In this document: piece by piece, positions 1 through 64,000 of the stretch
Layout of the letters: the number at the start of each line of letters is the position of its first letter
How positions within the stretch are numbered: position 1 is the first letter of the stretch
DNA from: Schmidtea nova
Lineage: Eukaryota
Direction of reading: 5' to 3'
Assembly (NCBI GenBank): GCA_044892505.1
Contig: CM097882.1
Span: 120,590,001-120,654,000 of the forward strand
Length of the DNA stretch: 64,000 nucleotides
Position numbers and translations under genes: made by a program
The notes under the pieces: generated by a model
What the model saw: only the letters and a program-made list of their open reading frames with translations
What the model was told of the DNA's origin: nothing
Database searches by the model: none

Positions 1-211
1 GGCAACAAAGTCGATAAACCAGTACTACAAATATAATGGAACACCATATTTTTTTTTGGTTTTATTTTATAACCCCTTTGCTCAAATTACATTTGGGTAA
101 TATAAATTAGGGGTATTTATTCATATAAATTATCTTATAAATAAAAAAAATTATTGCAAATAAACCTTTGAGGTAAAAAAATAAATGAGTGGCTCACTAA
201 ATTTAATTCAA

Positions 212-1084
212 TCACAAAAATGAGTCAAGTGTGACCTGTCTTTTGTTTTTGTAACATTTCACTTCTACAAAATCAGCACAGATTGTTAGTGCGCCCGTAG
301 GGCTCCCTTCATTTCCTTCCTGTATAAAATAACGCTGTAACGCGACCATATATTTTTTAGCCTCCTGGTTAGTCACAGGAATAGGTGATTCCTCGTCATC
401 CTCGCCATCGGTGTCTAGTTTTTTATTTTTTGATTTAATACTTTCTACAATTGAATCCACACAGTCTTCATTGTCGTCGTAACATTGTAAATTGTTTTCT
501 ATTGTTGAAAACTCTTCGTAGTTAATAAAAGGGACTTGCTGCATGTCCTCATTTTCTTCAATGCTTGAAATTTCGGCAACATCTAAGAATCGAAAGCCAC
601 AATTTTCAAAACAGTTTCGTATTGTGGCGGGTTTTATAGCTCGCCAACTGTCGGTCACAAACTGTAAAGCTTGCAAAAGTGAAATTTTTGAACTTATCTC
701 TCTGGCTGTTGCTGAACTTGTCAATAAATTTTCATCAATGGATTCTAATATGTAGTTAACCAATTTTCCGCGATACAAAGTCTTAAAATTTTATTATTAA
801 GAAGATGTGGTATTAGGCGGAAGAAATTCTAGCTGAATGTTTTTTAGATTGTCTAAACGAGGGTGTGCCGCACAATTATCAACAAGTAGCAAGATTTTTC
901 TTTGTTCTAGTTGCAAATTTCGATCCCAACTAGCAAGCCAATTTCGAAAAATTTCGGAAGTCATCCAGGCATTTTTGTTTGCATAATAATCCACTGACAA
1001 GCCCTCCATTCTTAACCCCTTAAAGCATCGAGGTCTAGCACTTTTTCCTATGATTAATAGCTTTCGTTTATCAGTACCTGACAT
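212..1084 (-). pseudogene. Tigger/pogo (DDE_1, CENP-B-like) transposase fragments
   Basis: ORF 797-1084 has [27 protein letters not shown] and FLPPNTTS; ORF 212-778 continues with the typical C-terminus (ISLLQALQFVTDSWRAIKPATIRNCF...QVTLDSF). N-terminal half absent. Repeated GTCCCAATTAA subterminal-type motifs at ~1180-1275. Confidence 0.85.
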
Positions 1085-4000
1085 ATTTGTACAGCATAAT
1101 ACAGTAATGCGGTCGAGCGCCTTTTTATACCCAGAAAGAGCAACGTGTTTATAACATATAAATTTACATTATAAATTTACTGTCCCAATTAAGCAAAATG
1201 TTGTCCCAATTAAAGATATAATTTTACTATTGTTTATAGGGTTTGGTTTCGGGTCTTTGAGATTTGTCCCAAATAAGCGGCTGCCCCNNNNNNNNNNNNN
1301 NNNNNNNNNNNNNNNNNNNNNNNNNNNNNNNNNNNNNNNNNNNNNNNNNNNNNNNNNNNNNNNNNNNNNNNNNNNNNNNNNNNNNNNNNNNNNNNNNNNN
1401 NNNNNNNNNNNNNNNNNNNNNNNNNCATTATTAATAATTAATTTTTAAATATTGATTTAATAAAATTTAAAAGAAATCAATAATAATTAAATATGAATAA
1501 CGAAATGGAATTCGTGTTATATAAAAAAAAATATTTAACTACACACAAATGTCTAAGTTGTCTTAGAAAAAATTTAAACCAAAGATCCAGCGATTAGAAT
1601 AAATTATTAAGGGCTATAAACTACAACAAAAAAAAATAAATAAATTTTGTAGTGCCTCCGTTATTTATAGGTTATTATATTATTTAATTAAATATCATAT
1701 TATTTATATATTAAAATCAATTATCAATTTATTTATATAAAAAAATCAATTTGTTTAAATCACAAAAAAATGGCACTTTATGCCTTTTTCAAAAAACAAC
1801 AAGCAAGAAGCAATTTACAAAAAATGGAAACTGCACAAATTAAAACCCAACGCAAACCACAAAGTTACCAATCGAATGTTGCAATTAAAAAGAACTCAAA
1901 TCGTACGAAAGAATTCAGTGAGCACAAGAGGCGAATGAGACAATCAATCACCCCAGTTATTACTACAAGCACAAAGATAGATATTTCTACCATTGATATT
2001 CCAGAGCGCATTAAAGACAGTTATTTCATGAAGCATAAGAAGATTAATTCAACGGTGAAAGCTGATGATATATCTGCAGCTAAGAAAGAACAATTTGTTT
2101 TATTGAATGTATTTTTTTTCGTCTTATTAATTGTTTTTGCAGCTACTAAAAATTTATTTAACACATTATATCCAAAAATTATTTTACGAAATTCATTTAT
2201 AAAAGTTCTTATAAAAAGTTTCACTCGATACTTCGATTTGTACATCCAAAAACTAGGATGCTGGCACTTTAACAGCTTATAAAAAATATTGTGATACCTC
2301 ACATTTCATTAAATACAAGGCGAATTAACTTTAAAATACACTGATTTTAGCATTTCCATTGATATATTTACAAAATAATATCAGGAATAACACAAAATAT
2401 AAACTGAATCACTCCTCTACAATAAATACAATATCAATTTATGGATATAATATAAAAATAGTTGCTTTTTATAAAAATTAAATGTAAAAAAATAATAATA
2501 ATTAGCTTAATAAATGTCAAATCTCACCTGGAAATTAATTACAATAGCAAAATAATGAGACAAAGTTAATTTTATCCACAATAAAAATGCATTTAAACTC
2601 TTAAATTGATGAAGTGTTTAATTTGAGCGTGTTGTCTTCCAAACGTTATCAAATATAAAATGTATGAAGTCAGAATAACTAACAATAAAACTAACGAAAA
2701 TTATTTATTTTCACATTTCAGTTTTTGGTTTAGAGTTCCATTCCATTAATAGATTTTTATTTAAATATTTGCACGGCCCGGATCGTTGTGGGGGTCTGTG
2801 CTTGGCTTCTCTTGTCGAGTTTTGTTGGGCGTTTCCTTGGCGGCTGAGGATTTTGGGTGAACACAGAATCGTCAATTAAAACAAAGGATTTACAATTGAC
2901 TTTTCCTTCGGGAGTGGTGTGATGTTTGGTCTTGGGTACCTGTCGAGTAGGTTAGGAAAAGGGCAATTATAACAAAATATCTACAACAAAAAATAATTAA
3001 ACCATAGGTGCTGAGATTTGGAAAATGAGAATCAATAAGCGCGAGAGTATTTGTTTTTTCTGAACAGAAATCGAATTTTATATAAATCGAGTTGGGTGCT
3101 GGCTCGGTTGGCAATCGATCGGTGCACAAGCACCGGTAAGCATTGGCAGATAGTGTCTGTTGCAGCTTTAGAGGGCTTTTCAATTCTTTTCAACGATAAT
3201 TTCTTAATAAAAGATATTGAGAAAATGCGAAGTGAAGAATGCCACAGAATCTGAAATTTTTATTTAAATCAAATCGATTGAAAAAAAGGTGCATAAAATT
3301 ACCTAACTAAATCGAATGAATTCTATTTTCTGTTTGTAGTGTGGAGTGGAGTGGATCAAAAATAAGCAGTGTGTTGTCAAGTTGGTGTGTTGTGTTGTGT
3401 TGTTCGTCCATAGCTTAATATCTGGAGCCATATTCATCAACAGCAATCACATACTTGAAAAATTGTATTTGATGCTTCTTTACTTGTAATTATTTCTATC
3501 TTGTTGGCATGCTTTTGTATCAGGAAATGTTAGCACACAAATTAGGTAGGTTTTGGGTTTCCTGATTTGGTTAATCGTGTCAGTGTGTGCTCATCTTTTC
3601 TTGTTGTCTGTGCATCTATTTTTGCACTATCGGGTGTATGTGCGCGTTGTGTGAGCGAGTGTGTGTGCCATTCTGCTGAATAGTAGGGATTGAAATCTTG
3701 GGTTCGCTATCTGTCTAGATAGTGGCGCTCATCAGGTGCCACGGTGGGGCTCTCTTTGAAAGGAAAAGTGGATCGATTTGGAAAATCTAGTTACCTAGAC
3801 ATCTGTCGGGATAACTGTGATTTTGTTAAATAATCGCCATGCCACTGCGGGGAGATAAAGTAAAAAAATTAATATTGAAGGCACTTAAGTGCTACGAAAT
3901 AAAATTATTAGGCACATAAATTCCACAGAATGTAACAAAGTTTTTAAATCAAAACAAAAACTTTTTAATTAAAGTTGTTATCATCATAATTTTCATTACT

Positions 4001-4382
4001 AATTATCATTATCTANNNNNNNNNNNNNNNNNNNNNNNNNNNNNNNNNNNNNNNNNNNNNNNNNNNNNNNNNNNNNNNNNNNNNNNNNNNNNNNNNNNNN
4101 NNNNNNNNNNNNNNNNNNNNNNNNNNNNNNNNNNNNNNNNNNNNNNNNNNNNNNNNNNNNNNNTTTTTACTATCAAATAGCAATAAGATAATGTGTTGAA
4201 ATAGCTAAGTGAGTGAATAAAATTAAGAAGTGATTCAGAAGGACAAAAACTCAGTATTAGGTTTTTTTTTCAGAATTTTGCTTAAAATATTACTGTGGGC
4301 CTGTTGTATCAAGTACAACGGGCTTTTTTTCTAGTAACAAATATTATTATCAAATTATTTTTATCATTATCATTATTATTAC

Positions 4383-4414
<32 letters not shown>

Positions 4415-4419
<5 letters not shown>

Positions 4420-5400
4420 AAATAAATAAAATTACCTGGGGGAAAATCGTCATGACGAATGAGACAGTTAATGGGAACTCAGAAAAGAAAACGGAATAAA
4501 AGAAATAAGAAAGAAAAATCAGACAAAAGAAATCAGACAAGAAAACAAAAACAAAGGTCAGCACTAATTAATTAGTACAAAAGGAAAAGGAATTTCAGAA
4601 TCGGGAAAAACAGAAATAACAACGACAACAGTATACTTATCTCGACAGCTTGTCAGAGATAACGAAAACGAAAAAGAAAACAGGCCGGAGTGGCAAATAG
4701 AAAAAACAAAGTAGCCGAGTGCCGAGTTGCCAAAGGCAGCATGGAAGTTCTAAAAAAGTATGGGAAATGCCAGAAGCAGAAATGAAAAAAAGCAAGTGGT
4801 CACGAGTGCCGAACTGTCAGGCGCAACATGGGAGTTGCGAAGAAAAAAATGGAAAATACCAAAGACGAGAGTGGCAAAGGCGAAATGCCATGAGTAACGG
4901 ACGATGACAAACTTTAAAAGGCGAAAGCAATCGGAACTGAATCAGAAATAAAGTCGGAGAAGAAAAATTGAAGAAGCAAAGTGGAAGTGAAGTTGCCGAA
5001 GAAAATAGAGAATTCAGGTTGTAATTGAGAAGAAAAAACCGAGATCGAAATAATTTAATTGAACAGAAAAAAACATTTTGATTGAATAAAGAGTAAGAGC
5101 GGTTAACAAAGAATAAAGTCAGAGCGCGGAAACGATCGAAATCAATCAGTGGTTAGTAGTTGTTGTTTCTAGACATTATACAATTGAGCTATTCTTCACG
5201 GAGTGTCGTAATAAGCTTGTATAATTGTCGAAAGAGGTATTGAAGTGAGCGTAATATTTTGAATCGCGTAAAGCATTGTAATAATCAAATAAAGTTTGTG
5301 TTATTGAAAGTGTTATTGTGAGTCAATTACAGGAACGCTTTGGAGTCAGATATTTTATTGGTAACATTTACCATTTCATCAACAACCCCAGAACCCAACA
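4415..5400 (+). mobile_element. solo LTR, family L1 (copy 1 of 3)
   Basis: Alignable by eye to the reverse complements of 54900-56043 and 60722-61749 (AAAATTACCTGGGGGAAAA...GGAGTCAGATA...CCAACA). Ends in CCAACA; left end abuts an (ATT)n tract. Confidence 0.75.
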
Positions 5401-5811
5401 TATATAATTTTTCCAATTCCTTCTATAGAATTAATAAAAAATATCTCTATATAGAATTTTAAAAAATGTAGCATTCCGATAAATAATTATTTACAAAAAA
5501 GTACTAAATAAAGTAACTAACACCAAGTTAAGGACAGGAAACGCAATCGTGAACCATGAATCATTTATAATCTATATATAATTCTTTTCGTGAGTCTACG
5601 TAGACGTATTCAGCATTTGCAATGAGAGAGATCTTGACATTATCCTACGGGTTCAGATTAATATTAGAGTAATATTATCAGTTGAATTGAAAACTCACAT
5701 CCTAGTTGTCATGGATCACCCTGCCCCTTCCTTACTTCTGAATTTAATATTGATGCATTTTCATTGAAATCATGTTTTGTTCTGACAATTATTTTATTAG
5801 TTTTATTTCAG

Positions 5812-5903
5812 GCTGAATTCAGTGAGGTAAGTTTGGTCTCCTACAGTGAACATGGATGCACAGTCGACGTCCAGGTTGATAAAAGCGGGACAAAATCCAT
5901 GAG
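5812..5903 (+). CDS. SYN: synapsin exon
   Basis: ttttatttcag|[30 protein letters not shown](R)|gttgtc. Confidence 0.9.
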
Positions 5904-7048
5904 GTTGTCCAATTGATAATTTATTGAAAGGTTAATATTTCCGGTCTATAGGTCGTTCAAGCCGGATTTTTTGGTTGTTAGGCAGTCAACTTGTGATGCC
6001 AATGAAAATTGGAAGAATTTCTTGATGGGATTTTTGTATGGGGGAGTTCCTTCGTTGAATTCATTGCACGCATTGTTTAATATGCATGACCGGCCATGGA
6101 TGGTGAGTGTAAATTTAATTTCATATTGCCATATACGAATACATAATACCGAACTGCGGCTAACAAGACACCTCGGTTACCTCACAACCACTAACAGAAC
6201 TAAAATATATGAGATATTCACTATAATACATCAATCCTGGATGCGTTACAATAGGATATTGCTTCGACCATGATTTGATTTGCAGAAATCCTGTGGGCAT
6301 TTGTAATTAACGGATGAGCAACCGATATTCTGTAAGATTTCTAACTTTAAATTATACATGTATCACACCTTGCTTCAAATTTTCAAAATTACGAAACGGA
6401 TAATTTTATGCAAATGACAAAAATCTAGGAAAGTTTTGCGTGGGTCATCAGTTCCCAATTAAAGAATTGTTTCACTCTTGCTGATATCTTCAGACTTAGG
6501 TCCTTTGCTATATTCATGTTTCTTGATTTACCTAGTAAAAAGATCATTTGGTAAAGATGCTATACCAATAATTAGGGCATAACTGAAATTGAAATGTCCG
6601 TACAGGACGTGAATAAATGCAGGTCGAAGATTTTACAATGGTTGATTGGGATCATTCTGGCTCATTGAATTTCCGCAGCTATTCGTAATATATTCTTGGC
6701 AATATTTATTATTTCATCCGTCGATTTATTATGATTTTCAATTTTAATTTTTGTTTTTTTAACAGTACGCTCATCTCGAGCTCGTTCGCAATCGCCTGGG
6801 CAGAGAAAACTTTCCTCTAATTGAGCAGGCTTACTATCCAAGCCATAAAGAAATGGTAAGTGAATGAATAATAATAACGTTGATTATATGTAAATGTAGT
6901 CATGGTATCCATTTTGTATCTTCCATTAATATGCACATCTATTCAAGTGATTTATAGAGATTTTAGTAGAATTTTGCAGGTTATGCTACCAGCAGAGGCT
7001 GATAGCACTGGGATTGAATTACTCAAATTTTTCTAGTCATAAATATGC

Positions 7049-7081
<33 letters not shown>

Positions 7082-9165
7082 AGTGAACGCATTCTAATTT
7101 TCTTTTGACTGATTTGTCAGTCCTAATAATTTTGGGTGTTTATACCATTTTGATTTTTGATTTTTGACCCCTTCCAAGTAGGCCCGTTGTGGTGTGTTTG
7201 AATTTTTTTAGTTATTTTGTAAAATTTATTACATAATTAAGAAATTCTGAAATTTTAAATTAAAGTAATCGTTAAAAATAATTTCTAAATTTAACAAAAA
7301 AAATAACTATAGAAATTACTAAGAAATAAAATTATAAATAACGATTTTTAATTTGGGATTCGTATAATTAGATTACTATGAATTTTATGAATGATAAGAA
7401 GACTATTACATGAGTACAATATTTTTGCGTCATCGAACTTGTTGATTAAATAAAATTTGTTAAATTAATTCTGTGTTATTTTGTTATTTATTTTTTGTAA
7501 AAATATATTATATAAAATATATACGCACGCACACACTTTTAACAAATAGCATTCACCCCAGCTGTCCCAAAACATGATTTTTACCGGAGTCTCTTCTGGG
7601 CTCTTCAATCTTCCTCATCAACACACACTTACTTACATTCATCACCAGTTATAACCCCAAACAAATATTACCTATCAACAACAAATTACATAGAAATTTA
7701 CACAACTATTACAATTACTATTAATAGCATTACTCTCTGTTGNNNNNNNNNNNNNNNNNNNNNNNNNNNNNNNNNNNNNNNNNNNNNNNNNNNNNNNNNN
7801 NNNNNNNNNNNNNNNNNNNNNNNNNNNNNNNNNNNNNNNNNNNNNNNNNNNNNNNNNNNNNNNNNNNNNNNNNNNNNNNNNNTCAGTCTTTCAAAATTAT
7901 GCTATCGATACACTGAACAGCAGAAAACCATTTATAAATTATGTTAATTTAAAATTATTTCAGATGTATAACATTCAAATACAATGTGCCTCCGATAATA
8001 AATATTTAAATATTTAGTATTTATTTATTTATTAAAATAAAATAACTTGTTTTAATAACAAGTTATTTTGAAGAAGGCAGTTTTTCAAATTTGTATTAAA
8101 TAAATCTTTCCAATTCTTATTTTATTTTGTAGATAGATTTTATACAATCGCTACAATTGGTGTCAGAAACGACAAAGCAATCCAAGCACCACGCACTCCA
8201 AGCACTGAACTACAAGCACTCAAAGCATCACGCACTCCAAGCACCACGCACTCCAAGCACTGAACTACAAGCACTCAAAGCATCACGCACTCCAAGCACT
8301 GAACTACAATCACTCAAAGCACCAAGCAATCCAAGCACCACGCACTCCAAGCACTGAACACCAATCACTCAAAGCACCAATCACTCAAAGTTCCACGCAA
8401 TCCAATTCATTAAAGCACCACGCACTCCAAGCACTCAAAGCACCACGCACTCCAATCATTAAACCACCAAACACTCAAATCATCACGCACTCCATTCATC
8501 AAAGCACCAAGCACTCTAATCACTCAAAGCATCACGCACTCCAATCATCAAAGCACCAAGAACTCTTATCACTCAAATCTCCACGCACTCCAATCCCTCA
8601 AAGCACTCAGAACTCAAAGCACCAAGCACTCAAATCATCACGCACTCCAATCATCAAAGCACCAAGCACTCTAATCACTCAAAGCATCACGCACTCCAAT
8701 CATCAAAGCACCAAGCACTCTAATCACTCAAAGCATCACGCACTCCAATCATCAAAGCACCAAGAACTCTAATCACTCAAATCTCCACGCACTCCAATCC
8801 CTCAAAGCACTCAGAACTCAAAGCACCAAGCACTCAAAGCACCACGCACTCCAATCATCAAAGCTCCAATCACTCAAAGCTCCACGCACTCCAATCACTC
8901 AAAGCACTCAGCACTCCACCACTGCAATGGCTCTATATACGCTCCGCGCACTTCGGCGGGGGGCCATTGTAGTGCCTCCGATAATAAATATTTAAATATT
9001 TAGTATTTATTTATTTATTAAAATAAAATAACTTGTTTTAATAACAAGTTATTTTGAAGAAGGCAGTTTTTCAAATTTGTATTAAATAAATCTTTCCAAT
9101 TCTTATTTTATTTTGTAGATAGATTTTATACAATCGCTACACTGTTATTATTATCATTATTATTA

Positions 9166-9204
<39 letters not shown>

Positions 9205-12200
9205 ATTATTATTATTATTACTATTATTATTATTATCCCAGCAAGTAAAATCAGTCTTTCAAAATTATGCTATCGATACACTGAACAGCAGAAAACCATT
9301 TATAAATTATGTTAATTTAAAATTATTTCAGATGTATAACATTCAAATACAATGTTTTGAAAGGTTTTTGCATGAAAAAGGAACATTCAGTGCCACTTTT
9401 TCAGTGGTTCCTTTTTCAGTGGGTTCTAATCCATTCCAGTCAACACATGATACACTTGTTCAATGAGACAAACAAAGTTATCCTTTATGTGTTTAATCAG
9501 ACGATAAATGTTACTCGTCAAACGTACCCCAATCAAAGAGCTGTTCTATACTATTGTGAAAAAATACAAGCATTATTAGAGAACAAAGACCAATCTCAGA
9601 TTTTATCTTTCCGGTAACTACGATCGAAATCGAATTTAAAAATTGTGTTAATCAAAATTAAATATTATCGGCGAGCCAGATACTCTAATCTTTGGCAATT
9701 AACCTTGGTTGAGGACAGATTTGTTCGAGTATCATATACTGATATAGACAGTTATCCACATAAATTAAATCAATCAATTCGAATCACAACCACTCACATC
9801 AAGGTGGCGAATCCAAGTAATAAAACTATATAATCCTCATCTACGGAAAATGAAATTTTGTGTGTAACTTTGTTAATAACAATTATCATCATAACAATAT
9901 TTATCATCATTCTCATATCTCTTATCATCTACAAAATTCGAATAACTGATAGATAGCCTACGAATAAATCCGAGACTCAAATACCTTGGATCGATTATGA
10001 GGAGACGTTTGTATAGTGAGATACAATTATTTTGCATGCAATTATAGTATATTAATAGTGTAGCATCTCATGACATTTTCTTTTATCAAGTTTCATATTA
10101 ATCTACACTCTTCGAAATGGGAAAATGTGTAAATTGATTTGATTGGCTAATACTAAGAAAGTGAGTTGTAGAAAAAGAGTCTATAAAATTAAAATGTGGG
10201 TATATAAGACAAATTTAAAAATCTTAAAACTTAAAACAAATTTTAAACTGAACAAATTTTAAAGAATTAAGAAAGTTTTAAATTAAACCGGTAATTTTAT
10301 ATTTTTTTATTTATACCGCTACCTACTTAAACATTATCCTATGGATACTCCATCTTAGTCCTAGCGTCAAAATTAAATTAAATCAAATTTAAATTATAAA
10401 CGTTTAGTAAAAATGGAATAGATACAATTGGCCAAGGAAACTTAAGACAGTTACATAAAGATGATGAGAAATCATGCCGACCAAAGGAAATTCCAGATGA
10501 CCAACAATTTACAAATCCCAAATTACCTAAGGGTGGATGATTGAAAAATGTGAATTCAATTGATCAACAACAACAGAAGATAAAAATTTCAAATAACAAA
10601 TGAATTAAAATTATCAAATGAGGAAGAATACTATGTCCATGTAATCAAAGGGACGGTAGAAATACTAGATGAAAATGGACAAATATGGTGGGAAATTTAA
10701 AAACTTACTTCATGTAAAATCAAGGAGCTATCAATCGGGAAAATACTGCGAGATGCAAACGAGGATGCCACAATTGTAGTGGAAGCAAGAACAAAAATCG
10801 AAAATCATGACGTACCCAGCAAGGAGCCAATACAGAAAGAAAGTCCTGAACTCCTACAAATAACAAAGGAAATGTTGAAGAGAAAATTATCGTTTATTAT
10901 GAAGGAAATGGATATAGAAGAAATCCGCAGTATGATATTATTCATTGATGCCGAATATGGGAGCACCGATACAGGAAAGATGATTCCCTTGACAGTGGCC
11001 ATCATGAATTATCATGAGAAAATTGTAAAAAAATGTCTTCTTGGCCACCATAGGAATACTCAAACATTTTAGCATAATCATCCATGGAATAACAGAGGTG
11101 GCCAGTCGAAATCAAAATGATCAGTATGAAGAAATGAAGGAGATCCAAAAACTTGCAATCGGGAAAATGCTAATAGGACATGACCTACATGCAGAGTTGC
11201 AATTCTTAGGAATATGGATCAACCATCTTTATGGCACCCGGGATCTGGCTACAGTTCAAGCCTTACAATTGAGAGGAGTAACAATAAGAGGAGAATGGTT
11301 CAAACTCAAAACCGTAATAAAGGAACTATATGGAGAAGAAATGCAAACGGGTATACATTCAGCTTTGGAGGATGCTAAAAGCATTCGAAAGATATATCTG
11401 GGACTCGAAAATCTTTGGATCGGGGATGTATCAATACCCAAGATAGGGCCATCGAGAAATATCCGTTACAAGAATATCAAGCTCTACAACATAGGGAATC
11501 GACATCCGAAATTCCCATCTCAGAAAGAAATTTAATAATCTCAGATGAGACAGACATGGAAGTGGAGGAAACTGATGCGATGGCGGAAATGATGAATCAA
11601 AAGTTAAAATGAGCAACGGAAACTAATTTGGAGAAAATGAAAGAGAATGTAGAAATTATTGAAGCCATTAAATCGGCGAGAATTCAATTATCGATGGAAT
11701 GTGGCCCAATGGAACGAAAGAAGAATCGCAAAAAGAAAGCTAAAACATCTAATATCGACTTTGGAGAAACACTGGCCATCAACGATGTAGTATATGAAAA
11801 AGAAGAAACGATTATCAGATATCAACATGGAGCAAAACGGCTGGAGATCAAAATGGACTAAAATTATATTAATTATATATGTGATTGTTGAGTAATTGTT
11901 AGGTAGAACTGTTGTGTTTTTAATAGAAATGTTAATTAGATGTTAGTTAGGAATGTTGTGTTTTTAATATAAATGTTATGTAACAGAAATATGTCAAGGC
12001 CCGAAAGAGTCTCCCAAAGAAAATGAATTGTGGGGACAATTGGGGTGCAGGTTATATGTCTATTGTATGCGTGTAATCACAATAAAATAACAACAATAAA
12101 ATAACAAAATTTGATTATGATATTATAAAAGTTTTATTGTTTAAACTTATTTAAATCCAAAACCAACAATTACAATACAATTACTTTATAATGACCTCAA

Positions 12201-15200
12201 CAATTTTCTTTGTAGTAATTATTTTCAGGAATAGGATCTTCTCTAATAATTGTTAATTGTTTCGATAGTAGTTTCGAGTGTAGTTAATTGTTTCTGTAAT
12301 TCTTTTATTTGTATCTTTAGATATATTTGGAAAACTTGAAATAAATAATAAAGTTGCTTATTTCAATAAATTTGGATGACTTGAAATATGACTTGAAATA
12401 TGACTTGAAAATATGAAATATGACTTGAAATATGACTTGAAATATGACTTGAAATATGACTTGAAATATCTTGATATCTTAGAGATTTTTTTTTAAATAA
12501 AGAATTTCAATTATTTGTGATTTGGCTTACTATAGCATTTGCTATAGCAAGTCAAATTCAAATTTTGAATTGAAATAATAATAAAAAATAAAAATAATGA
12601 AAATAATAATAAAAATAAAATTGACATACACACGAAATTATGGTGGGGGAACCGAACTATCATTTTCGACACTAACCATAAAATTGCTAAAAAAAAAACA
12701 AATTATCATACCAGTTTTTGGGTTCACAACACAACTTCCCCCTTTAAAATCGGAGGTTAACATTTGATTGAAAGAGAAAAACACTCACAGAATCACACCA
12801 AATTTACATTTTTAACGATAACAGTAACTTGAAACCCTTTTTTTGTTATGTTTCGTTTAGTTTTTTTTTAAGTTACAATTTAACACAAAAATTACATATT
12901 TACAAAGAAAAATAAAAGATCTGTACAAATAGCTATGTTGTGCCTGTGTTTTGCTTATGTATGTTTGTGCTTTTTACTTGAGGCATTTTCTGTAGTGTTT
13001 TTTTCTTGGGGTAGATTGTGTGAGGCGTTGTGTGTAATTTGATTGTTTTAATGATAGGGTTTTAATCTGCGTATGTTGATTCTAACTTTTCTATTTTTTA
13101 TCAATAATGTGCCCACGTTCTTGTTTAGTTCGAGAAGTTTGTAAGGACCTTCATATTTTGATTCAAAACCACTGGTAAAAGGTTTTTTTATTAAAACCTA
13201 ATCGACCATTAAATTTGTTTTTGTTTGTTTGCTGTCTTTGTCTGTGATGACTTCTTTTGTTTCGTTTTGGGTTGTTTGTGTTCTGTTCTTGTAAGTTTTA
13301 TCTGGGTTTTTGTAGTTATTTATTATGTTTGGGAGATTTGTTGAATGTCCGAAAGTTAATTGGCTTGGGCTTTTGTTGTTTAAGGATGAAGGGTTGTTTC
13401 GTAGACCAATTAAAATTTCTGCCAGTTTTTCTAACCAGTTCCTATCATTTGCTTTGGCTCTAATTGCCTGTTTTAAAGATCTATGTAGTCTTTCGACTTT
13501 GCCGTTGGACTGTTGTTGGACTGTTGGACTGTTGGACTGTTGTTCTGATTTTTTTTATTTTATATTTTTTGCAGTCCTTTGAATAAATCTGATTCGAATT
13601 GTCTGTCTTGATCACTGATGATTGTTTTTGGGTATCCATATCTTGCAAACCAGTTTAGTTCTATGTTTTCGCAGATAGTTTTGGCTGTAATTTCTTTTAT
13701 TGGTATTGCTTCGAACCAGTTTGTTTTGCGGTCAATCGTTGTCAACAGGTATCTGTAGTTGTTGTTTGGTGGAAGTGGTCCTACTAAATCCACGTGTACT
13801 GTCTCGAATGGTTCGGATTTGGGAAAATTTACTTTTGTTGTTTTGAATCTTTTTGTTGGTTTATTTTTCTGGCAGTGAAAACATGAGTTGACAAATTCTT
13901 TGGTGTCTTTCCTCATGTTTGGCCATACGACTTTAGTGTACATGAGTTAGTATGTAGCTTTTATTCCTGGGTGGTATATGTTGTGAAATTGGTTGATGAG
14001 TTCCATTCTGTGTTCATCAGGTACTATTAGTCTTATGTTGTTTTCGTTTGAGACATCGTACCAAATTCAATCAATCTCTTTTAGTATTAATGAGTTGATT
14101 TTTGGAAAGTTTTTTATTACTCTTTCTTGCTTGTTTCTCATTGTTTCTTGATTCACTATTGGGATCATGCTGATCGCGTTTGTTTCTGTTTCAATTAACG
14201 AAAGGGTATCTGCGCATATGTTTGCTGCTCCTGCTATATATTTTATTTCGAAATTGAATTGTGAAATGTAGTTTAACTGTCTTATTTGTCTTGGTGACGG
14301 TAATTTTATTTTGATTGCGTTTAGTAGAGGTTTGTGGTCTGTATATACCTCAAATTCTTTCCCTTCTAAGAGGTATTGAAAGTGTTTTATTGTATTGTGT
14401 ACCGCCAGCAGTTCCCTGTCAAAAGTGGAATATCGCATTTGGTGAGCTTTGAGTTTTTTTGAAAAAAATGCAATGGGTCTTTTTTCGTTATTTTTTTCTT
14501 GGTATATTGTACCTCCCATTGCTGTTCCAGAGCAATCAGTGCTGAGGATGTATGTTAGGTTTGGGTCTGGATAGTTTAATAGACTTGTGTTGGATAGGTT
14601 TGTTTTTGCTTTTTCAAAAACACTTTCTAGTTGTTTGTTCCAATTGATTTTGACGTTTCTTTTGTTGTTGTTTAGATCGTTTAGTGGTGCGAGTATTTCG
14701 CTACACTTTGGGATGTGTTTATGGTAAAAGTTTATCATTCCCATAAAACGTCTTAATTCTCTTGTTGTTTTATGAAGATGGAATTCCTTGATGGCCTTTA
14801 TTTTGTCGTCTTAAGGTCTTGTTTTATTTTCGTTTAGGATATGTCCCAAATACTTGACTTCGTGTCTTAGGAATTCGCATTTCTTAATATTTATTTTGAG
14901 ATCGTTATTGTTGAGGGTGTTTAGGATTTCCTTAATGTCCTGAATATGTTCGATTTTATTTGTTTATGCGATTAGGAGGTCGTCCAGATATGCAACCGTA
15001 TTCCTGTGGTTTCTCAGGATTTGGTCCATGAACCTTTGGAAAGTGGCGGCTGCGTTTTTCGAACCGAATGGCATTCGGTTGTATTCATATAATCCGATCG
15101 GCGCTATTATTGCAGATTTTTTGATGTCTTCTTCACGCACCGGAATTTGGTGGTATGCTTTTTGTAAGTCAATTTTAGTGAAGTAATTTGGATTATGTAT

Positions 15201-18200
15201 CCTGTTGATTATGTCGTTGATTATAGGTATGGGGTATTTGTCGGGTATTGTGATATTGTTCAAGGCTCTATAATCTCCGCATGCTCTCCATTCGCCATTT
15301 GCTTTTTCTTTTAGCATGAGCGCGGATGACCATTTTGAGTTGGAATGTTGAATTATGTTGTTTTCCAATAAATCGTCGAAAATTTCTTTGGTTATTGTGA
15401 GTTTTTTATTGTCCAGTTACCTTACTTTAGCGTGGACTGGGTTGCCATTTGTCATGATTGCGTGTTCTGTTATGCATTTGTTTGTGGTTTCTATTGATAG
15501 TTTATCTGTGATTGTAGGGTAGTTTTTTAGTAGGTCTTTGATTTCTTTTGGTAAAATATTGTTTGGGTTTGGGTTTTCGCAATTTGTTGTATTTTTGGTT
15601 TGTAAGCCTTTCGGTTGTGTTTTGATTGTGTTTGCGGTTATTACTCCGATATCACAGTTTGGTTGGTTGTTTAAGTTTTTGTAATTGGTTTTGTTGTTTA
15701 GGTATTTTTCTGTTTCGGAGTTATTTTGTAAAATTCTTTTTTTTCGGCAGTCTACAAGCAAATTGTATTTCGTTAAGAAATCGGCTCCTAAGGTTGCCTG
15801 TTTCACGTCAGCGATGATGAATTCCCAATTGTAGTTGGTTTTGTTTATGTTAATAGTTAATTGTTGTTTGCCGTAAGTTTTGATGTTGCTGCCATTTGCT
15901 GCGCACAGGTTGTAGTTTTCTTCTTTTAAGGATTGGAATAAATAACTAGGTAACAAACTAACTATTAAACCAGAATCAACGAGGAAATTTATTTTTTTGC
16001 TTTGTACCGTGAATGTTTCGTAGTCGCCAAATGTCGGTGCTGTCATTAGCGACTTTAATTGTTTTCCGGATTTTTGTGTTGGAAAGTACAAGGGGTGTTA
16101 CACTTAAAAGCTTTTTCACCGAATATATTATGGTTGTAAAACCAGTTTTGGTTTTGTTTGTTGTTGTTGTTTGCATTGTTTGAATTGTTGTAATGGTTGT
16201 TGAAGTTCGGTTTTTGTTCTGAGTAATTGTTTTGGTAATTTTGTTTGTACTGGTTTTTCCTTGCTTCTCTCGTTTGTGCTTCTTGCAGATCATTTCAAAG
16301 GGTTTTGTTCTCTGTTATGACTTTGTCGACTTTTTTTATTAATGAATTCAGTATTTTGTTAGTTTCATTGTTGGGGTTCTCTTGTTCTTGAATGATTTCT
16401 CGTCTGTTTTGTCCCGGGTTTTGGTTTCTGTATGTTTTACAGATTGTTGGGTATATCTCATCGTTTATTTTATCAGCTATTTCGGCAATCGTGTCTAGGT
16501 TTGTACAGTTGTTTGCGGCCAAAATGCGTCTGATTTCTTGTGGCATTGCCCTCATAAATAGGTCCTTTACGAATTCGCTTGATCCCGAGCTTGTTATTTT
16601 GGGTTGTAGGAATTCCAGTTTTGTTTTAAGGTGCCTTAAAAATTCGCTAGGTTTGTCGTTTCCTAGCTGAATGTCTTTTAGGCAAGATTTTAATACTTCC
16701 TTCTTGTTTATCTTATTTCTATTTAATAAGGTTGAGTACAATGTTTCGAAGGGGTCGTTATTTTTTCTATTTTTTCTATCCTGTCGCCGATTTCGTTTAG
16801 TATGTTGCTTGGCAATGCGGCGATTATGTGGGCGCATAGTGTCTTTGATGACTTGATTCCCGATAGAGTTAATGTTAGCTTGGCGAACTCTAACCATTTT
16901 TGAGGGGTTCCGTTTTCGTCGGTAAAAAAATTGGGAATGTTTGCCTTAGGGTTGATGATTGAGTTTATGGTGCTGTGCTCAAATGGTGTTTGTGAATTGT
17001 TTGAGTTTGTTTGGTTCGATGCCATTATTGTATTTTTGTTGTTTGTTTATGTGAAAGAAAATGAGATTGATTGAAGGATATAGCCTACTGTGTTCGACTA
17101 ACAAAGTCAACTATCCTTTATAGCTCTATCTATAGCTATTCTAAAAGGCGTAGTGATTGAAATAACAAAAATCGGTGAGTGTGTGTTGTGTTTTTTGCTT
17201 CTAACACCACTTTGTTGAGTAATTGTTAGGTAGAACTGTTGTGTTTTTAATAGAAATGTTAATTAGATGTTAGTTAGGAATGTTGTGTTTTTAATATAAA
17301 TGTTATGTAACAGAAATATGTCAAGGCCCGAAAGAGTCTCCCAAAGAAAATGAATTGTGGGGACAATTGGGGTGCAGGTTATATGTCTATTGTATGCGTG
17401 TAATCACAATAAAATAACAACAATAAAATAACAAAATTTGATTATGATATTATAAAAGTTTTATTGTTTAAACTTATTTAAATCCAAAACCAACAATTAC
17501 AATACAATTACTTTATAATGACCTCAACAATTTTCTTTGTAGTAATTATTTTCAGGAATAGGATCTTCTCTAATAATTGTTAATTGTTTCGATAGCTAGC
17601 AGTTTCTGTAGTTAATAGTGTAGTTAATTGTTTCTGTAATTTTTTTATTTGTATCTTTAGATATATTTGGAAGACTTGAAATAAATTATAAAGTTGCTTA
17701 TTTCAATAAATTTGGATGATTTGAAATATCTTGAAATATGACTTGAAATATGACTTGAAAATATGAAATATGACTTGAAAATATGAAATATGACTTGAAA
17801 TATGACTTGAAATATCTTGATATCTTAGAGATTTTTTTTTAAATAATCAATTTCAATTATTTGTGATTTGGCTTACTATAGCATTTGCTATAGCAAGCCA
17901 AATTCAAATTTTGAATTGAAATAATAATAAAAAATAAAAATAATGAAAATAATAATAAAAATAAAATTGACATTCACACGAAATAATGGGAGGGAATTGA
18001 ACTATCATTTTCGACACTAACCATAAAATTGCCAAATAAAAAAAACAAATTATCATACCAGTTGTTGGGTTCACAACAGTGATTATTTATAAATAAATAT
18101 TGCAATTCAGTCTCAGTTCATTAAATTGGGGCCCCACCGGTCAAACCCCATAACAAAAATAAATAAAACATAAATACCGAATAAATAAAATTTAGAATCT

Positions 18201-19453
18201 TAAAATTTAAATAAAAACCAACAACTTCCAATCATTGGGGTTACACTTCCCTGGGCAGCGATTGAAAGTTGCCAGTTATTATTACTATATTCAGCGTAGA
18301 GTATGATCATTATAAATATTATATCAAATGAATAAAATTTAGAACTAAATAAAAACCAGCAACTCCCAACCACTTGGGTTACACTTCCTTTAGCAGCGAT
18401 TGAAAGTGGCCAGTAATTATTACTATATTCAGTTTAAAGTACTTTTCATTATAAATATTATAACAAATCATATTATTATTGTTGTTATTATATCGTTGTA
18501 ATAATATTAGGACGATAAAAGAGCATTATCGTTGATGTCATTAATAGTAAGACAACAAAAAAAAGTAATAAAATAAATAAAATAAAGACTGTCAAATTGA
18601 ATAAATAATAAAATGAATCATTAATTTAAAATATAAGACAAAATTATTATTAATATGGAGTAATAAATAAGATGAATTAAAAAGAATAACCAAGACAATT
18701 TTCGTTTTTACTTTCAATTTCAACATTACCATATAATATCAGAACCATCATTACGATGAGGAGGTTCATCATTCCAAGGGTATATTATCAACATTATTTC
18801 ATTCGGACGTATCATTACAATTATTCAAAATTTCAATTATAATCATTGTTATTATTACTAGTATCATTATTATAACTATATTGTTGTGACTATAATAGAA
18901 ATGACAAGTCACAATATTATTATTGGCATAGTAAAAGCATCGTTGTGAAAATAACTTCGATGTTCACACTTTATTAGTAGCATTTTACATTTTAATTCTA
19001 GAAAATAAAAGCACTTATTTCTAAAATTTATTTCTAAAAAATTTCTAAACTTTTTTTAAATTTAATACAAAAAAATATATGTAACCGAAAGGTATCAATA
19101 AGGCAAGTCAATAAAATAAATAACAATAAAATTTTTATTGTTCAACTGAAATATCTGCCTTAGTAAAATACGATAAGGTATTNNNNNNNNNNNNNNNNNN
19201 NNNNNNNNNNNNNNNNNNNNNNNNNNNNNNNNNNNNNNNNNNNNNNNNNNNNNNNNNNNNNNNNNNNNNNNNNNNNNNNNNNNNNNNNNNNNNNNNNNNN
19301 NNNNNNNNNNNNNNNNNNNNNNNNNNNNNNNNNNNNNNNNNNNNNNNNNNNNNNNNNNNNNNACTATAGATTAAAATTTTGATCTATAGTCATTATGAGA
19401 ATTATTGATAATAATAATAAAAAAAGATCAAAGGTGAAAAAAGATAATTATGA

Positions 19454-19503
<50 letters not shown>

Positions 19504-21841
19504 TGTTATTATTATTATTATGATTATTATTAATTTACAAAAAAAATTTTAATAACTCACAATGAATTGGCCAAATGGCCGCATAAAAAATATCAGAATT
19601 CTAAAATAAAATGAGTAGTGCCTAGTATTGCGGTATAAAGAATAGCCCCACTGTTGACCGAACACAGTAGGTCATATCCTTGAAATCAAACTCATTTTTT
19701 ATATACACAAAAAAAACCAAACTAATAACAATGGCATCAAATAATAATGAATATTTTAACTATAACAACAACGAAAACCAGCAAAATGAAAACAGAAATT
19801 ATTGCTCTAACCCCGAAAATTCCTTTACAGTCAGGTCAATAATTAACACAAAGCCAAATATCCCGAATTATTTTACAGACCAAAATGGCACACCCAAAAA
19901 TGTTAGAGTTTGCAAAATTAACTCTTACCCTTTTCGGAATTAAATCAACGAAAACCTTGTGTTCCCACATAATTGCTGCTCTACCTAGCAACATCTTAAA
20001 CGAAATAGCCGACAAGATCGACGAAATATAGAAAAACGACGACCCTTTCAATTTACTATACACAACACTAATGAACAGAAATAAAGTAAATAGAAGGGAA
20101 GTGCTAGAATCCTGCCTAAAAGACATTCAATTAGGAAACGACAAAGCTAGCGAATTTTTAAGGAACCTTAAAACAAAACTGGAATTCTTACAACCCAAAA
20201 TAACAAGCTCTGGTTCAAGTGAATTCATAAAAGACTTATTTATGAGGGCAATGCCACAAGAAATCAGACGCATTTTGGCCACAAGCAACTGCACAAAACT
20301 TGATACGATTGCCGAAATAGCCGAAAAAATAAACGACGAAATATTCCCAACAATCTGTAAAATATACAGAAAACAAAACACGGGACAAAACAAACGAAAA
20401 TGCAGATACCGACGTTATGGAACAATTACAATGGATTTATCTTGATTTAAGAACGGGAAATTGATAAAAAGACTAACTGGTGAAGTGTTACACGAAGCGG
20501 GACCAGTCCTTTAATCAAACCTTGGAAATAACACCAAAAGTTGAAGTAATATACTGTGCCAATGTAATGAATGTTTCCGAAGATGAATGTATATTTGAAC
20601 CAAATCAAAAATTAATAGAGAAGCAGGACGTACAAATGTGCGATGAAGTAGTGAAAGTTAAAGACAAACCGTACCAGTAAAATTAGCAAATTGCAGCACA
20701 AAATCTATTCAGATGAAACCCAAAACAGAGCTGGGAAAACTGACAAAAAAAAACAAGAAGAAGTACAAAAATTGCCCAAAAATATAAAAATTTATAAAGG
20801 ACTTCAAATTACAAGTTACGATTTAACAGATGAGCAAAAACAAGAATTCACTGCACTATTAAAGAGATAAAGAAACGTGTTCGCAAAACATGAATATGAT
20901 TTGGGACTCACTCAAGTGATTGAACATGAGATACCATTGCTGGACGAAACCCTTATAACATTGAGACCATATAGATTCAATATATTCATCAAGAGGAAAG
21001 TGATCGGCAACTCAAAGCAATGAAAGAATTCAAAATAATACGAGATAGCTCATCGCCATTCTCATCTTCAATCGTAGTAGTGAAAAAGAAAGATGGTGAT
21101 TTACGATTCTGTGTCGACTATCGAAAGTTAAACCAAGTCACAACGAAAGACACATATCCTATTCCAGTTCCGCAAGAAATGTTTGATCAAATGGGGGAGG
21201 TGCAATCCTTCACAGTTATTGATCTCAACAAAGGATATAATCAGTTCAAGGTCAAAGAAGAGGACAGAAGGAAAACTGCTTTTCAGCTGGTAAAGGTATG
21301 TACGAGCTTAATGTCTTACCATTTGGTTTAACGGGAGCACCGGCTACCTTTCAGAGAGGTATGAATTCCGTATTACGTGACATCCCACATGCACTAGTCA
21401 CTAGTCACTAGAGCAAAGTGCTCCAAAAAATATTTTTATCAAATTTGCTACGGTCGACTGTCAAATTTAATGAAGTTTGATACGGCCGACGGTCGATTAA
21501 TAAAATTGAAATTATTTTAAACACAATTAAAGTGTTTTGTGATTGACTCTTAAATTAATTGTAAATAACTGGGCTAACAACAGTATTACGTTACACTTCC
21601 TACATTAAGCTGCCAGTGAAAAAGCTAAGTTATTATTTACAGTTATTAGTAGTATAAATGTTGTTATGATGGTAATGATAACAATTATTATATTATTAGT
21701 ATTTTTAGTTATTATTATTATGGCGATTAATGTTATAATTATTACTAAAAATATTATTACTAGGATTATTGTTGTTATTATTATTGTCATTATTATTATT
21801 ATAATTATTATTAATTTTATATTATTATAAATATTATTATA

Positions 21842-21880
<39 letters not shown>

Positions 21881-22149
21881 GTTATTATTATTTTTATTTT
21901 TATGTTATTTTAATAGTAATAATAATTATTGTTGTTGTTATTATCATTATTAGTTATAAGTGTAATTATTAGTATTATTATTATTAATATTACTATTAAT
22001 ATTATTATTATTAATACTGTTATACTTACTATTGCTAATATTATTATCACTAGTATTATCACTGTAAGGAGTTCCAAAACTCCTTTTAAATTAAAAATAA
22101 TTTAATTAATTAATTTAACGAGTAACATTTTAGATATTTTAGATTAATA

Positions 22150-22229
<80 letters not shown>

Positions 22230-23448
22230 CAATATCCTCATTAATATTAGAATTATAAATGCCTCAGTGTTTTAATATTCAGAATTAAACGAAAACATTT
22301 TGAAAGTGTGATAAAAATTTAATAAATATTATTGAAGAAGAGTTGAATTTAATGGCTTCTAACATGGCGACCACGACCACGGATCTTTTAATAAGCAGAC
22401 TGCTTCCTGGAAAATTCCACAAGGGTGATAATCTTGAAGATTTTATCAAAGATTGTCAGAGAATTTTCAGCGTTACGAAGACTTCTATCAAAATGCAACT
22501 AATTTTGACCACTACTCTTTTGGATAGATCTTTAATGGAGGATTATGAAGCTGCAGAAGGAAAAACGATTGAAGAGAAACTTTGTGGTGCTTTTTCAAAG
22601 CCAACTTCATTAATATAAGATTTAAAAGAAGCTTTAAGTTATGAACAAGGGTCTGATTCAGCCGAAATATTTATAGAGAAAATTAAAAAAGTAACGAAAA
22701 AAGTAAATGCACACAAATGGGATGAAGAAGAGATAGAAAAATGTCTTTTAATAAGCTGTTCAAGAGATAAAGAAGTTGAAATGAAAGATAAAAAAACTGC
22801 CGATGAAATTAAGTCAACAATCAAGAAATTAGAAAAAGTTGACAAAATTATGGGCCAAATTAATGTGTTGAAGACTTCTTCAGTTACATTCAACAACAGA
22901 AATTATGGAGATGCTGCTCAAAGAGGACTCGTAAATGGAAACAATACCGTGAAGCAAAGAAATCAGAATAAACGATATGTTGAATGCTGGACATGCAACA
23001 AAACGGGTCACATTAGTAGAGAATTTCAAATGAAAAAAGAACCCAGTGCTTTGCATGTGGAGTAGAAGGGCAAGTACGTCGAGAATGTCCAACAATTCAA
23101 TGTCAAAGATGTCAATTGCGTGGACACAAAGAAAATGATTGTTACACCAACTTAGAAAGAAGAAGATTTGGATTTAATCAGAATGAAGGAAACCATAATT
23201 ACTATCCAAATCGATCAATGAAATATCAATAGAGGAATCAGCACCAGCGAAAAACAGTAACAGCTATTGAAACTAATGATGAAATTATGCCAATGGACTA
23301 TTCGGGTGATTCTGAGGACAAATGTGATGACGCCCAGCACCCAAAAGTACACGCTTCGACATGGGAGGCAATGATCGGAGCAATTTATTAGGTAATTTTG
23401 ATGTTAGTGTAAATATTGGCCATATTTTTAATAATGATATAAATAATT

Positions 23449-23507
<59 letters not shown>

Positions 23508-26500
23508 TAAAACCTTTATCTAATATTTATTAGTAGTAATGTACTTAATTTTAGTAATTTTTTTAATGCTGACCAGACTTTATTAAATAATAATATTAAA
23601 AATTTTTAAAATCAAAAAGATAATAAATTTAAAGAAACAGAATTTAGTAAGGAAATAATAGCAGAAAAAGTTTATAAGTTCTTAAAAAAATTAGAGAATA
23701 CAGAGTGAAATGATAAAATATGGATGAATGAAATAATGGTTAATTCAAATTTTAAGGAGAAGCAAAATATATTCACTGACGAAGAATGGGAAGAGTTACA
23801 ATTGACATATAATAAAATTCAAGGTAGACCGAGTACAACTCTTGAAATTCAGGGCCATAAAATGGAAAGTTTGTTAGATACGGGAGCTAGAGTTAATGTT
23901 ATGACTAAAGCAGTTGTGGATAAATTAGAAAATGTTGAAATAATAAGGACGAACGATAAATTAAGATGTTGCAAATGATAGCAAACTGGAAACAGTAGGA
24001 AAGATACAAATTGATGTTATAATTGGTAATATAGCAAGAAAAGTAACATTTATTGTAGTTACAAATGTTGTCCCAGATATAATTGGAGGAGTGGAATTGC
24101 AGAAACAGTTTGGACTAGAATTAAGATATATAGAGAGTAAATGTGAAAGATCGAATGATTTTATATGTGAAATAAAAGCGAAATTTGGAAGAAATATTAC
24201 AAATACTGAAAGATTACAGAAAACAATAGAAACTTTAAATTTATACGAGAATAATAAGCTGTTAGAAATTGTAAAAAATATATAAATGTTTTTATGACAG
24301 ATAAGTGGGATATTGGATGTACGGATTTAATTCAACATAAAATTATTACAAAAGGTGAACCAATAATGATAAAGCCGAATAGACAGCCTATCAATTTAGA
24401 GGAGAAAATAAATAATGCAATAAAAAATTTAGAAAATAATGATATCATAAGGAAATGTAACTCGCCTTGGAATACACCTTTAGTATGCGTGTGGAAAAAA
24501 GAGAAAAAAGATATTAGACTTTGTTTAGACTTTAGGCAATTGAATAAAATTACCGAAAGACAAGCGTTTCCAATGCGAACGTTGAAGAAATATTAGATAC
24601 ACTACATGGATCTAAATACTTTAGTTCTATAGATCTCGGGAACGCTTATTATCAAGTAAGATTGGATATTGAATATCAAGAAAATACAGCTTTTCTACTA
24701 AACAAGGCCAATTTTGTTTTAATCGAAGGCCATTTGGTATTGCAGCTGCGCCAGGTACATTTCAAGAATTAATGACAAAAGTATTAAAAGATCTAAATAA
24801 AGAAGGGGTAATGGTGTATTTAGATGATATTTTGATTTTTACAAAAACTATAGAGGAACACTACAAGACTGTCGAAAGAGTGTTAGAGAAAATATTGGAG
24901 GCAAAATTAAAAATTAATCCTGAAAAGTGTCAGTTATTAAAAAATGAAGTTAAATTCTTAGGTCACGTTATAAACAGCCAAGGAATAAATACGGATAAAA
25001 GTAAAATTGAAGCGATCCAGTCATTTCAAAAACCAAAATGAATATAAAATTTGAGGAGTTTTTTGGGTATATGTAATTACTATCGCAGATTTATTAAGGA
25101 TTATGCAAAGAAATCAAGAATCTTAGAAAGTATATGTGGCAATAGCAATGAAAAAATGATTTGGACTGAGGAATGTGAAAAAGCCTTTGAAGAAATGAAA
25201 ATAGCATTAACAACAGCACCGGTTCTTGTATTCCCAGATTTCAGGAAGGAATTTATATTAGATACAGACGCAAGTTTTGATACGATTGGGGCCGTTTTAT
25301 CGCAAACTGATGAATGGGGATACGAGCATGTTGTAGCATATGGATCACATGTAATGGGCTCACACGAAAGAGGGTATTGCATTACACTAAAGGAACTTTT
25401 GGCTATTTACTATTTTTGTCGTCATTTCAATCATTATTTATATGGTAAACGATTTGTCTTACGCACTGATCATAAAGCGATTACTTTTATGTTAACGACA
25501 AAAAAGCCAATAACAGCACAATTCCAAACATGGATAAATTATTTAAGTAGTTTGGACATAAAAATGGAGTTCAGAAAAGGTGCTGCGCATACTAATGCAG
25601 ATATGCTTTCTAGAAATATCTGTGGGAAATGTGTACAATGTGCAATGGAGCATGAAAATCCAAAATCAGGAAAATTAAAAACTAGGTTGTTAACTTTGAT
25701 GACAGAAAATAACGGAGATGAATGGCAAAAGGATAGTGCAGAGATACAAAATATAAAAGATAGAATTAATAGGAATGAAAAGGATAAATTTTATTTAAAA
25801 AATAATATAGTCTACACAAATAAAGACAAAATATGGATACCAGAAATTAAAAGACGAGAAATGATAAAGAAAACACATTTGTTATTATGTCATGCAGGGG
25901 TAGAAAAAGTAATGAAATACATTCAGAACAATTTTGATATGTTAGACTTGGCAAAAGAAATAAAAGACGACTATCTCTACATGTGAATCATGCCAGAAAA
26001 ACAAAGTTATGACCACAAAGTTTAAAGAAGAAACCAAAGTCATTCAAGCTTCTGAACCTTTTGAAAAAATATACATGGACATCTATGGACCTTTAAGAGA
26101 AGCATTCAAGGGAGATAAATATATTTGTGCTATAATTGATCATTACAGTAAATATATTTCACTAACTGCTATTAGTAAACAGGATGAAAAAACAATAGGA
26201 AAAGTTTTGTTACATAAATGGATACTTAAATTTGGGGCACCTAAAGAATTACATGTAGATTGTGGAAAGAATTTCGAAGCAAATAGCATTAAAGAACTGG
26301 AAAAACAGCAGGTATAGAGTTAATATTTTCAAGTCAGTATCACCATAATACCAATGGTTTAGTTGAAAGACTGTTTCGAACTATTAGAGATTATATTAAC
26401 TCATCATTAAATGATGGAATAAAAGAAAATTGGGCAGAATTATTGCCTGATATAGAATACACTTTAAATGAGACAGCTTAGAAAACTACTGGAGTTAGCC

Positions 26501-29500
26501 CAGCTGAAATTATTTTTGGAAGAAAGATTAATAGATTGCAATGGCATGTTAATAATAAAATTAATAGAGAAGACATTACGCAGAGATTAGAAGACAAAAG
26601 ACAGGAAAAGGAAGTCAAAACAAAAAGAGAATTAGAAATTGGAGAAAGAGTGTTAGTAAAAAACGAAATTCGAAATAAAGACCACGAGAGGTATGAAGGT
26701 CCATATACAGTAAAAAAACAAATTCATGAAAGAAGTTACTTATTAGAAGACAAGAATGGGAAGACTATAGTCAGAAATATTGAAAGGATTAAACATTTTA
26801 AAGAAGAGGGATGTAAGGAGTTCCAAAACTCCTTTTAAATTAAAAATAATTTAATTAATTAATTTAACGAGTAATATTTTAGATATTTTAGATTAATATA
26901 ATTTTATATATATATGACCAATATCCTCATTAGTATTAGAATTATAAATGTCTCAGTGTTTTAATATTCAGAATTAAACGAAGACATTTTGAAAGTGTGA
27001 TAAAAATTTAATAAATATTATGGAAGAAGAGTTGAATTTAATTGCTTCTAACAATCACTATTATAAATATTATTACTATTGGTCGCGCCCGCTTATTAAA
27101 ATATTTTTAAAATTAATTAAATAAAAATAAAATAGTAAAAGGCGGGCTTGATTGCTGTGAGAGATTTTGGAGCGAGCCTGGAAGCCGTTAGACGGTCTTA
27201 TCAATAACTCTATAATTAATTTGTTAAAATGTCATGTAAAGGAGAATCCATGCCTAGTATCAATGAATCAGACAATGAAGAAGAAGACAACTTATCTATC
27301 AGTGAGGAATTTTCCACTTCTGATTATTCTTCGTTAAATCGACTGAAAAATTCAACTCTCACTAAAACAGTCTGTGAGACGATGGAACATAAAGAGGAAA
27401 TCTTCAACAAAGCATCAACATTAAAATCTATACATTGTGTACAAAATGAAAATGATACCGACAATTCCAATGATAGCAATTCAAATAATAGCGGGCTTTC
27501 ACGAGAATCATTAGAAAGTGATAAAGAAGATTACACTAGTCACATTTGTTCTGATAATTTCCACTATCAATGCAACAGTAGTACTTTGGAAAATCAATCA
27601 ACAATAATTGAGACCGAACATTCAGTTATAAGCGACATAATTCTATTAAATGAATTACAGGAATTTTCTGATCAAATAAAAAAACTTTAATTAATGAATT
27701 TATTGAAGATTAATATCGGTTGATTTTTAAAAAAACTTTTCAGAATAATTGATTTGTTTGTCTGTGTCAGGGAATTTTTAAATTATTTGGGCGAACTTTG
27801 AAAATTTAATTATTTTGCTTAGTGTGGAATTTTGGATTTGTTTTACTGTATTAATTGTTTATTATTTAGTGGCAGATTTAACTTTTAATTTAAATAATTG
27901 CTGAGTGGGATTTCGATTTATAGAATTGTTTCGGTTTCGGTTCTTTTTGAATTGATGAAAAAATTATCGAGTTTTTGGAATTAATTGAATTATTTTGGGT
28001 ATGTTGATTTAAAAAAGGGAATTTGAGTTTCGAATTCGTTTAATGAATTTTTGGGAAGAATGGAATTTTGAATTTTGCTTTCGTTTCGTGTACATTTGGA
28101 AATAAACTTTGGAATTTGATTTATTGTAATTGGTGGATTTTGATTTAAATTAAATGGAATTTCAATTTTTCGACTGCATTTAAAACGATTGCGTTGGATG
28201 GATTACTTTCTGTTGGTGTTCGAGATAATGATTGTGGCGTAGTTGCTACACAAAGAAAAGTCCCAGATAAAATGAAGGAAAAGAGTTCAGCTACAAGATT
28301 ATTTACCATAACTGAAAGTACTGGTTGCGTTAGGACCGGAATGATTCATGATTGCGGATCGCAAGTATGCCGTGCACAAGTGGAAGCCACGATTTAAATG
28401 CGAAATGTCCTGTGACATGATTTGTCGATGTTCTGCCGAAATTAATCAATTGTACACTCAATCAGCTGCAATGATGCCATTAGGCTGTTCAATGATCGCA
28501 TTTTCTTGTGATAAGGAGATGGATAAGCCACTGTTATTCAAAACCGATCCCAGTGGATTTGTAGCTGGTCGTCGAGCTGTTGCGGTCGGTGGAAAACAGT
28601 TGGAAACTAAAAGCTATAAGGAAAAGAAGCTTCGTAAAAATAAAGAAATCAATCGGAGCTGGATGCGACGAACCAACTGTCTTTATTATTATTAATAGTG
28701 TTACTACTAATACTACATCATCATTATTATACTTATGTCATTGTTATTACTATCATTGTAGTTACTATTATTATTATCCTTATTATTACAATTATTGGTG
28801 ATATTATCATCACCATTATTATTATATGATCATTGTCAGGATTTATGATAGAATATATTTATATATGTAGATTCGAGGACGAATCTTAAAAAAAGAGGGG
28901 AGATATGTTGGGGTTGTTAAAATTTACAGAAAATAAATATTAAATAGCACAATTCAAAAAAAATACAAAAAATTGGAAAAATAATAATTAATGTGAAAAA
29001 ATTAATTAAAAATTAAAAAAAATCAAAATAAAGTTTGAGCGGGGGAAACTGGTATGGGAGGATGCCAAATGATGAGACGAATTTTAATATGGGTATATAA
29101 AAATAAAAAAAGGTCCCCAGAAAGAAATATTTAGGAAATACAAATTAATTAAAATAATTAATTACTCTATAGGAAACCCGAGCTACTTGGGAACCCGAGC
29201 TAATGGGAAACTCGAGCTAGTAGGAAACCCGAGCGATATGGGAAACCCGGGGCATCAGTAAATTGATTAATTGAAATTAATGGAAAAATTGAAGGGTGCC
29301 CCGGGGAAAGAAGCCGCAAACCCATTTAGCGGCAACTCCTAAATTAATTTTGTAATTGACAGATCCATTAAGGTGTGACAGGAACAATCAAAAAAAAACA
29401 CTATAAAAGGCAAGGCAAAATTTCAGTACTCGCCAGTTGGTCTAAGCCAGTTTGTCGAGGCCAGTTGGTCGAAGAAAAATCTAAAAGAGTTAAACGAGGA

Positions 29501-32500
29501 ATCTGCAATTGGAAAAGGAGGCTGAAACGTTAATAACTTTTAAAGTATTGATCGTTCAATTTCCTGCGTACCAGAGTGCAGATAGTATTGGAACTTTCTG
29601 TGGTATTGTTGAAAATAAAGTTTACTGTGTTGGGTCTAATTTGTTTTGTGAACGAAAGAACACCGGAGTCAGATTCCAACCAACTTCTNNNNNNNNNNNN
29701 NNNNNNNNNNNNNNNNNNNNNNNNNNNNNNNNNNNNNNNNNNNNNNNNNNNNNNNNNNNNNNNNNNNNNNNNNNNNNNNNNNNNNNNNNNNNNNNNNNNN
29801 NNNNNNNNNNNNNNNNNNNNNNNNNNNNNNNNNNNNNNNNNNNNNNNNNNNNNNNNNNNNNNNNNNNNNNNNNNNNNNNNNNNNNNNNNNNNNNNNNNNN
29901 NNNNNNNNNNNNNNNNNNNAAATCAGTAGACCGTGCCCATTGGGCGCAAAAATGGATATATACTTATTTATATATGTATATATAAAGATTCGAGGTCGAA
30001 TCTAAATTAAAGGGGAGAGGTATGTTGGGTTTTAGCAAAAATTAGTCAAATACAAAAGCAAAAACCATAAAAACTTAATAAAAATCGATAAAGTATAACA
30101 TTTTAAAAATTAATTAAAATTTATAAAAATTTGAAAACAGAGAATGAGCGGGAATTAAGAATTAATTGGCTAATGGGAAACCCGAGCTAATGGAGAACCT
30201 GAAACTATGGACAATCCGAATAGTGTAGGAAGCCCGGATGAGCAATATGACAGGTAATTATTCCAAAAAATTAACTTTTGAGGGTACCTGAAGAGCGTAC
30301 CGACAGATAGAAAATNNNNNNNNNNNNNNNNNNNNNNNNNNNNNNNNNNNNNNNNNNNNNNNNNNNNNNNNNNNNNNNNNNNNNNNNNNNNNNNNNNNNN
30401 NNNNNNNNNNNNNNNNNNNNNNNNNNNNNNNNNNNNNNNNNNNNNNNNNNNNNNNNNNNNNNNNNNNNNNNNNNNNNNNNNNNNNNNNNNNNNNNNNNNN
30501 NNNNNNNNNNNNNNNNNNNNNNNNNNTATTGTGGTGATTATTACGATAGTTACGAATTCGTTTCGATAAATGAAACAAACATTAACAAATGACACTATTT
30601 TTTTGTAATTTCATTTGTATAAATCATCATTATTATTATTATAATTATTGTTATGAATGGTAACCCCCCTTTTTTATTTTTGTTATTATTGTTATTATTA
30701 TTTTTGATTTTTAATTCGAATAAATACCAAATAAATTCCTATAGTAAACTAATTACTATAGGAATTTAAAAAAAAAAATAATCAATAACAAAATAGATAA
30801 ATTTATTAACAAATGATGGAAAAAATGAAAAGAAGATTCTAGAAGATCCTATATTTTAAAGATTCTAGTAAATAACAAATCAAGGAATTTCGAACTTAAA
30901 TTAAAAAAATAACTATAGAAAAGTTTGGAATAACTTACAGAAGAAACAATCTAAAACCATCTGAAATTAAAGAAGTAATAAAAAGTATTTTATGTATAAT
31001 CATAGTATACGTGAATAGAGGTTTATTTGTGATTTTTTTGCTGTTGGTTAGAATAAAAGTATTTGTACTAATTTTTCTATTTTTTATTTGTAAATATTAT
31101 AATTACACACACAAATAAAACATAACAAGCACCCCAGCTGTTACGATACACTTTTACTGGTGACTCGGCTGGGTTCAACAGACTTCCTGATAAACATAAT
31201 ACAATATAAAATTATAATTACTCATAACAATTGGGAATTTACCATAGCATACTTCTACATAAATATCCCGTCTATACCAGTATAAACAAAAATAACAACT
31301 GTTTATAATAACCTACAAAAAGCANNNNNNNNNNNNNNNNNNNNNNNNNNNNNNNNNNNNNNNNNNNNNNNNNNNNNNNNNNNNNNNNNNNNNNNNNNNN
31401 NNNNNNNNNNNNNNNNNNNNNNNNNNNNNNNNNNNNNNNNNNNNNNNNNNNNNNNNNNNNNNNNNNNNNNNNNNNNNNNNNNNNNNNNNNNNNNNNNNNN
31501 NNNNNNNNNNGACCCCCAGAAAGAAATAATAAAAAAATATAAATTAATTAAAATAATTAATTGCTAATAGGAAACCCGAGTGATGTGGGAAACCTGGGCA
31601 TCAACAAAATCATTTAATTATCCAAAAAAATTGGATGAGCAAAGGATGCCCGGGGAAAACCACAAACCCAGTTTCAGCAAAATTTAATTAGGCATCGGCA
31701 AAACCAATCTAATTATTTTATTTTGATAGATCCAATTAAGACGACAGGATGAAAAGAACAAGGCACAATATAAACTTAGAGTAAATGGCCGATATTGCCA
31801 GTTGGTCGAAGAAAAATCTAAAGAATTGAGTGCAGAAATTAAAGAAAAAAGGAAGCACAAACGGTAATTGAAAGTTATAGAGTATCGATTGATCAATTTT
31901 CTCTGCGTACCAGAAAGGTAGATCTCCCATTGGGTCTTCTACCTTAACATAAGAGTGCAGACGAATATTGTACCTTTCTGTGATTTAGATTGTTGTGATT
32001 GAATTGAAAAATAAAAATTATTGTGTTGGGTCTAATTTATTTTGTGAACGAAAGAACACATGAGTCAGATACCAACCGACTACTTATTAATAACCCAACA
32101 AACCTGTCTCGTGTTTTTGTACTACTATGTGTCTTTTTGAAACGTATCTACCTCGTACAAACAGGATTGGGTGTACTAAATAATTTCTGCAATTAAAAGG
32201 TAATGTAAATAATAATTTCAGATTTTGACAACTACTTCTGATACGAAAAAGGTAAAGAGGAATTATTTTATGTTTTAATGATGGTGACGGGAATTTTCTA
32301 TTATTATAAATATTAGCTGTGACACTTCTGCAGGTATAGCATTATTTTTGCTTGCCATATATTGCAATATGAATCTGATTATCAACCAAACTACTGAGTA
32401 ATATTGGCAATGGGCTTTCTTGAAAATTAACATGTATGATTTATGATTGTTTGCATAAGTTTAATTATTCTTTTTGTTCAATGACGGTCAATTCAATGGA

Positions 32501-35500
32501 AAATTGACCTATATATTGACCTATATATATATATATATATATATAATATGCCTGTGTGTGTTTAAAAAAATCTTATGTATATATTATATTAAAAAAGTAA
32601 AAGTATAAAAAATGTTTTTATAATTAAAAAATACAGTCAAACTCGCTTATAACAAACTGATAACAACTTTGATAGCGAACCTTTTTTAATTTAAGATTTT
32701 TAATTTGTTTAATTTTTAATTTTTATTATTAAATATTGATTAATTAATTGATTAATTCGCCATTTAAATCGTTTTTCGAATAATACATAATGATTTTACA
32801 TGAAGTAATGGATGGCTTGATCGATTTTAAAACAGAAACAATATTGTCTATGGTAAAATCAGCGGTGAAACTCTTTCGGCAAATACGTATATTGCAAGCA
32901 ATTGGGTCAAATAAATTTGGCCTAATCTAAAAAAAGATTTTAACTAGATTTTAACTACAATGCAGATGAAATTGTATTGCTTTAAAACTTAACACCCAAA
33001 ATGACCTTTAAAATCGCAAAACCCGCGATGTTTTAAAAAAATATAAAAAACTGTCTGTTGAGTATACGGCAAACAAAAATGCATGGATGACCTCCTTAAT
33101 TTTTGAAAATTACCTGAGAAGGTGGAACAGAGAGTTGCAAATAAAAAAAAATACTTTTAGTTGACAAATACCCTGCTCATCCAAAGATAACCAGTCTAAC
33201 CAATATCAAATTGGTTTTTCTTCCACCAAATGTAACTGTAATCTTGCAGTCAATGGATATGGGTGTAATCAAATTCTGAAAGATTTTTTCCGAAGAATTC
33301 TTGTTTTTCTATTGATTGAAAAAAGAGAGACAGGAAAAGATGATAAATCACTCTTTTGGATGCAATTCGCATGATAAAAGACGCTTGGGGCAGTGTCAAA
33401 ACTCTGACAATTTCAAACTGTTTCAAGAAATCAGGTTTAAATTTAGAGACAGTTTCAGAAATTTAAGGTTTTGACGAGGAAGATTTGGATGAAGAAGACT
33501 TTCCTTTGTCACTGTGGTTAAAAATGAAAGGAATTAATAATTTTTCTCATGTTAAAGACTTGGATGACTTTGTTCATGTTCATGATGATTTAGTAACATC
33601 TGTAATTCCATCAGAGGAAGATATCCTTCAATCAATTCTTCATAAAGAAGACAGTGAAGACGAAACTGACAGTGTTGAGGAAATAAAACCAGCTGTTTCG
33701 CTTTCACAGTTACAAGCAACTTTAGAAATCCTAACACAATTTTCAGAGTGCTACAACACACCCGAATCTGTTTTTATGGCAATCTCCGTCATCAGAAGAA
33801 ATATAAGAAACTTTAAGTTGAAGTCTATGATGCAAAAATCCATTTTAAGTTATTTAAATAAATGAATGATTAAAAATGCGTTGTATTTTTTATTTTTTAA
33901 ATTTAATTTTGAACTTAGTCTATTTCCCGGTTATAAAGAATCCCAGTTATAACGAACAAAATATATCGGTCCCATGCAGTTCGTTATAACCGAGTCTGAC
34001 TGTATATAAAATAAAAATAATAAATATGTCTAAACCCTTCCGGCAAAAATAATAAAGAAAAGTGTTGTTGCTTAACAACACTAAAGATAAAAACTAGATA
34101 AAGAAAAATTATGAAAAGATAAATAATGTTTATGATTAAAAATAAATCATTGAAAGAATTTCATTTAAGAATCATTATTTATACTCTTTATACTGGGGGT
34201 TATGTAAAAGATCAGTACACCCCCAAAAGGTAAAATGTATTAATTTAAAAATTTGAATTTACTGGTCATTTGGGAACGGTAAACCGCACCTTTTAAAAGG
34301 GCTCATATGCGGAATATGCAAGACAGAACTGAATGAAAACTCCTCTCTCCTTCCAAATGTTGCAACGCGTGTCAATCCGAATTGTTTTAGCTTCTTTATA
34401 TTTCGTGACATCTCATGTTTGAACAATATTTTGACATTCTGGTGGATTCTTTTCATATCATATTATTTATAGAATATTTTTTATTAAAAGAGTACACTAA
34501 AAATTCGTATCAAATGAATAAAAATGGACTGATCTGTGATACTCAACTTCCGAAATCATGACAAAAACGAAATATCAAAAAAAATGACGAAGTACTGTTT
34601 CTAACCAAAAATATAAGCAAAAATTAAAACCGTCATATATTAAAGAATTGTACAAAAAATTGGATTATTGAATAGTATTTTTTCCTGATTTCGTCGGGTA
34701 CTAATCGAACATGCCACGTATAGTTTGAAAAGAATTGAAATTAAAATAGATTATTAGTGAAAAGAATAACACTAGTTAATTAAAACAAAAATGTTTATAA
34801 TGATATAATTACTTGTTAATTGCTCAGTGATCATTATTAGCATATAATTAATTATATATTTCTTCATTTAGGTGGTACCAACGAAATTCCCCATGGTCAT
34901 TAAAATAGGAAATTGTCGAAATGGGAAAGGAAAAGTGAGCTATTTATGTTTAATTATAAACATTTAATTTGCTTCTCCGCTACTAATTAATCGAGAAAGC
35001 AACAATAAATCGCCAATTCTCCATCTGTATTGTTATATAAATATTTTTCCTTTAATTATCCGATATCTTATCAGATGAATTTAAGAAAAGTTGATATTCG
35101 ACAATTTCCAAAAACAAAACAAATTTAAACAAATTCTGAGTCTCTATATTGTATTAAAACCGAGAATGGTTTACAAGCTTACGGATGGTCATAAAGCAGT
35201 AGTGGAAGCATCACATTTATAAGGGTGCCGGATGTAGGACAGATGAGTTTAACTGTTTCGCGTACAGGAGTGACATTACCAGTTGGTAAACTGGAAAAAT
35301 GATTAAAGGTTATTGAGACTCGAATAAGTTTTTTATTTTTTATTTCTGTTTATATAGCATTTTTAAGGTTTATTTGTTTTTTATTCAGTTCAAATTCCCA
35401 TACCAAAAAATAAAGGGTCACCAAGAGGTCAAACAGAGATACATCATATCCGTAAACTGAAATATTATCATACATTAACTTAGAGAATATAATCAGTGGC

Positions 35501-38500
35501 GTACCTAGGGTAAATGGCGCCTATGGCAAACACCGATCTTGCACGCATCCCCGACAATAGGTTACATACTTTTATTTTTTTAAAAACTACTTTCGAATTG
35601 GGTAAAAAAACACACAAGTTAAATCTATTAACACTTGATTACAAATTTATCTTTCTTGCTTTAGCTGACGCAAATTGTTTAATTATATTATCAAAGTCAA
35701 TTTCTTCGGTCATTTCTCATTCTATTTTTCGCGCCCTCTTCAGTTGGAGCCCATGTCATGTGTCATGCCTGCCATACCCTAGTTACGCCTCTGAATTTAA
35801 GGCATGATCGCGTCAATTAGAGATCATTTATGTGGCTTTTTGAATGAGATGGGAGTTGAGCCTGTCTACTACATTATGATAGACCTTTAAAAAGGTTGGC
35901 ACTAGAAATAGTTTTTATCCCAATATTAATTTATAATAAAAAGTTGAATCTATTCATTAGCTACTAATAAAAATAATTTTATCAACTTCAGTAAGCAATT
36001 TTACGCCTGATAATTGTTGAGGCCAAAATTACAAAGATTTCAGTGGCTGCATGAAGGTGCACAGGACTAAATTACAGAAATATTTTCCCCAAAAATATTT
36101 ATATCTTGATAAATATTTACAAAATTTATCCTTGGTCCTGTTTAGATAAAAGTAGAAAACCATTTTGAGTTTCAAGATATTGCTAGTGTAGTCGCCGTTG
36201 CCAACACGTTCGCCACTAGTGAGCCTTTCATTGATGCCAAATGTGACGTCGTCATTCAGAAAATCGGGAACAATTTCAAAGCTTTCCTGTGCGTTGTAAA
36301 CATTTGTCTGAAACGTTTAATTGTTATTACAGACGGAAATCGTTATCAGGTTCATGGAAAACAAACACTGGATCAGCAATTCTGGAACAAGTTCCACTCA
36401 ATGACAAGTAAACTTCTAGGAGTCTCTCAAACTGATTACTCATATTTCCTAGATTTAAATTGTGGATCACCGAAGTGGCCAAATTGTTTGGAGGATTAGA
36501 TATGTGTGCCCTCAAAGCTGTTCAATCGAAAAATGATGAATTTCACATTTATGAGGTTAGTTGTTACCGAATTTAATACGATAAACACATTAATATCTCC
36601 AAGTGCGTCATAAACCAGGACAAAACTTCACAATAAAGGTCCAATTCCTTGCATTGAGATACACGGGGGTCCTTACCCAATCATGGTGATCTGGGTGGCT
36701 AAATTGTTTTGCTAAAACCCTTTATTGTGATACTTGCAAAATTTAGCAGTTTTTATCCTAGATTTCATTAGTCAACAGGAACGGGTTAAATAATATATTT
36801 GAAACATGATAAATAATCCTTGCAAGGAAACTAGAATGCAAAAGCAGTCAGAGAATCTGTTTTATTTTAACCTTGTATTTTCATGTAAATTCATGATCAC
36901 AAGTTGTGAGAGACAAGTAACCCCCAATAAATTCTTTTCTGTTCAGTATTTGGGTTAGATTTGCTGGGCGGACCAGCTCTCGCAATGATCTAGTGAGAAT
37001 TCAGTTAATGTCTGCATAATTAACGCCAAATGAAGCGCCAAAATAAATGCTCAGCGATTGGACAGCATTCAATTACGAATTATTCACATTGTTTATTAAA
37101 AGAATTTTCCATGCTTCAATATTTGGTAAAATCTATAAAATTTCCTTCCTTAGAGCGATAATGAGGCGAGACCGGTTCTAGCAAGATGAATGCCAACACG
37201 GTATTTACCAGGCAAGGCAATATTCTGAGAAGAAAATTTCTGCTCGTCAGAAATATCTCTCTGTTTGGCCTTAATTGATATTTCTGTGGATTCGGTTCCT
37301 TGAATATCGAATATATTAATATTTAGAATGATTTCAAGCAACTTAGCATTATATTTGATTGGAAGGAAAGTTCTGTCGTATTTTCAATAAAACATTTGAA
37401 TCAATTTAAACAAATAAATATTTAATTTTTTTTCAATATAATTTCCATTATTTTTAATCACTTGTTGCCATCTTTCAAGTAGCCGGTCGATCCCGCTTCT
37501 ATAAAAATTCTTGTTCTTGGACTGAAAATACTCAGCCATTGCCTTAGAAACACCTTTGAAAGAATTAAACTTTTTCCTATTAGATAATTTTGCAGGGACC
37601 TGAACAGGTAATAGTCAGATCGGGCAATGCCAGGTGTATATGGTGGATGACTAAGTATTTTTTTGTTGTGTCACCCTTACAGTATGTGGTCTAGCATTAT
37701 CATGGTGAAACAAGATTCATTTTCTGGATGCCGATGCAGGCTTTTTTTCCTTGATAGCTGCATTTAATTTATCGAGCTGGTTGCAGTACACATTCGCATT
37801 GATAGTTTGTTCTTGTTTCAGCAAATCGTAATACGCTGGTCTTTTTCTATCCCACCACAAACAAAGTAGAACTTTCATTTGATGAATATCTGGTTTTGCA
37901 AGAGTTTCTGGTGATGTTCCAGGTTTGCAATAAACTTTTATCTTCTTGATATTCTCGTAAAAAATCCACTTTTAATCTTCAATAATCAGCTTATACAGAA
38001 ACGACACCAAATTTTTTCTAATGAGATGTAATGAACATATTCTTATTCGGTCAGACAAGTTTTTTTCAGTCAAATCATCTGGGATCTAAATGGCTTGCTT
38101 CAAGACAAACTCAAGTGCTTTAATGTGATATCCAGCAATTGTATGAGAAATTCTGAGTTTTTCGCTATCTTTTCTTGATGTTAGATGTGGATTATACTCC
38201 AAAATAGACGGCAAAACTTCATTATCGATCTTGGATGGTCGTCCAGATCGAGTATCTTCTTCTAGGCTCAGATCTCCAGAGCGAAATTTTCTAAACCATC
38301 TTTGACAAGTAGGAACAATTACAACATCTCGTCCAAATACTTCACAAATGTTTTCACTTGCAATCGACGCTTTGTTTTTTTTTCTCGAACTCATACAAAA
38401 TAAAAATGTCGTAAATACACTTTATCCACTCACATCATTTTCATTTTAAATATCACAAGTAACTAACGAACGCTATTAATGTAAGAAAACAAATAATAAA

Positions 38501-41500
38501 CTGATTTATTATATAAAATTAAATTTTTTAATAAATAAAACTCCGAAAACAACTCAATAGTCACGCCTATTAGAAGTACGACATTCCAACCTAATATTTA
38601 ATCATTATTTTCTCTTATTTTTGCCATTGATTTTTTCATTTCTATTTCAGAAATTTAAATTTTTTAAAAAGACTAGATAAAATATTTTATTATTTAAACG
38701 TACACGAAATTTCGTCACATACTTTTTGGAAAAAAAATTGATCTAGTCTTTAAAAAATAAAAAAAATTATTAAGGAGACATAATTCTATGTATTCGTAAT
38801 TAAATACAGTGAAGCGTTTGGGATGTCAAAAGTCATATACACCTAATTCTGTTTTTACAAGATAGATACGTTTCTAAAAAAATCGTGTAAAAAAAAAGAT
38901 ATTGGCTGAATGGAAAAATAGTATTGAAAAAATATTGAAAATGGTGTTAAAACAAAGCAATTCGTGTAAAAAGAGAGAAAAAAAATCTTTTTAATTCGTG
39001 TTAAATCAAATTCGTGTAAAAACAATTCGTGTAAAAACAGAATTAGGTGTATATCGAAATGAATCTCAAGCTGTTAATTTGTAAATGATTTCTAAAGAAT
39101 ACTGTATCAAAATTATCCCACTGCATTATAAGATATACAAATATTTGATGGGCACTTTTGTAGTGACTTCACATTCAGAATATTATAATTTTGTTGTTTA
39201 AATAAGTTGGACAATGAGTAAAATTAGTAATCGTGTTAGATAACAGACTTATCGAGTGAATTTGCTGAAGTTTAGTGCAGAGGTTCTCAACCTGTGTATC
39301 GTGAAAATTGCCGAAGATATTTTTTTCTCAAATAGCTGACGGAAATTTATTTTGTTGAAATTGCTTTTAAAATACTAATGTTTATATTTTTTTATAAAGT
39401 ATAGTTTAACTCAGTGTTTCCCAAAGTGTGTTCCGCGGAACCCTGGGGTTCCGTGGACTGATAGCAGGGGTTCCGTGGACTGATAGCAGGGGTTCCGTGG
39501 ACTGATAGCAGGGGTTCCGCGAACTTTTTGTAAATAAATAATTTATAAAAAAAGATTTATAAATAAAGATTAATAAATAATATTCTTATTATACTTCTAC
39601 GAAAACGAAATATCGTAATAGATTGAATTGCTCGGCAGATATGCGCATCCAATTATCAACAATAAAACCAGATATAACAAGGATTTGCAAGGAAAAAAAC
39701 AACAACACTGTTCATACTAATAACATTCATAAGTTTAACTTTTTTTATATTAATCAACAATCGCATGAATTTATTTTATTATTTGTATTATTCTTATTTT
39801 TTTAATAAATACTATAATTTTCTGTATACTATAGCTCTTATTAATTTTCCCGATATTAAAATTTTATGATTTTTGTAAATAGGGTTCCATCAAAAATTTG
39901 AAATCAAAAAGGGTGTCGCGGTGAAAAAACTTTGGGAAATGTTGGTTTAACTAGATTTATTCAAAAACAGTAACTGTTAAAATAATATTAGAATCAATTC
40001 TTGTTTCAATAAAATTTGTTTTGGAAAGTCGCTAGAATAAGTTAACCTTTTCCGAGCGTTAAGGCTCGAAAGTGACTAAAATGCTTCTTTTAGACTTGGG
40101 AGCGATATTCTTGCTTATAAGGCTCGTTAAAGACTAGAATCTTACGTCCGCCTTATGGATACGTGTTCATATGCTTCTTATTGCCCTTCCTAAATAATTT
40201 AATAGCCGCTCACAAAAGGTTAAGTTTATCCACTAGATAAAAAATTGAAAAAATGTGGTCTAATGGAATAATAATTATTTATGCATTGCAATTGATATTT
40301 TATCACTAAATATAGTTATATTAGTGTTTCTTGATCCACACTCTGACACAACGAAAAGAATATGGACAATAAAGCTTTTAATTACAATTAAATTGAAATG
40401 AATGAAAAATATGATCATGTATTACCTCGCGTAGATAAGTTAGACACATTTATACTCTTGATAGGGTTCCATTGATTCTCATGCAGATGAACGAATAAAA
40501 CCAAATCCTAGCATAATGTAATTGTAGCATATGGTGGTTCAAACCGCAATAAGATAGTTTCTCTGGAGTCCCTGTAATTGCCTGTATGATCAAGTATTTT
40601 GGTTTGACTGCCCAGCAGCAACAATAGTTTTATTATTAAATATTATCCACTAATAAAAATTTATGTTTTTTTTATTCAGGTAAAGGGATCAAACATGAAT
40701 TTACTGGGAGAAACTCAAGAAGAAGACCGCAAACTAATTGCTGAGCTGATATGGTCAAAAATGCAAATATTTTGTCGTCCAAATATTCCGTTGGTTCTTT
40801 TAATATTGCTAACTCATCATGAATGTTCCATCATTTTAGTAAAGCCGAAAGCTTACATGTGATGAATCGTCAAAATGAATCTCCAGTCAACCAATCAAAT
40901 CCTCCTGCTAGCGCATCAACAACCAATATTACTTCTCAGATTGGTAGCAGACTGCCTTCACAAATGTCAACATCGGGAATATCGCATGATTATACTGTTG
41001 CGCCGTCTACATCGGCAACTTTTACACAGCAACCATTGACAACAATGGCAACTCGCAGTCAGAATTTCACAGATAATATTAGTAAATCCAATATTGGTCA
41101 CACATCAAGCTTGCCAGCTGCACCGCCCATTACTGCAACATCCAACTCTATGAGTTCAATCAGTGGAATGAATCCGAGTGAGCCAATGAGGTAGATATAA
41201 TTATATAATCACTGTTAATGAATAAATTGTGAATGCAATCCCATAAATAGGTCTAGGGATAATAACCTGTTTCAAACATTTAACAAATACGTGGCGCGCC
41301 CAATAAGTCGTGAGACTAAAATAGAAAGACTTAAGATATCAACACAAAACTTTGTATTTAGAACAAGCATGGGAAATAGGCATCATTTCTCAAAATAATT
41401 TCCTTCTGCACTGACACAATTTTCCCAGCGAATAACGAGGTTTTCGAAGGCATTTTTGAAGAATTCTGGAGGCTTTTCTCCCAGAAAACTCTCCACGGCT

Positions 41501-43171
41501 GCTCTCAAATCATGTTTGTTGGCAAACACCTGGTACCGCAGATGCTTCTTAAGATGGTTAAACAGGAAAAAATCGGAGGGAGCTAAATCGGGGCTGTATG
41601 GTGGATGGGGAAGCAAATTCAGCCCGCAACGCTCAATTTTGGCCATGGAAACGCTGATGGTGTGGATGGGAGCATTACCGTGTAAAAAATAGAGATCACA
41701 CACTCTGCTCTTGCGTCGTGCCTTCCTTGCTTGCTGCACGATGTTAGAGTAGTAAGAACTATTGATCTTCACGCCGGATTCAGCAAAGTCAGTCAGAATA
41801 ATGCCATTGGCGTCCCAAAACACCGTCAGCATGAGAGACTTTCGGTGGCAAGTTGAGGACCACATTTTCAGTGAGCTGCTTTCTCCTGGCAGTTTCCATT
41901 CTTGATACTCTCATTTAGATTCAGGGACATAAACGGTCAACGGTGTCTCGTCCACAGTGATGATATTATCAATGAAACGGTCTCCAACATTGGTCCTGAT
42001 CTGCAGGTTCTCTAAGCAGCATTCCAAGCGTCGTTGTCACATTTCCACCGTTAAGAAGCGTGGCATAAAACGGGAACATAGTTTTCGAATACCACTTTCA
42101 GTGAGGGGAGTATGCACAGTGCCTCTGCTCACATTTAGACGGGTTGTGAGCTCTCTCGTCGTTATTTTTCTCTCGTTTTGCACAATTGTCTGCAGCTTTT
42201 GCGTTATTTTTTCATCAATTTCTGAGGGTCTTCCAGATCTTTCTTCGTCCGCCACGGAGGTTCTACCACTCTGAAAGTAATTGAACCAATGATAAATTGT
42301 TGCTGTGGATGGGCACTCTTGTTGGTAAACAGCTTTCAGTTCAGAAAGAACCTCTTCTCTATATTTGCCTTTCAGAAAGAGAAAGCGAATAACGCTTCGG
42401 TATTGAATAGTTTCCAGAAGCATTTTTCGAATGTTCGCAAAAATATACTTAAACAATAATGGATTATTAAAACAAAATACATTTTCTTTACCTATATATG
42501 TTGAAAATTTAAATATGTCTGTATCAATTTTTTTACTATTATTATTTCTATATTAGTCTCACGACTTATTGGGCGCACCACGTATATTCGGTTCGTACGA
42601 ATTTTTACAAATAAATCTGACGGATACGAGGTATGACTATATTTTGCATAGCAACCAATGCATAGTTTAAATCTGTGTTTCATAACCTAGAGCTTACAGT
42701 GGGTCGGAAAATATGATTTTTTATGCGGACCAGTTAAATATTAATTTCAATTCCCCAGACTTCAGCAAAATATAGGATAGGACCAAACGCGTCTCACTAA
42801 AGTAACTTTACTCGAAGTACGTATATCATAAAAGGTTGATTCTAATAAATATCTGCCCAACATAAATTTATTGGCTATTGTGGATTTGAAAACTTTTTAT
42901 TTTATATACCTTTAAAAGCTGAATAAAGTTTCCTATTAGATTGCCTGATGGTCACCAAGGAGGACAAAATAATGCAAGTAACGCAACCGGATACATTTCA
43001 AACATGAACATGAGATCCACTGGACCACCAAATAAAATAGGCAGTCAGCCAAACCGACCAAACATTCCGCCTCGTCAAACATCTCTCAAGTCGAATGCCA
43101 GTGTCGATGATGGGGATGACACGATGAAGAATTTGAGAAAAACTTTCGCAGGCATTTTTGGAGACATGTAG
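5812..43171 (+). CDS. SYN: synapsin, 3' part (10 exons; 5' exons not found in window)
   Basis: Exons 5812-5903, 5952-6102, 6766-6855, 34872-34934, 36146-36288, 36333-36407, 36453-36555, 40680-40789, 40840-41190, 42940-43171. All introns are GT-AG with matching phases. The joined translation gives the synapsin C domain (AEFSE..., [62 protein letters not shown]) and the invertebrate E-domain end [17 protein letters not shown]. Confidence 0.95.
5952..6102 (+). CDS. SYN: synapsin exon
   Basis: [11 protein letters not shown]...[25 protein letters not shown]|gtgagt; 48-nt upstream intron. Confidence 0.93.
6766..6855 (+). CDS. SYN: synapsin exon
   Basis: ttttaacag|[30 protein letters not shown]|gtaagt; 90 nt, phase 0/0. 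Confidence 0.93.
7150..7742. repeat. diverged LTR-like fragment related to the LTR of Gypsy element A
   Basis: Core GCATTCACCCCAGCTGTCC...CCGGAGTCTCTTCTGGGCTC resembles the reverse complement of the element A LTR core (~11990-12070) and copies at ~31100, ~54300 and ~56730. Ends approximate. Confidence 0.5.
7985..9141 (+). mobile_element. TRIM-like miniature LTR retroelement with minisatellite interior
   Basis: Near-identical direct repeats 7985-8155 and 8968-9141; the 3' copy has TGTAG...CTACA ends. PBS-like TGGTGTCAGAA at 8158; G-tract PPT at 8955-8963; no coding interior. Confidence 0.85.
8180..8925. repeat. complex minisatellite (AAGCACCACGCACTCC / AATCACTCAAAGC variant units)
   Basis: Directly visible tandem variants with higher-order repeats; the ORF at 8157-8357 is its translation. 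Confidence 0.95.
9332..10016 (+). pseudogene. decayed type-I membrane glycoprotein-like ORF (env/accessory-like)
   Basis: ORF pieces 9357-9617 and 9645-9833 and their in-frame continuation carry N-glycosylation sequons (NET, NQT, NVT, NQS, NKT), a 26-aa hydrophobic helix [26 protein letters not shown] and a short tail. Interrupted by stops and frameshifts. Confidence 0.45.
10413..11861 (+). pseudogene. decayed ~480-codon ORF containing a DEDDh 3'-5' exonuclease (REXO4/ISG20-like)
   Basis: ATG at 10413 is in frame with ORFs at 10779, 11415 and 11628, with internal stops; ORF 11041-11535 is frameshifted. Motifs ILFIDAEYG (ExoI), HGITE, LIGHDL (ExoII), RDLA and [14 protein letters not shown] (ExoIII). 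Confidence 0.75.
11886..12731 (-). repeat. 3' LTR of element A
   Basis: Direct repeat of 17213-18078; contains AAATATGACTTG tandem units and a TTGGCTTACTATAGC...GCTATAGCAAG hairpin. Confidence 0.97.
12950..16091 (-). pseudogene. pol of element A (protease, RT, RNase H, integrase) with frameshifts and stops
   Basis: FLVDSG protease (15417-16091); RT with [23 protein letters not shown] and YLDD (14964-15368); RNase H with TDCS, DRELLA and TDHKPL (14067-14744); integrase with [12 protein letters not shown] and IISDQ (13560-13943). Low-coordinate end approximate. Confidence 0.93.
16092..17025 (-). pseudogene. gag of element A (frameshifted)
   Basis: ORFs 16723-17025 and 16295-16897 lie between the PBS and the protease; homologous to the fragment at 19730-20395. 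Confidence 0.8.
17213..18078 (-). repeat. 5' LTR of element A
   Basis: Direct repeat of 11886-12731; adjacent to the PBS. Confidence 0.97.
18184..18462. repeat. diverged tandem duplication, ~140-bp unit x2
   Basis: AATAAAATTTAGAA...GGGTTACACTTCC...GCAGCGATTGAAAGT.GCCAG...TATAAATATTATA occurs at 18184 and 18331. Confidence 0.85.
19630..20395 (+). pseudogene. gag fragment of an element-A-related Gypsy
   Basis: ORF 20071 ([36 protein letters not shown]) is nearly identical to the element A gag; the upstream leader is also homologous. Confidence 0.85.
20460..21400 (+). pseudogene. Gypsy pol (RT) fragment from a different family
   Basis: [31 protein letters not shown] and [10 protein letters not shown], then a frameshift to [13 protein letters not shown]; truncated before YxDD. 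Confidence 0.85.
21640..22062. repeat. degenerate (ATT)n microsatellite
   Basis: Directly visible; continues at 27054-27079 beyond the element B insertion. Confidence 0.95.
22343..23380 (+). pseudogene. gag of element B
   Basis: Broken ORFs at 22343-22618 and 22781-23065, with zinc-knuckle motifs at ~22985-23140. Confidence 0.8.
23724..26811 (+). pseudogene. pol of element B
   Basis: LLDTGA; [13 protein letters not shown] and CLDFRQLN; VYLDDILI; [15 protein letters not shown]; DTDAS and TDHKA; HLLLCHAG; integrase MDIYGP and IIDHYSK. Several stops and frameshifts. Confidence 0.93.
27184..27223 (+). other. genomic copy of a planarian-type spliced leader (3' end slightly degraded)
   Basis: GCCGTTAGACGGTCTTATCAATAACTCTATAATTAATTTG: 38 of the first 39 nt match 50997-51035. 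Not followed by GT, so not an SL RNA gene. Confidence 0.8.
27229..27690 (+). CDS. acidic Ser/Asn-rich low-complexity ORF (cargo 1 of copy 1; probably a truncated host mRNA 5' part)
   Basis: 153-aa ORF starting a few nt after the SL; no recognisable domain; stop codon at the junction with the T-rich linker. Confidence 0.4.
   Translation: MSCKGESMPSINESDNEEEDNLSISEEFSTSDYSSLNRLKNSTLTKTVCETMEHKEEIFNKASTLKSIHCVQNENDTDNSNDSNSNNSGLSRESLESDKEDYTSHICSDNFHYQCNSSTLENQSTIIETEHSVISDIILLNELQEFSDQIKKL
28176..28640 (+). pseudogene. PSMA6: intronless proteasome subunit alpha type-6 fragment (cargo 2 of copy 1)
   Basis: [32 protein letters not shown]...[16 protein letters not shown], then after a frameshift [17 protein letters not shown]...FKTDPSGF...GGKQLE...EKKLRK. 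Collinear with PSMA6 ([32 protein letters not shown]...YTQNAEMRPLGCCMI...KCDPAGY...EKKVKK, as recalled). Truncated at both ends. Confidence 0.9.
28865..29688 (+). repeat. PPT plus LTR remnant, family L2
   Basis: AGATTCGAGGACGAATCT hairpin, PPT AAAGAGGGGAGATA, then TGTTGGGG; internal GGAAACCCGAGCTA tandem units; runs into Ns. Confidence 0.7.
29985..30315 (+). repeat. second PPT plus LTR remnant, family L2
   Basis: AGATTCGAGGTCGAATCT, AAAGGGGAGAGGTA, then TGTTGGG, with GGAAACCCGAGCTA units. Confidence 0.65.
30655..31324. repeat. diverged LTR-like fragment (element A LTR-related)
   Basis: Hairpin AAATTCCTATAGTAA...TTACTATAGGAATTT and core GCACCCCAGCTG...GACTCGGCTGGGTTC. Ends approximate. Confidence 0.5.
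31511..32100 (+). repeat. LTR family L2, 3' part
   Basis: Aligns with 29110-29688 (CCCCAGAAAGAAATA, GGAAACCCGAG, TGTGTTGGGTCTAATTT, GAGTCAGA); ends TAACCCAACA. Confidence 0.75.
32634..34002 (+). mobile_element. Tigger/pogo DNA transposon, internally deleted
   Basis: TIRs CAGTCAAACTCGCTTATAAC / GTTATAACCGAGTCTGACTG (18/20); TA flanks. Broken DDE_1 transposase ([19 protein letters not shown]-terminal ORF 33485-33865). Confidence 0.92.
34872..34934 (+). CDS. SYN: synapsin exon
   Basis: cttcatttag|[21 protein letters not shown]|gtgagc; 63 nt, phase 0/0. Confidence 0.88.
35494..35793. mobile_element. hAT-type MITE
   Basis: TIR CAGTGGCGTACCTAGGG / CCCTAGTTACGCCTCTG; imperfect 8-bp TSD AATATAAT / AATTTAAG. 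Confidence 0.75.
36146..36288 (+). CDS. SYN: synapsin exon
   Basis: [47 protein letters not shown](L). Confidence 0.95.
36333..36407 (+). CDS. SYN: synapsin exon
   Basis: [24 protein letters not shown](K); flanked by 44-nt and 45-nt introns. Confidence 0.95.
36453..36555 (+). CDS. SYN: synapsin exon
   Basis: [34 protein letters not shown]|gttagt. Confidence 0.95.
37354..38594 (-). mobile_element. decayed mariner transposon
   Basis: ORF 38086-38394 has the mariner HTH region ([24 protein letters not shown]); broken catalytic domain downstream. Degenerate TIRs (TTAGGTTGGAA...TGTCGTA) with TA flanks. Confidence 0.85.
38840..39049. mobile_element. Tc1/mariner-type MITE
   Basis: Perfect 20-bp TIR CACCTAATTCTGTTTTTACA; TA flanks. 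Confidence 0.85.
39412..39944. mobile_element. hAT-type MITE
   Basis: TIR CAGTGTTTCCCAAA / TTTGGGAAATGTTG; perfect 8-bp TSD GTTTAACT; internal GGACTGATAGCAGGGGTTCCGT x3. Confidence 0.9.
40046..40219. mobile_element. piggyBac-type MITE
   Basis: TTAA on both sides; TIR CCTTTTCCGAGCG / CGCTCACAAAAGG (11/13). Confidence 0.7.
40680..40789 (+). CDS. SYN: synapsin exon
   Basis: [36 protein letters not shown](P); followed by a 50-nt intron with a CTAAC branch point. Confidence 0.9.
40840..41190 (+). CDS. SYN: synapsin exon (Ser/Pro/Thr-rich linker)
   Basis: ttttag|...EPM(R)|gtagat; phases match both neighbouring exons. Confidence 0.85.
41290..42582 (-). mobile_element. mariner transposon (1293 bp), full length, inactivated; in a synapsin intron
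   Basis: 30-bp TIR CGTGG(C/T)GCGCCCAATAAGTCGTGAGACTAA; TA TSD. Transposase 41383-42456 is in one frame with two internal TGA stops; motifs VDET, LHGNAP (second catalytic D replaced by G) and [13 protein letters not shown]. Confidence 0.97.
42940..43171 (+). CDS. SYN: synapsin last coding exon (E domain)
   Basis: cctattag|...[18 protein letters not shown]. Confidence 0.95.
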
Positions 43172-45755
43172 AAGTAGATGTATAAATTAGACATCGCTTA
43201 CAGACATTTAATTGGATCTTATTTGTTTTGTGTTAGATAGCCATTATTATTCATAATATCTATGGGAGAACTTTGATTATTTTGTGATTTTCTTTCTCTT
43301 TATTAGCTGATAGTAAAATTTTCAAAATGAAATATTTACAAGTGTCAATTATTTTATACTCGAATGATAATTTGTAATAATTAATTAAAAATAAAATAAA
43401 TTTCACAAATTAACTAATATTTACTGGCACACACTAAATTGACAGTATGAATGGTGTAGGAAATTTTTCACTGATTTCAGATGAAAAATTAAATTAGATT
43501 TAATTGGTCAATTAAACGCTAAATAATGGCATATAAGATTTCTCATTTGATAGTATGATGAATTCAGGCCTTATTTTAAGGAATTTTTATCACTGCAGAA
43601 ACGGTAGTTTTTCAGACGTGCCTTAATTGAGGAGCCGAGAGTTATATACCCCTCCATTGTAATGACAACAGCCCCCTCCAAAATTTTGAAAATTTGGGTA
43701 CATGGGTGCATTCATTATACACCCCACACACCCCAATGTGGGTGAACCACCTCCCCCCCTTCACAAGGTGGAATTTCTGGCGGAAACCCTATTGAGGAGG
43801 ATTCCCTTCTAAAACGGTGTTTGATCTAAACTGGTCAGTTTTGGAGGTGCAACATCTACATATTTAAGACCACTTGGGAGATTTGTGTTTTTAGGGGTAG
43901 AAGGAAACACATCTTGATTAAACACTGCCTCTAAAATTGACAATGTAATAAATTGGTTTTACCTTTATGTCTGCACAAAATGCTGAGTAAAATTTTAAAA
44001 TGAGCAAGACGCTCATTTTCACTTTTGATACCTATATCGAGCAACAAGAATGTACATCGTGTTTGCAGGCTTTCCAGCTAAAAATATCAGAATTACGTGT
44101 GTAGGGGTTATCAATCGCTAGCGTGAGTAAACATTGTAATAAATATTTTGACAGGGCTGTCTGTGATAGGCGAAAGACAAACAACTCTCTCCATAAGGTA
44201 ATACCTTTATATAGACAGAGAGGCACACGCGCGATGGCTCTGTCACAGTTGGATAGGTTGTTTGCACACAAGTACATTACAGGCCAGGGGTACTACAGAA
44301 GTGAGAAGTAAGTTCCTTAGTTGTGTGAGTGAAATAAAAGTATGAAGGAGAACATGGTTTGTTGCTTTCAATGCGACCAGTAAATGAAACGTCTGTTTTG
44401 CTTATGGATAAAGCGTCTCACTATCTTGTGATTGAAATAAGGACCAATCGCATGAAATTAACAGGGGAGCAATGTCAAGATGATAAGAAATTACATTACA
44501 CTTCACGCTAATTCAAAATTTCTAACAAAAACAGTACATTTTATCACTGCACAAATTGGTTAACACTGCACGTTAAAATAAGGCCTGGATGAATTTATAT
44601 AAAATATGTATATATCTTTGTCGTTTGGTCACTTCGACTTTTATTTAGTATCCACCTAAATAAAATGATATATAAACCTTTCGCTGCTCGTAAAATAAAA
44701 GTCTGGCTCCGAGAGAGTTAACTCACACCGTGTTTTATTTGTTCCTTGGTAAACACGACTATTCACAATAGTTACACTAACAAGTCAAGTACTTACAGGA
44801 AAGTTAGAGGTTAAAAAGGCAATGTTGCACTTTTAGTATAATAAAATCGGAATTTTGTGTATCTATGTAGATGAATAAACTCGTAATCATCGAAAGATGC
44901 AAGCACGAAATGTCAAAGTGTATTGTGCAGTGAAATGATTAAGACTATCTAATTCAGAGGTCATACTATTAAATGAGAAACCCTATGTTGAGGAACAATT
45001 GAAATTTCAATTAACTGATAACCTTTTTGGTCAATTTCAAATAATAATTTTAAGAGTACTCTGAAGTCAATGGAAAATACAATTCTTATCTCTTAAATAA
45101 ATTTAAACCAATAATTAATTTTAATGGACTATTTCCGCAACGGCAATTGCTGCCAACAGCAGCCTGATAACGTGAATTATGAATACGAAGAAATCATTAA
45201 ACGTCTTGATAACATTAGTTCTTTGCTAATCAAATTTCATTTAAAAAGAAGCTGAAAAAGATCGATAAGATATGTGAAAGACTCGTTAAGGTCCGAATTC
45301 CTCTTGTTAGATCATCAACAATTGATGTAAATCATTATTTTATCAGTTGTTAAGGATATCAATTGGAATTTAATTTTTATTGGATTTTTTGATGTGCGCT
45401 GTGGTGTGCGCTGTGCGGTTTTGGATTCTTTATGTGTGTTTCTGGGTTTGTATCCGCGTGTGTTCCTTGGTGAAATACTCGTCTGTGTGCGAGTTGTTTT
45501 TCGATGAATTGATTTTGAATTCTTGATTTTATTGGAATTATTTGACTATTAATTTTCGTTGTTTTTCGTTGGATCTCTAGAATTATTTTAATTGGAGTCG
45601 ATTTTGATTTGACTTTTCTTGCGTTTAGATTAAAACTATTTCTCTTCACGATTTGATTGTTTATCCAAATCAATTTGATTAATTAAAATTTTGTAAATTT
45701 TTGGTGGAATTGAAAATTATTAAAGTTATTCTTAATTTGATTTTAAATTTGAAAA

Positions 45756-46030
45756 ATGGAATTTGGTAATCTAAAAATCGATATTGGTCAATTAAAATTG
45801 AACGATTATTGTTCAATGAAAACTATATCAATGGATATTATCATTCTACTGCTGATGTTCAAGTGTTTCAAGCATGTTCGTCAATTAAATACTGCTATTT
45901 CCATGCTTTAAGATGGTTTAATCATATCAAATCGTTCTCCGAAGAAAAGAAAGAATTTCGCAAGAATTGTAGTCAAGACAGCAGCAACAACGAAACCTGT
46001 TGAAGTCGATGAAGATGAAGTCAATGAGAA
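45756..46030 (+). pseudogene. EEF1B2: intronless elongation factor 1-beta N-terminal fragment, frameshifted and fused to unrelated sequence
   Basis: MEFGNLK...LKLNDY, frameshift, NYINGYYHSTADVQVFQAC...HALRWFNHIKSF, frameshift, KPVEVDEDEV. Matches EF-1beta MGFGDLK...[24 protein letters not shown]...HALRWYNHIKSY as recalled; the GEF domain is absent. Confidence 0.8.
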
Positions 46031-46300
46031 ATTGATGGTAAAATGGGTTCAACCGAGAGTTTTGAATATCAGCCAAATCGAAATCATGCAAAAGAATATC
46101 GAAAATTGGACTATGGAATACTTCGCTTATAGATATTACTTGACAAGCAACGATGACAGAATATCAAGCTTTTCTCATTCAACATTCTGGTGGAGTTTAC
46201 GATTTATCTTAACGGCAACGCTTGCCACGAATTTTAAATTATTAGAAACACCCTATATTGAATAAACAATAAATTATCAAAAAACAAAATTTGCAAAGAT

Positions 46301-49161
46301 TTATTCAAATTTGGATTTCTTATTTTTGTTTGAATCTCCATTATTATTTTCGTTTTTCCGTTTCTTTTTCTCAACCTTAACAACTTGTTCGACTGGAATA
46401 TCTGACACTGCATCCTTTTTGGCAGATTTCTTTTTATCAGCCTTGAAACTTTGCTTTCCTTTCTCGATTGCTACTTCTGACAATGATTCTTTTTTGATGG
46501 ATTTCTTTTTATCAGTATTCAAAATTTGGATTTCTTGCTTTATTGATTCTTTAGTACTCTCATTCTGCCTTTTTATTTGTTGTCCTTTCGCTTTCCTCCC
46601 AGTCTTTCTTGTTTTCCTCCTCTTCCTATAGGTCTTTTTGTAATCTTGTTCCTCGGCGGTCTCAGGCTGTTCCTTGACTTTCCTATGCTTGACAAATGAT
46701 CCCGTGTGGAGTTTTGGTTTCGGTCGGGCATCTGATGGCAAATGGTCACGAATACGATCGAAACACGCAACAAAGAAACCATTGCAAAGGTCATAACTGG
46801 GATTTGTGCGAATGCATTCTTTGAATAGCTTCTTACCACGGGTCATCCAGCTGTCCATCCAAATTGGACGCAGCTGGAACTCATCTCCAAATTTCTCGAC
46901 AATTTCCTCAACGACCGCCTCGTTCTCCTCGAGCGTCACGGAACAGGTCGAATAAACCACCCGCTTAACATTCGGGAACGAGAGGGCGTGACTGAGTAAC
47001 ATCGCCTGGAAATTGCGTAGGGATTGCAGGCGCTGTTCGTCAACCCGACTGTTATTGTTGCGTTCGGCCATTCGGTCCACCTGACGCATGATACCCGAGC
47101 CTGAGCAGCTGGGATCAAGGCAGATGTACCCGACGTTTGCATAACGCGGATCAGTCGGATCGACTTTCGTGAAGTCTTCCAATTGAGCACTAACGGTAAC
47201 AGATTGGGTTATTGCGTGGGGCTCACGGTAAATCGACAAGGCATGCTCGAGCATTTTGAATCGGGTTTCATCACGGTCAAATGCAAACAACGAGATCGGT
47301 TTGGATGGCTTTTTTTTCTGTGATAAAATCGAGAGCAGGTGAGTTGTTTTGTTTCCAGGAGCAGCGCAAGCATCAATGACGTCCATATCGGTGTCGGGAT
47401 CAAGCACCGCAGCAGGGATGCAGCTAGCCTTGTCCTGTATGAGCACCTTGCGTGCTCGCACTAATTTGTCCGTGTGTAGCACCGCCGAACTGTGGAACAC
47501 CAACAGATCCTCGTGTAAATGATAATCCGGCATAAAATCTCCTTCATTCAGTTCTTTTAACCATTCGAGAAACCTTGGAATATAATAAGAATTAATTTAT
47601 AGAATTTTTGAATTTAAAATTAATAGATTTAATAATTATTATCGATTCAATAATTGTAATTAATTTAACGTTAAAATATTTGACTTTGATATTTTCTGAA
47701 AAAGGAGTCGATTGTTTTACCGAAATTTATTTATTCGAGAAACCTATGGAAACAATTATAATCAATTTTATTTATTTTCAATTCTTCATTTTAAAGGAAC
47801 AGAAGAAAATTTATTTTTTCTAAGCACAAATTTTCGACACTGCCATTTTGAAAAAAAAAGACCTTAACGAAAAATAAGCCGGAGTTAAGTTACTTGTTCC
47901 AAGAGGTAGCTATCCTGGGATCAAGTTCTGCTGATGGATATAAGATAAATAGCCCTACGAGGAATCGGGTCACAAGAAATCCGAAAAGAAGATTGCATAT
48001 CAGTAGTTTAATAAATTTAGATTTCCGTGAATGATAAATAAAATATACATTGGAGAGGTCCTAACGCAAAAAAAATTTTTTTATGGAAATATTGGTATAA
48101 GATTTGGTATTATTTTCGGCGTAATAAATTCGTGACAATGCATTAATTAGTGATGTTAAGGGAAAATTTGATATATTACATTTAACATGAAAATAGCAAT
48201 AAAAATAATAATTCTGTAATCAATATCGATTTTTAATCGAAAATCAAAATAATAAAGTGAATAATTGTCATTATAAGCAATCGATAATGTTGATTATAAA
48301 GAATCTATAAATTAATATATCAATAATAAAAATTAATTTAATTATTGACGTGTTAAAAAAATCAATAATTGATTAAATATTCTTTTTAAATAAAATGTTT
48401 AATAAATTTTATAAATCAATAAAGCAGTAAAAAATAATATTCATAAATAATTTTAAAAATTTTGCTATTTTAGCAATTTTATTAATAAATCAAAGCAATT
48501 CATAAACTAATCAAATTCGACCATAATAGCTTACTGATTATATTTCACAGATTTGTCCTCATAATCCAACAGGTTGTACCCTTCATTAACAAAATGTTCA
48601 ATTGCTGCATGTCGTGTGATCAATAACAAATTGATTCTCACGTAAACTGGTAATTCAATGCTCTTATCAGTAGGCCGATAATGATTAAGGACTTCTTCAA
48701 TTGATTGTAACTTGTTCTCACTGATCAATTCATCAAGGATATCCTTGAATATTCTCATCTTGCTCACCAATGGGCAACCGGAGAGGTTGGATTTTGCTTG
48801 CCCGAATAGCATGTCATATATTTGCACCTTTATTCGACAGTTCTCACATCCGATTCCTCCACTGTTACACTCTCTTGTGTCACTGGTCTGCTGCTTTCTA
48901 CTAGTTTCTATTTGACCAAGTTTAGACCTATGGAGAATCTCAGTAATTATAGTTTTGTTCTTGATAGCTTCAGCTACGATTGCCAGTAATTTCTTCAAAT
49001 CCTATTTAACAAGAATAAAATTATATTAATTTGTACAAATTTGCATTTATTACACTTGTGAAATGAGATTGGAATAGTCCATTTTTTAGATTGCAAACGC
49101 CTGATGCTACTTTGCAATACAAAATTCCAGCTTCTTTATATAAATTAACTTCTGAAGGCAT
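46301..49161 (-). CDS. NSUN5: 28S rRNA cytosine-C5 methyltransferase NSUN5 (3 exons)
   Basis: Exons 49054-49161, 48535-49001 and 46301-47573, joined by GT-AG introns with consistent phases. Motifs LYKEAG, KKLLAIVAE, YDMLFG, LPVYVRIN, LIQDKASC, IDACAAPGNKT, LDPSCSGSG, YSTCS..EENE and GFFVACF; Lys-rich tail. Confidence 0.93.
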
Positions 49162-49732
49162 TTTTACGGCAGTTTAAATTACGCTTAAAATGAATATAAA
49201 AACAAATTTATCAAATTGACATAAATTGTTACATTAGTTGTTACATTAGTTTTTATGACTATTTTTTACTTTAAATATTTTAATAATTTATTATTATTTT
49301 TTAATTATTTCGAACTTAAGATTTTACCAGGAATTTTCAATAAATACATTTTTAATGGCATTTTTGGAACAGATATAATAAATTTTGACTTATTTAAAAT
49401 TTAACTTATTTAAATAAAAAACTTTTTAGAATTAATTTTCTTTGTAGAGTTAAAATTGATTTCGATCAATAATTTTATTTTGCTAGTTTATGAATGAAAT
49501 GAAGTTGTAATCATGTTAAGTAATCAGTGTTTCCCAACTTTTGATCATGTTTCAGAAAAATATTTCAAAAAAAATTGTTCAACCTTGTTGTAGGTTACTG
49601 ATAAACAAAATAACCTTGACTGTTGCTATGACTCTATTCCTCAACAAACCAGAATATAAACATTGTAAAACATCTTGTTATTCGTCACCTTGTAACTTTA
49701 GAAATGTAACAAGTTAAATTATATTAAATTGA

Positions 49733-50156
49733 TGTCAACAGGGAACCCGAGTAGCATAATTAACGAGGGTAAAATGTATTTCATATTTTCAATTAAAATA
49801 ATTAGGAAATAACAAGTGTAAAATAGCCTTCTGGGTAAAGCTCATTAAAAAACGAGCAGTATATAAACAATACGAAAATCTTAGAAGTTGCCAGAGTGGT
49901 CGAACAAAAACGATGAGCAAAATTATTAAAAACAATTAAACGAATAATTAGAGAAAAGTAGACGAAGTGAGGAGAAAAGTTGAGAAAGCTAAAACGAAAA
50001 GTTAACGTTAAATTTATTCTTCACACGTACCAGAAGGGGAGATCTTCCATTGGGAGACTTATACCCACGCACAATCTCTGTTATTTTCGTGAATCAACCA
50101 TAAGAACACCCAGAAGTCAGACTAACAGCACCGACTAAATCAATAAATACCCAACA
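49733..50156 (+). repeat. LTR family L2 fragment
   Basis: GGGAACCCGAG, GTACCAGAAGGGGAGATCT and AAGTCAGA...ATACCCAACA are shared with 31511-32100. Confidence 0.6.
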
Positions 50157-50175
50157 CTATCCTATATAAGTTTCT

Positions 50176-50490
50176 ACTATTTTTCTGTTTAATGCTCTTA
50201 TGTGTTATTGTGAGCTATGAATTTAGCTCTTTTCGTGATAATTTAATTTTTGACTTATTAAAACAAGATTTTGATTTCAATTCTACCAGCTCAACATTAT
50301 ACTTGCAATAATCGCCGTAGTAACCTTGCAACTATTTTTCTGTTTAATGCTCTTATGTATTATTGTGAGCTATGAATTTAGCTCTTTTCGTGATAATTTA
50401 ATTTTTGACTTATTAAAACAAGATTTTGATTTCAATTCTACCAGCTCAACATTATACTTGCAATAATCGCCGTAGTAACCTTGCAACTAT
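50176..50490. repeat. near-perfect 155-bp tandem duplication
   Basis: The unit starting ACTATTTTTCTGTTTAATGC occurs at 50176 and 50331; one substitution seen. Confidence 0.95.
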
Positions 50491-50996
50491 GGTGTAATTA
50501 CTAGTTACTCGCCACAGAGTAATGTTGGTATTGTAATTAATGGTTGAGCGCTATTTCAGAAATATAATTGACTGAGTATTTACGAGTTCAAAAACTGTCA
50601 ATATAAGATTTGTGCTCATTTTTACTTTATGGTTTCTTTATTTTTAAATACTTAATCATGAGCTATATTTGCTGAAAAAATCAAATTTGATGCTAATTTA
50701 GCAAAATATTACTGAAAAAATTATTGAAAAAATTCTTTATTATCAATAAGAAAATTATTAAATATTTCAATAGTAATAAATATTTTATTTTCAAACCATA
50801 CTTCAAACTCGTACTAATAAAGAAATAATAATAATGTTGATTGTTAATGCTATATTTTTATTATTGTTATTGTTATTGTTATTATTGTCATTATTATTAT
50901 TGGTCGCGCCCGCTCTTAAAATATTTTTAAAAATTAATTAAGTAATAATTATTTGGGTGCTTGATCGCTGTGAGAGATTGTGGAGCGAGCCTGGAA

Positions 50997-51038
50997 GCCG
51001 TTAGACGGTCTTATCAATATCTCTATAATTAATTTATG
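50997..51038 (+). other. genomic copy of a planarian-type spliced leader (42 nt, ending in ATG)
   Basis: GCCGTTAGACGGTCTTATCAATATCTCTATAATTAATTTATG; 35/42 identical to the Schmidtea SL-1 as I recall it. Its terminal ATG opens the ERI1-like ORF. Confidence 0.85.
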
Positions 51039-51840
51039 ATAATGAATCAGTATCCTAGCACATCTCAATCAAAAACTGATCAAACGAATACTGCTAATGT
51101 TAAATATAACAACAGCAAACAATATTCTTTCAACACAAATCGGATTAATAAAATGCCAGATGAACAATTAGTGGGAATTTTAAATTATCACGGATTGAAT
51201 GCAAAAGGTAGCCCAGAAATATTACGAAAACGTCTGAAAGAATATATGAAAATTCAAATGAACCCTGACAATAGTGAAATTTCCAGTCAAAACGATTCAA
51301 ATATATATATGCATACTTTCTCATAATTGACTTTGAAGCGACTTGTGATGAAATAAATGGTTTGAATTTCCAACACGAAATCATCGAGTTCCCCATCATA
51401 CTCTATGATGTTATTTTGAAGCGAAAAGTTGATGTTTTTCATGCCTACTCTAAGCCATTTATTAATCCAGCTCTCTCGAGACAAAGCAAAATCATTTCCT
51501 GATGTCCTAACAGAAGTCGAACAATGGCTCAATAAACATCACATGGTTGCGAAATCATTTGCTGTTGTCTGTGACGGCAATGCTGATATGGCAAAATTTA
51601 TGAGAATTCAATGTGATTAGTAATATTGAGTTTCCTTCTTGGTGTAGACAATGGATTAATATCATGAAGAGTTTCCGTCAGTTCTATACGGTTTCTGTCG
51701 ATGTCAAGTTGAACATGCAGAAAATGTTGAGCAGTTAAGGATTGGAATTCGAGGGTCGACAGCACAGTGGACTGAATGACGCTGAGAACATTTTACAAAT
51801 TACTGAAACGATGATGAATGACTGGGTTGCTTTTAAGTGA
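51036..51840 (+). pseudogene. ERI1: intronless ERI1 (SAP domain plus DEDDh exonuclease) copy with frameshifts (cargo 1 of copy 2)
   Basis: SAP domain INKMPDEQLVGILNYHGLNAKGSPEILRKRLKEY; exonuclease motifs IIDFEATC, HEIIEFP, SFPDVL, VCDGNADMAKF, WINI and GRQHSGLNDAENI. Three frameshifts, one internal deletion and one in-frame TAA. Confidence 0.93.
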
Positions 51841-52256
51841 ATTTAAAAATTTTGGAATTTAACTTGGAATTGAATGAATTATTAATGGGATTCTTTAAAA
51901 AACATTTTCGGATTATTTTAATGTAATTATTAGGAATTTTAATTTAAAACTTTAAGTTAATTTGGATACGAATTTTGTTTATTAGGAATTTTGATTAAAA
52001 ACATTTGGTTTAAATATGTTGTTGTTTATCTAAATTAATTTAATGGCTTGGTAAAATTAACTTTTGAATTGTTTTATTGCTGAGTAACGGTATGAATGAT
52101 AATCTCGTGGAGATATTTGATTTAAAAACTTTAATTTTAATCTCGTGGAGATGTTTGATTTAAAGACTTTGATTTGGAAATGTTTTGTAATGAACTTTGA
52201 ATTGGATTTAAATTGGAATAAATTATTCTCGTCTCGTTGTTAATGGTCTTGATGAA

Positions 52257-52907
52257 ATGTTCAAAAATCTTTTGAATAATATCTCAGTTGTTGGATACAG
52301 GGATCTTTGGAAATTGATTGTCGATCAGATTTCCGTTATCAATGATCAAAAGGTTCCCGATGAGTTGTCGTTGTTGGTGATGGAATTGTTTTTCAAACAC
52401 GCTAATACAAAATCACTATTGACTTGCGTTAAACTGATTGTAAACCACGTGAAACGGTTGATTCGAGAGGACGCATCAAATAGATTGGTGGAAATTGCAA
52501 GGTTAATTGTGAATAAATTGCCGTTTTCAACGGATATTCACGAGATTTTGCGGGCTTTTATTTGTTGCAAAGGAATGGGAATTGAAGGGAAATTTCAACT
52601 GGTCGAGCAATATATCAATGATGAGCATTTAGAAATGATACTGGAAAATTCACTCAACAATTATCTAACTAAATTTATCAATGAAACCTGGTTGCAATCT
52701 GATACAAATAATTTCTATTTGACTCTAAAAGAAATGATAAAATTGATAATGAAAGAGTTTCCAATAGCCAATCAGAGTCAATGGAATAAAAATATTGGAG
52801 AAAAGAATTTCAACTTGTCTATGATTAAATCTCGCGACCTCAGTCCAAAAAACAAGAAGAATAAAGAAAGCAATAGGAGCTGGATGCGCCGATCCAATTA
52901 TTATTAG
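52257..52907 (+). CDS. unknown alpha-helical protein ORF (cargo 2 of copy 2), fused in frame to the element 3' arm
   Basis: Uninterrupted 216-aa ORF with Leu/Ile-rich helical periodicity; the last ~15 aa come from the shared 3' arm and microsatellite. Confidence 0.45.
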   Translation: MFKNLLNNISVVGYRDLWKLIVDQISVINDQKVPDELSLLVMELFFKHANTKSLLTCVKLIVNHVKRLIREDASNRLVEIARLIVNKLPFSTDIHEILRAFICCKGMGIEGKFQLVEQYINDEHLEMILENSLNNYLTKFINETWLQSDTNNFYLTLKEMIKLIMKEFPIANQSQWNKNIGEKNFNLSMIKSRDLSPKNKKNKESNRSWMRRSNYY

Positions 52908-52944
52908 TAATAGTAGTAGTAGTAGTAGTAGTATTATTATTATG

Positions 52945-53818
52945 AATGTGTTTGATTGGTAAGGTATATAATATGTATGTTCAATGCTATGTATGCTGTG
53001 TATAGTAAGAAATGTTGTAGTGCCCGAGAGAGTTTCCTATTAATTGTTGGGACACTCGGGTAGTTTGCTTATACTTGCGTGCTTGTATTGCCACAAAACG
53101 ATACAAGTTTAGGATAAGAAAAATATATAAACAACAAATTATAATAAATTTTTATTACGTTAATAGACAAAACTACGAAAAGTTACTTTATAATTCTTCG
53201 ACCTTTGCGTTCTGGAGGTATTATGATATTAAGAGACAATTGAATCGGCTTAATATTTTGAGTTTGACTAATTGTCCGTAATCAATGGACTGTTGATATA
53301 TTTGTGTTATTGCTGAGAGAACTTTAATTAGAAACAATAATATTATTATTCGTTTAAATTGTTGTTTAAGTTTTCCTTTGGAATTTTCTAGATATCTACT
53401 TTTCAATTCTTATCGGCTGTTTAATATTTTGTTTTTGACTAATTATCTGGATAACTTCTTTAACTTTTTTTGACAAAATAGTTGATAATAAATTTGAATA
53501 ATAATTATCTGGATAACTTCTTTAACTTTTCTTTGACAATAAATTTGATAATAAATTTGGTGATAATTCTATATAATTTTAGGCTTTCCAGAGTTATCTT
53601 TTATACTTATACAGATTTCATTTTCAATTTTCTAATATTAAAAAATCAATTTAATTAATTTGTGATTTGGCTTACTATAGCATTTGCCATAGTAAGCCAA
53701 ATTAAAATTTTAAATTAAAATCATCATAAAAATAATAATTTCCCAGCATGCAAATAACAGGGGGGTCCTCGGTGACCGCGAGGGCACCGGCCATAATGAT
53801 GACGGCGCTAACAACATA
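52945..53818. repeat. solo LTR-like copy related to the element A LTR
   Basis: Shares the core GTGCCCGAGAGAGTTTCC and the hairpin ATTTGTGATTTGGCTTACTATAGCATTTGCCATAGTAAGCCAAATT with the element A LTRs; ends CTAACAACA; no TSD found. Confidence 0.65.
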
Positions 53819-53889
53819 ATATAAAAATAATAAAAATGACAATTGCTATCCACCATTTTTGTGCATTACAATTATTATTATAGTTATTG

Positions 53890-54535
53890 TTGTTACCGCT
53901 ACTATTGCGGGCGTCTCTTCGGATACTGGATAACCCCCCTCTATTTTTTATTTTTGTTAGGAAATTCAAAAAAAATAAATCAATTGAAAATTAAAAGAAA
54001 ATTTAAAATCTAACCAAGCAATTAATAATCATAGGAAGATTGGAAAAACTAAAAAACGATCAGAAAGAAAATAGAAAAATCAAAATCAAAAATCAAAAAG
54101 AAACAAGATAAAACTAAATTAAGCGAAGGAATATTATCTAGAAAAATCAAATAAGCCAGAAACAGTAACAAATTTGAGTACGTGGGTACAGGTTCTTTTC
54201 ATTATTGTTATTAAATAATAAAAGTTGTTAACCAATTTTCTGTTCTTAGTTCATTTGTTGTTACTACACAATCACATACACACGTATGTATTCACACAAC
54301 AGTACATAGCATTCACCCCGACACATTTTTTACCGGAGACTCTGTTGGGCTCTTCAATCTTCTTACACAACCACTCACCATATAAAGAACATAATAAACA
54401 TATTAAAATATATTACAAAACTCGACAACTAAATAACTACAATACCACACATATTTATATTCATCTTCTGTCATACCCACGAACTACAAATTACATAGAA
54501 TTTCGCACTATTATTACAATTCTATTAATAAAATA
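53890..54535. repeat. LTR-like copy (element A LTR-related), opposite orientation
   Basis: Core GCATTCACCCCGACAC...CCGGAGACTCTGTTGGGCTCTTCAATC closely matches 7545-7615. Ends approximate. Confidence 0.55.
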
Positions 54536-54899
54536 ACCCTCCATTGACTTTAACATTGCTGTATGGGTAGTTAAAAATTATAATTGTTAAGTATTCTTGT
54601 AATCCACGCACCATCATGAACATTTCGAATACCACTCACTCTTTGGTAATCTATGTTGGTAATGTACATTGTGGTGTGAGAACCCAGTGAGCAATGAGAC
54701 TGCTGTTCATCAGTCATTGCAAATAATTCCCTGAATTCATCCATCGTCATCCCACTGTTGGTGTTATTTTGGTGTATGGGTTGTTAAAGATTGTTGTCGC
54801 TAGGGTTTACGGTAACCCACACATCATTATGAAAATATTAAATCTCCGCAAATTCGTTTATAACATCGTCATAACTAATAGTTTTTACAATGTTATATT

Positions 54900-56043
54900 T
54901 GTTGGATTCTGGGGTTGTTAGTGAAACGGTAAAAGTTACCAATCAAATATCTGACTCCAAAGCGTGCCTTTAATTGAACCCCAATAACACTTTCAATAAC
55001 ACAAACTTTATTGACTATTCCACTGATTTACACGATTCAAACTATCACAATCAATTCAATAACTCTTTTGACTATTATGCGACCTTATTACGACACTTCG
55101 TGAAGAATAGCTCACTTGTATAATGTCTTGGTTCGAACAATCACTCACCACTGATGGATACAACAATTGGCAATCTGACTGGTTGTTTTCTTGGTTTGAC
55201 TTGGATTTACGCCGAACTTCACTCGATTATCAACTGTATCAGCTCCTGTTGTTTATCTCCTTGTTTCACTGACTCTTCTCAACTTTTCTTTAAGTTTCTT
55301 TTTAAGTTTTGCTTCGGGCTTCTGTATAATTCTCATCACTTCTAATTCAATTAATTCTTCTCCCGCTTTATCTCTCACAACTTCTAATTCAATTATTCTG
55401 TTTCACAACTTTTCTGACAACTTCTGTTTCACAACTTCGGTTCACAATATTCTGCTCTCTAAAATTTCTGACAAAAATATTTTCACTAAACTTCTCTCTA
55501 AAATATTCTCTTTAAATTTCTCTCTAAATTTCTCTCTAAAACTGTAACAATTTCTTTCTACAATTCTGCTCTCAAAAATTCTGACTGCTTCTGCTGTGTC
55601 TCTCCTTTTATATCTCGTCAAATTTTATGGCACTTGAGATAATTCTGCCTTTTTCCATTTTGACTCCGGGCCATCTCGTTTTTTTCTCCAAAATCGCGTT
55701 TTATCTATGACAGATGTCTAGATAATTTCGGATTTTCTTTTTTCCGCTCCTGGCTGTTTTATTTTTTCTTCCGGTTATCTTCGACAAGCTGTCGAGATAA
55801 GATTATTGTAATTATTTTGTTTTTTCCCATTTTCGAATTCCTTTCTCTTTTGCACTAATTAATTAGTGCTGACCTTCGTTTTGATTTTTTGTTTAATTTC
55901 TTTTGTTTGATTCTTCTTTCTCATTTCTTTTTATTTCCGTTTTCCTTTCTGTGTTCCCATTGACCGCCTCCTTCGTCATGACTGTTTTCCCCCAGGTAAT
56001 TTTATTATTTTTATATTATTTTGTATTTTAGGTATTCTCAACA
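54900..56043 (-). mobile_element. solo LTR, family L1 (copy 2)
   Basis: TG...CA ends; TATT on both flanks; homologous to 4415-5400. Confidence 0.8.
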
Positions 56044-58387
56044 TATTCAATAGATATTATTGAAAGATTGGATAGCATCTTGTCCTATAGTGGATCTTAA
56101 ATAATTCTTGATTAATTTAACTTGCTGAAACTTCTGTCACACGATGTAATAGAAACTGGAAGAGTGAGTAATTTTTCTAGTGAGTTTCTAGTGAGTAATT
56201 TTCTATTGCTCACTAGATATCGTGATTTCATTCTTGATAAACATAAATACATTCGCGACAATTTGAAATATAGAAATTTTCAATTGCGGTATAGAATGAA
56301 ATTTAGAATTGAATATGAATTATCTATGAAATATTAAAAAAATGAAAAATTTGCCTGCACTAGAAGAATTTTCAGAAAATTTCCGGGATCCGAATTTTTT
56401 TTTATTTATAAAAATTTTTATTCTTGATTAATTTTTTTGGTTAACCATTTCATGGCCGCCTCATACCTATGTGTCTATCGGGCCCTGTGCACATGCACTT
56501 GCTTCACCTGCCTAGTTACGATGCTGGAATCGGCCAGAACGACAATCAAAATAAAGTAGTGTTTTTCCTGTTATTTTTTAAATATAAAGTTTGATAATTT
56601 ATATAATTCATATTCCTATTATTATTTTAAATATAAAATTTATATCATTTATATCATTTATTGGTTGTCATAAATATTTAATATCATCAAAACTTACAAT
56701 CACACATACACAGATACTCAACACACACACCAGACCGTTCCGAAACGTTTTTACAAGTTACTCGACTGGGCTCAACAGTCTTCTCTTATATATAAACATT
56801 CCCATATCAATATTCCTTACTATAATTGTAAAATATAGGTATACAGAGACGCGCAATGCTGTTAGGCCACCTGCGTGCAAAATAATTTCCTGCTGCTACC
56901 CGTCCTTTTTTAAAAAAATTTCTATAATCCAAAATCTAAGGTTGCAAATCATACAAATATTAAATATCTAACGTACATAATAAAAGTTTTGGTTAACAAA
57001 AATATAAAAAACATTGCACTATACATACCAAATTCTATAATATAATCCTGCTTTCTAATCTAATAAATTGGTATGTATATCTCTAATTTTTTTAAATAAA
57101 AATCTCTTATTGATTTTAATAAATTTTAAAACTTGAAATGTTGATTTGGTTCAAAAATTAAAACACGAATTGATTTTGACAAGATAATGACAGATATATG
57201 AAAATTAAGCTGGAGTGCGTTCAATGACAAAATTGTCGTAATTTCTTTTTATTTTACAAAATGAAATTTTTTTTGCAAATGGTTTTTATTTTAAATTTGC
57301 CGCCCTTTCAAATAACCGCCTACATGCAACGCAAGCGTTGTATGCCCGCTTGGAGCGCCCCTGTCAGTATAATCTTTATTATGTAGTTTTGCTATCTGTA
57401 TTTCTTTATTTCTTTATTTACCTAATTGACAATATTTTATATTTAACATGAATTTTCAGCAATGTCTTTTACAAAAAACAAAAGAAGTATGCAAAAGCGT
57501 ATTAAAAATAATATAAAATATTGATCTATAATTTAAATGGTGTTACAATTTTCTGTTTTTTATTCTTTGAAAAATATTTTCATTCCATTAAATGGTACCG
57601 AAGGAGATCTCCGTATATCTGCAAACGGCCACGCAATTGCCAGAATTTTAATTAAAGGTGCGTCAACTTATTCCTTATCAAAATAAAATCAGCGCATCAA
57701 AATTGACAAATTTGCAACTAATAAAATTCTACGAAGTCGATTTTTAGCAGGGACGGAGGGGCTACCTAAAACATTGAGAAATTATTTCATGGCATTTCAT
57801 ATTAGATTCTATACTACGTGGTATTTTGCCAAGAAGATGCGCCGGAAAATTTCCAGATCTTGTGGAATTATCCCCAAAAGGTTCTCCATTGCGCTCCGAA
57901 TTCCAGTACGATGAATGAGTTGGAATTGGAAAGACAAGAGGATGACCCTCCATCGTTTAGAGATCAGGGTATTATTAGTGATCAAGTTATTCTCGTTCGA
58001 GACTTGGATGTTTAAATTAGCCGGTGTTGTTTCATTTTCAATAACGCTTCATTTTGCTGTATTATGAAATAGAGCAATTCATTTAAACAAACATTCTTAT
58101 TAATGAATGAACTAGTTTATTATTATTATTATTATCATTTTGAATTTAACCTTCCGTGCGTCATAGTTTCATATAGAGGTAAAATAATATGATAAAAATC
58201 TAATGCAAAATTATGAATGGGATTTGAAACGAAAACCTGCATATATGGAAACCCTCCCGATGCGGCAACTAATAACAATGTAGGGTCACTCAACTAAGAA
58301 ATACAAGGTAAGGGTCCACGGCCAATTATTTAATGAAGATTAAAGACAAATCAAATATTTATTGCATAAATAACTTTAAATATCAAC

Positions 58388-59512
58388 TCAAACGAGAGGA
58401 TAAACTGGCATCATCGCAACTTTGCAAGCATTTATGTTCCTGGGTAATCGGAAATATCCTTTTTCACCCCAAAATGTGCTCCAGCTATTCTTAATTATCC
58501 AGTATGGTATCCCGGTGGTTTCATCTGTCCCATATCCCACCAGTAATACGGCATGATTAAGCTCTAGTTTGTCGCATTCTTCTTCGTGGAAAATGCCTTT
58601 CGTATATCTCTTTAACGATTTAGTTGCAGATATTGCCACTGAAATTGGCCCAATTGTTACTAGAGCTTCTTTCAGTTTCTCTTCATCCCTTTCTGGCATT
58701 TGAACAAATCCAGTATCAGTTGCTACAACTTTGCTTTTGGCAAAACTGCATTTAGGATTCGGTTCTAATGTCTGACCGGATTCATAAGGGTAACTATTCT
58801 CACCCTCAATGCCTCCATTTGACTTAATATATGACAACGCATCTTGAACAAATCCACCATCACATCCAGCATCATTACCATCGCAATCTACAATCTGTTG
58901 TTCTGATAAGCTGATCAATCTTCCAGTTTTTCTCCAGATCTGGCCCTCTAACGTGCCTGTAGTAGCAAATGCATAGCATGAACCACACAATCCTTGATTT
59001 TTTACTTCGGTGACTGCACCTGCCTTGCGCCAGTCGAATGAATCTGGAAGGTCAATAGTCAAACCGGATGACAGATACGATGAGCCTGTGATGTTTGATA
59101 TTTTCAATTTGGTCAGTTGCGATAACTCTTCACTGCTCTGAAAATGTTTTTGTTATTGTATACTGCTAAATAAACAAAAAGTTACCCAATCACTCAAATG
59201 GTTAATTCCAATCTCGTATAATTTTTGGCCGTTTTTAAAAAGTTCATTGTGATGGTTGACCTCAAGTAAAGATGAGATAAAATTTAAAAACCTCGAATTC
59301 TCTTCATGCTGGGAACTATATGATTTATTATAACGTTGCTTAAAGCTTTGGAAATCTTCATCGTAACGAGATAAAAGAGATATCATATTTTCTAGTTCTA
59401 ACGAGCCGGAAAGGCCAGTATTGGGGACCGATTCATGATGGTCATGGACAGTTCTGGCTTGTGTGCTCACAGCAAATAACGCACAGATCAAGATTGGAAC
59501 TATCGAAATCAT
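58388..59512 (-). CDS. CTSL: cathepsin L-like papain-family cysteine protease (2 exons, 358 aa)
   Basis: Exons 59186-59512 and 58388-59137 with a 48-nt phase-0 GT-AG intron. Signal peptide and I29 prodomain; QGLCGSCYAF, LNHAVLLVGYG and WIIKNSW catalytic motifs. Confidence 0.95.
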
Positions 59513-59545
59513 AATGTAAGTATATTCAGTGAAGACAAAGTTCCC

Positions 59546-59553
59546 TATTTATA
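59546..59553 (-). promoter_or_regulatory. candidate TATA box of the cathepsin L gene
   Basis: TATAAATA on the minus strand ~34 nt upstream of the ATG; weak evidence in an AT-rich genome. Confidence 0.3.
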
Positions 59554-60265
59554 TGTTTGTAATCCGACGCGTGATTATTACGACGTAATCCTTATCTACG
59601 CAGAATTCCAATTGTTTTCAATGACGCTTAATGACACGCGATGAAATTTTGTATACAATTTGATAACCATTATCAATTTTTATTAAATTCTTATTTTATA
59701 ATCTGAAATTAAGTAAGTGTTGGTAGGGGTGAATGCGATATATTTACCTTTTGGCTCGTGACCCCTTTGTGGCCCTGTAATCTCCTATTGGTAATCCTAT
59801 GGCTAGAAGCATTTATTTATACCGACACTTGTTATAAATAGTAAATACACATTTTGATTATTTTTATACACGGAATTTCCCCTTCAAATTTGGTCGAGCA
59901 GAGGTTCATCGTATGCCGACCTGGCGCTTACATACATGATATAACCAAGCTGCCATATAATTAAATGTATTTTGTAGATTTTGTAGCCATAGAATTTATA
60001 TTATATTCAAGCAAATATCTCATAGCAGGAGTATTGCACGACCCCTCTGGTTGACTTTACGTTGCTATTACTAAATATATAAATATTATTTTATCTCTCC
60101 GGTGGTCACGAATGTGAAATTATGGCTTCTCACATCTTATTTTGAAATCATAAAACGTTTTAATGTAAATATTTCAAAATCTGTATAATTTTATTGAAAT
60201 AAAACGGACCAAGGTCGACGATATCATCCGAGATCATTGAGCTGACCCTTGAAATAAGTGTTTAA

Positions 60266-60369
60266 CTCGTTGACTGCCAACTACGAGATTACTCGTAGTT
60301 GGATTATATGATTAAATAAAATTGGCTTCTTACACCGGAATCTTGAAAATTACCGTGGTAGTCAACGTG
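60266..60369. mobile_element. piggyBac-type MITE
   Basis: TTAA flanks; TIR CTCGTTGACTGCCA / TGGTAGTCAACGTG (12/14). Confidence 0.75.
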
Positions 60370-60721
60370 TTAAGGTATTAGAGTAGATCTTAATTTTGCT
60401 ATAATTGAAAGATATTTTCTTCCTAAATGACAAAGATTTCGAATTTGCTTTTTAAATGCAAGGTAAGCTATCAAGGACCATGTAAAGGATTCGTCAGGCC
60501 ATCTCATCTAGTCTAATTGGAAAATATGTTGTCAAAAAATCATAACATGGACAGTGTGTAATTGCCACTAATCTCATTAATAAAAAGGCCATGCTATTAC
60601 CCTGCTATTATTATTCATTTCGGTTTTCTTGGCCATTTCTTTTCGAAATGAAAGTGATCCTTCACCAACTTACAGACTGTCCTAATGATTATCAGAAAGC
60701 GACGATTGAAAATATATAAAT

Positions 60722-61749
60722 TGTTGGATTTTGGGGTTGTTGGTGAAATGTTAAATATTACCAATCAAATATCTGACTCCGAAGCGTGCCTTTATTCGAA
60801 CCCAAAGTCACAATTCCAATGACACAAACTTTATTTGATTATTACAATGATTTACACGATCCAAAATATCACGATCAATTCAATACATCTTTCGACAATT
60901 ATACGAGCTTATTACGACACTTCGTGAAGAATAGCTCTAGTGTATAATGTCTAGAGGTAAAATTGACCTTCGTTTTAATAAGTCTAGGCCTTTTAACTTC
61001 TCGCCTGCTTGGCTTCCTTTGTCTTTACAACACAATTTCTATTTCTGCAACTGATTGAATCAACAAATTTTTCTTTGTATATCAAGTTTCTCCTTTCGTA
61101 TTTCAAACTCGTTTCGTATTTTCTACGTCAATTTTTAATTTACCTTTGGTTTAGGTTTCAATTTTTTTCTTTGTCAATTTCAAATTCTCCACTAAATCTT
61201 GTCTACCACAATTTTTCACTTCCACAACTTCTGTCTACAATTCTTAAATGTTCTGTCTAAAATTCTCTTGCCAATGTTCTATCTAAAATCTTCTAACAAT
61301 ATTCTGTCGAAAATTCTGATCGCTTCCGCTGTGCTTCTACTTTTATATCTCGTCAAATTCTATGGCCCTAGAGATAATTTTGCTTTTTGCATTTTGATTC
61401 CCGGATATCTCGTGTTTTCTCTCAATTCCCGTTTTATCTATGACAGCTGTCTAGATTATTTCAGATTTCCCTTTTTCCTTTTTAAGCCGTTTTTTATCCG
61501 CACTCCTGTTATCTGACAAGCTGTCAAGATTTTATTTTACTACTTGTTTTTGTTTTGAAAATTCCTTTCGCGTTTCTGTACTTATTAATTAGGAATGACC
61601 TTTGTTTTTAATTTCCTGTTTGATTCCTTTTGATTGTTCCCAACTTCTCATTTTTCTTTTTTTTCATGTCCGTTTTCTTTTTCGTGTTCCCATTGACCGT
61701 CTCCTTCGTCATGATGATTTTCCCCCAGGTAATTTTATTTATTTATTCA
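60722..61749 (-). mobile_element. solo LTR, family L1 (copy 3)
   Basis: TG...CA ends with a perfect 5-bp TSD TAAAT (60717-60721, 61750-61754); homologous to copies 1 and 2. Confidence 0.85.
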
Positions 61750-62315
61750 TAAATTTGTCATTTTATGATATATGACTATAATGCGATCTTTCTTATAAAG
61801 AAAAGAAAAAACTTTATTTTAAAAACTAATTTTATAAAGAATAACTTTTTCGCTGTATTTATTGAAGCCTTCAAGCAGGATATTAAAATGTATTTAAGGA
61901 AGCCTTGGGGCGCTGGATCTTTTTCAACCACAAATGTTTTACGTAATAAAGCTTGTAATAACTACTTTTAGTGGCGCCGTAACAAATGCGCGCCGACAAA
62001 ACCACGCCAAGTAAAATATTTTTGACTTAATTCTTCTTCCATATCAATTACCCAATTTTGCATATAACGGGTGACTGATGAAGTAATAATAATATGCCAA
62101 GTTTGCCAGGCATTATAAATACAATTTCTGCTGTAACAATAATAAAAATTGATTAAAATTAGTTTAATGTAACGACTGTAACGTTTGGCCTAAAAGTCAA
62201 TTACCTGAACATTTCAAAGTTTATCCATTCACAGATTACAAATTAAATTTGATTAAATAATCATAAAATAATACCTTTATTCGGCTATAGTGAATATTTT
62301 TATATCTATGTATAC

Positions 62316-62450
62316 CAGTGTTGTCCAAACTGTGTGTCGCGGCACACTGGTGTGCCGTGGTGGGTGCCCAGGTGTGCCGTGGTGGGTGCCCAGGTGTGCC
62401 GTGGTGGGTGCCCAGGTGTGCCGTGGCTCAAAAAAGTTTGGACAACACTG
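62316..62450. mobile_element. 135-bp hAT-type MITE
   Basis: Perfect TIR CAGTGTTGTCCAAACT; perfect 8-bp TSD ATGTATAC; internal GGTGTGCCGTGGTGGGTGCCCA tandem units. Confidence 0.92.
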
Positions 62451-64000
62451 ATGTATACTATTTCAACCTGTAGTTAAAAGCTAGTGTAAATAATTTAGTA
62501 AATAATTTAGTGTGTTTTGAAATAAATATAGTAGATTTGAATTGTATTTTTTAAAACTTCTTCTGAGACTATCTCTGCGCTTTTTGAACTATCAAGTTTT
62601 TTTATTGCGCAGATTTGTTCTTAAATTCTTGGACAAACATAATTTATGTCCAAGTCAAAAACAGTTTGACATAACAAATTTGCACTCACATTAGATGGAA
62701 ATTATTTTGTCCTGAGCAGACATTTTACTGTATCTGATGACATTTTATAATGTTTTCAGCACTCCTCTTCATCTGGACTTATTAATGTTTCGGTATTTAC
62801 TAGTAAAATATGAAGGTCCAGCAATTTAGAAACTTTTTTCTGCGCTTAGTTCTTGATCACAATTGATAACACAAGTTTCATTTTACAAAATAAGTAAATT
62901 GGTTCAAATGAAGAAAAACTTTGTTAAAATCCTTTTTGCAATTGATGTTAAGATAAGATTATTGCTTTAATTTTGCCGCTGTTATGGTTATATTATTGAG
63001 ATTTACTGACTATATCATCCCTGAAGCTTAACATCTTTTTTCAATGTTGGTACCAAGCCTGAATTATTACCATGATAAAATCATAACTATTGGGTATCCA
63101 TTAGTTACCCTTCGCAAAGCAACTATTGGATGAATACTCGTAAAATGTGAACGCTATTTTCAGAATTATAATTGACCGAGTAATTCCATGGCTTCAAGAG
63201 ATTTTGTCAGAAGACATCTGTTTATTTCATTTTACGGTTCTTTTCTTCTAAATGTATCTTAATCTCTCAAATGTTGTCATCAACTATATTTACTGAGTGA
63301 AAATTAAACTGAACGCTAATAAAGCAGCATATCAATTAGATAATTATAAAAAAAGTAAATCTTTTATAATAAATGTACGTGTATATATGTTATTTAATAT
63401 TATAACATCGATAGAACTATTATTTTTCATCAATTGTTATCCAAAAATTTATATCCACAACAACAATCGATATTATTCATATGGCAGGTCATAATAGTAA
63501 TGGAAATTAGACAGTTCATTAAATTAAATTTACCAGACGTCCCTGTTTTCAAGCCAATGTCCCGGTCTCTCGAAAGAAGTTTTCGGGACGCTCATTCGTC
63601 TCGGTTTAAAATTTCTTTTCAAAATATACGAATATATATTTAGTATTCATTCACATAATGCAAATGAGGTACGGATATTTTCACTAATAGTATTTTAGTG
63701 GACAGACGAACCTCATTTGTGATGGTTTTTTGCCTGAAAAATTTTCATATTGTATTTTTACTTATATACCATTATTGTCACATTTTCATAAATTTAGCCT
63801 TTAGCAGAACTTTTGGTAACAGAACCCTAAAATTCAGTTAAATTAATATTTATCCATTGAAATTTGTATATAAAAATTAAATAGATCATTTTTTCTGAAC
63901 TTTTATATGTGAGAGTATTTCAAGTAAAATTCTTTAATAACTATCATATCTCAAGATTTTATTGTTTTTGCTTAAAAGTTTTATAATAATAATTTGTTTT

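Follow-up and report, generated by a model that had tools for sequence, protein, structure and literature searches.

Two composite insertions in a 64,000-nucleotide stretch of the Schmidtea nova genome (hereafter the window), copy A at 27080–28680 and copy B at 50901–52901, share three modules in identical order: a 5′ arm, a C-poor linker rich in TGGAATTT and a 3′ arm. Between these modules lie four inserts, or cargos, which are unrelated to one another, as an earlier reading of the sequence alone had proposed; three of the four are of host-gene origin (PSMA6, an ERI1-type gene and a UTP20-like gene). The cargos lie in the sense orientation, those in the second position are joined in frame to the 3′ arm, and both composites sit in a microsatellite context and lack terminal inverted repeats (TIRs) and LTRs. 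Taken together, these n = 2 copies suggest a retroposon family that acquires host messages. More specifically, we advance the explanation, to which we accord about an even chance of being correct, that A and B are non-autonomous, LINE-dependent retroposons that target (TTA)n and have taken up segments of host mRNAs. All parts of the two copies and of their flanking tracts described below are given on the forward strand.

The shared chassis: arms and linker

The match between the arms, which the sequence-only reading had recognized, extends to exact strings: the 29-mer GGAGCGAGCCTGGAAGCCGTTAGACGGTC of the 5′ arm occurs exactly twice (27169 and 50982), as does a 22-mer of the 3′ arm (28655 and 52876), with shuffles giving a chance expectation of zero. 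In alignment, the 5′ arms (27080–27224 in A and 50901–51034 in B; about 140 nt) comprise an identical first 13 nt, a diverged AT-rich loop and a core with 3 mismatches in 79 positions (96% identity). In copy A this arm proceeds from a GC-rich TGGTCGCGCCCGC through the AT-rich loop, closed by GCGGGC, to the core ending in CTCTATAATTAATTT. The 3′ arms (28636–28680 and 52857–52901; about 45 nt) are 88% identical. That of copy A features an AATAAA together with a weak hairpin at its end and encodes 14 residues in the frame of the adjoining cargo; that of copy B encodes KNKESNRSWMRRSN in the same frame, the two peptides being summarized as KNKE[IS]NRSWMRR[TS]N. This frame is open in both copies, and 4 of the 6 differences between the arms are synonymous in it; the corresponding counts for the other frames are 1 of 6 and 2 of 7.

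The linker, absent from the sequence-only reading, is the third common module. It spans 27691–28172 in copy A (5% C) and 51841–52227 in copy B (6% C), and in both it is enriched 25- to 40-fold in the motifs TGGAATTT and TTGATTTAA. The two linkers resemble each other more than any of 276 background segments (similarity score 63 versus background maxima of 41 and 54; z = 3.1) and align in three collinear blocks (p = 0.008, 0.001 and 0.0025). Since the motifs and collinear blocks are common to both linkers, we rejected the idea that the linker is the 3′ UTR of the preceding cargo.

In its predicted fold, the 5′ arm has hairpins on either side of a single-stranded stretch, and no covariation is evident when the two available sequences are folded as a consensus. 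At the gathering score, Rfam recovers no family anywhere in the window, and a relaxed search of 27000–28800 (E up to 10) yields no ribozyme, only chance miRNA- or snoRNA-like matches on the AT-rich hairpin, which still leaves room for a divergent ribozyme. ARAGORN detects no tRNA-like head. As the Rfam searches were negative, we dropped the ideas that the 5′ arm might be an HDV-like, hammerhead or twister ribozyme, an snRNA or an SL-RNA; the twister was also checked by eye against PMC8501958. A candidate Sm-site, AGAUUUUGGAG in copy A, was likewise rejected because it reads AGAUUGUGGAG in copy B.

The divergence between the two copies is strikingly uneven: 96% identity in the 5′ core, 88% in the 3′ arm and about 55–62% in the linker, with unrelated cargos. 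This pattern fits old, diverged lineages of an element whose ends have been kept by function. It also bears on the alternative that A and B do not belong to a propagating family but arose as separate chimeric retrocopies, each a one-off, or as DNA duplicated and rearranged locally, with the arms stemming from one abundant RNA, of the cell or of an element, that is co-copied time and again in the manner of U6 in the U6-L1 chimeras. Retrocopies headed by a small RNA are known (PMC2104539, PMC4476161), the hairpin-flanked single-stranded fold of the 5′ arm would suit such an RNA, and there are only two copies to consider. Against this, three separate modules recur in the same order, their unequal divergence (96% versus about 60%) speaks for a long separate history under constraint, the arms belong to no Rfam family and both copies target the same type of microsatellite. 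We hence consider one-off origins quite unlikely.

Beyond A and B, the window shows no further copies of the arms, an arm 22-mer has no match in three DNA collections (metagenome, prokaryote-genome and viral), and the arm strings do not occur in the literature searched. Within the window, each arm–cargo combination is seen once, and neither an empty chassis nor a 5′-truncated copy is seen. The earlier claim that cargo exchange is routine therefore goes beyond its basis of two copies, to which neither the window nor the three DNA collections added any.

The cargos

The first cargo of copy A (27229–27690) is an intact ORF of 153 codons, acidic as had been claimed, with its ATG placed 4 nt past the 5′ arm. 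It has a pI of 4.3 (31 D+E versus 11 K+R residues), and none of 2000 shuffles produced an open frame of its length. No relatives were found in Pfam, PDB or the protein databases, including word-indexed protein searches. This cargo is bracketed by the 8-mer TAATTAAT, one occurrence of which closes the 5′ arm while the other opens the linker.

The second cargo of copy A (28173–28635) is an internal fragment of PSMA6, covering residues ~28–186 of about 246. It matches the Pfam Proteasome family, and its best matches among solved structures are all PSMA6 (E = 1e-19 and 3e-21). The proposal that it is an intronless piece stands in that no non-coding interruption is present, but it is not a single open frame: there are two reading frames separated by one frame change, with no stop inside either part, and the downstream part is in frame with the 3′ arm. 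The junction is where it had been placed: even with a query that continues through the arm, the PSMA6 homology goes no further than EKKLRK(N), where the 3′ arm common to both copies has its first codons. As for the A-rich microhomology suggested at this junction by the sequence-only reading, a few A residues in common would be expected by chance in an A-rich stretch. The searches made recovered no parent for either the acidic ORF or the PSMA6 piece.

In copy B, the first cargo (51036–51840) is a near-complete ERI1-type gene with SAP and 3′–5′ exonuclease domains, collinear with human ERI1 to about residue 313 of 349. Its reading frame is disrupted by one in-frame stop and no fewer than three frame changes; for genes broken in this way each frame piece was searched separately. 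It bears no similarity to the first cargo of copy A. The second cargo (52228–52856) is an intact internal UTP20-like fragment that runs in frame into the 3′ arm and aligns without gaps to residues 267–457 of P0121 at 70% identity. In a full HMMER scan, the 216-aa ORF of copy B proves to be part of a UTP20-like protein of greater length; word-indexed protein searches, within the length limits applied, returned no match for it. Likewise, neither of the two intact cargo ORFs has an exact match on record.

Two slots with identical outer junctions

All four cargos are in the sense orientation, an outcome with a probability of 1/16 under random orientation, and none of the four has an internal intron. 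Both observations fit capture at the RNA level. Moreover, the parts, which would derive from different RNAs, share one orientation and have no tails between them, as is seen in template jumping by LINEs. The lack of introns is by itself weak evidence here, because the host NSUN5 gene in the same window contains an intron-free run of at least 358 codons. (This NSUN5 has its best match, at 72% identity, in Logan run SRR33002330; named matches are at 47% or lower, which marks the host as a metazoan from a poorly sampled group.)

The outer junctions, i.e., those between the 5′ arm and cargo 1 and between cargo 2 and the 3′ arm, are identical in A and B, and both slot-2 cargos continue in frame into the 3′ arm. 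This is indicative of fixed slots, which might result from selection, a hotspot or a shared ancestor. Neither the identical outer junctions nor the in-frame fusions are predicted by random template switching alone. Thus, the suggestion from the sequence that reverse transcriptase template switching created these composites is supported in part: the sense, intronless cargos fit RNA-level capture, but random switching by itself does not account for the junctions.

The same junctions have to be weighed against a scenario in which the cargo was never mobile: the chassis would be a short SINE-like element, and four processed retrocopies would have landed later at two AT-rich internal hotspots. That each composite is seen once would agree with this, as would the TAATTAAT repeat around cargo 1 of copy A, which might be a duplication or microhomology. 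Similarly, the tracts in question do draw other insertions, as exemplified by the Ty3/gypsy-type element inserted in copy A's tract, and the cargos of copy B have decayed unequally (at least four breaks in the first and none in the second), as if they were separate arrivals. However, four independent insertions would be required at exactly two slots, all of them sense and both slot-2 inserts in frame with the arm; the second cargos are surrounded by neither A-rich or TTA tails nor clear duplications; and we estimate the chance of the 8-mer match in AT-rich sequence at ~0.1. On balance, in-place insertion of retrocopies appears unlikely to us.

Termini and insertion sites

Both copies have imperfect (TTA)n-like tracts on either side, although such tracts make up only ~2% of the window, and their 3′ ends directly abut these tracts. 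Copy A is preceded by a TTA-like remnant (27054–27079), lying between it and the end of an upstream LTR element, and is followed by an imperfect (TTA)n tract (28681–28830), within which the cargo-2/arm frame reaches its stop codon. The LTR located 26 nt upstream is part of a different element, which has an ATCAC duplication of its own. A run of N occurs 1 kb downstream of copy A. Copy B is flanked by an imperfect (TTA/TTG)n tract (50830–50900) and an imperfect (TTA/TAG)n tract (52902–52945). As the insertions lie inside a microsatellite, where any 3-nt match is trivial, target-site duplications are unreadable.

No terminal direct repeats or LTRs bound either copy. The complementarity of the ends, as TIRs or as a panhandle, is not significant against shuffles (p = 0.72 and 0.15), and the Helitron pattern (5′ TC, 3′ CTRR, a GC-rich hairpin near the 3′ end and insertion between A and T) is not matched, with the ends reading TGGTCG and CCAA and only a weak 3′ hairpin (−6.5 to −9 kcal/mol; z about −0.4 to −1.0). 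These termini bear on the possibility of a Pack-type cut-and-paste DNA transposon, e.g., one resembling PIF/Harbinger with a TTA/TAA duplication, which would have picked up its gene fragments directly from DNA. The TTA-type flanks are compatible with a 3-bp TWA duplication, the outermost bases read TGG and CCA, capture by TIR elements has been reported in animals (PMC8277862), and in a genome with intron-poor genes DNA-level capture would also look intronless. Nevertheless, besides the non-significant TIRs, such capture sits poorly with the uniform sense orientation of the cargos, a first slot beginning at an ATG and a second in frame with a coding-looking tail. No associated transposase of that type is present, the mariner remnant at 41383–42456 being unrelated. 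Accordingly, we hold a DNA transposon to be very unlikely.

If the copies are LINE-dependent retroposons, as we favor, their partner would lie elsewhere in the genome: none of the ORFs scanned in the window encodes a recognizable non-LTR reverse transcriptase, no LINE with the same 3′ arm is seen in the window, and the only reverse transcriptases among its larger ORFs are those of two Ty3/gypsy-type LTR elements.

A model for the origin and spread of the composites

Briefly, we propose the following mechanism. A and B would represent a single non-autonomous family whose chassis consists of the 5′ arm, the C-poor TGGAATTT-rich linker and the 3′ arm, with the last 14 codons of the latter probably coding. 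A non-LTR (LINE-type) reverse transcriptase, with its gene at another site in the genome, might copy these elements into (TTA)n microsatellites, implying movement via RNA. The two gaps in the chassis would now be filled by sequence derived from host mRNAs, with the first slot accommodating a 5′-complete coding sequence with its own ATG start and the second an internal fragment whose frame continues into the tail encoded by the arm. Capture would most likely have proceeded by template switching or jumping, with the reverse transcriptase passing between the RNA of the element and mRNAs of the host.

A stronger version, which we offer tentatively and regard as doubtful, is that the family has a fixed chassis of head, linker and coding tail with two slots that repeatedly take up segments of host mRNAs, making it an RNA-level counterpart of the Pack-MULEs. 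Under this version, slot 1 would place a 5′-complete coding sequence at the element's own start position, and slot 2 would fuse its cargo to an element-encoded C-terminal peptide. If true, new chimeric reading frames would be generated and spread by an animal retroposon that, in the regular course of its life cycle, transports host coding sequence and joins it into fusions. This would bear on the origin of retrocopies and chimeric genes, on how non-autonomous elements are recognized by their partner enzymes and on why some microsatellites turn into insertion nests. If not, A and B would be two unusual chimeric insertions of only local interest.

Comparison with known systems

Insertion into TAA repeats is known for the Dong LINE of Bombyx mori (PMC3774820). 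Like the LINEs of the Dong/R4 clade, A and B are inserted in a trinucleotide TAA/TTA microsatellite, have a precise, conserved 5′ end and lack both LTRs and TIRs. The strand of the repeat differs, with (TTA)n on the sense strand of A and B as opposed to (TAA)n at the 5′ junction of Dong (PMC3774820). Further, unlike these LINEs, A and B have no ORF for a reverse transcriptase or endonuclease and no detected HDV-like ribozyme, and their open frame extends to the very 3′ end.

Among non-autonomous elements, the SIDEs of R2 and the trypanosome RIME, derived from ingi, are internally deleted LINE derivatives that keep only their ends. A and B share with them the non-autonomous state and the retention of those 5′ and 3′ terminal sequences that are required in cis. 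However, whereas those elements are simple deletions, the interior of A and B is host gene sequence occupying two slots around a retained linker.

Retroelement RNAs are also known to acquire and carry host exons, as in exon-trapping by SVA, 5′ and 3′ transduction by LINEs and oncogene capture by retroviruses. In these cases the acquired sequence lies outside the element or replaces one of its ends, while A and B keep both ends together with a middle module and, in contrast to retroviral capture, have no LTRs.

With the Pack-MULEs, Pack-TIR elements and gene-capturing Helitrons, A and B have in common a short mobile chassis with fragments of several unrelated host genes. Those DNA elements are distinguished by termini of the TIR or Helitron type, by DNA-level capture and by fragments that often retain introns and lie in mixed orientation, none of which is seen in A and B.

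Finally, LINE reverse transcriptases produce chimeric retrocopies by double template jumps (PMC2104539). The resulting U6-L1 chimeras and the tripartite pseudogene of Magnaporthe (PMC2104539) are, like A and B, made of RNAs fused head to tail in one orientation, with the parts not separated by tails. While those chimeras are unique events with no recurring chassis, in A and B the same modules bracket different cargos.

A three-part chassis with two cargo slots

Within the window, a stretch of AT-rich animal DNA (~30% GC) with many transposons, two copies of one element, A (27080 to about 28680) and B (50901 to about 52901), share a common structure on the forward strand. Their 5' arms (27080-27224 in A and 50901-51034 in B), when aligned pairwise, begin with an identical GC-rich 13-mer, pass through an AT-rich loop that has diverged between the copies and is closed by a complementary GC stretch, and end in a core with only 3 mismatches in 79 positions (96%). 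The 3' arms (28636-28680 and 52857-52901) are 88% identical and carry an AATAAA ~35 nt from the arm end. Diagnostic strings of both arms occur exactly twice each in the window against a chance expectation of none. No N run falls within either copy: the nearest of the seven in the window (1288-1425, 4016-4163, 7743-7882, 19183-19362, 29689-29919, 30316-30526 and 31325-31510) is that at 29689-29919, 1 kb downstream of copy A.

The sequence-only reading had reported two copies with matching arms and different cargos, and this is borne out, with one addition: the stretch between the first and second cargos (27691-28172 in A; 51841-52227 in B; forward strand), which it did not list, is itself a shared module rather than cargo. 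This linker has a C content of 5-6% in both copies; elsewhere in the 64 kb, <7% C together with >14% G is rare among 300-nt windows, and two of the windows that combine them adjoin copy A. The two linkers align with each other at a score of 63, as against maxima of 41 and 54 when each is aligned with 276 background segments (z = 3.1 versus dinucleotide shuffles). They have in common three local blocks in collinear order (p = 0.008, 0.001 and 0.0025) as well as motifs such as TGGAATTT and TTGATTTAA, which are 25- to 40-fold enriched relative to the rest of the window. Their overall identity is only about 55-62%, which, taken together with the shared blocks and motifs, indicates that the linkers are homologous but evolving fast. 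Hence, the element is a three-part chassis (5' arm, linker and 3' arm) with two slots. The original observation is upheld and extended, and its interpretation is supported in part.

Cargos, slots and junctions

The four cargos are mutually unrelated, each being from a different family. Slot 1 of copy A holds, as previously claimed, an acidic ORF of 153 codons (pI 4.3; S/N/D/E-rich). The ORF is intact, and no open frame of its length arose in 2000 reshufflings of its bases; neither Pfam nor PDB yielded a match, and a word-indexed search covering proteins of 84-268 aa found none either. Slot 2 of copy A is PSMA6: it matches the Pfam Proteasome domain, and proteasome alpha type-6 accounts for all of the best 10 solved-structure matches of each of its pieces (E = 1e-19 and 3e-21). 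The cargo spans residues about 28-186 of about 246, with one frame change and no internal stop in either frame piece. In copy B, slot 1 is an ERI1-type gene with SAP and exonuclease domains. It starts at an ATG, its collinearity with human ERI1 extends to residue about 313 (of 349), and at least three frame changes plus one in-frame stop disrupt the gene. Slot 2 of copy B has an intact, UTP20-like frame with ungapped 70% identity to residues 267-457 of a 735-aa protein (P0121) and 40% identity to a 1295-aa protein with a UTP20_N domain. The similarity does not begin at the first ATG but some codons before it, which marks this cargo as an internal fragment. Together with the arm tail, it stays open throughout 216-226 codons (52257-52907), while its slot-1 neighbor is broken in at least four places. 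Such unequal decay hints at different ages, with a later arrival of the slot-2 cargo, or at selection on the slot-2 fusion.

Several regularities emerge that had not been noted before. All four cargos are in sense orientation relative to the element; in A as in B, slot 1 follows the 5' arm immediately and has an ATG at its start or no more than 6 nt from it; and both slot-2 fragments enter the 3' arm in frame. Translated in this frame, which is open in A as well as in B, the arm gives KNKE[I/S]NRSWMRR[T/S]N. Within these 14 codons, 4 of the 6 A-B differences are synonymous, the seventh lying in the following codon, as against 1/6 and 2/7 in the other two frames, one of which has stops. By our binomial estimate, which assumes ~25% synonymous sites, the excess has p of about 0.04, a hint that the tail may be coding now or was until recently. 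The stop codon of this frame lies in the flanking repeat.

The earlier claim that PSMA6 homology ends at the A-rich start of the 3' arm also holds: extending the query through the arm does not move the end of the alignment, which stays at EKKLRK(N) (28636-28641), where A-B similarity begins, leaving out about 60 C-terminal residues. The A-run is at most a candidate microhomology, since the lysine run that PSMA6 orthologues have at this junction would by itself bring in some shared A's. Detectable UTP20 similarity in copy B ends about 27 nt before the arm. The sense-oriented, intron-free cargos fit capture at the RNA level, of which the proposed reverse transcriptase template switching would be one route, but the same outer junctions in A and B speak for slots that are fixed and against switching at random. 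The routine cargo exchange that had been proposed from the four unrelated cargos is at most possible, as just two copies are known and each composite is unique. The latter is compatible with a possible alternative, namely that retrocopies nested in place at two hotspots inside the chassis and the cargo does not move with it; the 8-mer TAATTAAT, which brackets cargo 1 of copy A on both sides, would also fit this.

The capture of an intronless PSMA6 was likewise only partly upheld: the cargo is intron-free, but genes in the same window run long without introns. In the NSUN5 host gene (46301-48998, reverse strand; N-terminal domains about 1 kb away), at least 358 codons at 46301-47533 align gap-free and intron-free to the nearest relative (64% identity, tblastn); the best relative is 72% identical (Logan assembly SRR33002330), and named matches (molluscs, cnidarians and flatworms) are at 47% identity or lower, placing the host among under-sampled metazoans. 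A cathepsin-L-like peptidase domain (58388-59107, reverse strand) has 238 uninterrupted codons. Since exons of the host can reach such lengths, as NSUN5 shows, the lack of introns in the cargos is weak evidence. At 1770-2282 (forward strand), an ORF matching ribosomal protein L6e may be a retrocopy.

Flanking tracts and neighboring repeats

Imperfect (TTA)n tracts flank both copies on both sides. Such tracts make up about 2% of the window and are strongly strand-biased (15 on the forward versus 2 on the reverse strand, both of the latter inside LTRs); several adjoin the ends of repeat families. The tract housing copy A also received a forward-strand Ty3/gypsy-type LTR element (22064-27053; LTRs 22064-22364 and 26812-27053, about 93% identical) with several broken ORFs and a (TA)n expansion in its 5' LTR. 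A gap of 26 nt separates its 3' LTR from copy A; as this LTR belongs to an element with its own 5-bp ATCAC duplication, it is a neighbor and not a part of copy A.

A second Ty3/gypsy-type element (11885-17994, coding on the reverse strand) encodes protease, RT and RNase H and has LTRs 94-100% identical; about 700 nt past the 3' end of copy B, at 53638-53732, a palindromic LTR segment is found again (88%). Other repeats include an unclassified family of about 1.2 kb (4412-5417, 54893-56018 and 60705-61752; 79-90% identity, one of the three inverted), mariner-type transposase remnants (41383-42456, reverse strand) whose HTH domains and partial DDE domain fall in different ORFs, and a C/A-rich satellite with periods of 39 and 49 nt that lies between two perfect direct repeats of 170 nt (7986-8155 and 8972-9141; GC skew -0.52).

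Nature and affinities of the element

Neither copy has terminal inverted or direct repeats, reading of their ends revealed no Helitron termini, and searches recovered neither a tRNA nor any Rfam family, ribozymes and snRNAs included. The larger ORFs of the window include no non-LTR reverse transcriptase. The remaining features are a 5' end that is conserved, a 3' end that is conserved over a short length and adjoins a simple repeat, a microsatellite target and sense, intron-free host sequence; in combination they fit a non-autonomous element that a site-specific LINE copies. The modules have diverged very unequally between the copies (96%, 88% and about 60% identity), which argues that A and B stem from long-separated lineages with ends kept by function; judged by this pattern, they do not look like products of one recent duplication. 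We consider A and B most likely to be a non-autonomous, microsatellite-targeting retroposon with host mRNA segments as cargo. There are parallels among known systems: LINE enzymes make multi-part chimeric retrocopies via template jumps (PMC2104539), and the Dong LINE inserts into TAA repeats. The elements described here resemble Dong in their TAA-type repeat target but not in strand, the repeat at Dong being on the other strand with respect to the element.

What the first reader, a model, noticed from the sequence alone, without database searches (positions are those of the whole stretch)
50901..52896. Candidate new mobile system: conserved-end element carrying SL-headed host mRNAs (copy 2, ERI1 cargo)
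Seen in sequence: this 2.0-kb unit and 27080-28675 share only their ends. The 5' end is a ~100-bp arm (TGGTCGCGCCCGC...GAGAGATT.TGGAGCGAGCCTGGAA) followed by an SL-like 39-42-mer. The 3' end is a ~37-bp arm (AATAAAGAAA.CAAT.GGAGCTGGATGCG.CGA.CCA). Both units sit in (ATT)n tracts and have the layout arm-SL-cargo1-T-rich linker-cargo2-arm. Here the cargos are an intronless ERI1 and a 216-aa unknown ORF. There are no LTRs, poly(A) tail, transposase or RT. Established knowledge: flatworm mRNAs receive an ATG-ending SL by trans-splicing, so a genomic SL fused to coding sequence points to an RNA intermediate. Inference: a non-autonomous element family that repeatedly packages and reintegrates different host mRNAs. 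I do not recognise it as a Pack-MULE, Helitron, LTR-flanked retrocopy or SINE.
Basis: partly seen in the sequence, partly recalled or inferred. Interest (0 to 1): 0.93.

Follow-up and report, generated by a model that had tools for sequence, protein, structure and literature searches.

The report
Retroelement remnants carrying spliced-leader host cDNAs
Two old 1.6-2.0 kb insertions in a flatworm genome share conserved ends, a built-in copy of the spliced leader and a repetitive middle piece but carry different host mRNA copies, so they look like remnants, probably LTR-like, of a reverse-transcribing element that picked up host messages.

Summary
Units 27080-28675 and 50901-52896 share a ~100-bp 5' arm joined to a 42-nt flatworm spliced leader (SL) and a 37-bp 3' arm. 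No third copy exists in the window.

Three corrections:
- The T-rich linker is a third, diverged homologous module.
- The ERI1 cargo is a decayed pseudogene.
- The '216-aa unknown ORF' is an internal fragment of a UTP20-like gene. Copy 1 carries a PSMA6 fragment in the same slot.

All cargo is sense-oriented and uninterrupted by introns. Slot 1 starts exactly at the SL, so the cargo came from mRNA.

Both units begin TG and end CA, have AATAAA 31 nt before the end, show a possible 5-bp target duplication, and sit in (ATT)n tracts. Two true LTR elements here also make 5-bp duplications, one in the same tract.

Best reading (confidence about 0.4): these are solo-LTR-like remnants of a retroelement lineage. 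The arm would be U3, the transcript would start with an encoded SL, and host mRNAs would have been swapped in by template switching.

Rivals are a LINE-dependent element, hit SL RNA gene loci, and a DNA transposon. With two copies and no genome-wide search, neither mobility nor a partner element is shown.

The parts
50835..50900 (.). Upstream flank of copy 2: imperfect ATT/GTT microsatellite
   Evidence: TRF rows 50835-50902; sequence
50901..50996 (+). Copy 2 5' arm. It starts TGGTCGCG, continues into an AT-rich stretch closed by a GC stem, and ends in a 38-nt block that is 36/38 identical to copy 1.
50997..51038 (+). Copy 2 genomic spliced leader, 42 nt, ending in ATG
   Evidence: the same SL core heads mRNA-like contigs L002 and L004
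51036..51840 (+). Copy 2 slot 1: ERI1-like cDNA (SAP domain plus 3'-5' exonuclease). It is 5'-complete, starting at the SL's ATG. It is a pseudogene with at least 3 frameshifts and at least 1 in-frame stop.
   Evidence: ORF pieces lie in three frames. Pfam finds SAP and RNase_T. PDB hits are ERI1 chains 1w0h and 4l8r.
51841..52238 (+). Copy 2 linker: C-poor, T-rich, rich in GGAATTT/TTGATTT motifs, and containing a 38-bp tandem duplication. It is homologous to the copy 1 linker.
52239..52829 (+). Copy 2 slot 2: internal fragment of a UTP20-like coding sequence, open and ungapped
   Evidence: tblastn gives 70% identity to P0001 residues 261-457 and 38% to P0002 residues 204-397. P0002 carries Pfam UTP20_N.
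52830..52859 (+). Copy 2: 30 nt, partly A-rich, of unassigned origin between the UTP20-like homology and the 3' arm
52860..52896 (+). Copy 2 3' arm: starts with AATAAA and ends ...GATCCA
52897..52942 (.). Downstream flank of copy 2: ATT/TAG microsatellite. The first 5 nt, ATTAT, repeat the 5 nt before the unit.
27080..27183 (+). Copy 1 5' arm
27184..27225 (+). Copy 1 genomic spliced leader, 39/42 identical to copy 2; its last three bases differ
27229..27690 (+). Copy 1 slot 1: intact 153-aa acidic, Ser-rich ORF with no recognisable relatives
27691..28170 (+). Copy 1 linker, with the same composition and motifs as the copy 2 linker
28171..28641 (+). Copy 1 slot 2: internal fragment of proteasome subunit alpha type-6, roughly residues 30-182 of about 246, with one frameshift. 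Bounds are approximate. The homology runs into the A-rich start of the 3' arm.
   Evidence: Pfam Proteasome in two frames; PDB PSMA6 chains, E 3e-21
28639..28675 (+). Copy 1 3' arm
28683..28825 (.). Downstream flank of copy 1: degenerate ATT microsatellite. The 5 nt after the unit (ACTGT) match the 5 nt before it (ACTAT) at 4 of 5 positions.
21684..22059 (.). Original upstream flank of copy 1: a 376-bp imperfect (ATT)n tract, now separated from the unit by a nested LTR element

Best explanation
The two units are old, independently inserted, now dead members of one family of reverse-transcription-dependent elements. They are most likely solo LTRs, or LTR-like units, of an LTR-retrotransposon lineage.

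The backbone is about 0.6 kb and has four modules:
- a ~100-bp 5' arm;
- a genome-encoded spliced leader;
- a ~0.4-kb C-poor repetitive linker;
- a ~40-bp 3' arm with AATAAA 31 nt before the terminal CA.

Proposed working. The arm acts as U3. It is not part of the transcript made from a 5' LTR, but it is regenerated from the 3' end of the RNA. The transcript (R) begins with the SL, so the element's RNA looks like a trans-spliced host mRNA.

Because every trans-spliced host mRNA carries the same 42 nt, a reverse transcriptase copying a host mRNA to its 5' end can switch by homology onto the element's own SL. This would place a 5'-complete host cDNA in slot 1. Slot 2 would be filled by non-homologous switches, at A-rich microhomology with the start of the 3' arm, onto internal parts of other mRNAs. 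Integration would be by an integrase-type enzyme, giving TG...CA ends and a 5-bp target duplication, with a liking for (ATT)n tracts.

Shown: the modules and their conservation; the identity and mRNA origin of the cargo; the exact arm/SL and SL/cargo junctions; the end dinucleotides; the AATAAA position; the microsatellite context; and the decay of the genes.

Inferred: the U3/R assignment, the template-switch mechanism, the integrase, and the existence of a full-length partner.
For: One family with sharp bounds:
- Both ends are conserved: 87% at the 5' end and 33/37 at the 3' end. Homology stops exactly at TGG and CCA.
- Flanks beyond the microsatellite are unrelated.
- The linker is a third module (z = 4.2; motif density highest in the window). 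It has diverged much more than the arms, as expected if only the ends are needed in cis.

RNA origin of the cargo:
- The SL heads mRNAs in a related flatworm.
- In both units the SL is followed within 0-3 nt by a start codon.
- The UTP20-like fragment aligns over 197 residues without a gap.
- The PSMA6 and ERI1 segments have no introns, whereas the neighbouring NSUN5 gene is split into exons.
- All four segments are in sense orientation.
- The PSMA6 homology runs into the A-rich start of the 3' arm, which suggests microhomology at the join.

LTR-like anatomy:
- The ends are TG...CA.
- AATAAA ends 31 nt before the end in both copies.
- The 5-nt flanks are ACTAT/ACTGT and ATTAT/ATTAT.
- Anchored terminal complementarity has P about 0.005 against GC-rich 15-mers of the window.
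- Both bona fide LTR elements in the window have TGT...ACA ends and 5-bp duplications. One of them inserted 26 bp from copy 1 in the same ATT tract.

Logic. An upstream arm that mature SL-mRNAs lack cannot come from a plain retrocopy. It is expected at a U3/R boundary.

Precedent. In parasitic flatworms, 597 SL-like loci lie in repeats, mostly LTR and LINE elements (PMC12582326).
Against: - There are only two copies.
- No LTR pair, primer-binding site, polypurine tract or gag-pol is associated with either unit.
- An R region of 1.5-1.9 kb holding whole host cDNAs would be unusual.
- The termini are TGG...CCA, not the TGT...ACA of the two true LTR families here.
- The copy 2 duplication is uninformative because it lies inside a repeat. 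The copy 1 duplication matches only 4 of 5.
- The pairing energy of the termini is no better than composition-matched shuffles (P 0.08 and 0.19).
- No TATA-like motif lies about 30 nt before the SL (sequence).
- Within copy 2 the SL-adjacent ERI1 is far more decayed than the UTP20-like fragment. This does not fit a simple 'newest cargo sits next to the SL' version of the model.
Confidence: 0.4

Rival explanations
1. A LINE-dependent, SINE-like or chimeric retroposon. An (ATT)n- or (TAA)n-specific non-LTR reverse transcriptase recognises the 3' arm and primes in the microsatellite. It copies an element RNA that starts at TGG and has picked up host mRNA pieces by template jumping.
For: - Both units lie in ATT-type tracts, which cover under 1% of the window as perfect repeats.
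- In copy 2 the repeat starts directly after the 3' end.
- The conserved 3' arm could be the part the enzyme recognises.
- Template jumping explains the sense-oriented mosaic of mRNA pieces.
- Microsatellite-specific LINEs are established knowledge.
Against: - In copy 1, 8 non-repeat bases separate the end from the ATT run.
- There is no poly(A) tail, and both copies have full 5' ends with no truncation.
- No tRNA, 7SL or 5S head or other small RNA was found.
- No LINE reverse transcriptase appears among the window ORFs scanned.
- This model must have the arm transcribed from an unknown promoter, with the SL lying internal to the RNA.
Confidence: 0.17
2. The arms are the flanks of SL RNA genes, that is, promoter plus SL exon plus downstream sequence. 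cDNAs of trans-spliced mRNAs were inserted there either by homology with the SL exon or by a site-specific retrotransposition machinery. The units would then be damaged SL RNA gene loci, not a mobile family.
For: - The arm/SL junction is identical in both units, and the 38 nt upstream are 36/38 conserved, as a promoter would be.
- The SL/cargo junction lies exactly at the SL's 3' end.
- SL RNA genes are known targets of site-specific LINEs in trypanosomes and nematodes (established knowledge).
Against: - No splice donor, Sm site or short intron follows the SL.
- Sm-like motifs in the linker are not enriched over shuffles (P 0.15 and 0.34).
- Rfam finds no SL RNA.
- This model does not explain a homologous linker lying between two different cargo pieces in both units. 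Nor does it explain the sharp TG...CA bounds inside microsatellite.
- No intact SL RNA gene is in the window for comparison.
Confidence: 0.13
3. A non-autonomous cut-and-paste DNA transposon with short imperfect terminal inverted repeats. It carries cDNA-derived inserts in the manner of Pack-type elements and targets TTA or ATT sequence.
For: - The termini are complementary (TGG-TCG-CGC, with the two variable 3' positions falling at the bulges), P about 0.005.
- If the ends are read as TTGG...CCAA, the flanks are TTA/TTA in copy 2 and CTA/CTG in copy 1.
- DDE transposase remnants exist in the window.
Against: - The complementarity is short, gapped, and no better than shuffles by energy.
- Known Pack-type elements capture genomic DNA with introns and in either orientation. 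Here all pieces are spliced, in sense orientation, and one starts at the SL.
- The mariner-like and pogo-like remnants have no link to the arms.
Confidence: 0.08
4. The units are not mobile. They would be two host loci, or a local duplication, that share regulatory ends by gene conversion or chance. Alternatively they are an assembly artefact.
For: - There are only two copies, on the same strand and 23.8 kb apart.
- No partner element was seen.
Against: - The flanks are unrelated.
- Three separate conserved modules keep the same order while the cargo between them is unrelated.
- The genes are decayed, which argues against a host function.
- Both units interrupt microsatellites and have matching 5-nt flanks.
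- No N run touches the units.
Confidence: 0.07

Closest known systems
SL-bearing repeat loci in parasitic flatworms (PMC12582326)
   Same: Genomic SL sequence sits inside repeated elements, mainly LTR and LINE. It is read as integration of retroelement RNA that had received an SL.
   Different: Those loci carry only partial leaders and no described architecture. Here the SL is full length, is preceded by a conserved 100-bp arm, is followed by host coding sequence, and recurs with different cargo.
SL-tagged retrogenes of dinoflagellates (PMC5585692, PMC12014239)
   Same: A DNA-encoded spliced leader at the head of an intronless gene copy marks an mRNA intermediate.
   Different: Those are ordinary dispersed retrocopies. 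They lack shared flanking arms, a shared internal linker and a second cargo slot.
Transduction of host mRNA by retroviruses and LTR retrotransposons (copy-choice recombination; established knowledge)
   Same: Reverse transcriptase switches between the element's RNA and a host RNA. The result is sense-oriented, spliced host sequence inside an element with TG...CA ends and short target duplications.
   Different: Captured sequence normally lies in the internal region, not the LTR. No known case uses the host's spliced leader as the homology for the switch or as the start of R.
Chimeric retrogenes made by LINE template switching (U6-L1 type chimeras, fungal MINE; established knowledge)
   Same: These are mosaics of unrelated RNAs, all in sense orientation, joined at the 5' end of one template.
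   Different: Those are one-off products with a poly(A) tail and a LINE or mRNA 3' part. They are not a family with conserved 5' and 3' ends and a conserved middle module.
Site-specific LINEs in SL RNA genes (SLACS, CZAR and CRE in trypanosomatids; NeSL-1 in nematodes; established knowledge)
   Same: Inserts are flanked by SL-gene sequence and their transcripts start with SL letters.
   Different: Those inserts encode their own RT and endonuclease and split the SL exon. Here the insert is host cDNA, the SL is whole, and no SL RNA intron follows.
Pack-MULE and other Pack-type DNA transposons
   Same: They are non-autonomous units with conserved ends and variable host-gene cargo.
   Different: They have long TIRs and 9-10-bp duplications. 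Their fragments are genomic (intron-containing) and lie in either orientation. None of these features is seen here.

Membership tests
LTR of an LTR retrotransposon (solo LTR) | Termini 5'-TG...CA-3' | tested here: met
   Both units start TGG and end CCA.
LTR of an LTR retrotransposon (solo LTR) | Short terminal inverted repeat | tested here: inconclusive
   Anchored alignment gives 9 matches with 2 gaps, P about 0.005 against GC-rich 15-mers. The duplex energy is no better than shuffles.
LTR of an LTR retrotransposon (solo LTR) | 4-6-bp target-site duplication | tested here: inconclusive
   Copy 1 has ACTAT/ACTGT (4 of 5). Copy 2 has ATTAT/ATTAT but lies inside a repeat. The true LTR elements in the window give 5 bp.
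LTR of an LTR retrotransposon (solo LTR) | Poly(A) signal near the 3' end, and an untranscribed U3 directly upstream of the transcript start | tested here: inconclusive
   AATAAA ends 31 nt before the end in both units. The arm abuts the first base of the SL. The transcript start itself cannot be tested without expression data.
LTR of an LTR retrotransposon (solo LTR) | The same sequence occurs as a direct pair around PBS, gag-pol and PPT | tested here: not met
   This was tested within the window only. The two units have different interiors and lie 23.8 kb apart with a multi-exon host gene between them. No PBS or PPT abuts either unit. The whole genome could not be tested.
Processed pseudogene / plain retrocopy | Intronless copy of a mature mRNA | tested here: met
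   The SL is at the head. The UTP20-like, PSMA6 and ERI1 segments are ungapped.
Processed pseudogene / plain retrocopy | Copy starts at the mRNA 5' end and ends in a poly(A) tail | tested here: not met
   About 100 bp of conserved non-mRNA sequence precedes the SL. There is no A tail at either cargo end or at the unit end.
SINE / LINE-dependent retroposon | Head derived from tRNA, 7SL, 5S or another small RNA with an internal promoter | tested here: not met
   ARAGORN finds none. Rfam finds nothing above chance.
SINE / LINE-dependent retroposon | 3' tail (A-rich or microsatellite) directly after the conserved 3' end, and a LINE sharing that end | tested here: inconclusive
   In copy 2 the ATT run starts at once. 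In copy 1 it starts after 8 other bases. No LINE RT was found among the ORFs scanned.
SL RNA gene | SL exon followed by a splice donor, a short intron and an Sm-type site | tested here: not met
   The SL is followed by a start codon and coding sequence. Sm-like motifs are not enriched. There is no Rfam hit.
SL RNA gene | Family-specific promoter upstream of the SL | not testable with these tools
   No intact SL RNA gene of this genome is available. The one metagenome scan found only transcripts.
Pack-MULE / Pack-type DNA transposon | Long TIRs, 9-10-bp duplication, captured genomic fragments | tested here: not met
   Terminal complementarity is 11 nt or less. The flanks do not match over 8-10 bp in copy 1. 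The cargo is spliced and SL-headed.
Helitron | 5' TC and 3' CTRR ends, a 3' hairpin, and insertion between A and T without duplication | tested here: not met
   The ends are TGG and CCA. The 3' arm has no conserved hairpin.

The most novel reading that the evidence does not exclude
A flatworm retroelement lineage has built the host's spliced leader into its own transcript start and uses it as a universal homology. On this reading any trans-spliced host mRNA can be swapped in behind the SL during reverse transcription. The family would then be a standing, modular capture-and-reinsertion system for host messages, with two slots on a ~0.6-kb backbone. Its transcripts would mimic trans-spliced mRNAs.
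Probability: 0.2. Interest if true: 0.85.

Novelty: new variant of a known kind. Interest (0 to 1): 0.6.

Why it matters
If the family is real and numerous, it would be a new route by which host genes are copied and moved in flatworms. In that route the spliced leader serves as a recombination handle as well as an mRNA tag. That would bear on how retrogenes arise in trans-splicing animals, and on how retroelements disguise their RNA as host mRNA. It would also explain some of the many unclassified repeats in planarian genomes.

On the practical side, SL-headed, intronless gene copies such as these can be mistaken for genes or for SL RNA loci during annotation. If the units turn out to be two odd solo LTRs with transduced cDNA, the finding is a modest curiosity.

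Tried and rejected
Searches for more copies that found nothing usable:
- Third copies in the window, by exact, 3-mismatch and profile scans: none.
- Public DNA. The single metagenome scan with the SL core gave two SL-headed transcripts of another flatworm and two chance bacterial hits. Viral contigs gave nothing for the SL or the 5' arm, and one chance hit in a 63% GC phage contig for the 3' arm.
- Protein routes. Exact look-ups of the 216-aa ORF, the 153-aa ORF and P0001 are not on record. A search with the arm-encoded C-terminal tail found nothing.

Ideas tested and dropped:
- A known RNA family, ribozyme or small RNA in the arms: none in Rfam or ARAGORN.
- A stable RNA structure in the arms: a GC-closed hairpin is predicted in both, but the z-scores are only -0.1 to -1.8.
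- The linker as an array of Sm sites or SL RNA introns: the motif is not enriched over shuffles.
- The linker as an ordinary 3' UTR: UTRs of the related flatworm are short and hold 11-12% C, and the two linkers align with each other.
- The units as parts of a larger shared element: flanks beyond the ATT tracts show no homology.
- The two units as the LTR pair of one giant element: their interiors differ and a multi-exon NSUN5 gene lies between them.
- The 3' arm as a conserved coding tail: it is read in the same frame in both copies and 2 of its 4 differences are synonymous, but that is far too few sites to mean anything.
- The 5' end as a primer-binding site: no tRNA is available in the window to test it.
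- Literature searches found no description of such an element.
Full report
**1. Observation.**

The finding's unit (50901-52896, 1996 bp) and its partner (27080-28675, 1596 bp) were read directly and aligned.

Only two blocks reach BLAST significance. One is a 5' block of 87% identity over 155 columns (E 1e-43). The other is a 3' block of 81% over 64 columns.

- The 5' block is a ~100-bp arm. Its first 15 nt match 14/15, its middle is AT-rich with indels, and its last 38 nt match 36/38.
- The arm is followed without a gap by a 42-nt sequence that matches 39/42 between the copies.
- The last 37 nt of the units match 33/37. They begin with AATAAA, whose last base lies 31 nt from the end in both copies.
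- Searches with up to 3 mismatches and a profile scan found no third copy of any of these blocks in the window. Shuffled sequence gave none.
- The window is 30.8% G+C, and its N runs lie outside both units.

**2. The 42-mer is a spliced leader.**

A scan of metagenome contigs with its 18-nt core returned two AT-rich, transcript-like contigs, L002 and L004. Each begins with that core, two bases in, and has an ATG at about nt 40-44 that opens an ORF of 457-466 aa followed by a short 3' UTR. L004 also ends in a poly(A) run. So in a related flatworm this sequence is the 5' end of mature mRNAs.

Two things follow. And the ~100-bp arm upstream of the SL cannot have come from such an mRNA.

**3. Cargo.**

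Copy 2, slot 1 is an ERI1-type gene.
- It has a weak SAP match and RNase_T exonuclease matches in Pfam, and it hits ERI1 chains in the PDB.
- It is 5'-complete from the SL's own ATG.
- It lies in pieces in three frames, with at least three frameshifts and at least one in-frame stop. It is a pseudogene, not an intact 'intronless ERI1'.

Copy 2, slot 2 is the '216-aa unknown ORF'.
- A whole-library HMMER search found two relatives.
- tblastn aligns window 52239-52829, ungapped, to residues 261-457 of a 735-aa protein (70% identity). It also aligns to residues 204-397 of a 1295-aa protein that carries the UTP20 N-terminal domain.
- So slot 2 holds an internal coding fragment of a UTP20-like gene. 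The ORF then runs on through 30 unassigned nt and the 3' arm.

Copy 1, slot 1 is an intact 153-aa acidic ORF with no detectable relatives.

Copy 1, slot 2 is an internal fragment of proteasome subunit alpha type-6, about residues 30-182, with one frameshift. Its homology continues into the A-rich first bases of the 3' arm.

All four segments are in sense orientation relative to the SL and the AATAAA, and none is interrupted. The neighbouring NSUN5 host gene is split into exons. Parent loci are not available, so their introns could not be checked.

**4. The linker is part of the element.**

- Both linkers hold 5% C and 45-47% T. They are the longest such stretches in the window.
- They share motifs such as GGAATTT and TTGATTT at 20-40 times expectation. 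The density of the counted motifs (GGAATTT, TGATTTA, AATTTTG) is the highest in the window on either strand.
- A global alignment of the two linkers scores z = 4.2 against 300 dinucleotide shuffles, above every shuffle.

So the family backbone is arm, SL, linker, arm, about 0.6 kb, with two variable slots. The linker has diverged far more than the arms. This is the pattern expected when only the ends are needed in cis.

**5. Ends and target.**

- Both units start TG and end CA.
- The 5 nt before and after are ACTAT/ACTGT in copy 1. They are ATTAT/ATTAT in copy 2, which is uninformative because it lies within a repeat.
- The termini are complementary with two one-base bulges. The two variable positions of the 3' end fall at the bulges. 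The anchored score has P about 0.005 against GC-rich 15-mers of the window, but the duplex energy is no better than composition-matched shuffles. I treat this as weak evidence.
- Both units sit in ATT-type microsatellite. For copy 1 the upstream tract (21684-22059) is separated from the unit by a later LTR-element insertion at 22064-27053. That element has TG...CA ends and a 5-bp duplication, ATCAC.
- A second LTR element at 11886-18078 also has a 5-bp duplication, GTGAT.
- Perfect (ATT) runs of four or more units cover only 0.5% of the window.
- Flanks beyond the tracts show no homology between the two loci. The units are therefore separate insertions with sharp bounds.

**6. What it most likely is.**

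The puzzle is an RNA-derived interior carried together with an upstream region that the RNA lacks. LTR-type replication is the known solution. U3 lies upstream of the transcript start in the 5' LTR, and it is copied from the 3' end of the RNA.

Read this way, the arm is U3 and the SL is the first part of R. The AATAAA near the end is the R/U5 poly(A) signal, and the TG...CA ends with a 5-bp duplication are the integrase signature. Each unit would be a solo LTR.

An SL at the start of R also gives a simple capture mechanism. A cDNA copied from any trans-spliced host mRNA ends in the complement of the SL, so it can transfer by homology to the element's SL. That places a 5'-complete host cDNA in slot 1. 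Slot 2 would be filled by non-homologous switching, helped by the A-rich start of the 3' arm.

These mechanistic steps are inference. I put this reading at about 0.4. Its main weaknesses are these:
- There are only two copies.
- No associated PBS, PPT or gag-pol was found.
- R would be unusually long and would hold whole cDNAs.
- The SL-adjacent ERI1 copy is much more decayed than the UTP20-like fragment in the same unit. If decay were uniform, at least four disruptions in about 800 nt would predict about three in the 650-nt ORF, and the chance of seeing none is about 0.04. This hints at cargo of different ages, or at chance.

**7. Rivals.**

- A LINE-dependent element aimed at the microsatellite (0.17).
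- SL RNA gene loci hit by cDNAs (0.13). This one is weakened by the shared linker between two cargo pieces and by the absence of a donor site, intron and Sm site.
- A short-TIR DNA transposon with cDNA cargo (0.08).
- A non-mobile or artefactual origin (0.07).

Known RNA families, tRNA-like heads and ribozymes were looked for and not found. Predicted arm hairpins are not significant.

**8. Comparison with what is known.**

The closest published observation comes from parasitic flatworms. There, 597 SL-like loci lie in repeats, mainly LTR and LINE elements, and are read as integrated retroelement RNA that had received an SL (PMC12582326). Those loci have only partial leaders and no described structure.

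SL-tagged retrogenes are well known in dinoflagellates (PMC5585692, PMC12014239). From general knowledge, the other near relatives are retroviral and LTR-element transduction, LINE template-switch chimeras, SL-gene-specific LINEs and Pack-type transposons. The differences are set out in the tables.

I found no description of a conserved arm-SL-linker-arm backbone with exchangeable host cDNA. I rate it a new variant of a known kind.

**9. Limits.**

No tool here searches this genome beyond the window. The protein collection does not hold its ORFs. Family size, pairing of arms, parent introns and the partner element therefore remain open.

- I stopped when I noticed.
- For the in-window searches I used short patterns with N at the positions where the two copies differ. 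I also used two-row profile HMMs of the arms, which are kept in /scratch.
- I wrote out no majority, repaired or ancestral sequence. The consensus lines printed by the alignment tool were not used.

Noticed in passing
window 22064-27053 (+): A complete-looking LTR retrotransposon. Its LTRs are about 240-300 bp and 93-98% alike in the aligned blocks; the 5' LTR holds an expanded (TA)n run. It has TG...CA ends, a 5-bp duplication (ATCAC), a TGG-starting primer-binding-site-like sequence after the 5' LTR, and a pol ORF with RNase H and integrase zinc-finger domains. It is nested in the ATT tract 26 bp upstream of copy 1.
   Followed up: partly
window 11886-18078 (pol on - strand): A second LTR retrotransposon. 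Its LTRs are about 850 bp and 95% alike, and its 5-bp duplication is GTGAT. Its ORFs carry protease, RT, RNase H and integrase domains. A 100-bp piece of its LTR recurs at 53638-53739, about 0.7 kb downstream of copy 2.
   Followed up: partly
window 28853-32081: Directly downstream of copy 1's ATT tract lies a purine run followed by a TGTTG start. Several direct repeats about 1.1-2.4 kb apart follow (28853-28912 with 29970-30029; 29115-29685 with 31514-32081), interrupted by N runs. This is probably another LTR-type element or a tandem of them. It is not resolved.
   Followed up: partly
whole window: ATT-type microsatellites are strongly strand-biased. Perfect (ATT) runs of four or more units cover 345 bases on the + strand, against 36 bases for (AAT). 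Several TE insertions sit in or next to these tracts.
   Followed up: no
window 46301-48998 (-): A multi-exon NSUN5-type RNA methyltransferase host gene (N-terminal, ferredoxin-like and RsmB/F domains) lies between the two units. It shows that genes in this region do have introns.
   Followed up: partly
window 41383-42456 (-) and 212-778 (-): Remnants of DDE transposases: a mariner/Mos1-like HTH plus a partial DDE domain, and a pogo-like DDE_1. Neither has any link to the arms.
   Followed up: no
window 58388-59107 (-): A long uninterrupted ORF encoding a papain-family (cathepsin L-like) protease domain.
   Followed up: no
window 8175-8946; 39445-39519; 62349-62426; 50176-50490: Other tandem arrays: a C/A-rich satellite with 49-55-bp and longer periods; two perfect 22-bp G+C-rich triplications with different units; and a 155-bp unit duplicated at 99% identity just upstream of copy 2.
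   Followed up: no
L002, L004 (metagenome contigs Ga0247628_1005999 and _1006774): Two SL-headed flatworm mRNAs in an environmental data set. Their SL shares its first ~20 nt with the window's SL and then differs, so they come from another species.
   Followed up: partly

What the first reader, a model, noticed from the sequence alone, without database searches (positions are those of the whole stretch)
50997..51038. Spliced leader at the same junction in both elements: possible SL-mediated strand transfer
Seen in sequence: a 42-nt GCCGTTAGACGGTCTTATC...TATG whose ATG is codon 1 of the ERI1 ORF; a near-identical copy at 27184 precedes the other cargo. Neither is followed by GT, so neither is an SL RNA gene. 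From memory, unverified: 35/42 identical to the Schmidtea mediterranea SL-1. Inference: the element may carry its own SL copy that acts like a retroviral R region, letting a cDNA made on any SL-capped mRNA jump onto the element's 5' arm. That would make the whole trans-spliced transcriptome mobilisable. Alternatively, the 5' arm is the upstream flank of SL RNA genes that recombined with cDNAs.
Basis: partly seen in the sequence, partly recalled or inferred. Interest (0 to 1): 0.85.

Follow-up and report, generated by a model that had tools for sequence, protein, structure and literature searches.

The report
Retrotransposon LTR traps spliced-leader mRNAs
The 42 bases are this flatworm's own spliced leader, built into the terminal repeat of a jumping-gene family with about 2,000 repeat copies, and directly behind it sit the front ends of dozens of different host messenger RNAs, likely because the shared leader lets the element's copying enzyme hop between its own RNA and leader-capped host messages.

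Summary
Confirmed and extended. The 42-mer is 41/42 identical to the exon of a true SL RNA gene in this genome. The two window 'elements' (27080-28675, 50901-52896) are solo LTRs of a BEL/Pao retrotransposon family: TG..CA ends, 5-bp TSDs, tRNA-Met PBS, PPT, gag-pol in some copies, and 2,159 LTR 5' ends. The '5' arm' is the LTR's first ~100 nt (inferred U3), not SL-gene flank. SL follows it in 59 of 63 LTRs, ahead of 34 different first cargos. For 8 of 10 cargos searched a parent gene was found. In all 8 the cargo starts exactly at an AG acceptor near the gene's 5' end, and cis-introns are removed. Three cargos occur with both SL types, and mutated SL 5' halves are shared across unrelated cargos, which shows crossovers inside the SL. 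Likely mechanism: SL-guided strand transfer (about 0.7). It is untested at RNA level. SL-less sister families also capture cDNA, so SL is not required for all capture. Nine literature searches found no description. The scan has noted SL-in-LTR and BEL/Pao LTR mosaics in other genomes (unchecked notes).

The parts
50901..52896 (+). Solo LTR B of a BEL/Pao family (1,996 nt, TGG...CCA), 5-bp TSD ATTAT/ATTAT inside an (ATT)n tract
   Evidence: Same termini as paired LTRs flanking PBS/PPT in full-length copies
50901..50996 (+). First 96 nt of the LTR (the '5' arm'), inferred U3
   Evidence: Follows the PPT in 3' LTRs; no match to SL-gene flanks beyond short AT-rich words; transcription start not mapped
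50997..51038 (+). Host spliced-leader exon, type B; inferred start of R
   Evidence: 41/42 to the SL RNA gene exon in L066
51039..51834 (+). First cargo: 5' part of an ERI1-family exonuclease mRNA, starting at the parent's TAG acceptor; frameshifted, with 42- and 41-nt deletions
   Evidence: Parent L077; best PDB matches human ERI1, E 8e-60
51835..52236 (+). T-rich spacer shared in part with other LTRs of the family
52237..52829 (+). Second cargo: mid-gene spliced fragment (1,029-nt GT-AG intron removed), not at an acceptor, short similarity at both ends; lies in a 228-codon open frame that runs to the LTR end in the gag frame
   Evidence: Parent L448
52830..52896 (+). LTR 3' end with AATAAA at 52860 and terminal CCA
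   Evidence: AATAAA within the last 60 nt in 58 of 90 LTRs
27080..28675 (+). Solo LTR A (1,596 nt), TSD ACTAT/ACTGT
27184..27223 (+). SL exon type B with a 2-nt deletion in the terminal ATG
27224..27685 (+). First cargo of LTR A: 462 nt from the 5' end of an unnamed host gene, starting at its TAG acceptor (452/462 identical)
   Evidence: Parent L092
28345..28674 (+). Second cargo of LTR A: proteasome-subunit fragment; 110-codon frame open to the LTR end
   Evidence: Pfam Proteasome E 1e-12

Best explanation
The two window copies are solo LTRs of a BEL/Pao retrotransposon family whose LTR carries the host spliced leader about 100 nt from its 5' end, followed by the 5' end of a spliced host mRNA starting at its splice acceptor, likely captured because the shared leader serves as the homology for reverse-transcriptase strand transfer. 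Inferred steps: (1) element RNA starts at or near the SL and ends past the SL of the 3' LTR, so SL plus cargo form a long R; (2) an SL-capped host mRNA is co-packaged; (3) tRNA-Met-primed minus-strand synthesis leaves the element RNA and runs onto the host mRNA; (4) it copies to the leader, and the SL-complementary cDNA end pairs with the SL in the 3' LTR RNA and continues into U3; (5) both new LTRs read U3-SL-new cargo; (6) recombination between LTRs leaves solo LTRs such as these. A second, PBS-proximal site takes mid-gene fragments by ordinary microhomology switching and keeps them in frame with gag.
For: Shown: LTR-PBS-internal-PPT-LTR in 12 of 13 same-region SL pairs fetched; 10 of 12 have LTRs 99.6-100% identical with the same cargo in both. 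PBS is 18/18 complementary to tRNA-Met(CAT). Exact 5-bp TSD in 39 of 49 solo LTRs. Pao gag/RT/Peptidase_A17/DUF5641 in an SL-bearing copy. SL at the U3 end in 59 of 63 U3-anchored LTRs, with 34 first-cargo clusters. 8 of 8 parents found have AG exactly at the junction; AG frequency in the window is 0.046 per site. 71 of 71 non-parent loci starting at those junctions have U3 upstream and none has the parent's upstream sequence. Introns of 61, 51 and 42 nt removed precisely. Three cargos occur with both SL types, one type-A copy keeping the parent allele that the type-B copies lost, so capture recurs. Multi-change SL 5' halves not found in any of the 6 SL genes are shared by 5, 4 and 2 unrelated cargo families. 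In the L278 family the 5' half differs 0.138/nt from the host SL, the 3' half 0.000 and the cargo 0.007. U3s 98% identical carry type A or type B with different cargos.
Against: Transcription start, poly(A) site and cDNA intermediates were not observed. The excess divergence of the SL 5' half is not general: higher than the 3' half in 3 of 8 families, lower in 4, equal in 1; Wilcoxon p = 0.074 over 48 families. Linkage of derived 5' halves to U3 is modest (0.888 vs 0.861 identity, permutation p = 0.033). In-SL crossovers could come from element-element recombination after capture. SL-less sister families also hold host cDNA in their LTRs (enolase and an EF-hand fragment). Two of 10 parents were not found. 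An AG acceptor at a first coding exon does not itself prove trans-splicing; the L326 acceptor also has a cis donor about 50 nt upstream.
Confidence: 0.72

Rival explanations
1. Passenger leader: RT copies a host mRNA to its capped end and jumps to the U3 boundary without SL pairing; the SL is simply brought in with each cargo, and in-SL crossovers arise later between element RNAs.
For: It gives the same U3-SL-acceptor junctions. U3/SL junctions vary by short GAAGCC-like duplications. SL-less sisters capture cDNA. 5'-half excess divergence is not general.
Against: The SL starts at the same U3 boundary in the sampled copies. In the L245 family 20 of 20 fetched copies carry a derived 5' half or a one-letter variant, and 10 of 14 do in the L278 family with cargo about 99% identical to the parent. 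This suggests the element's SL was copied at capture.
Confidence: 0.16
2. Splicing makes the junction: the element first took up pre-mRNA or DNA with the outron and was then trans-spliced, or an element-borne SL acts as splice donor onto host pre-mRNAs.
For: Junctions at acceptors are expected. LTR-element RNAs can be SL trans-spliced (C. elegans Cer1, PMC3315495, passages).
Against: 0 of 71 element copies keep the parent's upstream sequence. No U3-SL copy carries the SL intron: of 22 SL+GT matches, 6 are SL genes without U3 and 16 are LTRs whose cargo starts with GT or ATGGT; the intron-start pattern finds only 5 SL genes plus 1 chance hit. A trans-spliced element RNA would still need an SL-to-U3 transfer.
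Confidence: 0.07
3. DNA-level recombination between LTRs and separate SL-bearing processed pseudogenes made by other retroelements.
For: Relict-SL retrogenes are common in dinoflagellates (PMC5585692, passages).
Against: All 30 of the first 30 genomic SL-core loci have the U3 arm. No free SL-headed retrocopy of the 8 parents was found among the loci examined. Cargos are 5' fragments without poly(A).
Confidence: 0.04
4. The 5' arm is the upstream flank (promoter) of SL RNA genes that recombined with cDNAs.
For: None found.
Against: The five SL-gene upstream kilobases tested share only short AT-rich words with the arm (six genes viewed). The arm follows a PPT and begins LTR pairs.
Confidence: 0.01

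Closest known systems
LTR-mediated retroposition (Tan et al. 2016, PMC5131818; abstract and 12 passages read)
   Same: Spliced host mRNA fragments inside an LTR element, chimeras of several genes, further rounds as non-autonomous elements; Pao/BEL examples are given there. The second cargo site here fits that model.
   Different: There the retrocopy replaces part of the internal ORFs and switch points are short similarities (median 6 bp) that can occur anywhere. Here cargo sits inside both LTRs, and the first cargo begins at a fixed landmark, the SL/acceptor junction, in 8 of 8 cases.
BEL/Pao retrotransposons (de la Chaux and Wagner 2011 as recalled, PMC3118150; passages, which report Schmidtea 'Flow' families)
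   Same: Pao gag, Peptidase_A17, RT and DUF5641 domains; LTRs, PBS, PPT, TSD.
   Different: The passages seen mention no SL or host cargo in LTRs. Placement in Flow or another superfamily was not tested.
Relict-SL retrogenes of dinoflagellates (PMC5585692; passages)
   Same: Genomic SL in front of intron-less host sequence marks an mRNA intermediate.
   Different: There the carrier is unknown (copia proposed, direct evidence lacking) and whole genes are recycled. Here the carrier is identified and 5' fragments stay inside its LTR.
SL fragments associated with LTR/LINE elements in parasitic flatworms (PMC12582326; passages)
   Same: 597 loci with partial leaders next to mobile elements, read as trans-spliced retrotransposon transcripts.
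   Different: No fixed SL position in an LTR and no host-mRNA capture is described in the passages seen.
Burro giant Gypsy elements of planarians (PMC6431247; passages)
   Same: Planarian LTR elements with host-like domains, including a ubiquitin/SUMO-like one, in the polyprotein.
   Different: Gypsy rather than BEL/Pao, over 30 kb, extra domains internal; no SL mentioned in the passages.

Membership tests
BEL/Pao LTR retrotransposon | Direct LTRs with TG..CA ends and TSD | tested here: met
   12 of 13 pairs; 39 of 49 exact 5-bp TSDs
BEL/Pao LTR retrotransposon | PBS complementary to a host tRNA and PPT | tested here: met
   18/18 to tRNA-Met(CAT); purine tract before 3' LTR
BEL/Pao LTR retrotransposon | Pao-type gag-PR-RT-RH-IN | tested here: met
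   DUF1759, zf-CCHC, Asp protease, RVT_1, Peptidase_A17, DUF5641 in an SL-bearing copy; RT and integrase motifs in 6 of 8 pol-bearing regions read. The 12 paired copies fetched first lack pol; the window copies are solo LTRs.
BEL/Pao LTR retrotransposon | RT phylogeny / superfamily placement | not tested
   No reference RT set on hand
SL RNA gene | SL exon followed by GT donor, intron hairpins and Sm-like site | tested here: not met
   Window copies lack them; true genes L065-L070 have a GT donor, hairpins and a U-rich Sm-like motif (motif recalled)
SL RNA gene | Exon sequence equals this species' SL | tested here: met
   41/42 to type B
LTR-mediated retrocopy (Tan 2016) | Introns removed from host fragment | tested here: met
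   61, 51, 42 and 1,029 nt GT-AG introns
LTR-mediated retrocopy (Tan 2016) | Retrocopy replaces internal ORFs between LTRs | tested here: not met
   Cargo lies within both LTRs; HSP90 and ubiquitin pieces in the internal ORF are shared with sister families
LTR-mediated retrocopy (Tan 2016) | Short microsimilarity at switch points | tested here: inconclusive
   Seen at the second cargo of LTR B; not measured systematically; the first-cargo 5' junction is the SL itself
TRIM | Short LTRs and small non-coding interior (recalled definition) | tested here: not met
   LTRs median 1.7 kb, interior 3.1-3.6 kb with long ORFs
SL-gene-targeting non-LTR elements (SLACS/CRE/NeSL, recalled) | Non-LTR element inserted in SL gene arrays | tested here: not met
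   Dispersed LTR element; no SL intron or SL-gene flank beside copies
SL-guided strand transfer (proposed) | Element RNA has SL at both ends; cDNA transfers within SL | not testable with these tools
   Only contigs of runs of unrecorded kind were available; fossil crossovers are consistent

The most novel reading that the evidence does not exclude
This retrotransposon has made the host's universal mRNA leader its R repeat, so any SL-capped message can complete its first strand transfer. The family therefore samples the 5' ends of the trans-spliced transcriptome again and again, spreads them in some 2,000 LTRs, and builds its Gag-Pol N-terminus from in-frame host fragments (frame open at least 100 codons into the LTR at 44 of 50 PBS sites, against 1 of 100 in the other frames).
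Probability: 0.55. Interest if true: 0.9.

Novelty: new variant of a known kind. Interest (0 to 1): 0.82.

Why it matters
It links trans-splicing to retroposition by a concrete route: a constant mRNA 5' tag gives a retroelement a general landing pad, which ordinary microhomology capture lacks. That bears on the open question of what carries SL-tagged retrocopies in trans-splicing lineages, and it can be tested with 5'-end RNA and cDNA-intermediate sequencing. The LTRs are a fossil record of which genes were trans-spliced, and with which leader, in heritable cells. They also put thousands of host-gene fragments inside transposons, which would confound gene annotation, SL-gene calling and read mapping, and could feed transposon-silencing small RNAs against host genes (untested).

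Tried and rejected
Rfam scan of the window at E<=1: 0 matches. SL-gene-flank hypothesis: rejected. Element-borne SL RNA gene: none found. Helitron, TIR and Penelope-type readings: dropped once LTR pairs, PBS, PPT and TSDs appeared. Sequencing runs: no RNA holder listed. Laying four runs of unrecorded kind on parent L272 gave a contig in X2 joining type-A SL letters to the acceptor, and the 61-nt intron skip in all four runs. Both forms also exist as element DNA, so this does not show trans-splicing of the parent. Parents not found for two cargos: 0 of 9 matches and 0 of 20 loci read out of 40 listed. Metagenome scan for the U3-SL junction: 0. Low-gap-penalty alignments are noise beyond the first blocks; only those blocks were used. 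Papers not held: Rossi 2014 and Zayas 2005; full-text search for the SL core: 0 papers. No Pfam hit for parents L278, L326, L092.

Full report
Observation. The 42-mer lies at 50997-51038 and a second copy at 27184-27223, each behind the same ~100-nt arm. The 19-nt core has 1,195 exact copies in the 1.25-Gb genome and the reversed control has none. A search for SL followed by a GT donor gave 22 matches. Six are SL RNA genes of three types, with GT donor, hairpins and a U-rich Sm-like motif (motif recalled) and no arm upstream. The other 16 are arm-bearing copies whose cargo happens to begin with GT or ATGGT. The 50997 copy is 41/42 identical to the type-B exon and 35/42 to type A. So it is this species' leader. 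The organism appears to be a freshwater planarian from the leader sequence as I recall it; the two primary papers were not held.

What the arm is. All 30 of the first 30 SL-core loci carry the arm, and many come in same-strand pairs 4-5.5 kb apart. Of 13 such pairs fetched, 12 are LTR-interior-LTR and one is two inverted solo LTRs. In 10 of the 12 the LTRs are 99.6-100% identical and carry the same cargo. LTRs run TG..CA, median 1.7 kb. Of 49 solo LTRs with a mapped end, 39 have an exact 5-bp TSD, 15 of them not simple ATT/TAA words. The PBS is 18/18 complementary to tRNA-Met(CAT) and a purine tract precedes the 3' LTR. The 12 paired copies have a 3.1-3.6 kb interior without pol. Longer SL-bearing copies encode Pao gag, protease, RT, Peptidase_A17 and DUF5641. 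Of 8 pol-bearing regions read, 6 show RT and integrase motifs and one has a single uninterrupted frame. The genome holds 2,159 exact LTR starts and 317 PPT-LTR junctions. The window copies, 27080-28675 and 50901-52896, are solo LTRs.

Cargo. In a sample anchored on the LTR start, not on the SL, 59 of 63 LTRs have SL at the end of the arm (56 type A, 3 type B; 3' end intact in 41), followed by 34 different first cargos. Over 155 arms held, which include cargo-biased loci, 151 had SL and there were 51 clusters. The unbiased loci come from roughly the first 100 Mb of one contig. I searched the genome with 10 first cargos. A parent was found for 8: ERI1-family (L077), the LTR A gene (L092), a WD40 gene (L272), L278 (HECTD1-like by recall), a PPR/mS39 gene (L309), L326 (RRM-like by recall), a RING/TRAF gene (L403) and a LEM gene (L434). 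In all 8 the cargo begins directly after an AG (5 TAG, 2 CAG, 1 AAG) preceded by a T-rich tract, 0-29 nt before an ATG, with no arm within 1.5 kb. AG occurs at 4.6% of window positions. All 71 non-parent loci that begin at these junctions have the arm upstream; none keeps the parent's upstream sequence. GT-AG introns of 61, 51 and 42 nt are removed. Two parents were not found. The second cargo of LTR B is an internal contrast: a mid-gene spliced fragment, not at an acceptor, with short similarities at its ends.

Evidence on mechanism. Capture recurs. Three cargos occur with both SL types, and for the LTR A gene the type-A copy keeps a parent allele that the type-B copies lost. Arms 98% identical carry type A or B with different cargos. 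Crossovers fall inside the SL. Multi-change 5' halves absent from the six SL genes are shared by 5, 4 and 2 unrelated cargo families. In the L278 family the 5' half differs from the host leader at 0.138 per nt, the 3' half at 0 and the cargo at 0.007. In the L245 family 20 of 20 fetched copies carry a derived 5' half or a one-letter variant. Against: the pattern is not general (5' above 3' in 3 of 8 families, below in 4; Wilcoxon p = 0.074 over 48 families); linkage to the arm is modest (p = 0.033); and later element-element recombination could give the same crossovers. AATAAA lies within 60 nt of the LTR end in 58 of 90 LTRs, which suggests a long R made of SL plus cargo; this is inferred. 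SL-less sister families also hold host cDNA in their LTRs, so the clade captures mRNA anyway. The SL adds a route that yields precise mRNA 5' ends. RNA-level proof is lacking.

Model. Shown: architecture, identity of the leader, acceptor-precise and intron-less cargo, repeated capture, in-SL crossovers. Inferred: transcription start and end, co-packaging, and that SL pairing drives the transfer at the moment of capture (about 0.72). Rivals: homology-independent end jump with a passenger SL (0.16), splicing-made junctions (0.07), DNA recombination with SL retrocopies (0.04), SL-gene flank (0.01).

Comparison and novelty. It is a BEL/Pao family by domains and termini; RT phylogeny was not run. 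It works like LTR-mediated retroposition (PMC5131818, abstract and passages) but differs in cargo position and in the fixed SL junction. Related reports: relict-SL retrogenes with unknown carrier (PMC5585692, passages), partial leaders beside flatworm LTR/LINE elements (PMC12582326, passages), SL1-spliced Cer1 RNA (PMC3315495, passages), Burro (PMC6431247, passages). Also read in passages without a relevant description: PMC10899757, PMC11410931, PMC8629364, PMC4558846, PMC12460157, PMC3118150, PMC12801592. Nine full-text searches showed, in listings and abstracts, no account of an SL fixed in an LTR capturing host mRNA 5' ends. Subscription papers, Repbase entries and supplements were not seen and could hold one. 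Earlier scan notes, seen after my reading was formed, report SL inside LTRs and BEL/Pao LTR host mosaics in other genomes; they are unchecked and are not counted as support. Verdict: real, a new variant of a known kind, interest 0.82.

Noticed in passing
50 PBS sites in fetched loci (SL family and SL-less sisters): The gag frame stays open across the PBS into host-derived LTR sequence: median 209 codons against 11 in the other frames; at least 100 codons in 44 of 50. The internal ORF begins with HSP90 and ubiquitin fragments.
   Followed up: partly
L146-L163 (G000:C1): Sister BEL/Pao families share the PBS (1,592 exact copies in all), lack SL in 17 of 18 regions scored (the exception is an SL-family copy), and carry host cDNA in their LTRs. 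A CGCGTCTGTGTGCGC hairpin motif from their LTR start recurs behind the first cargo in 23 of 90 SL-family LTRs.
   Followed up: partly
window 51087 and 51479; L077, L079: Two GT-started segments (42 and 41 nt) of the uninterrupted ERI1-like parent ORF are missing in the window copy. The 42-nt one ends CAA in the parent, CAG in a copy that keeps it, and is absent in others: likely cryptic splicing during passage through element RNA.
   Followed up: partly
L032, L034, L035, L039, L041, L042: An FKBP-domain fragment (Pfam FKBP_C in L034; FKBP6/shutdown-like by recall) is the PBS-proximal cargo of one young subfamily. With ERI1 this makes two small-RNA-pathway-like cargos; no enrichment test was run.
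   Followed up: no
G000:C2:408.59-411.65 Mb (L065-L070): Six SL RNA genes of three types; the third type (L070) was not seen in the sampled LTRs.
   Followed up: partly
sampled LTR flanks: 67 of 118 5' flanks lie in (TAA)n/(ATT)n tracts; tandem element arrays at C1:34.77 Mb and 139.09 Mb.
   Followed up: no
G000:C1:510.09 Mb onward: 458-bp tandem array of tRNA-Met(CAT) genes; 1,034 matches genome-wide.
   Followed up: no
window 22063-27053 (+) and 11885-18078 (-): Two decayed LTR retrotransposons with gag/pol-like ORF fragments (Gypsy-like by recall); the first ends 27 nt before LTR A.
   Followed up: no
window 46301-47596 (-), 58388-59548 (-), 7986-9141: RNA methyltransferase-like ORF and cysteine-protease-like exons (names recalled); a C/A-rich tandem repeat between 170-nt direct repeats.
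   Followed up: no
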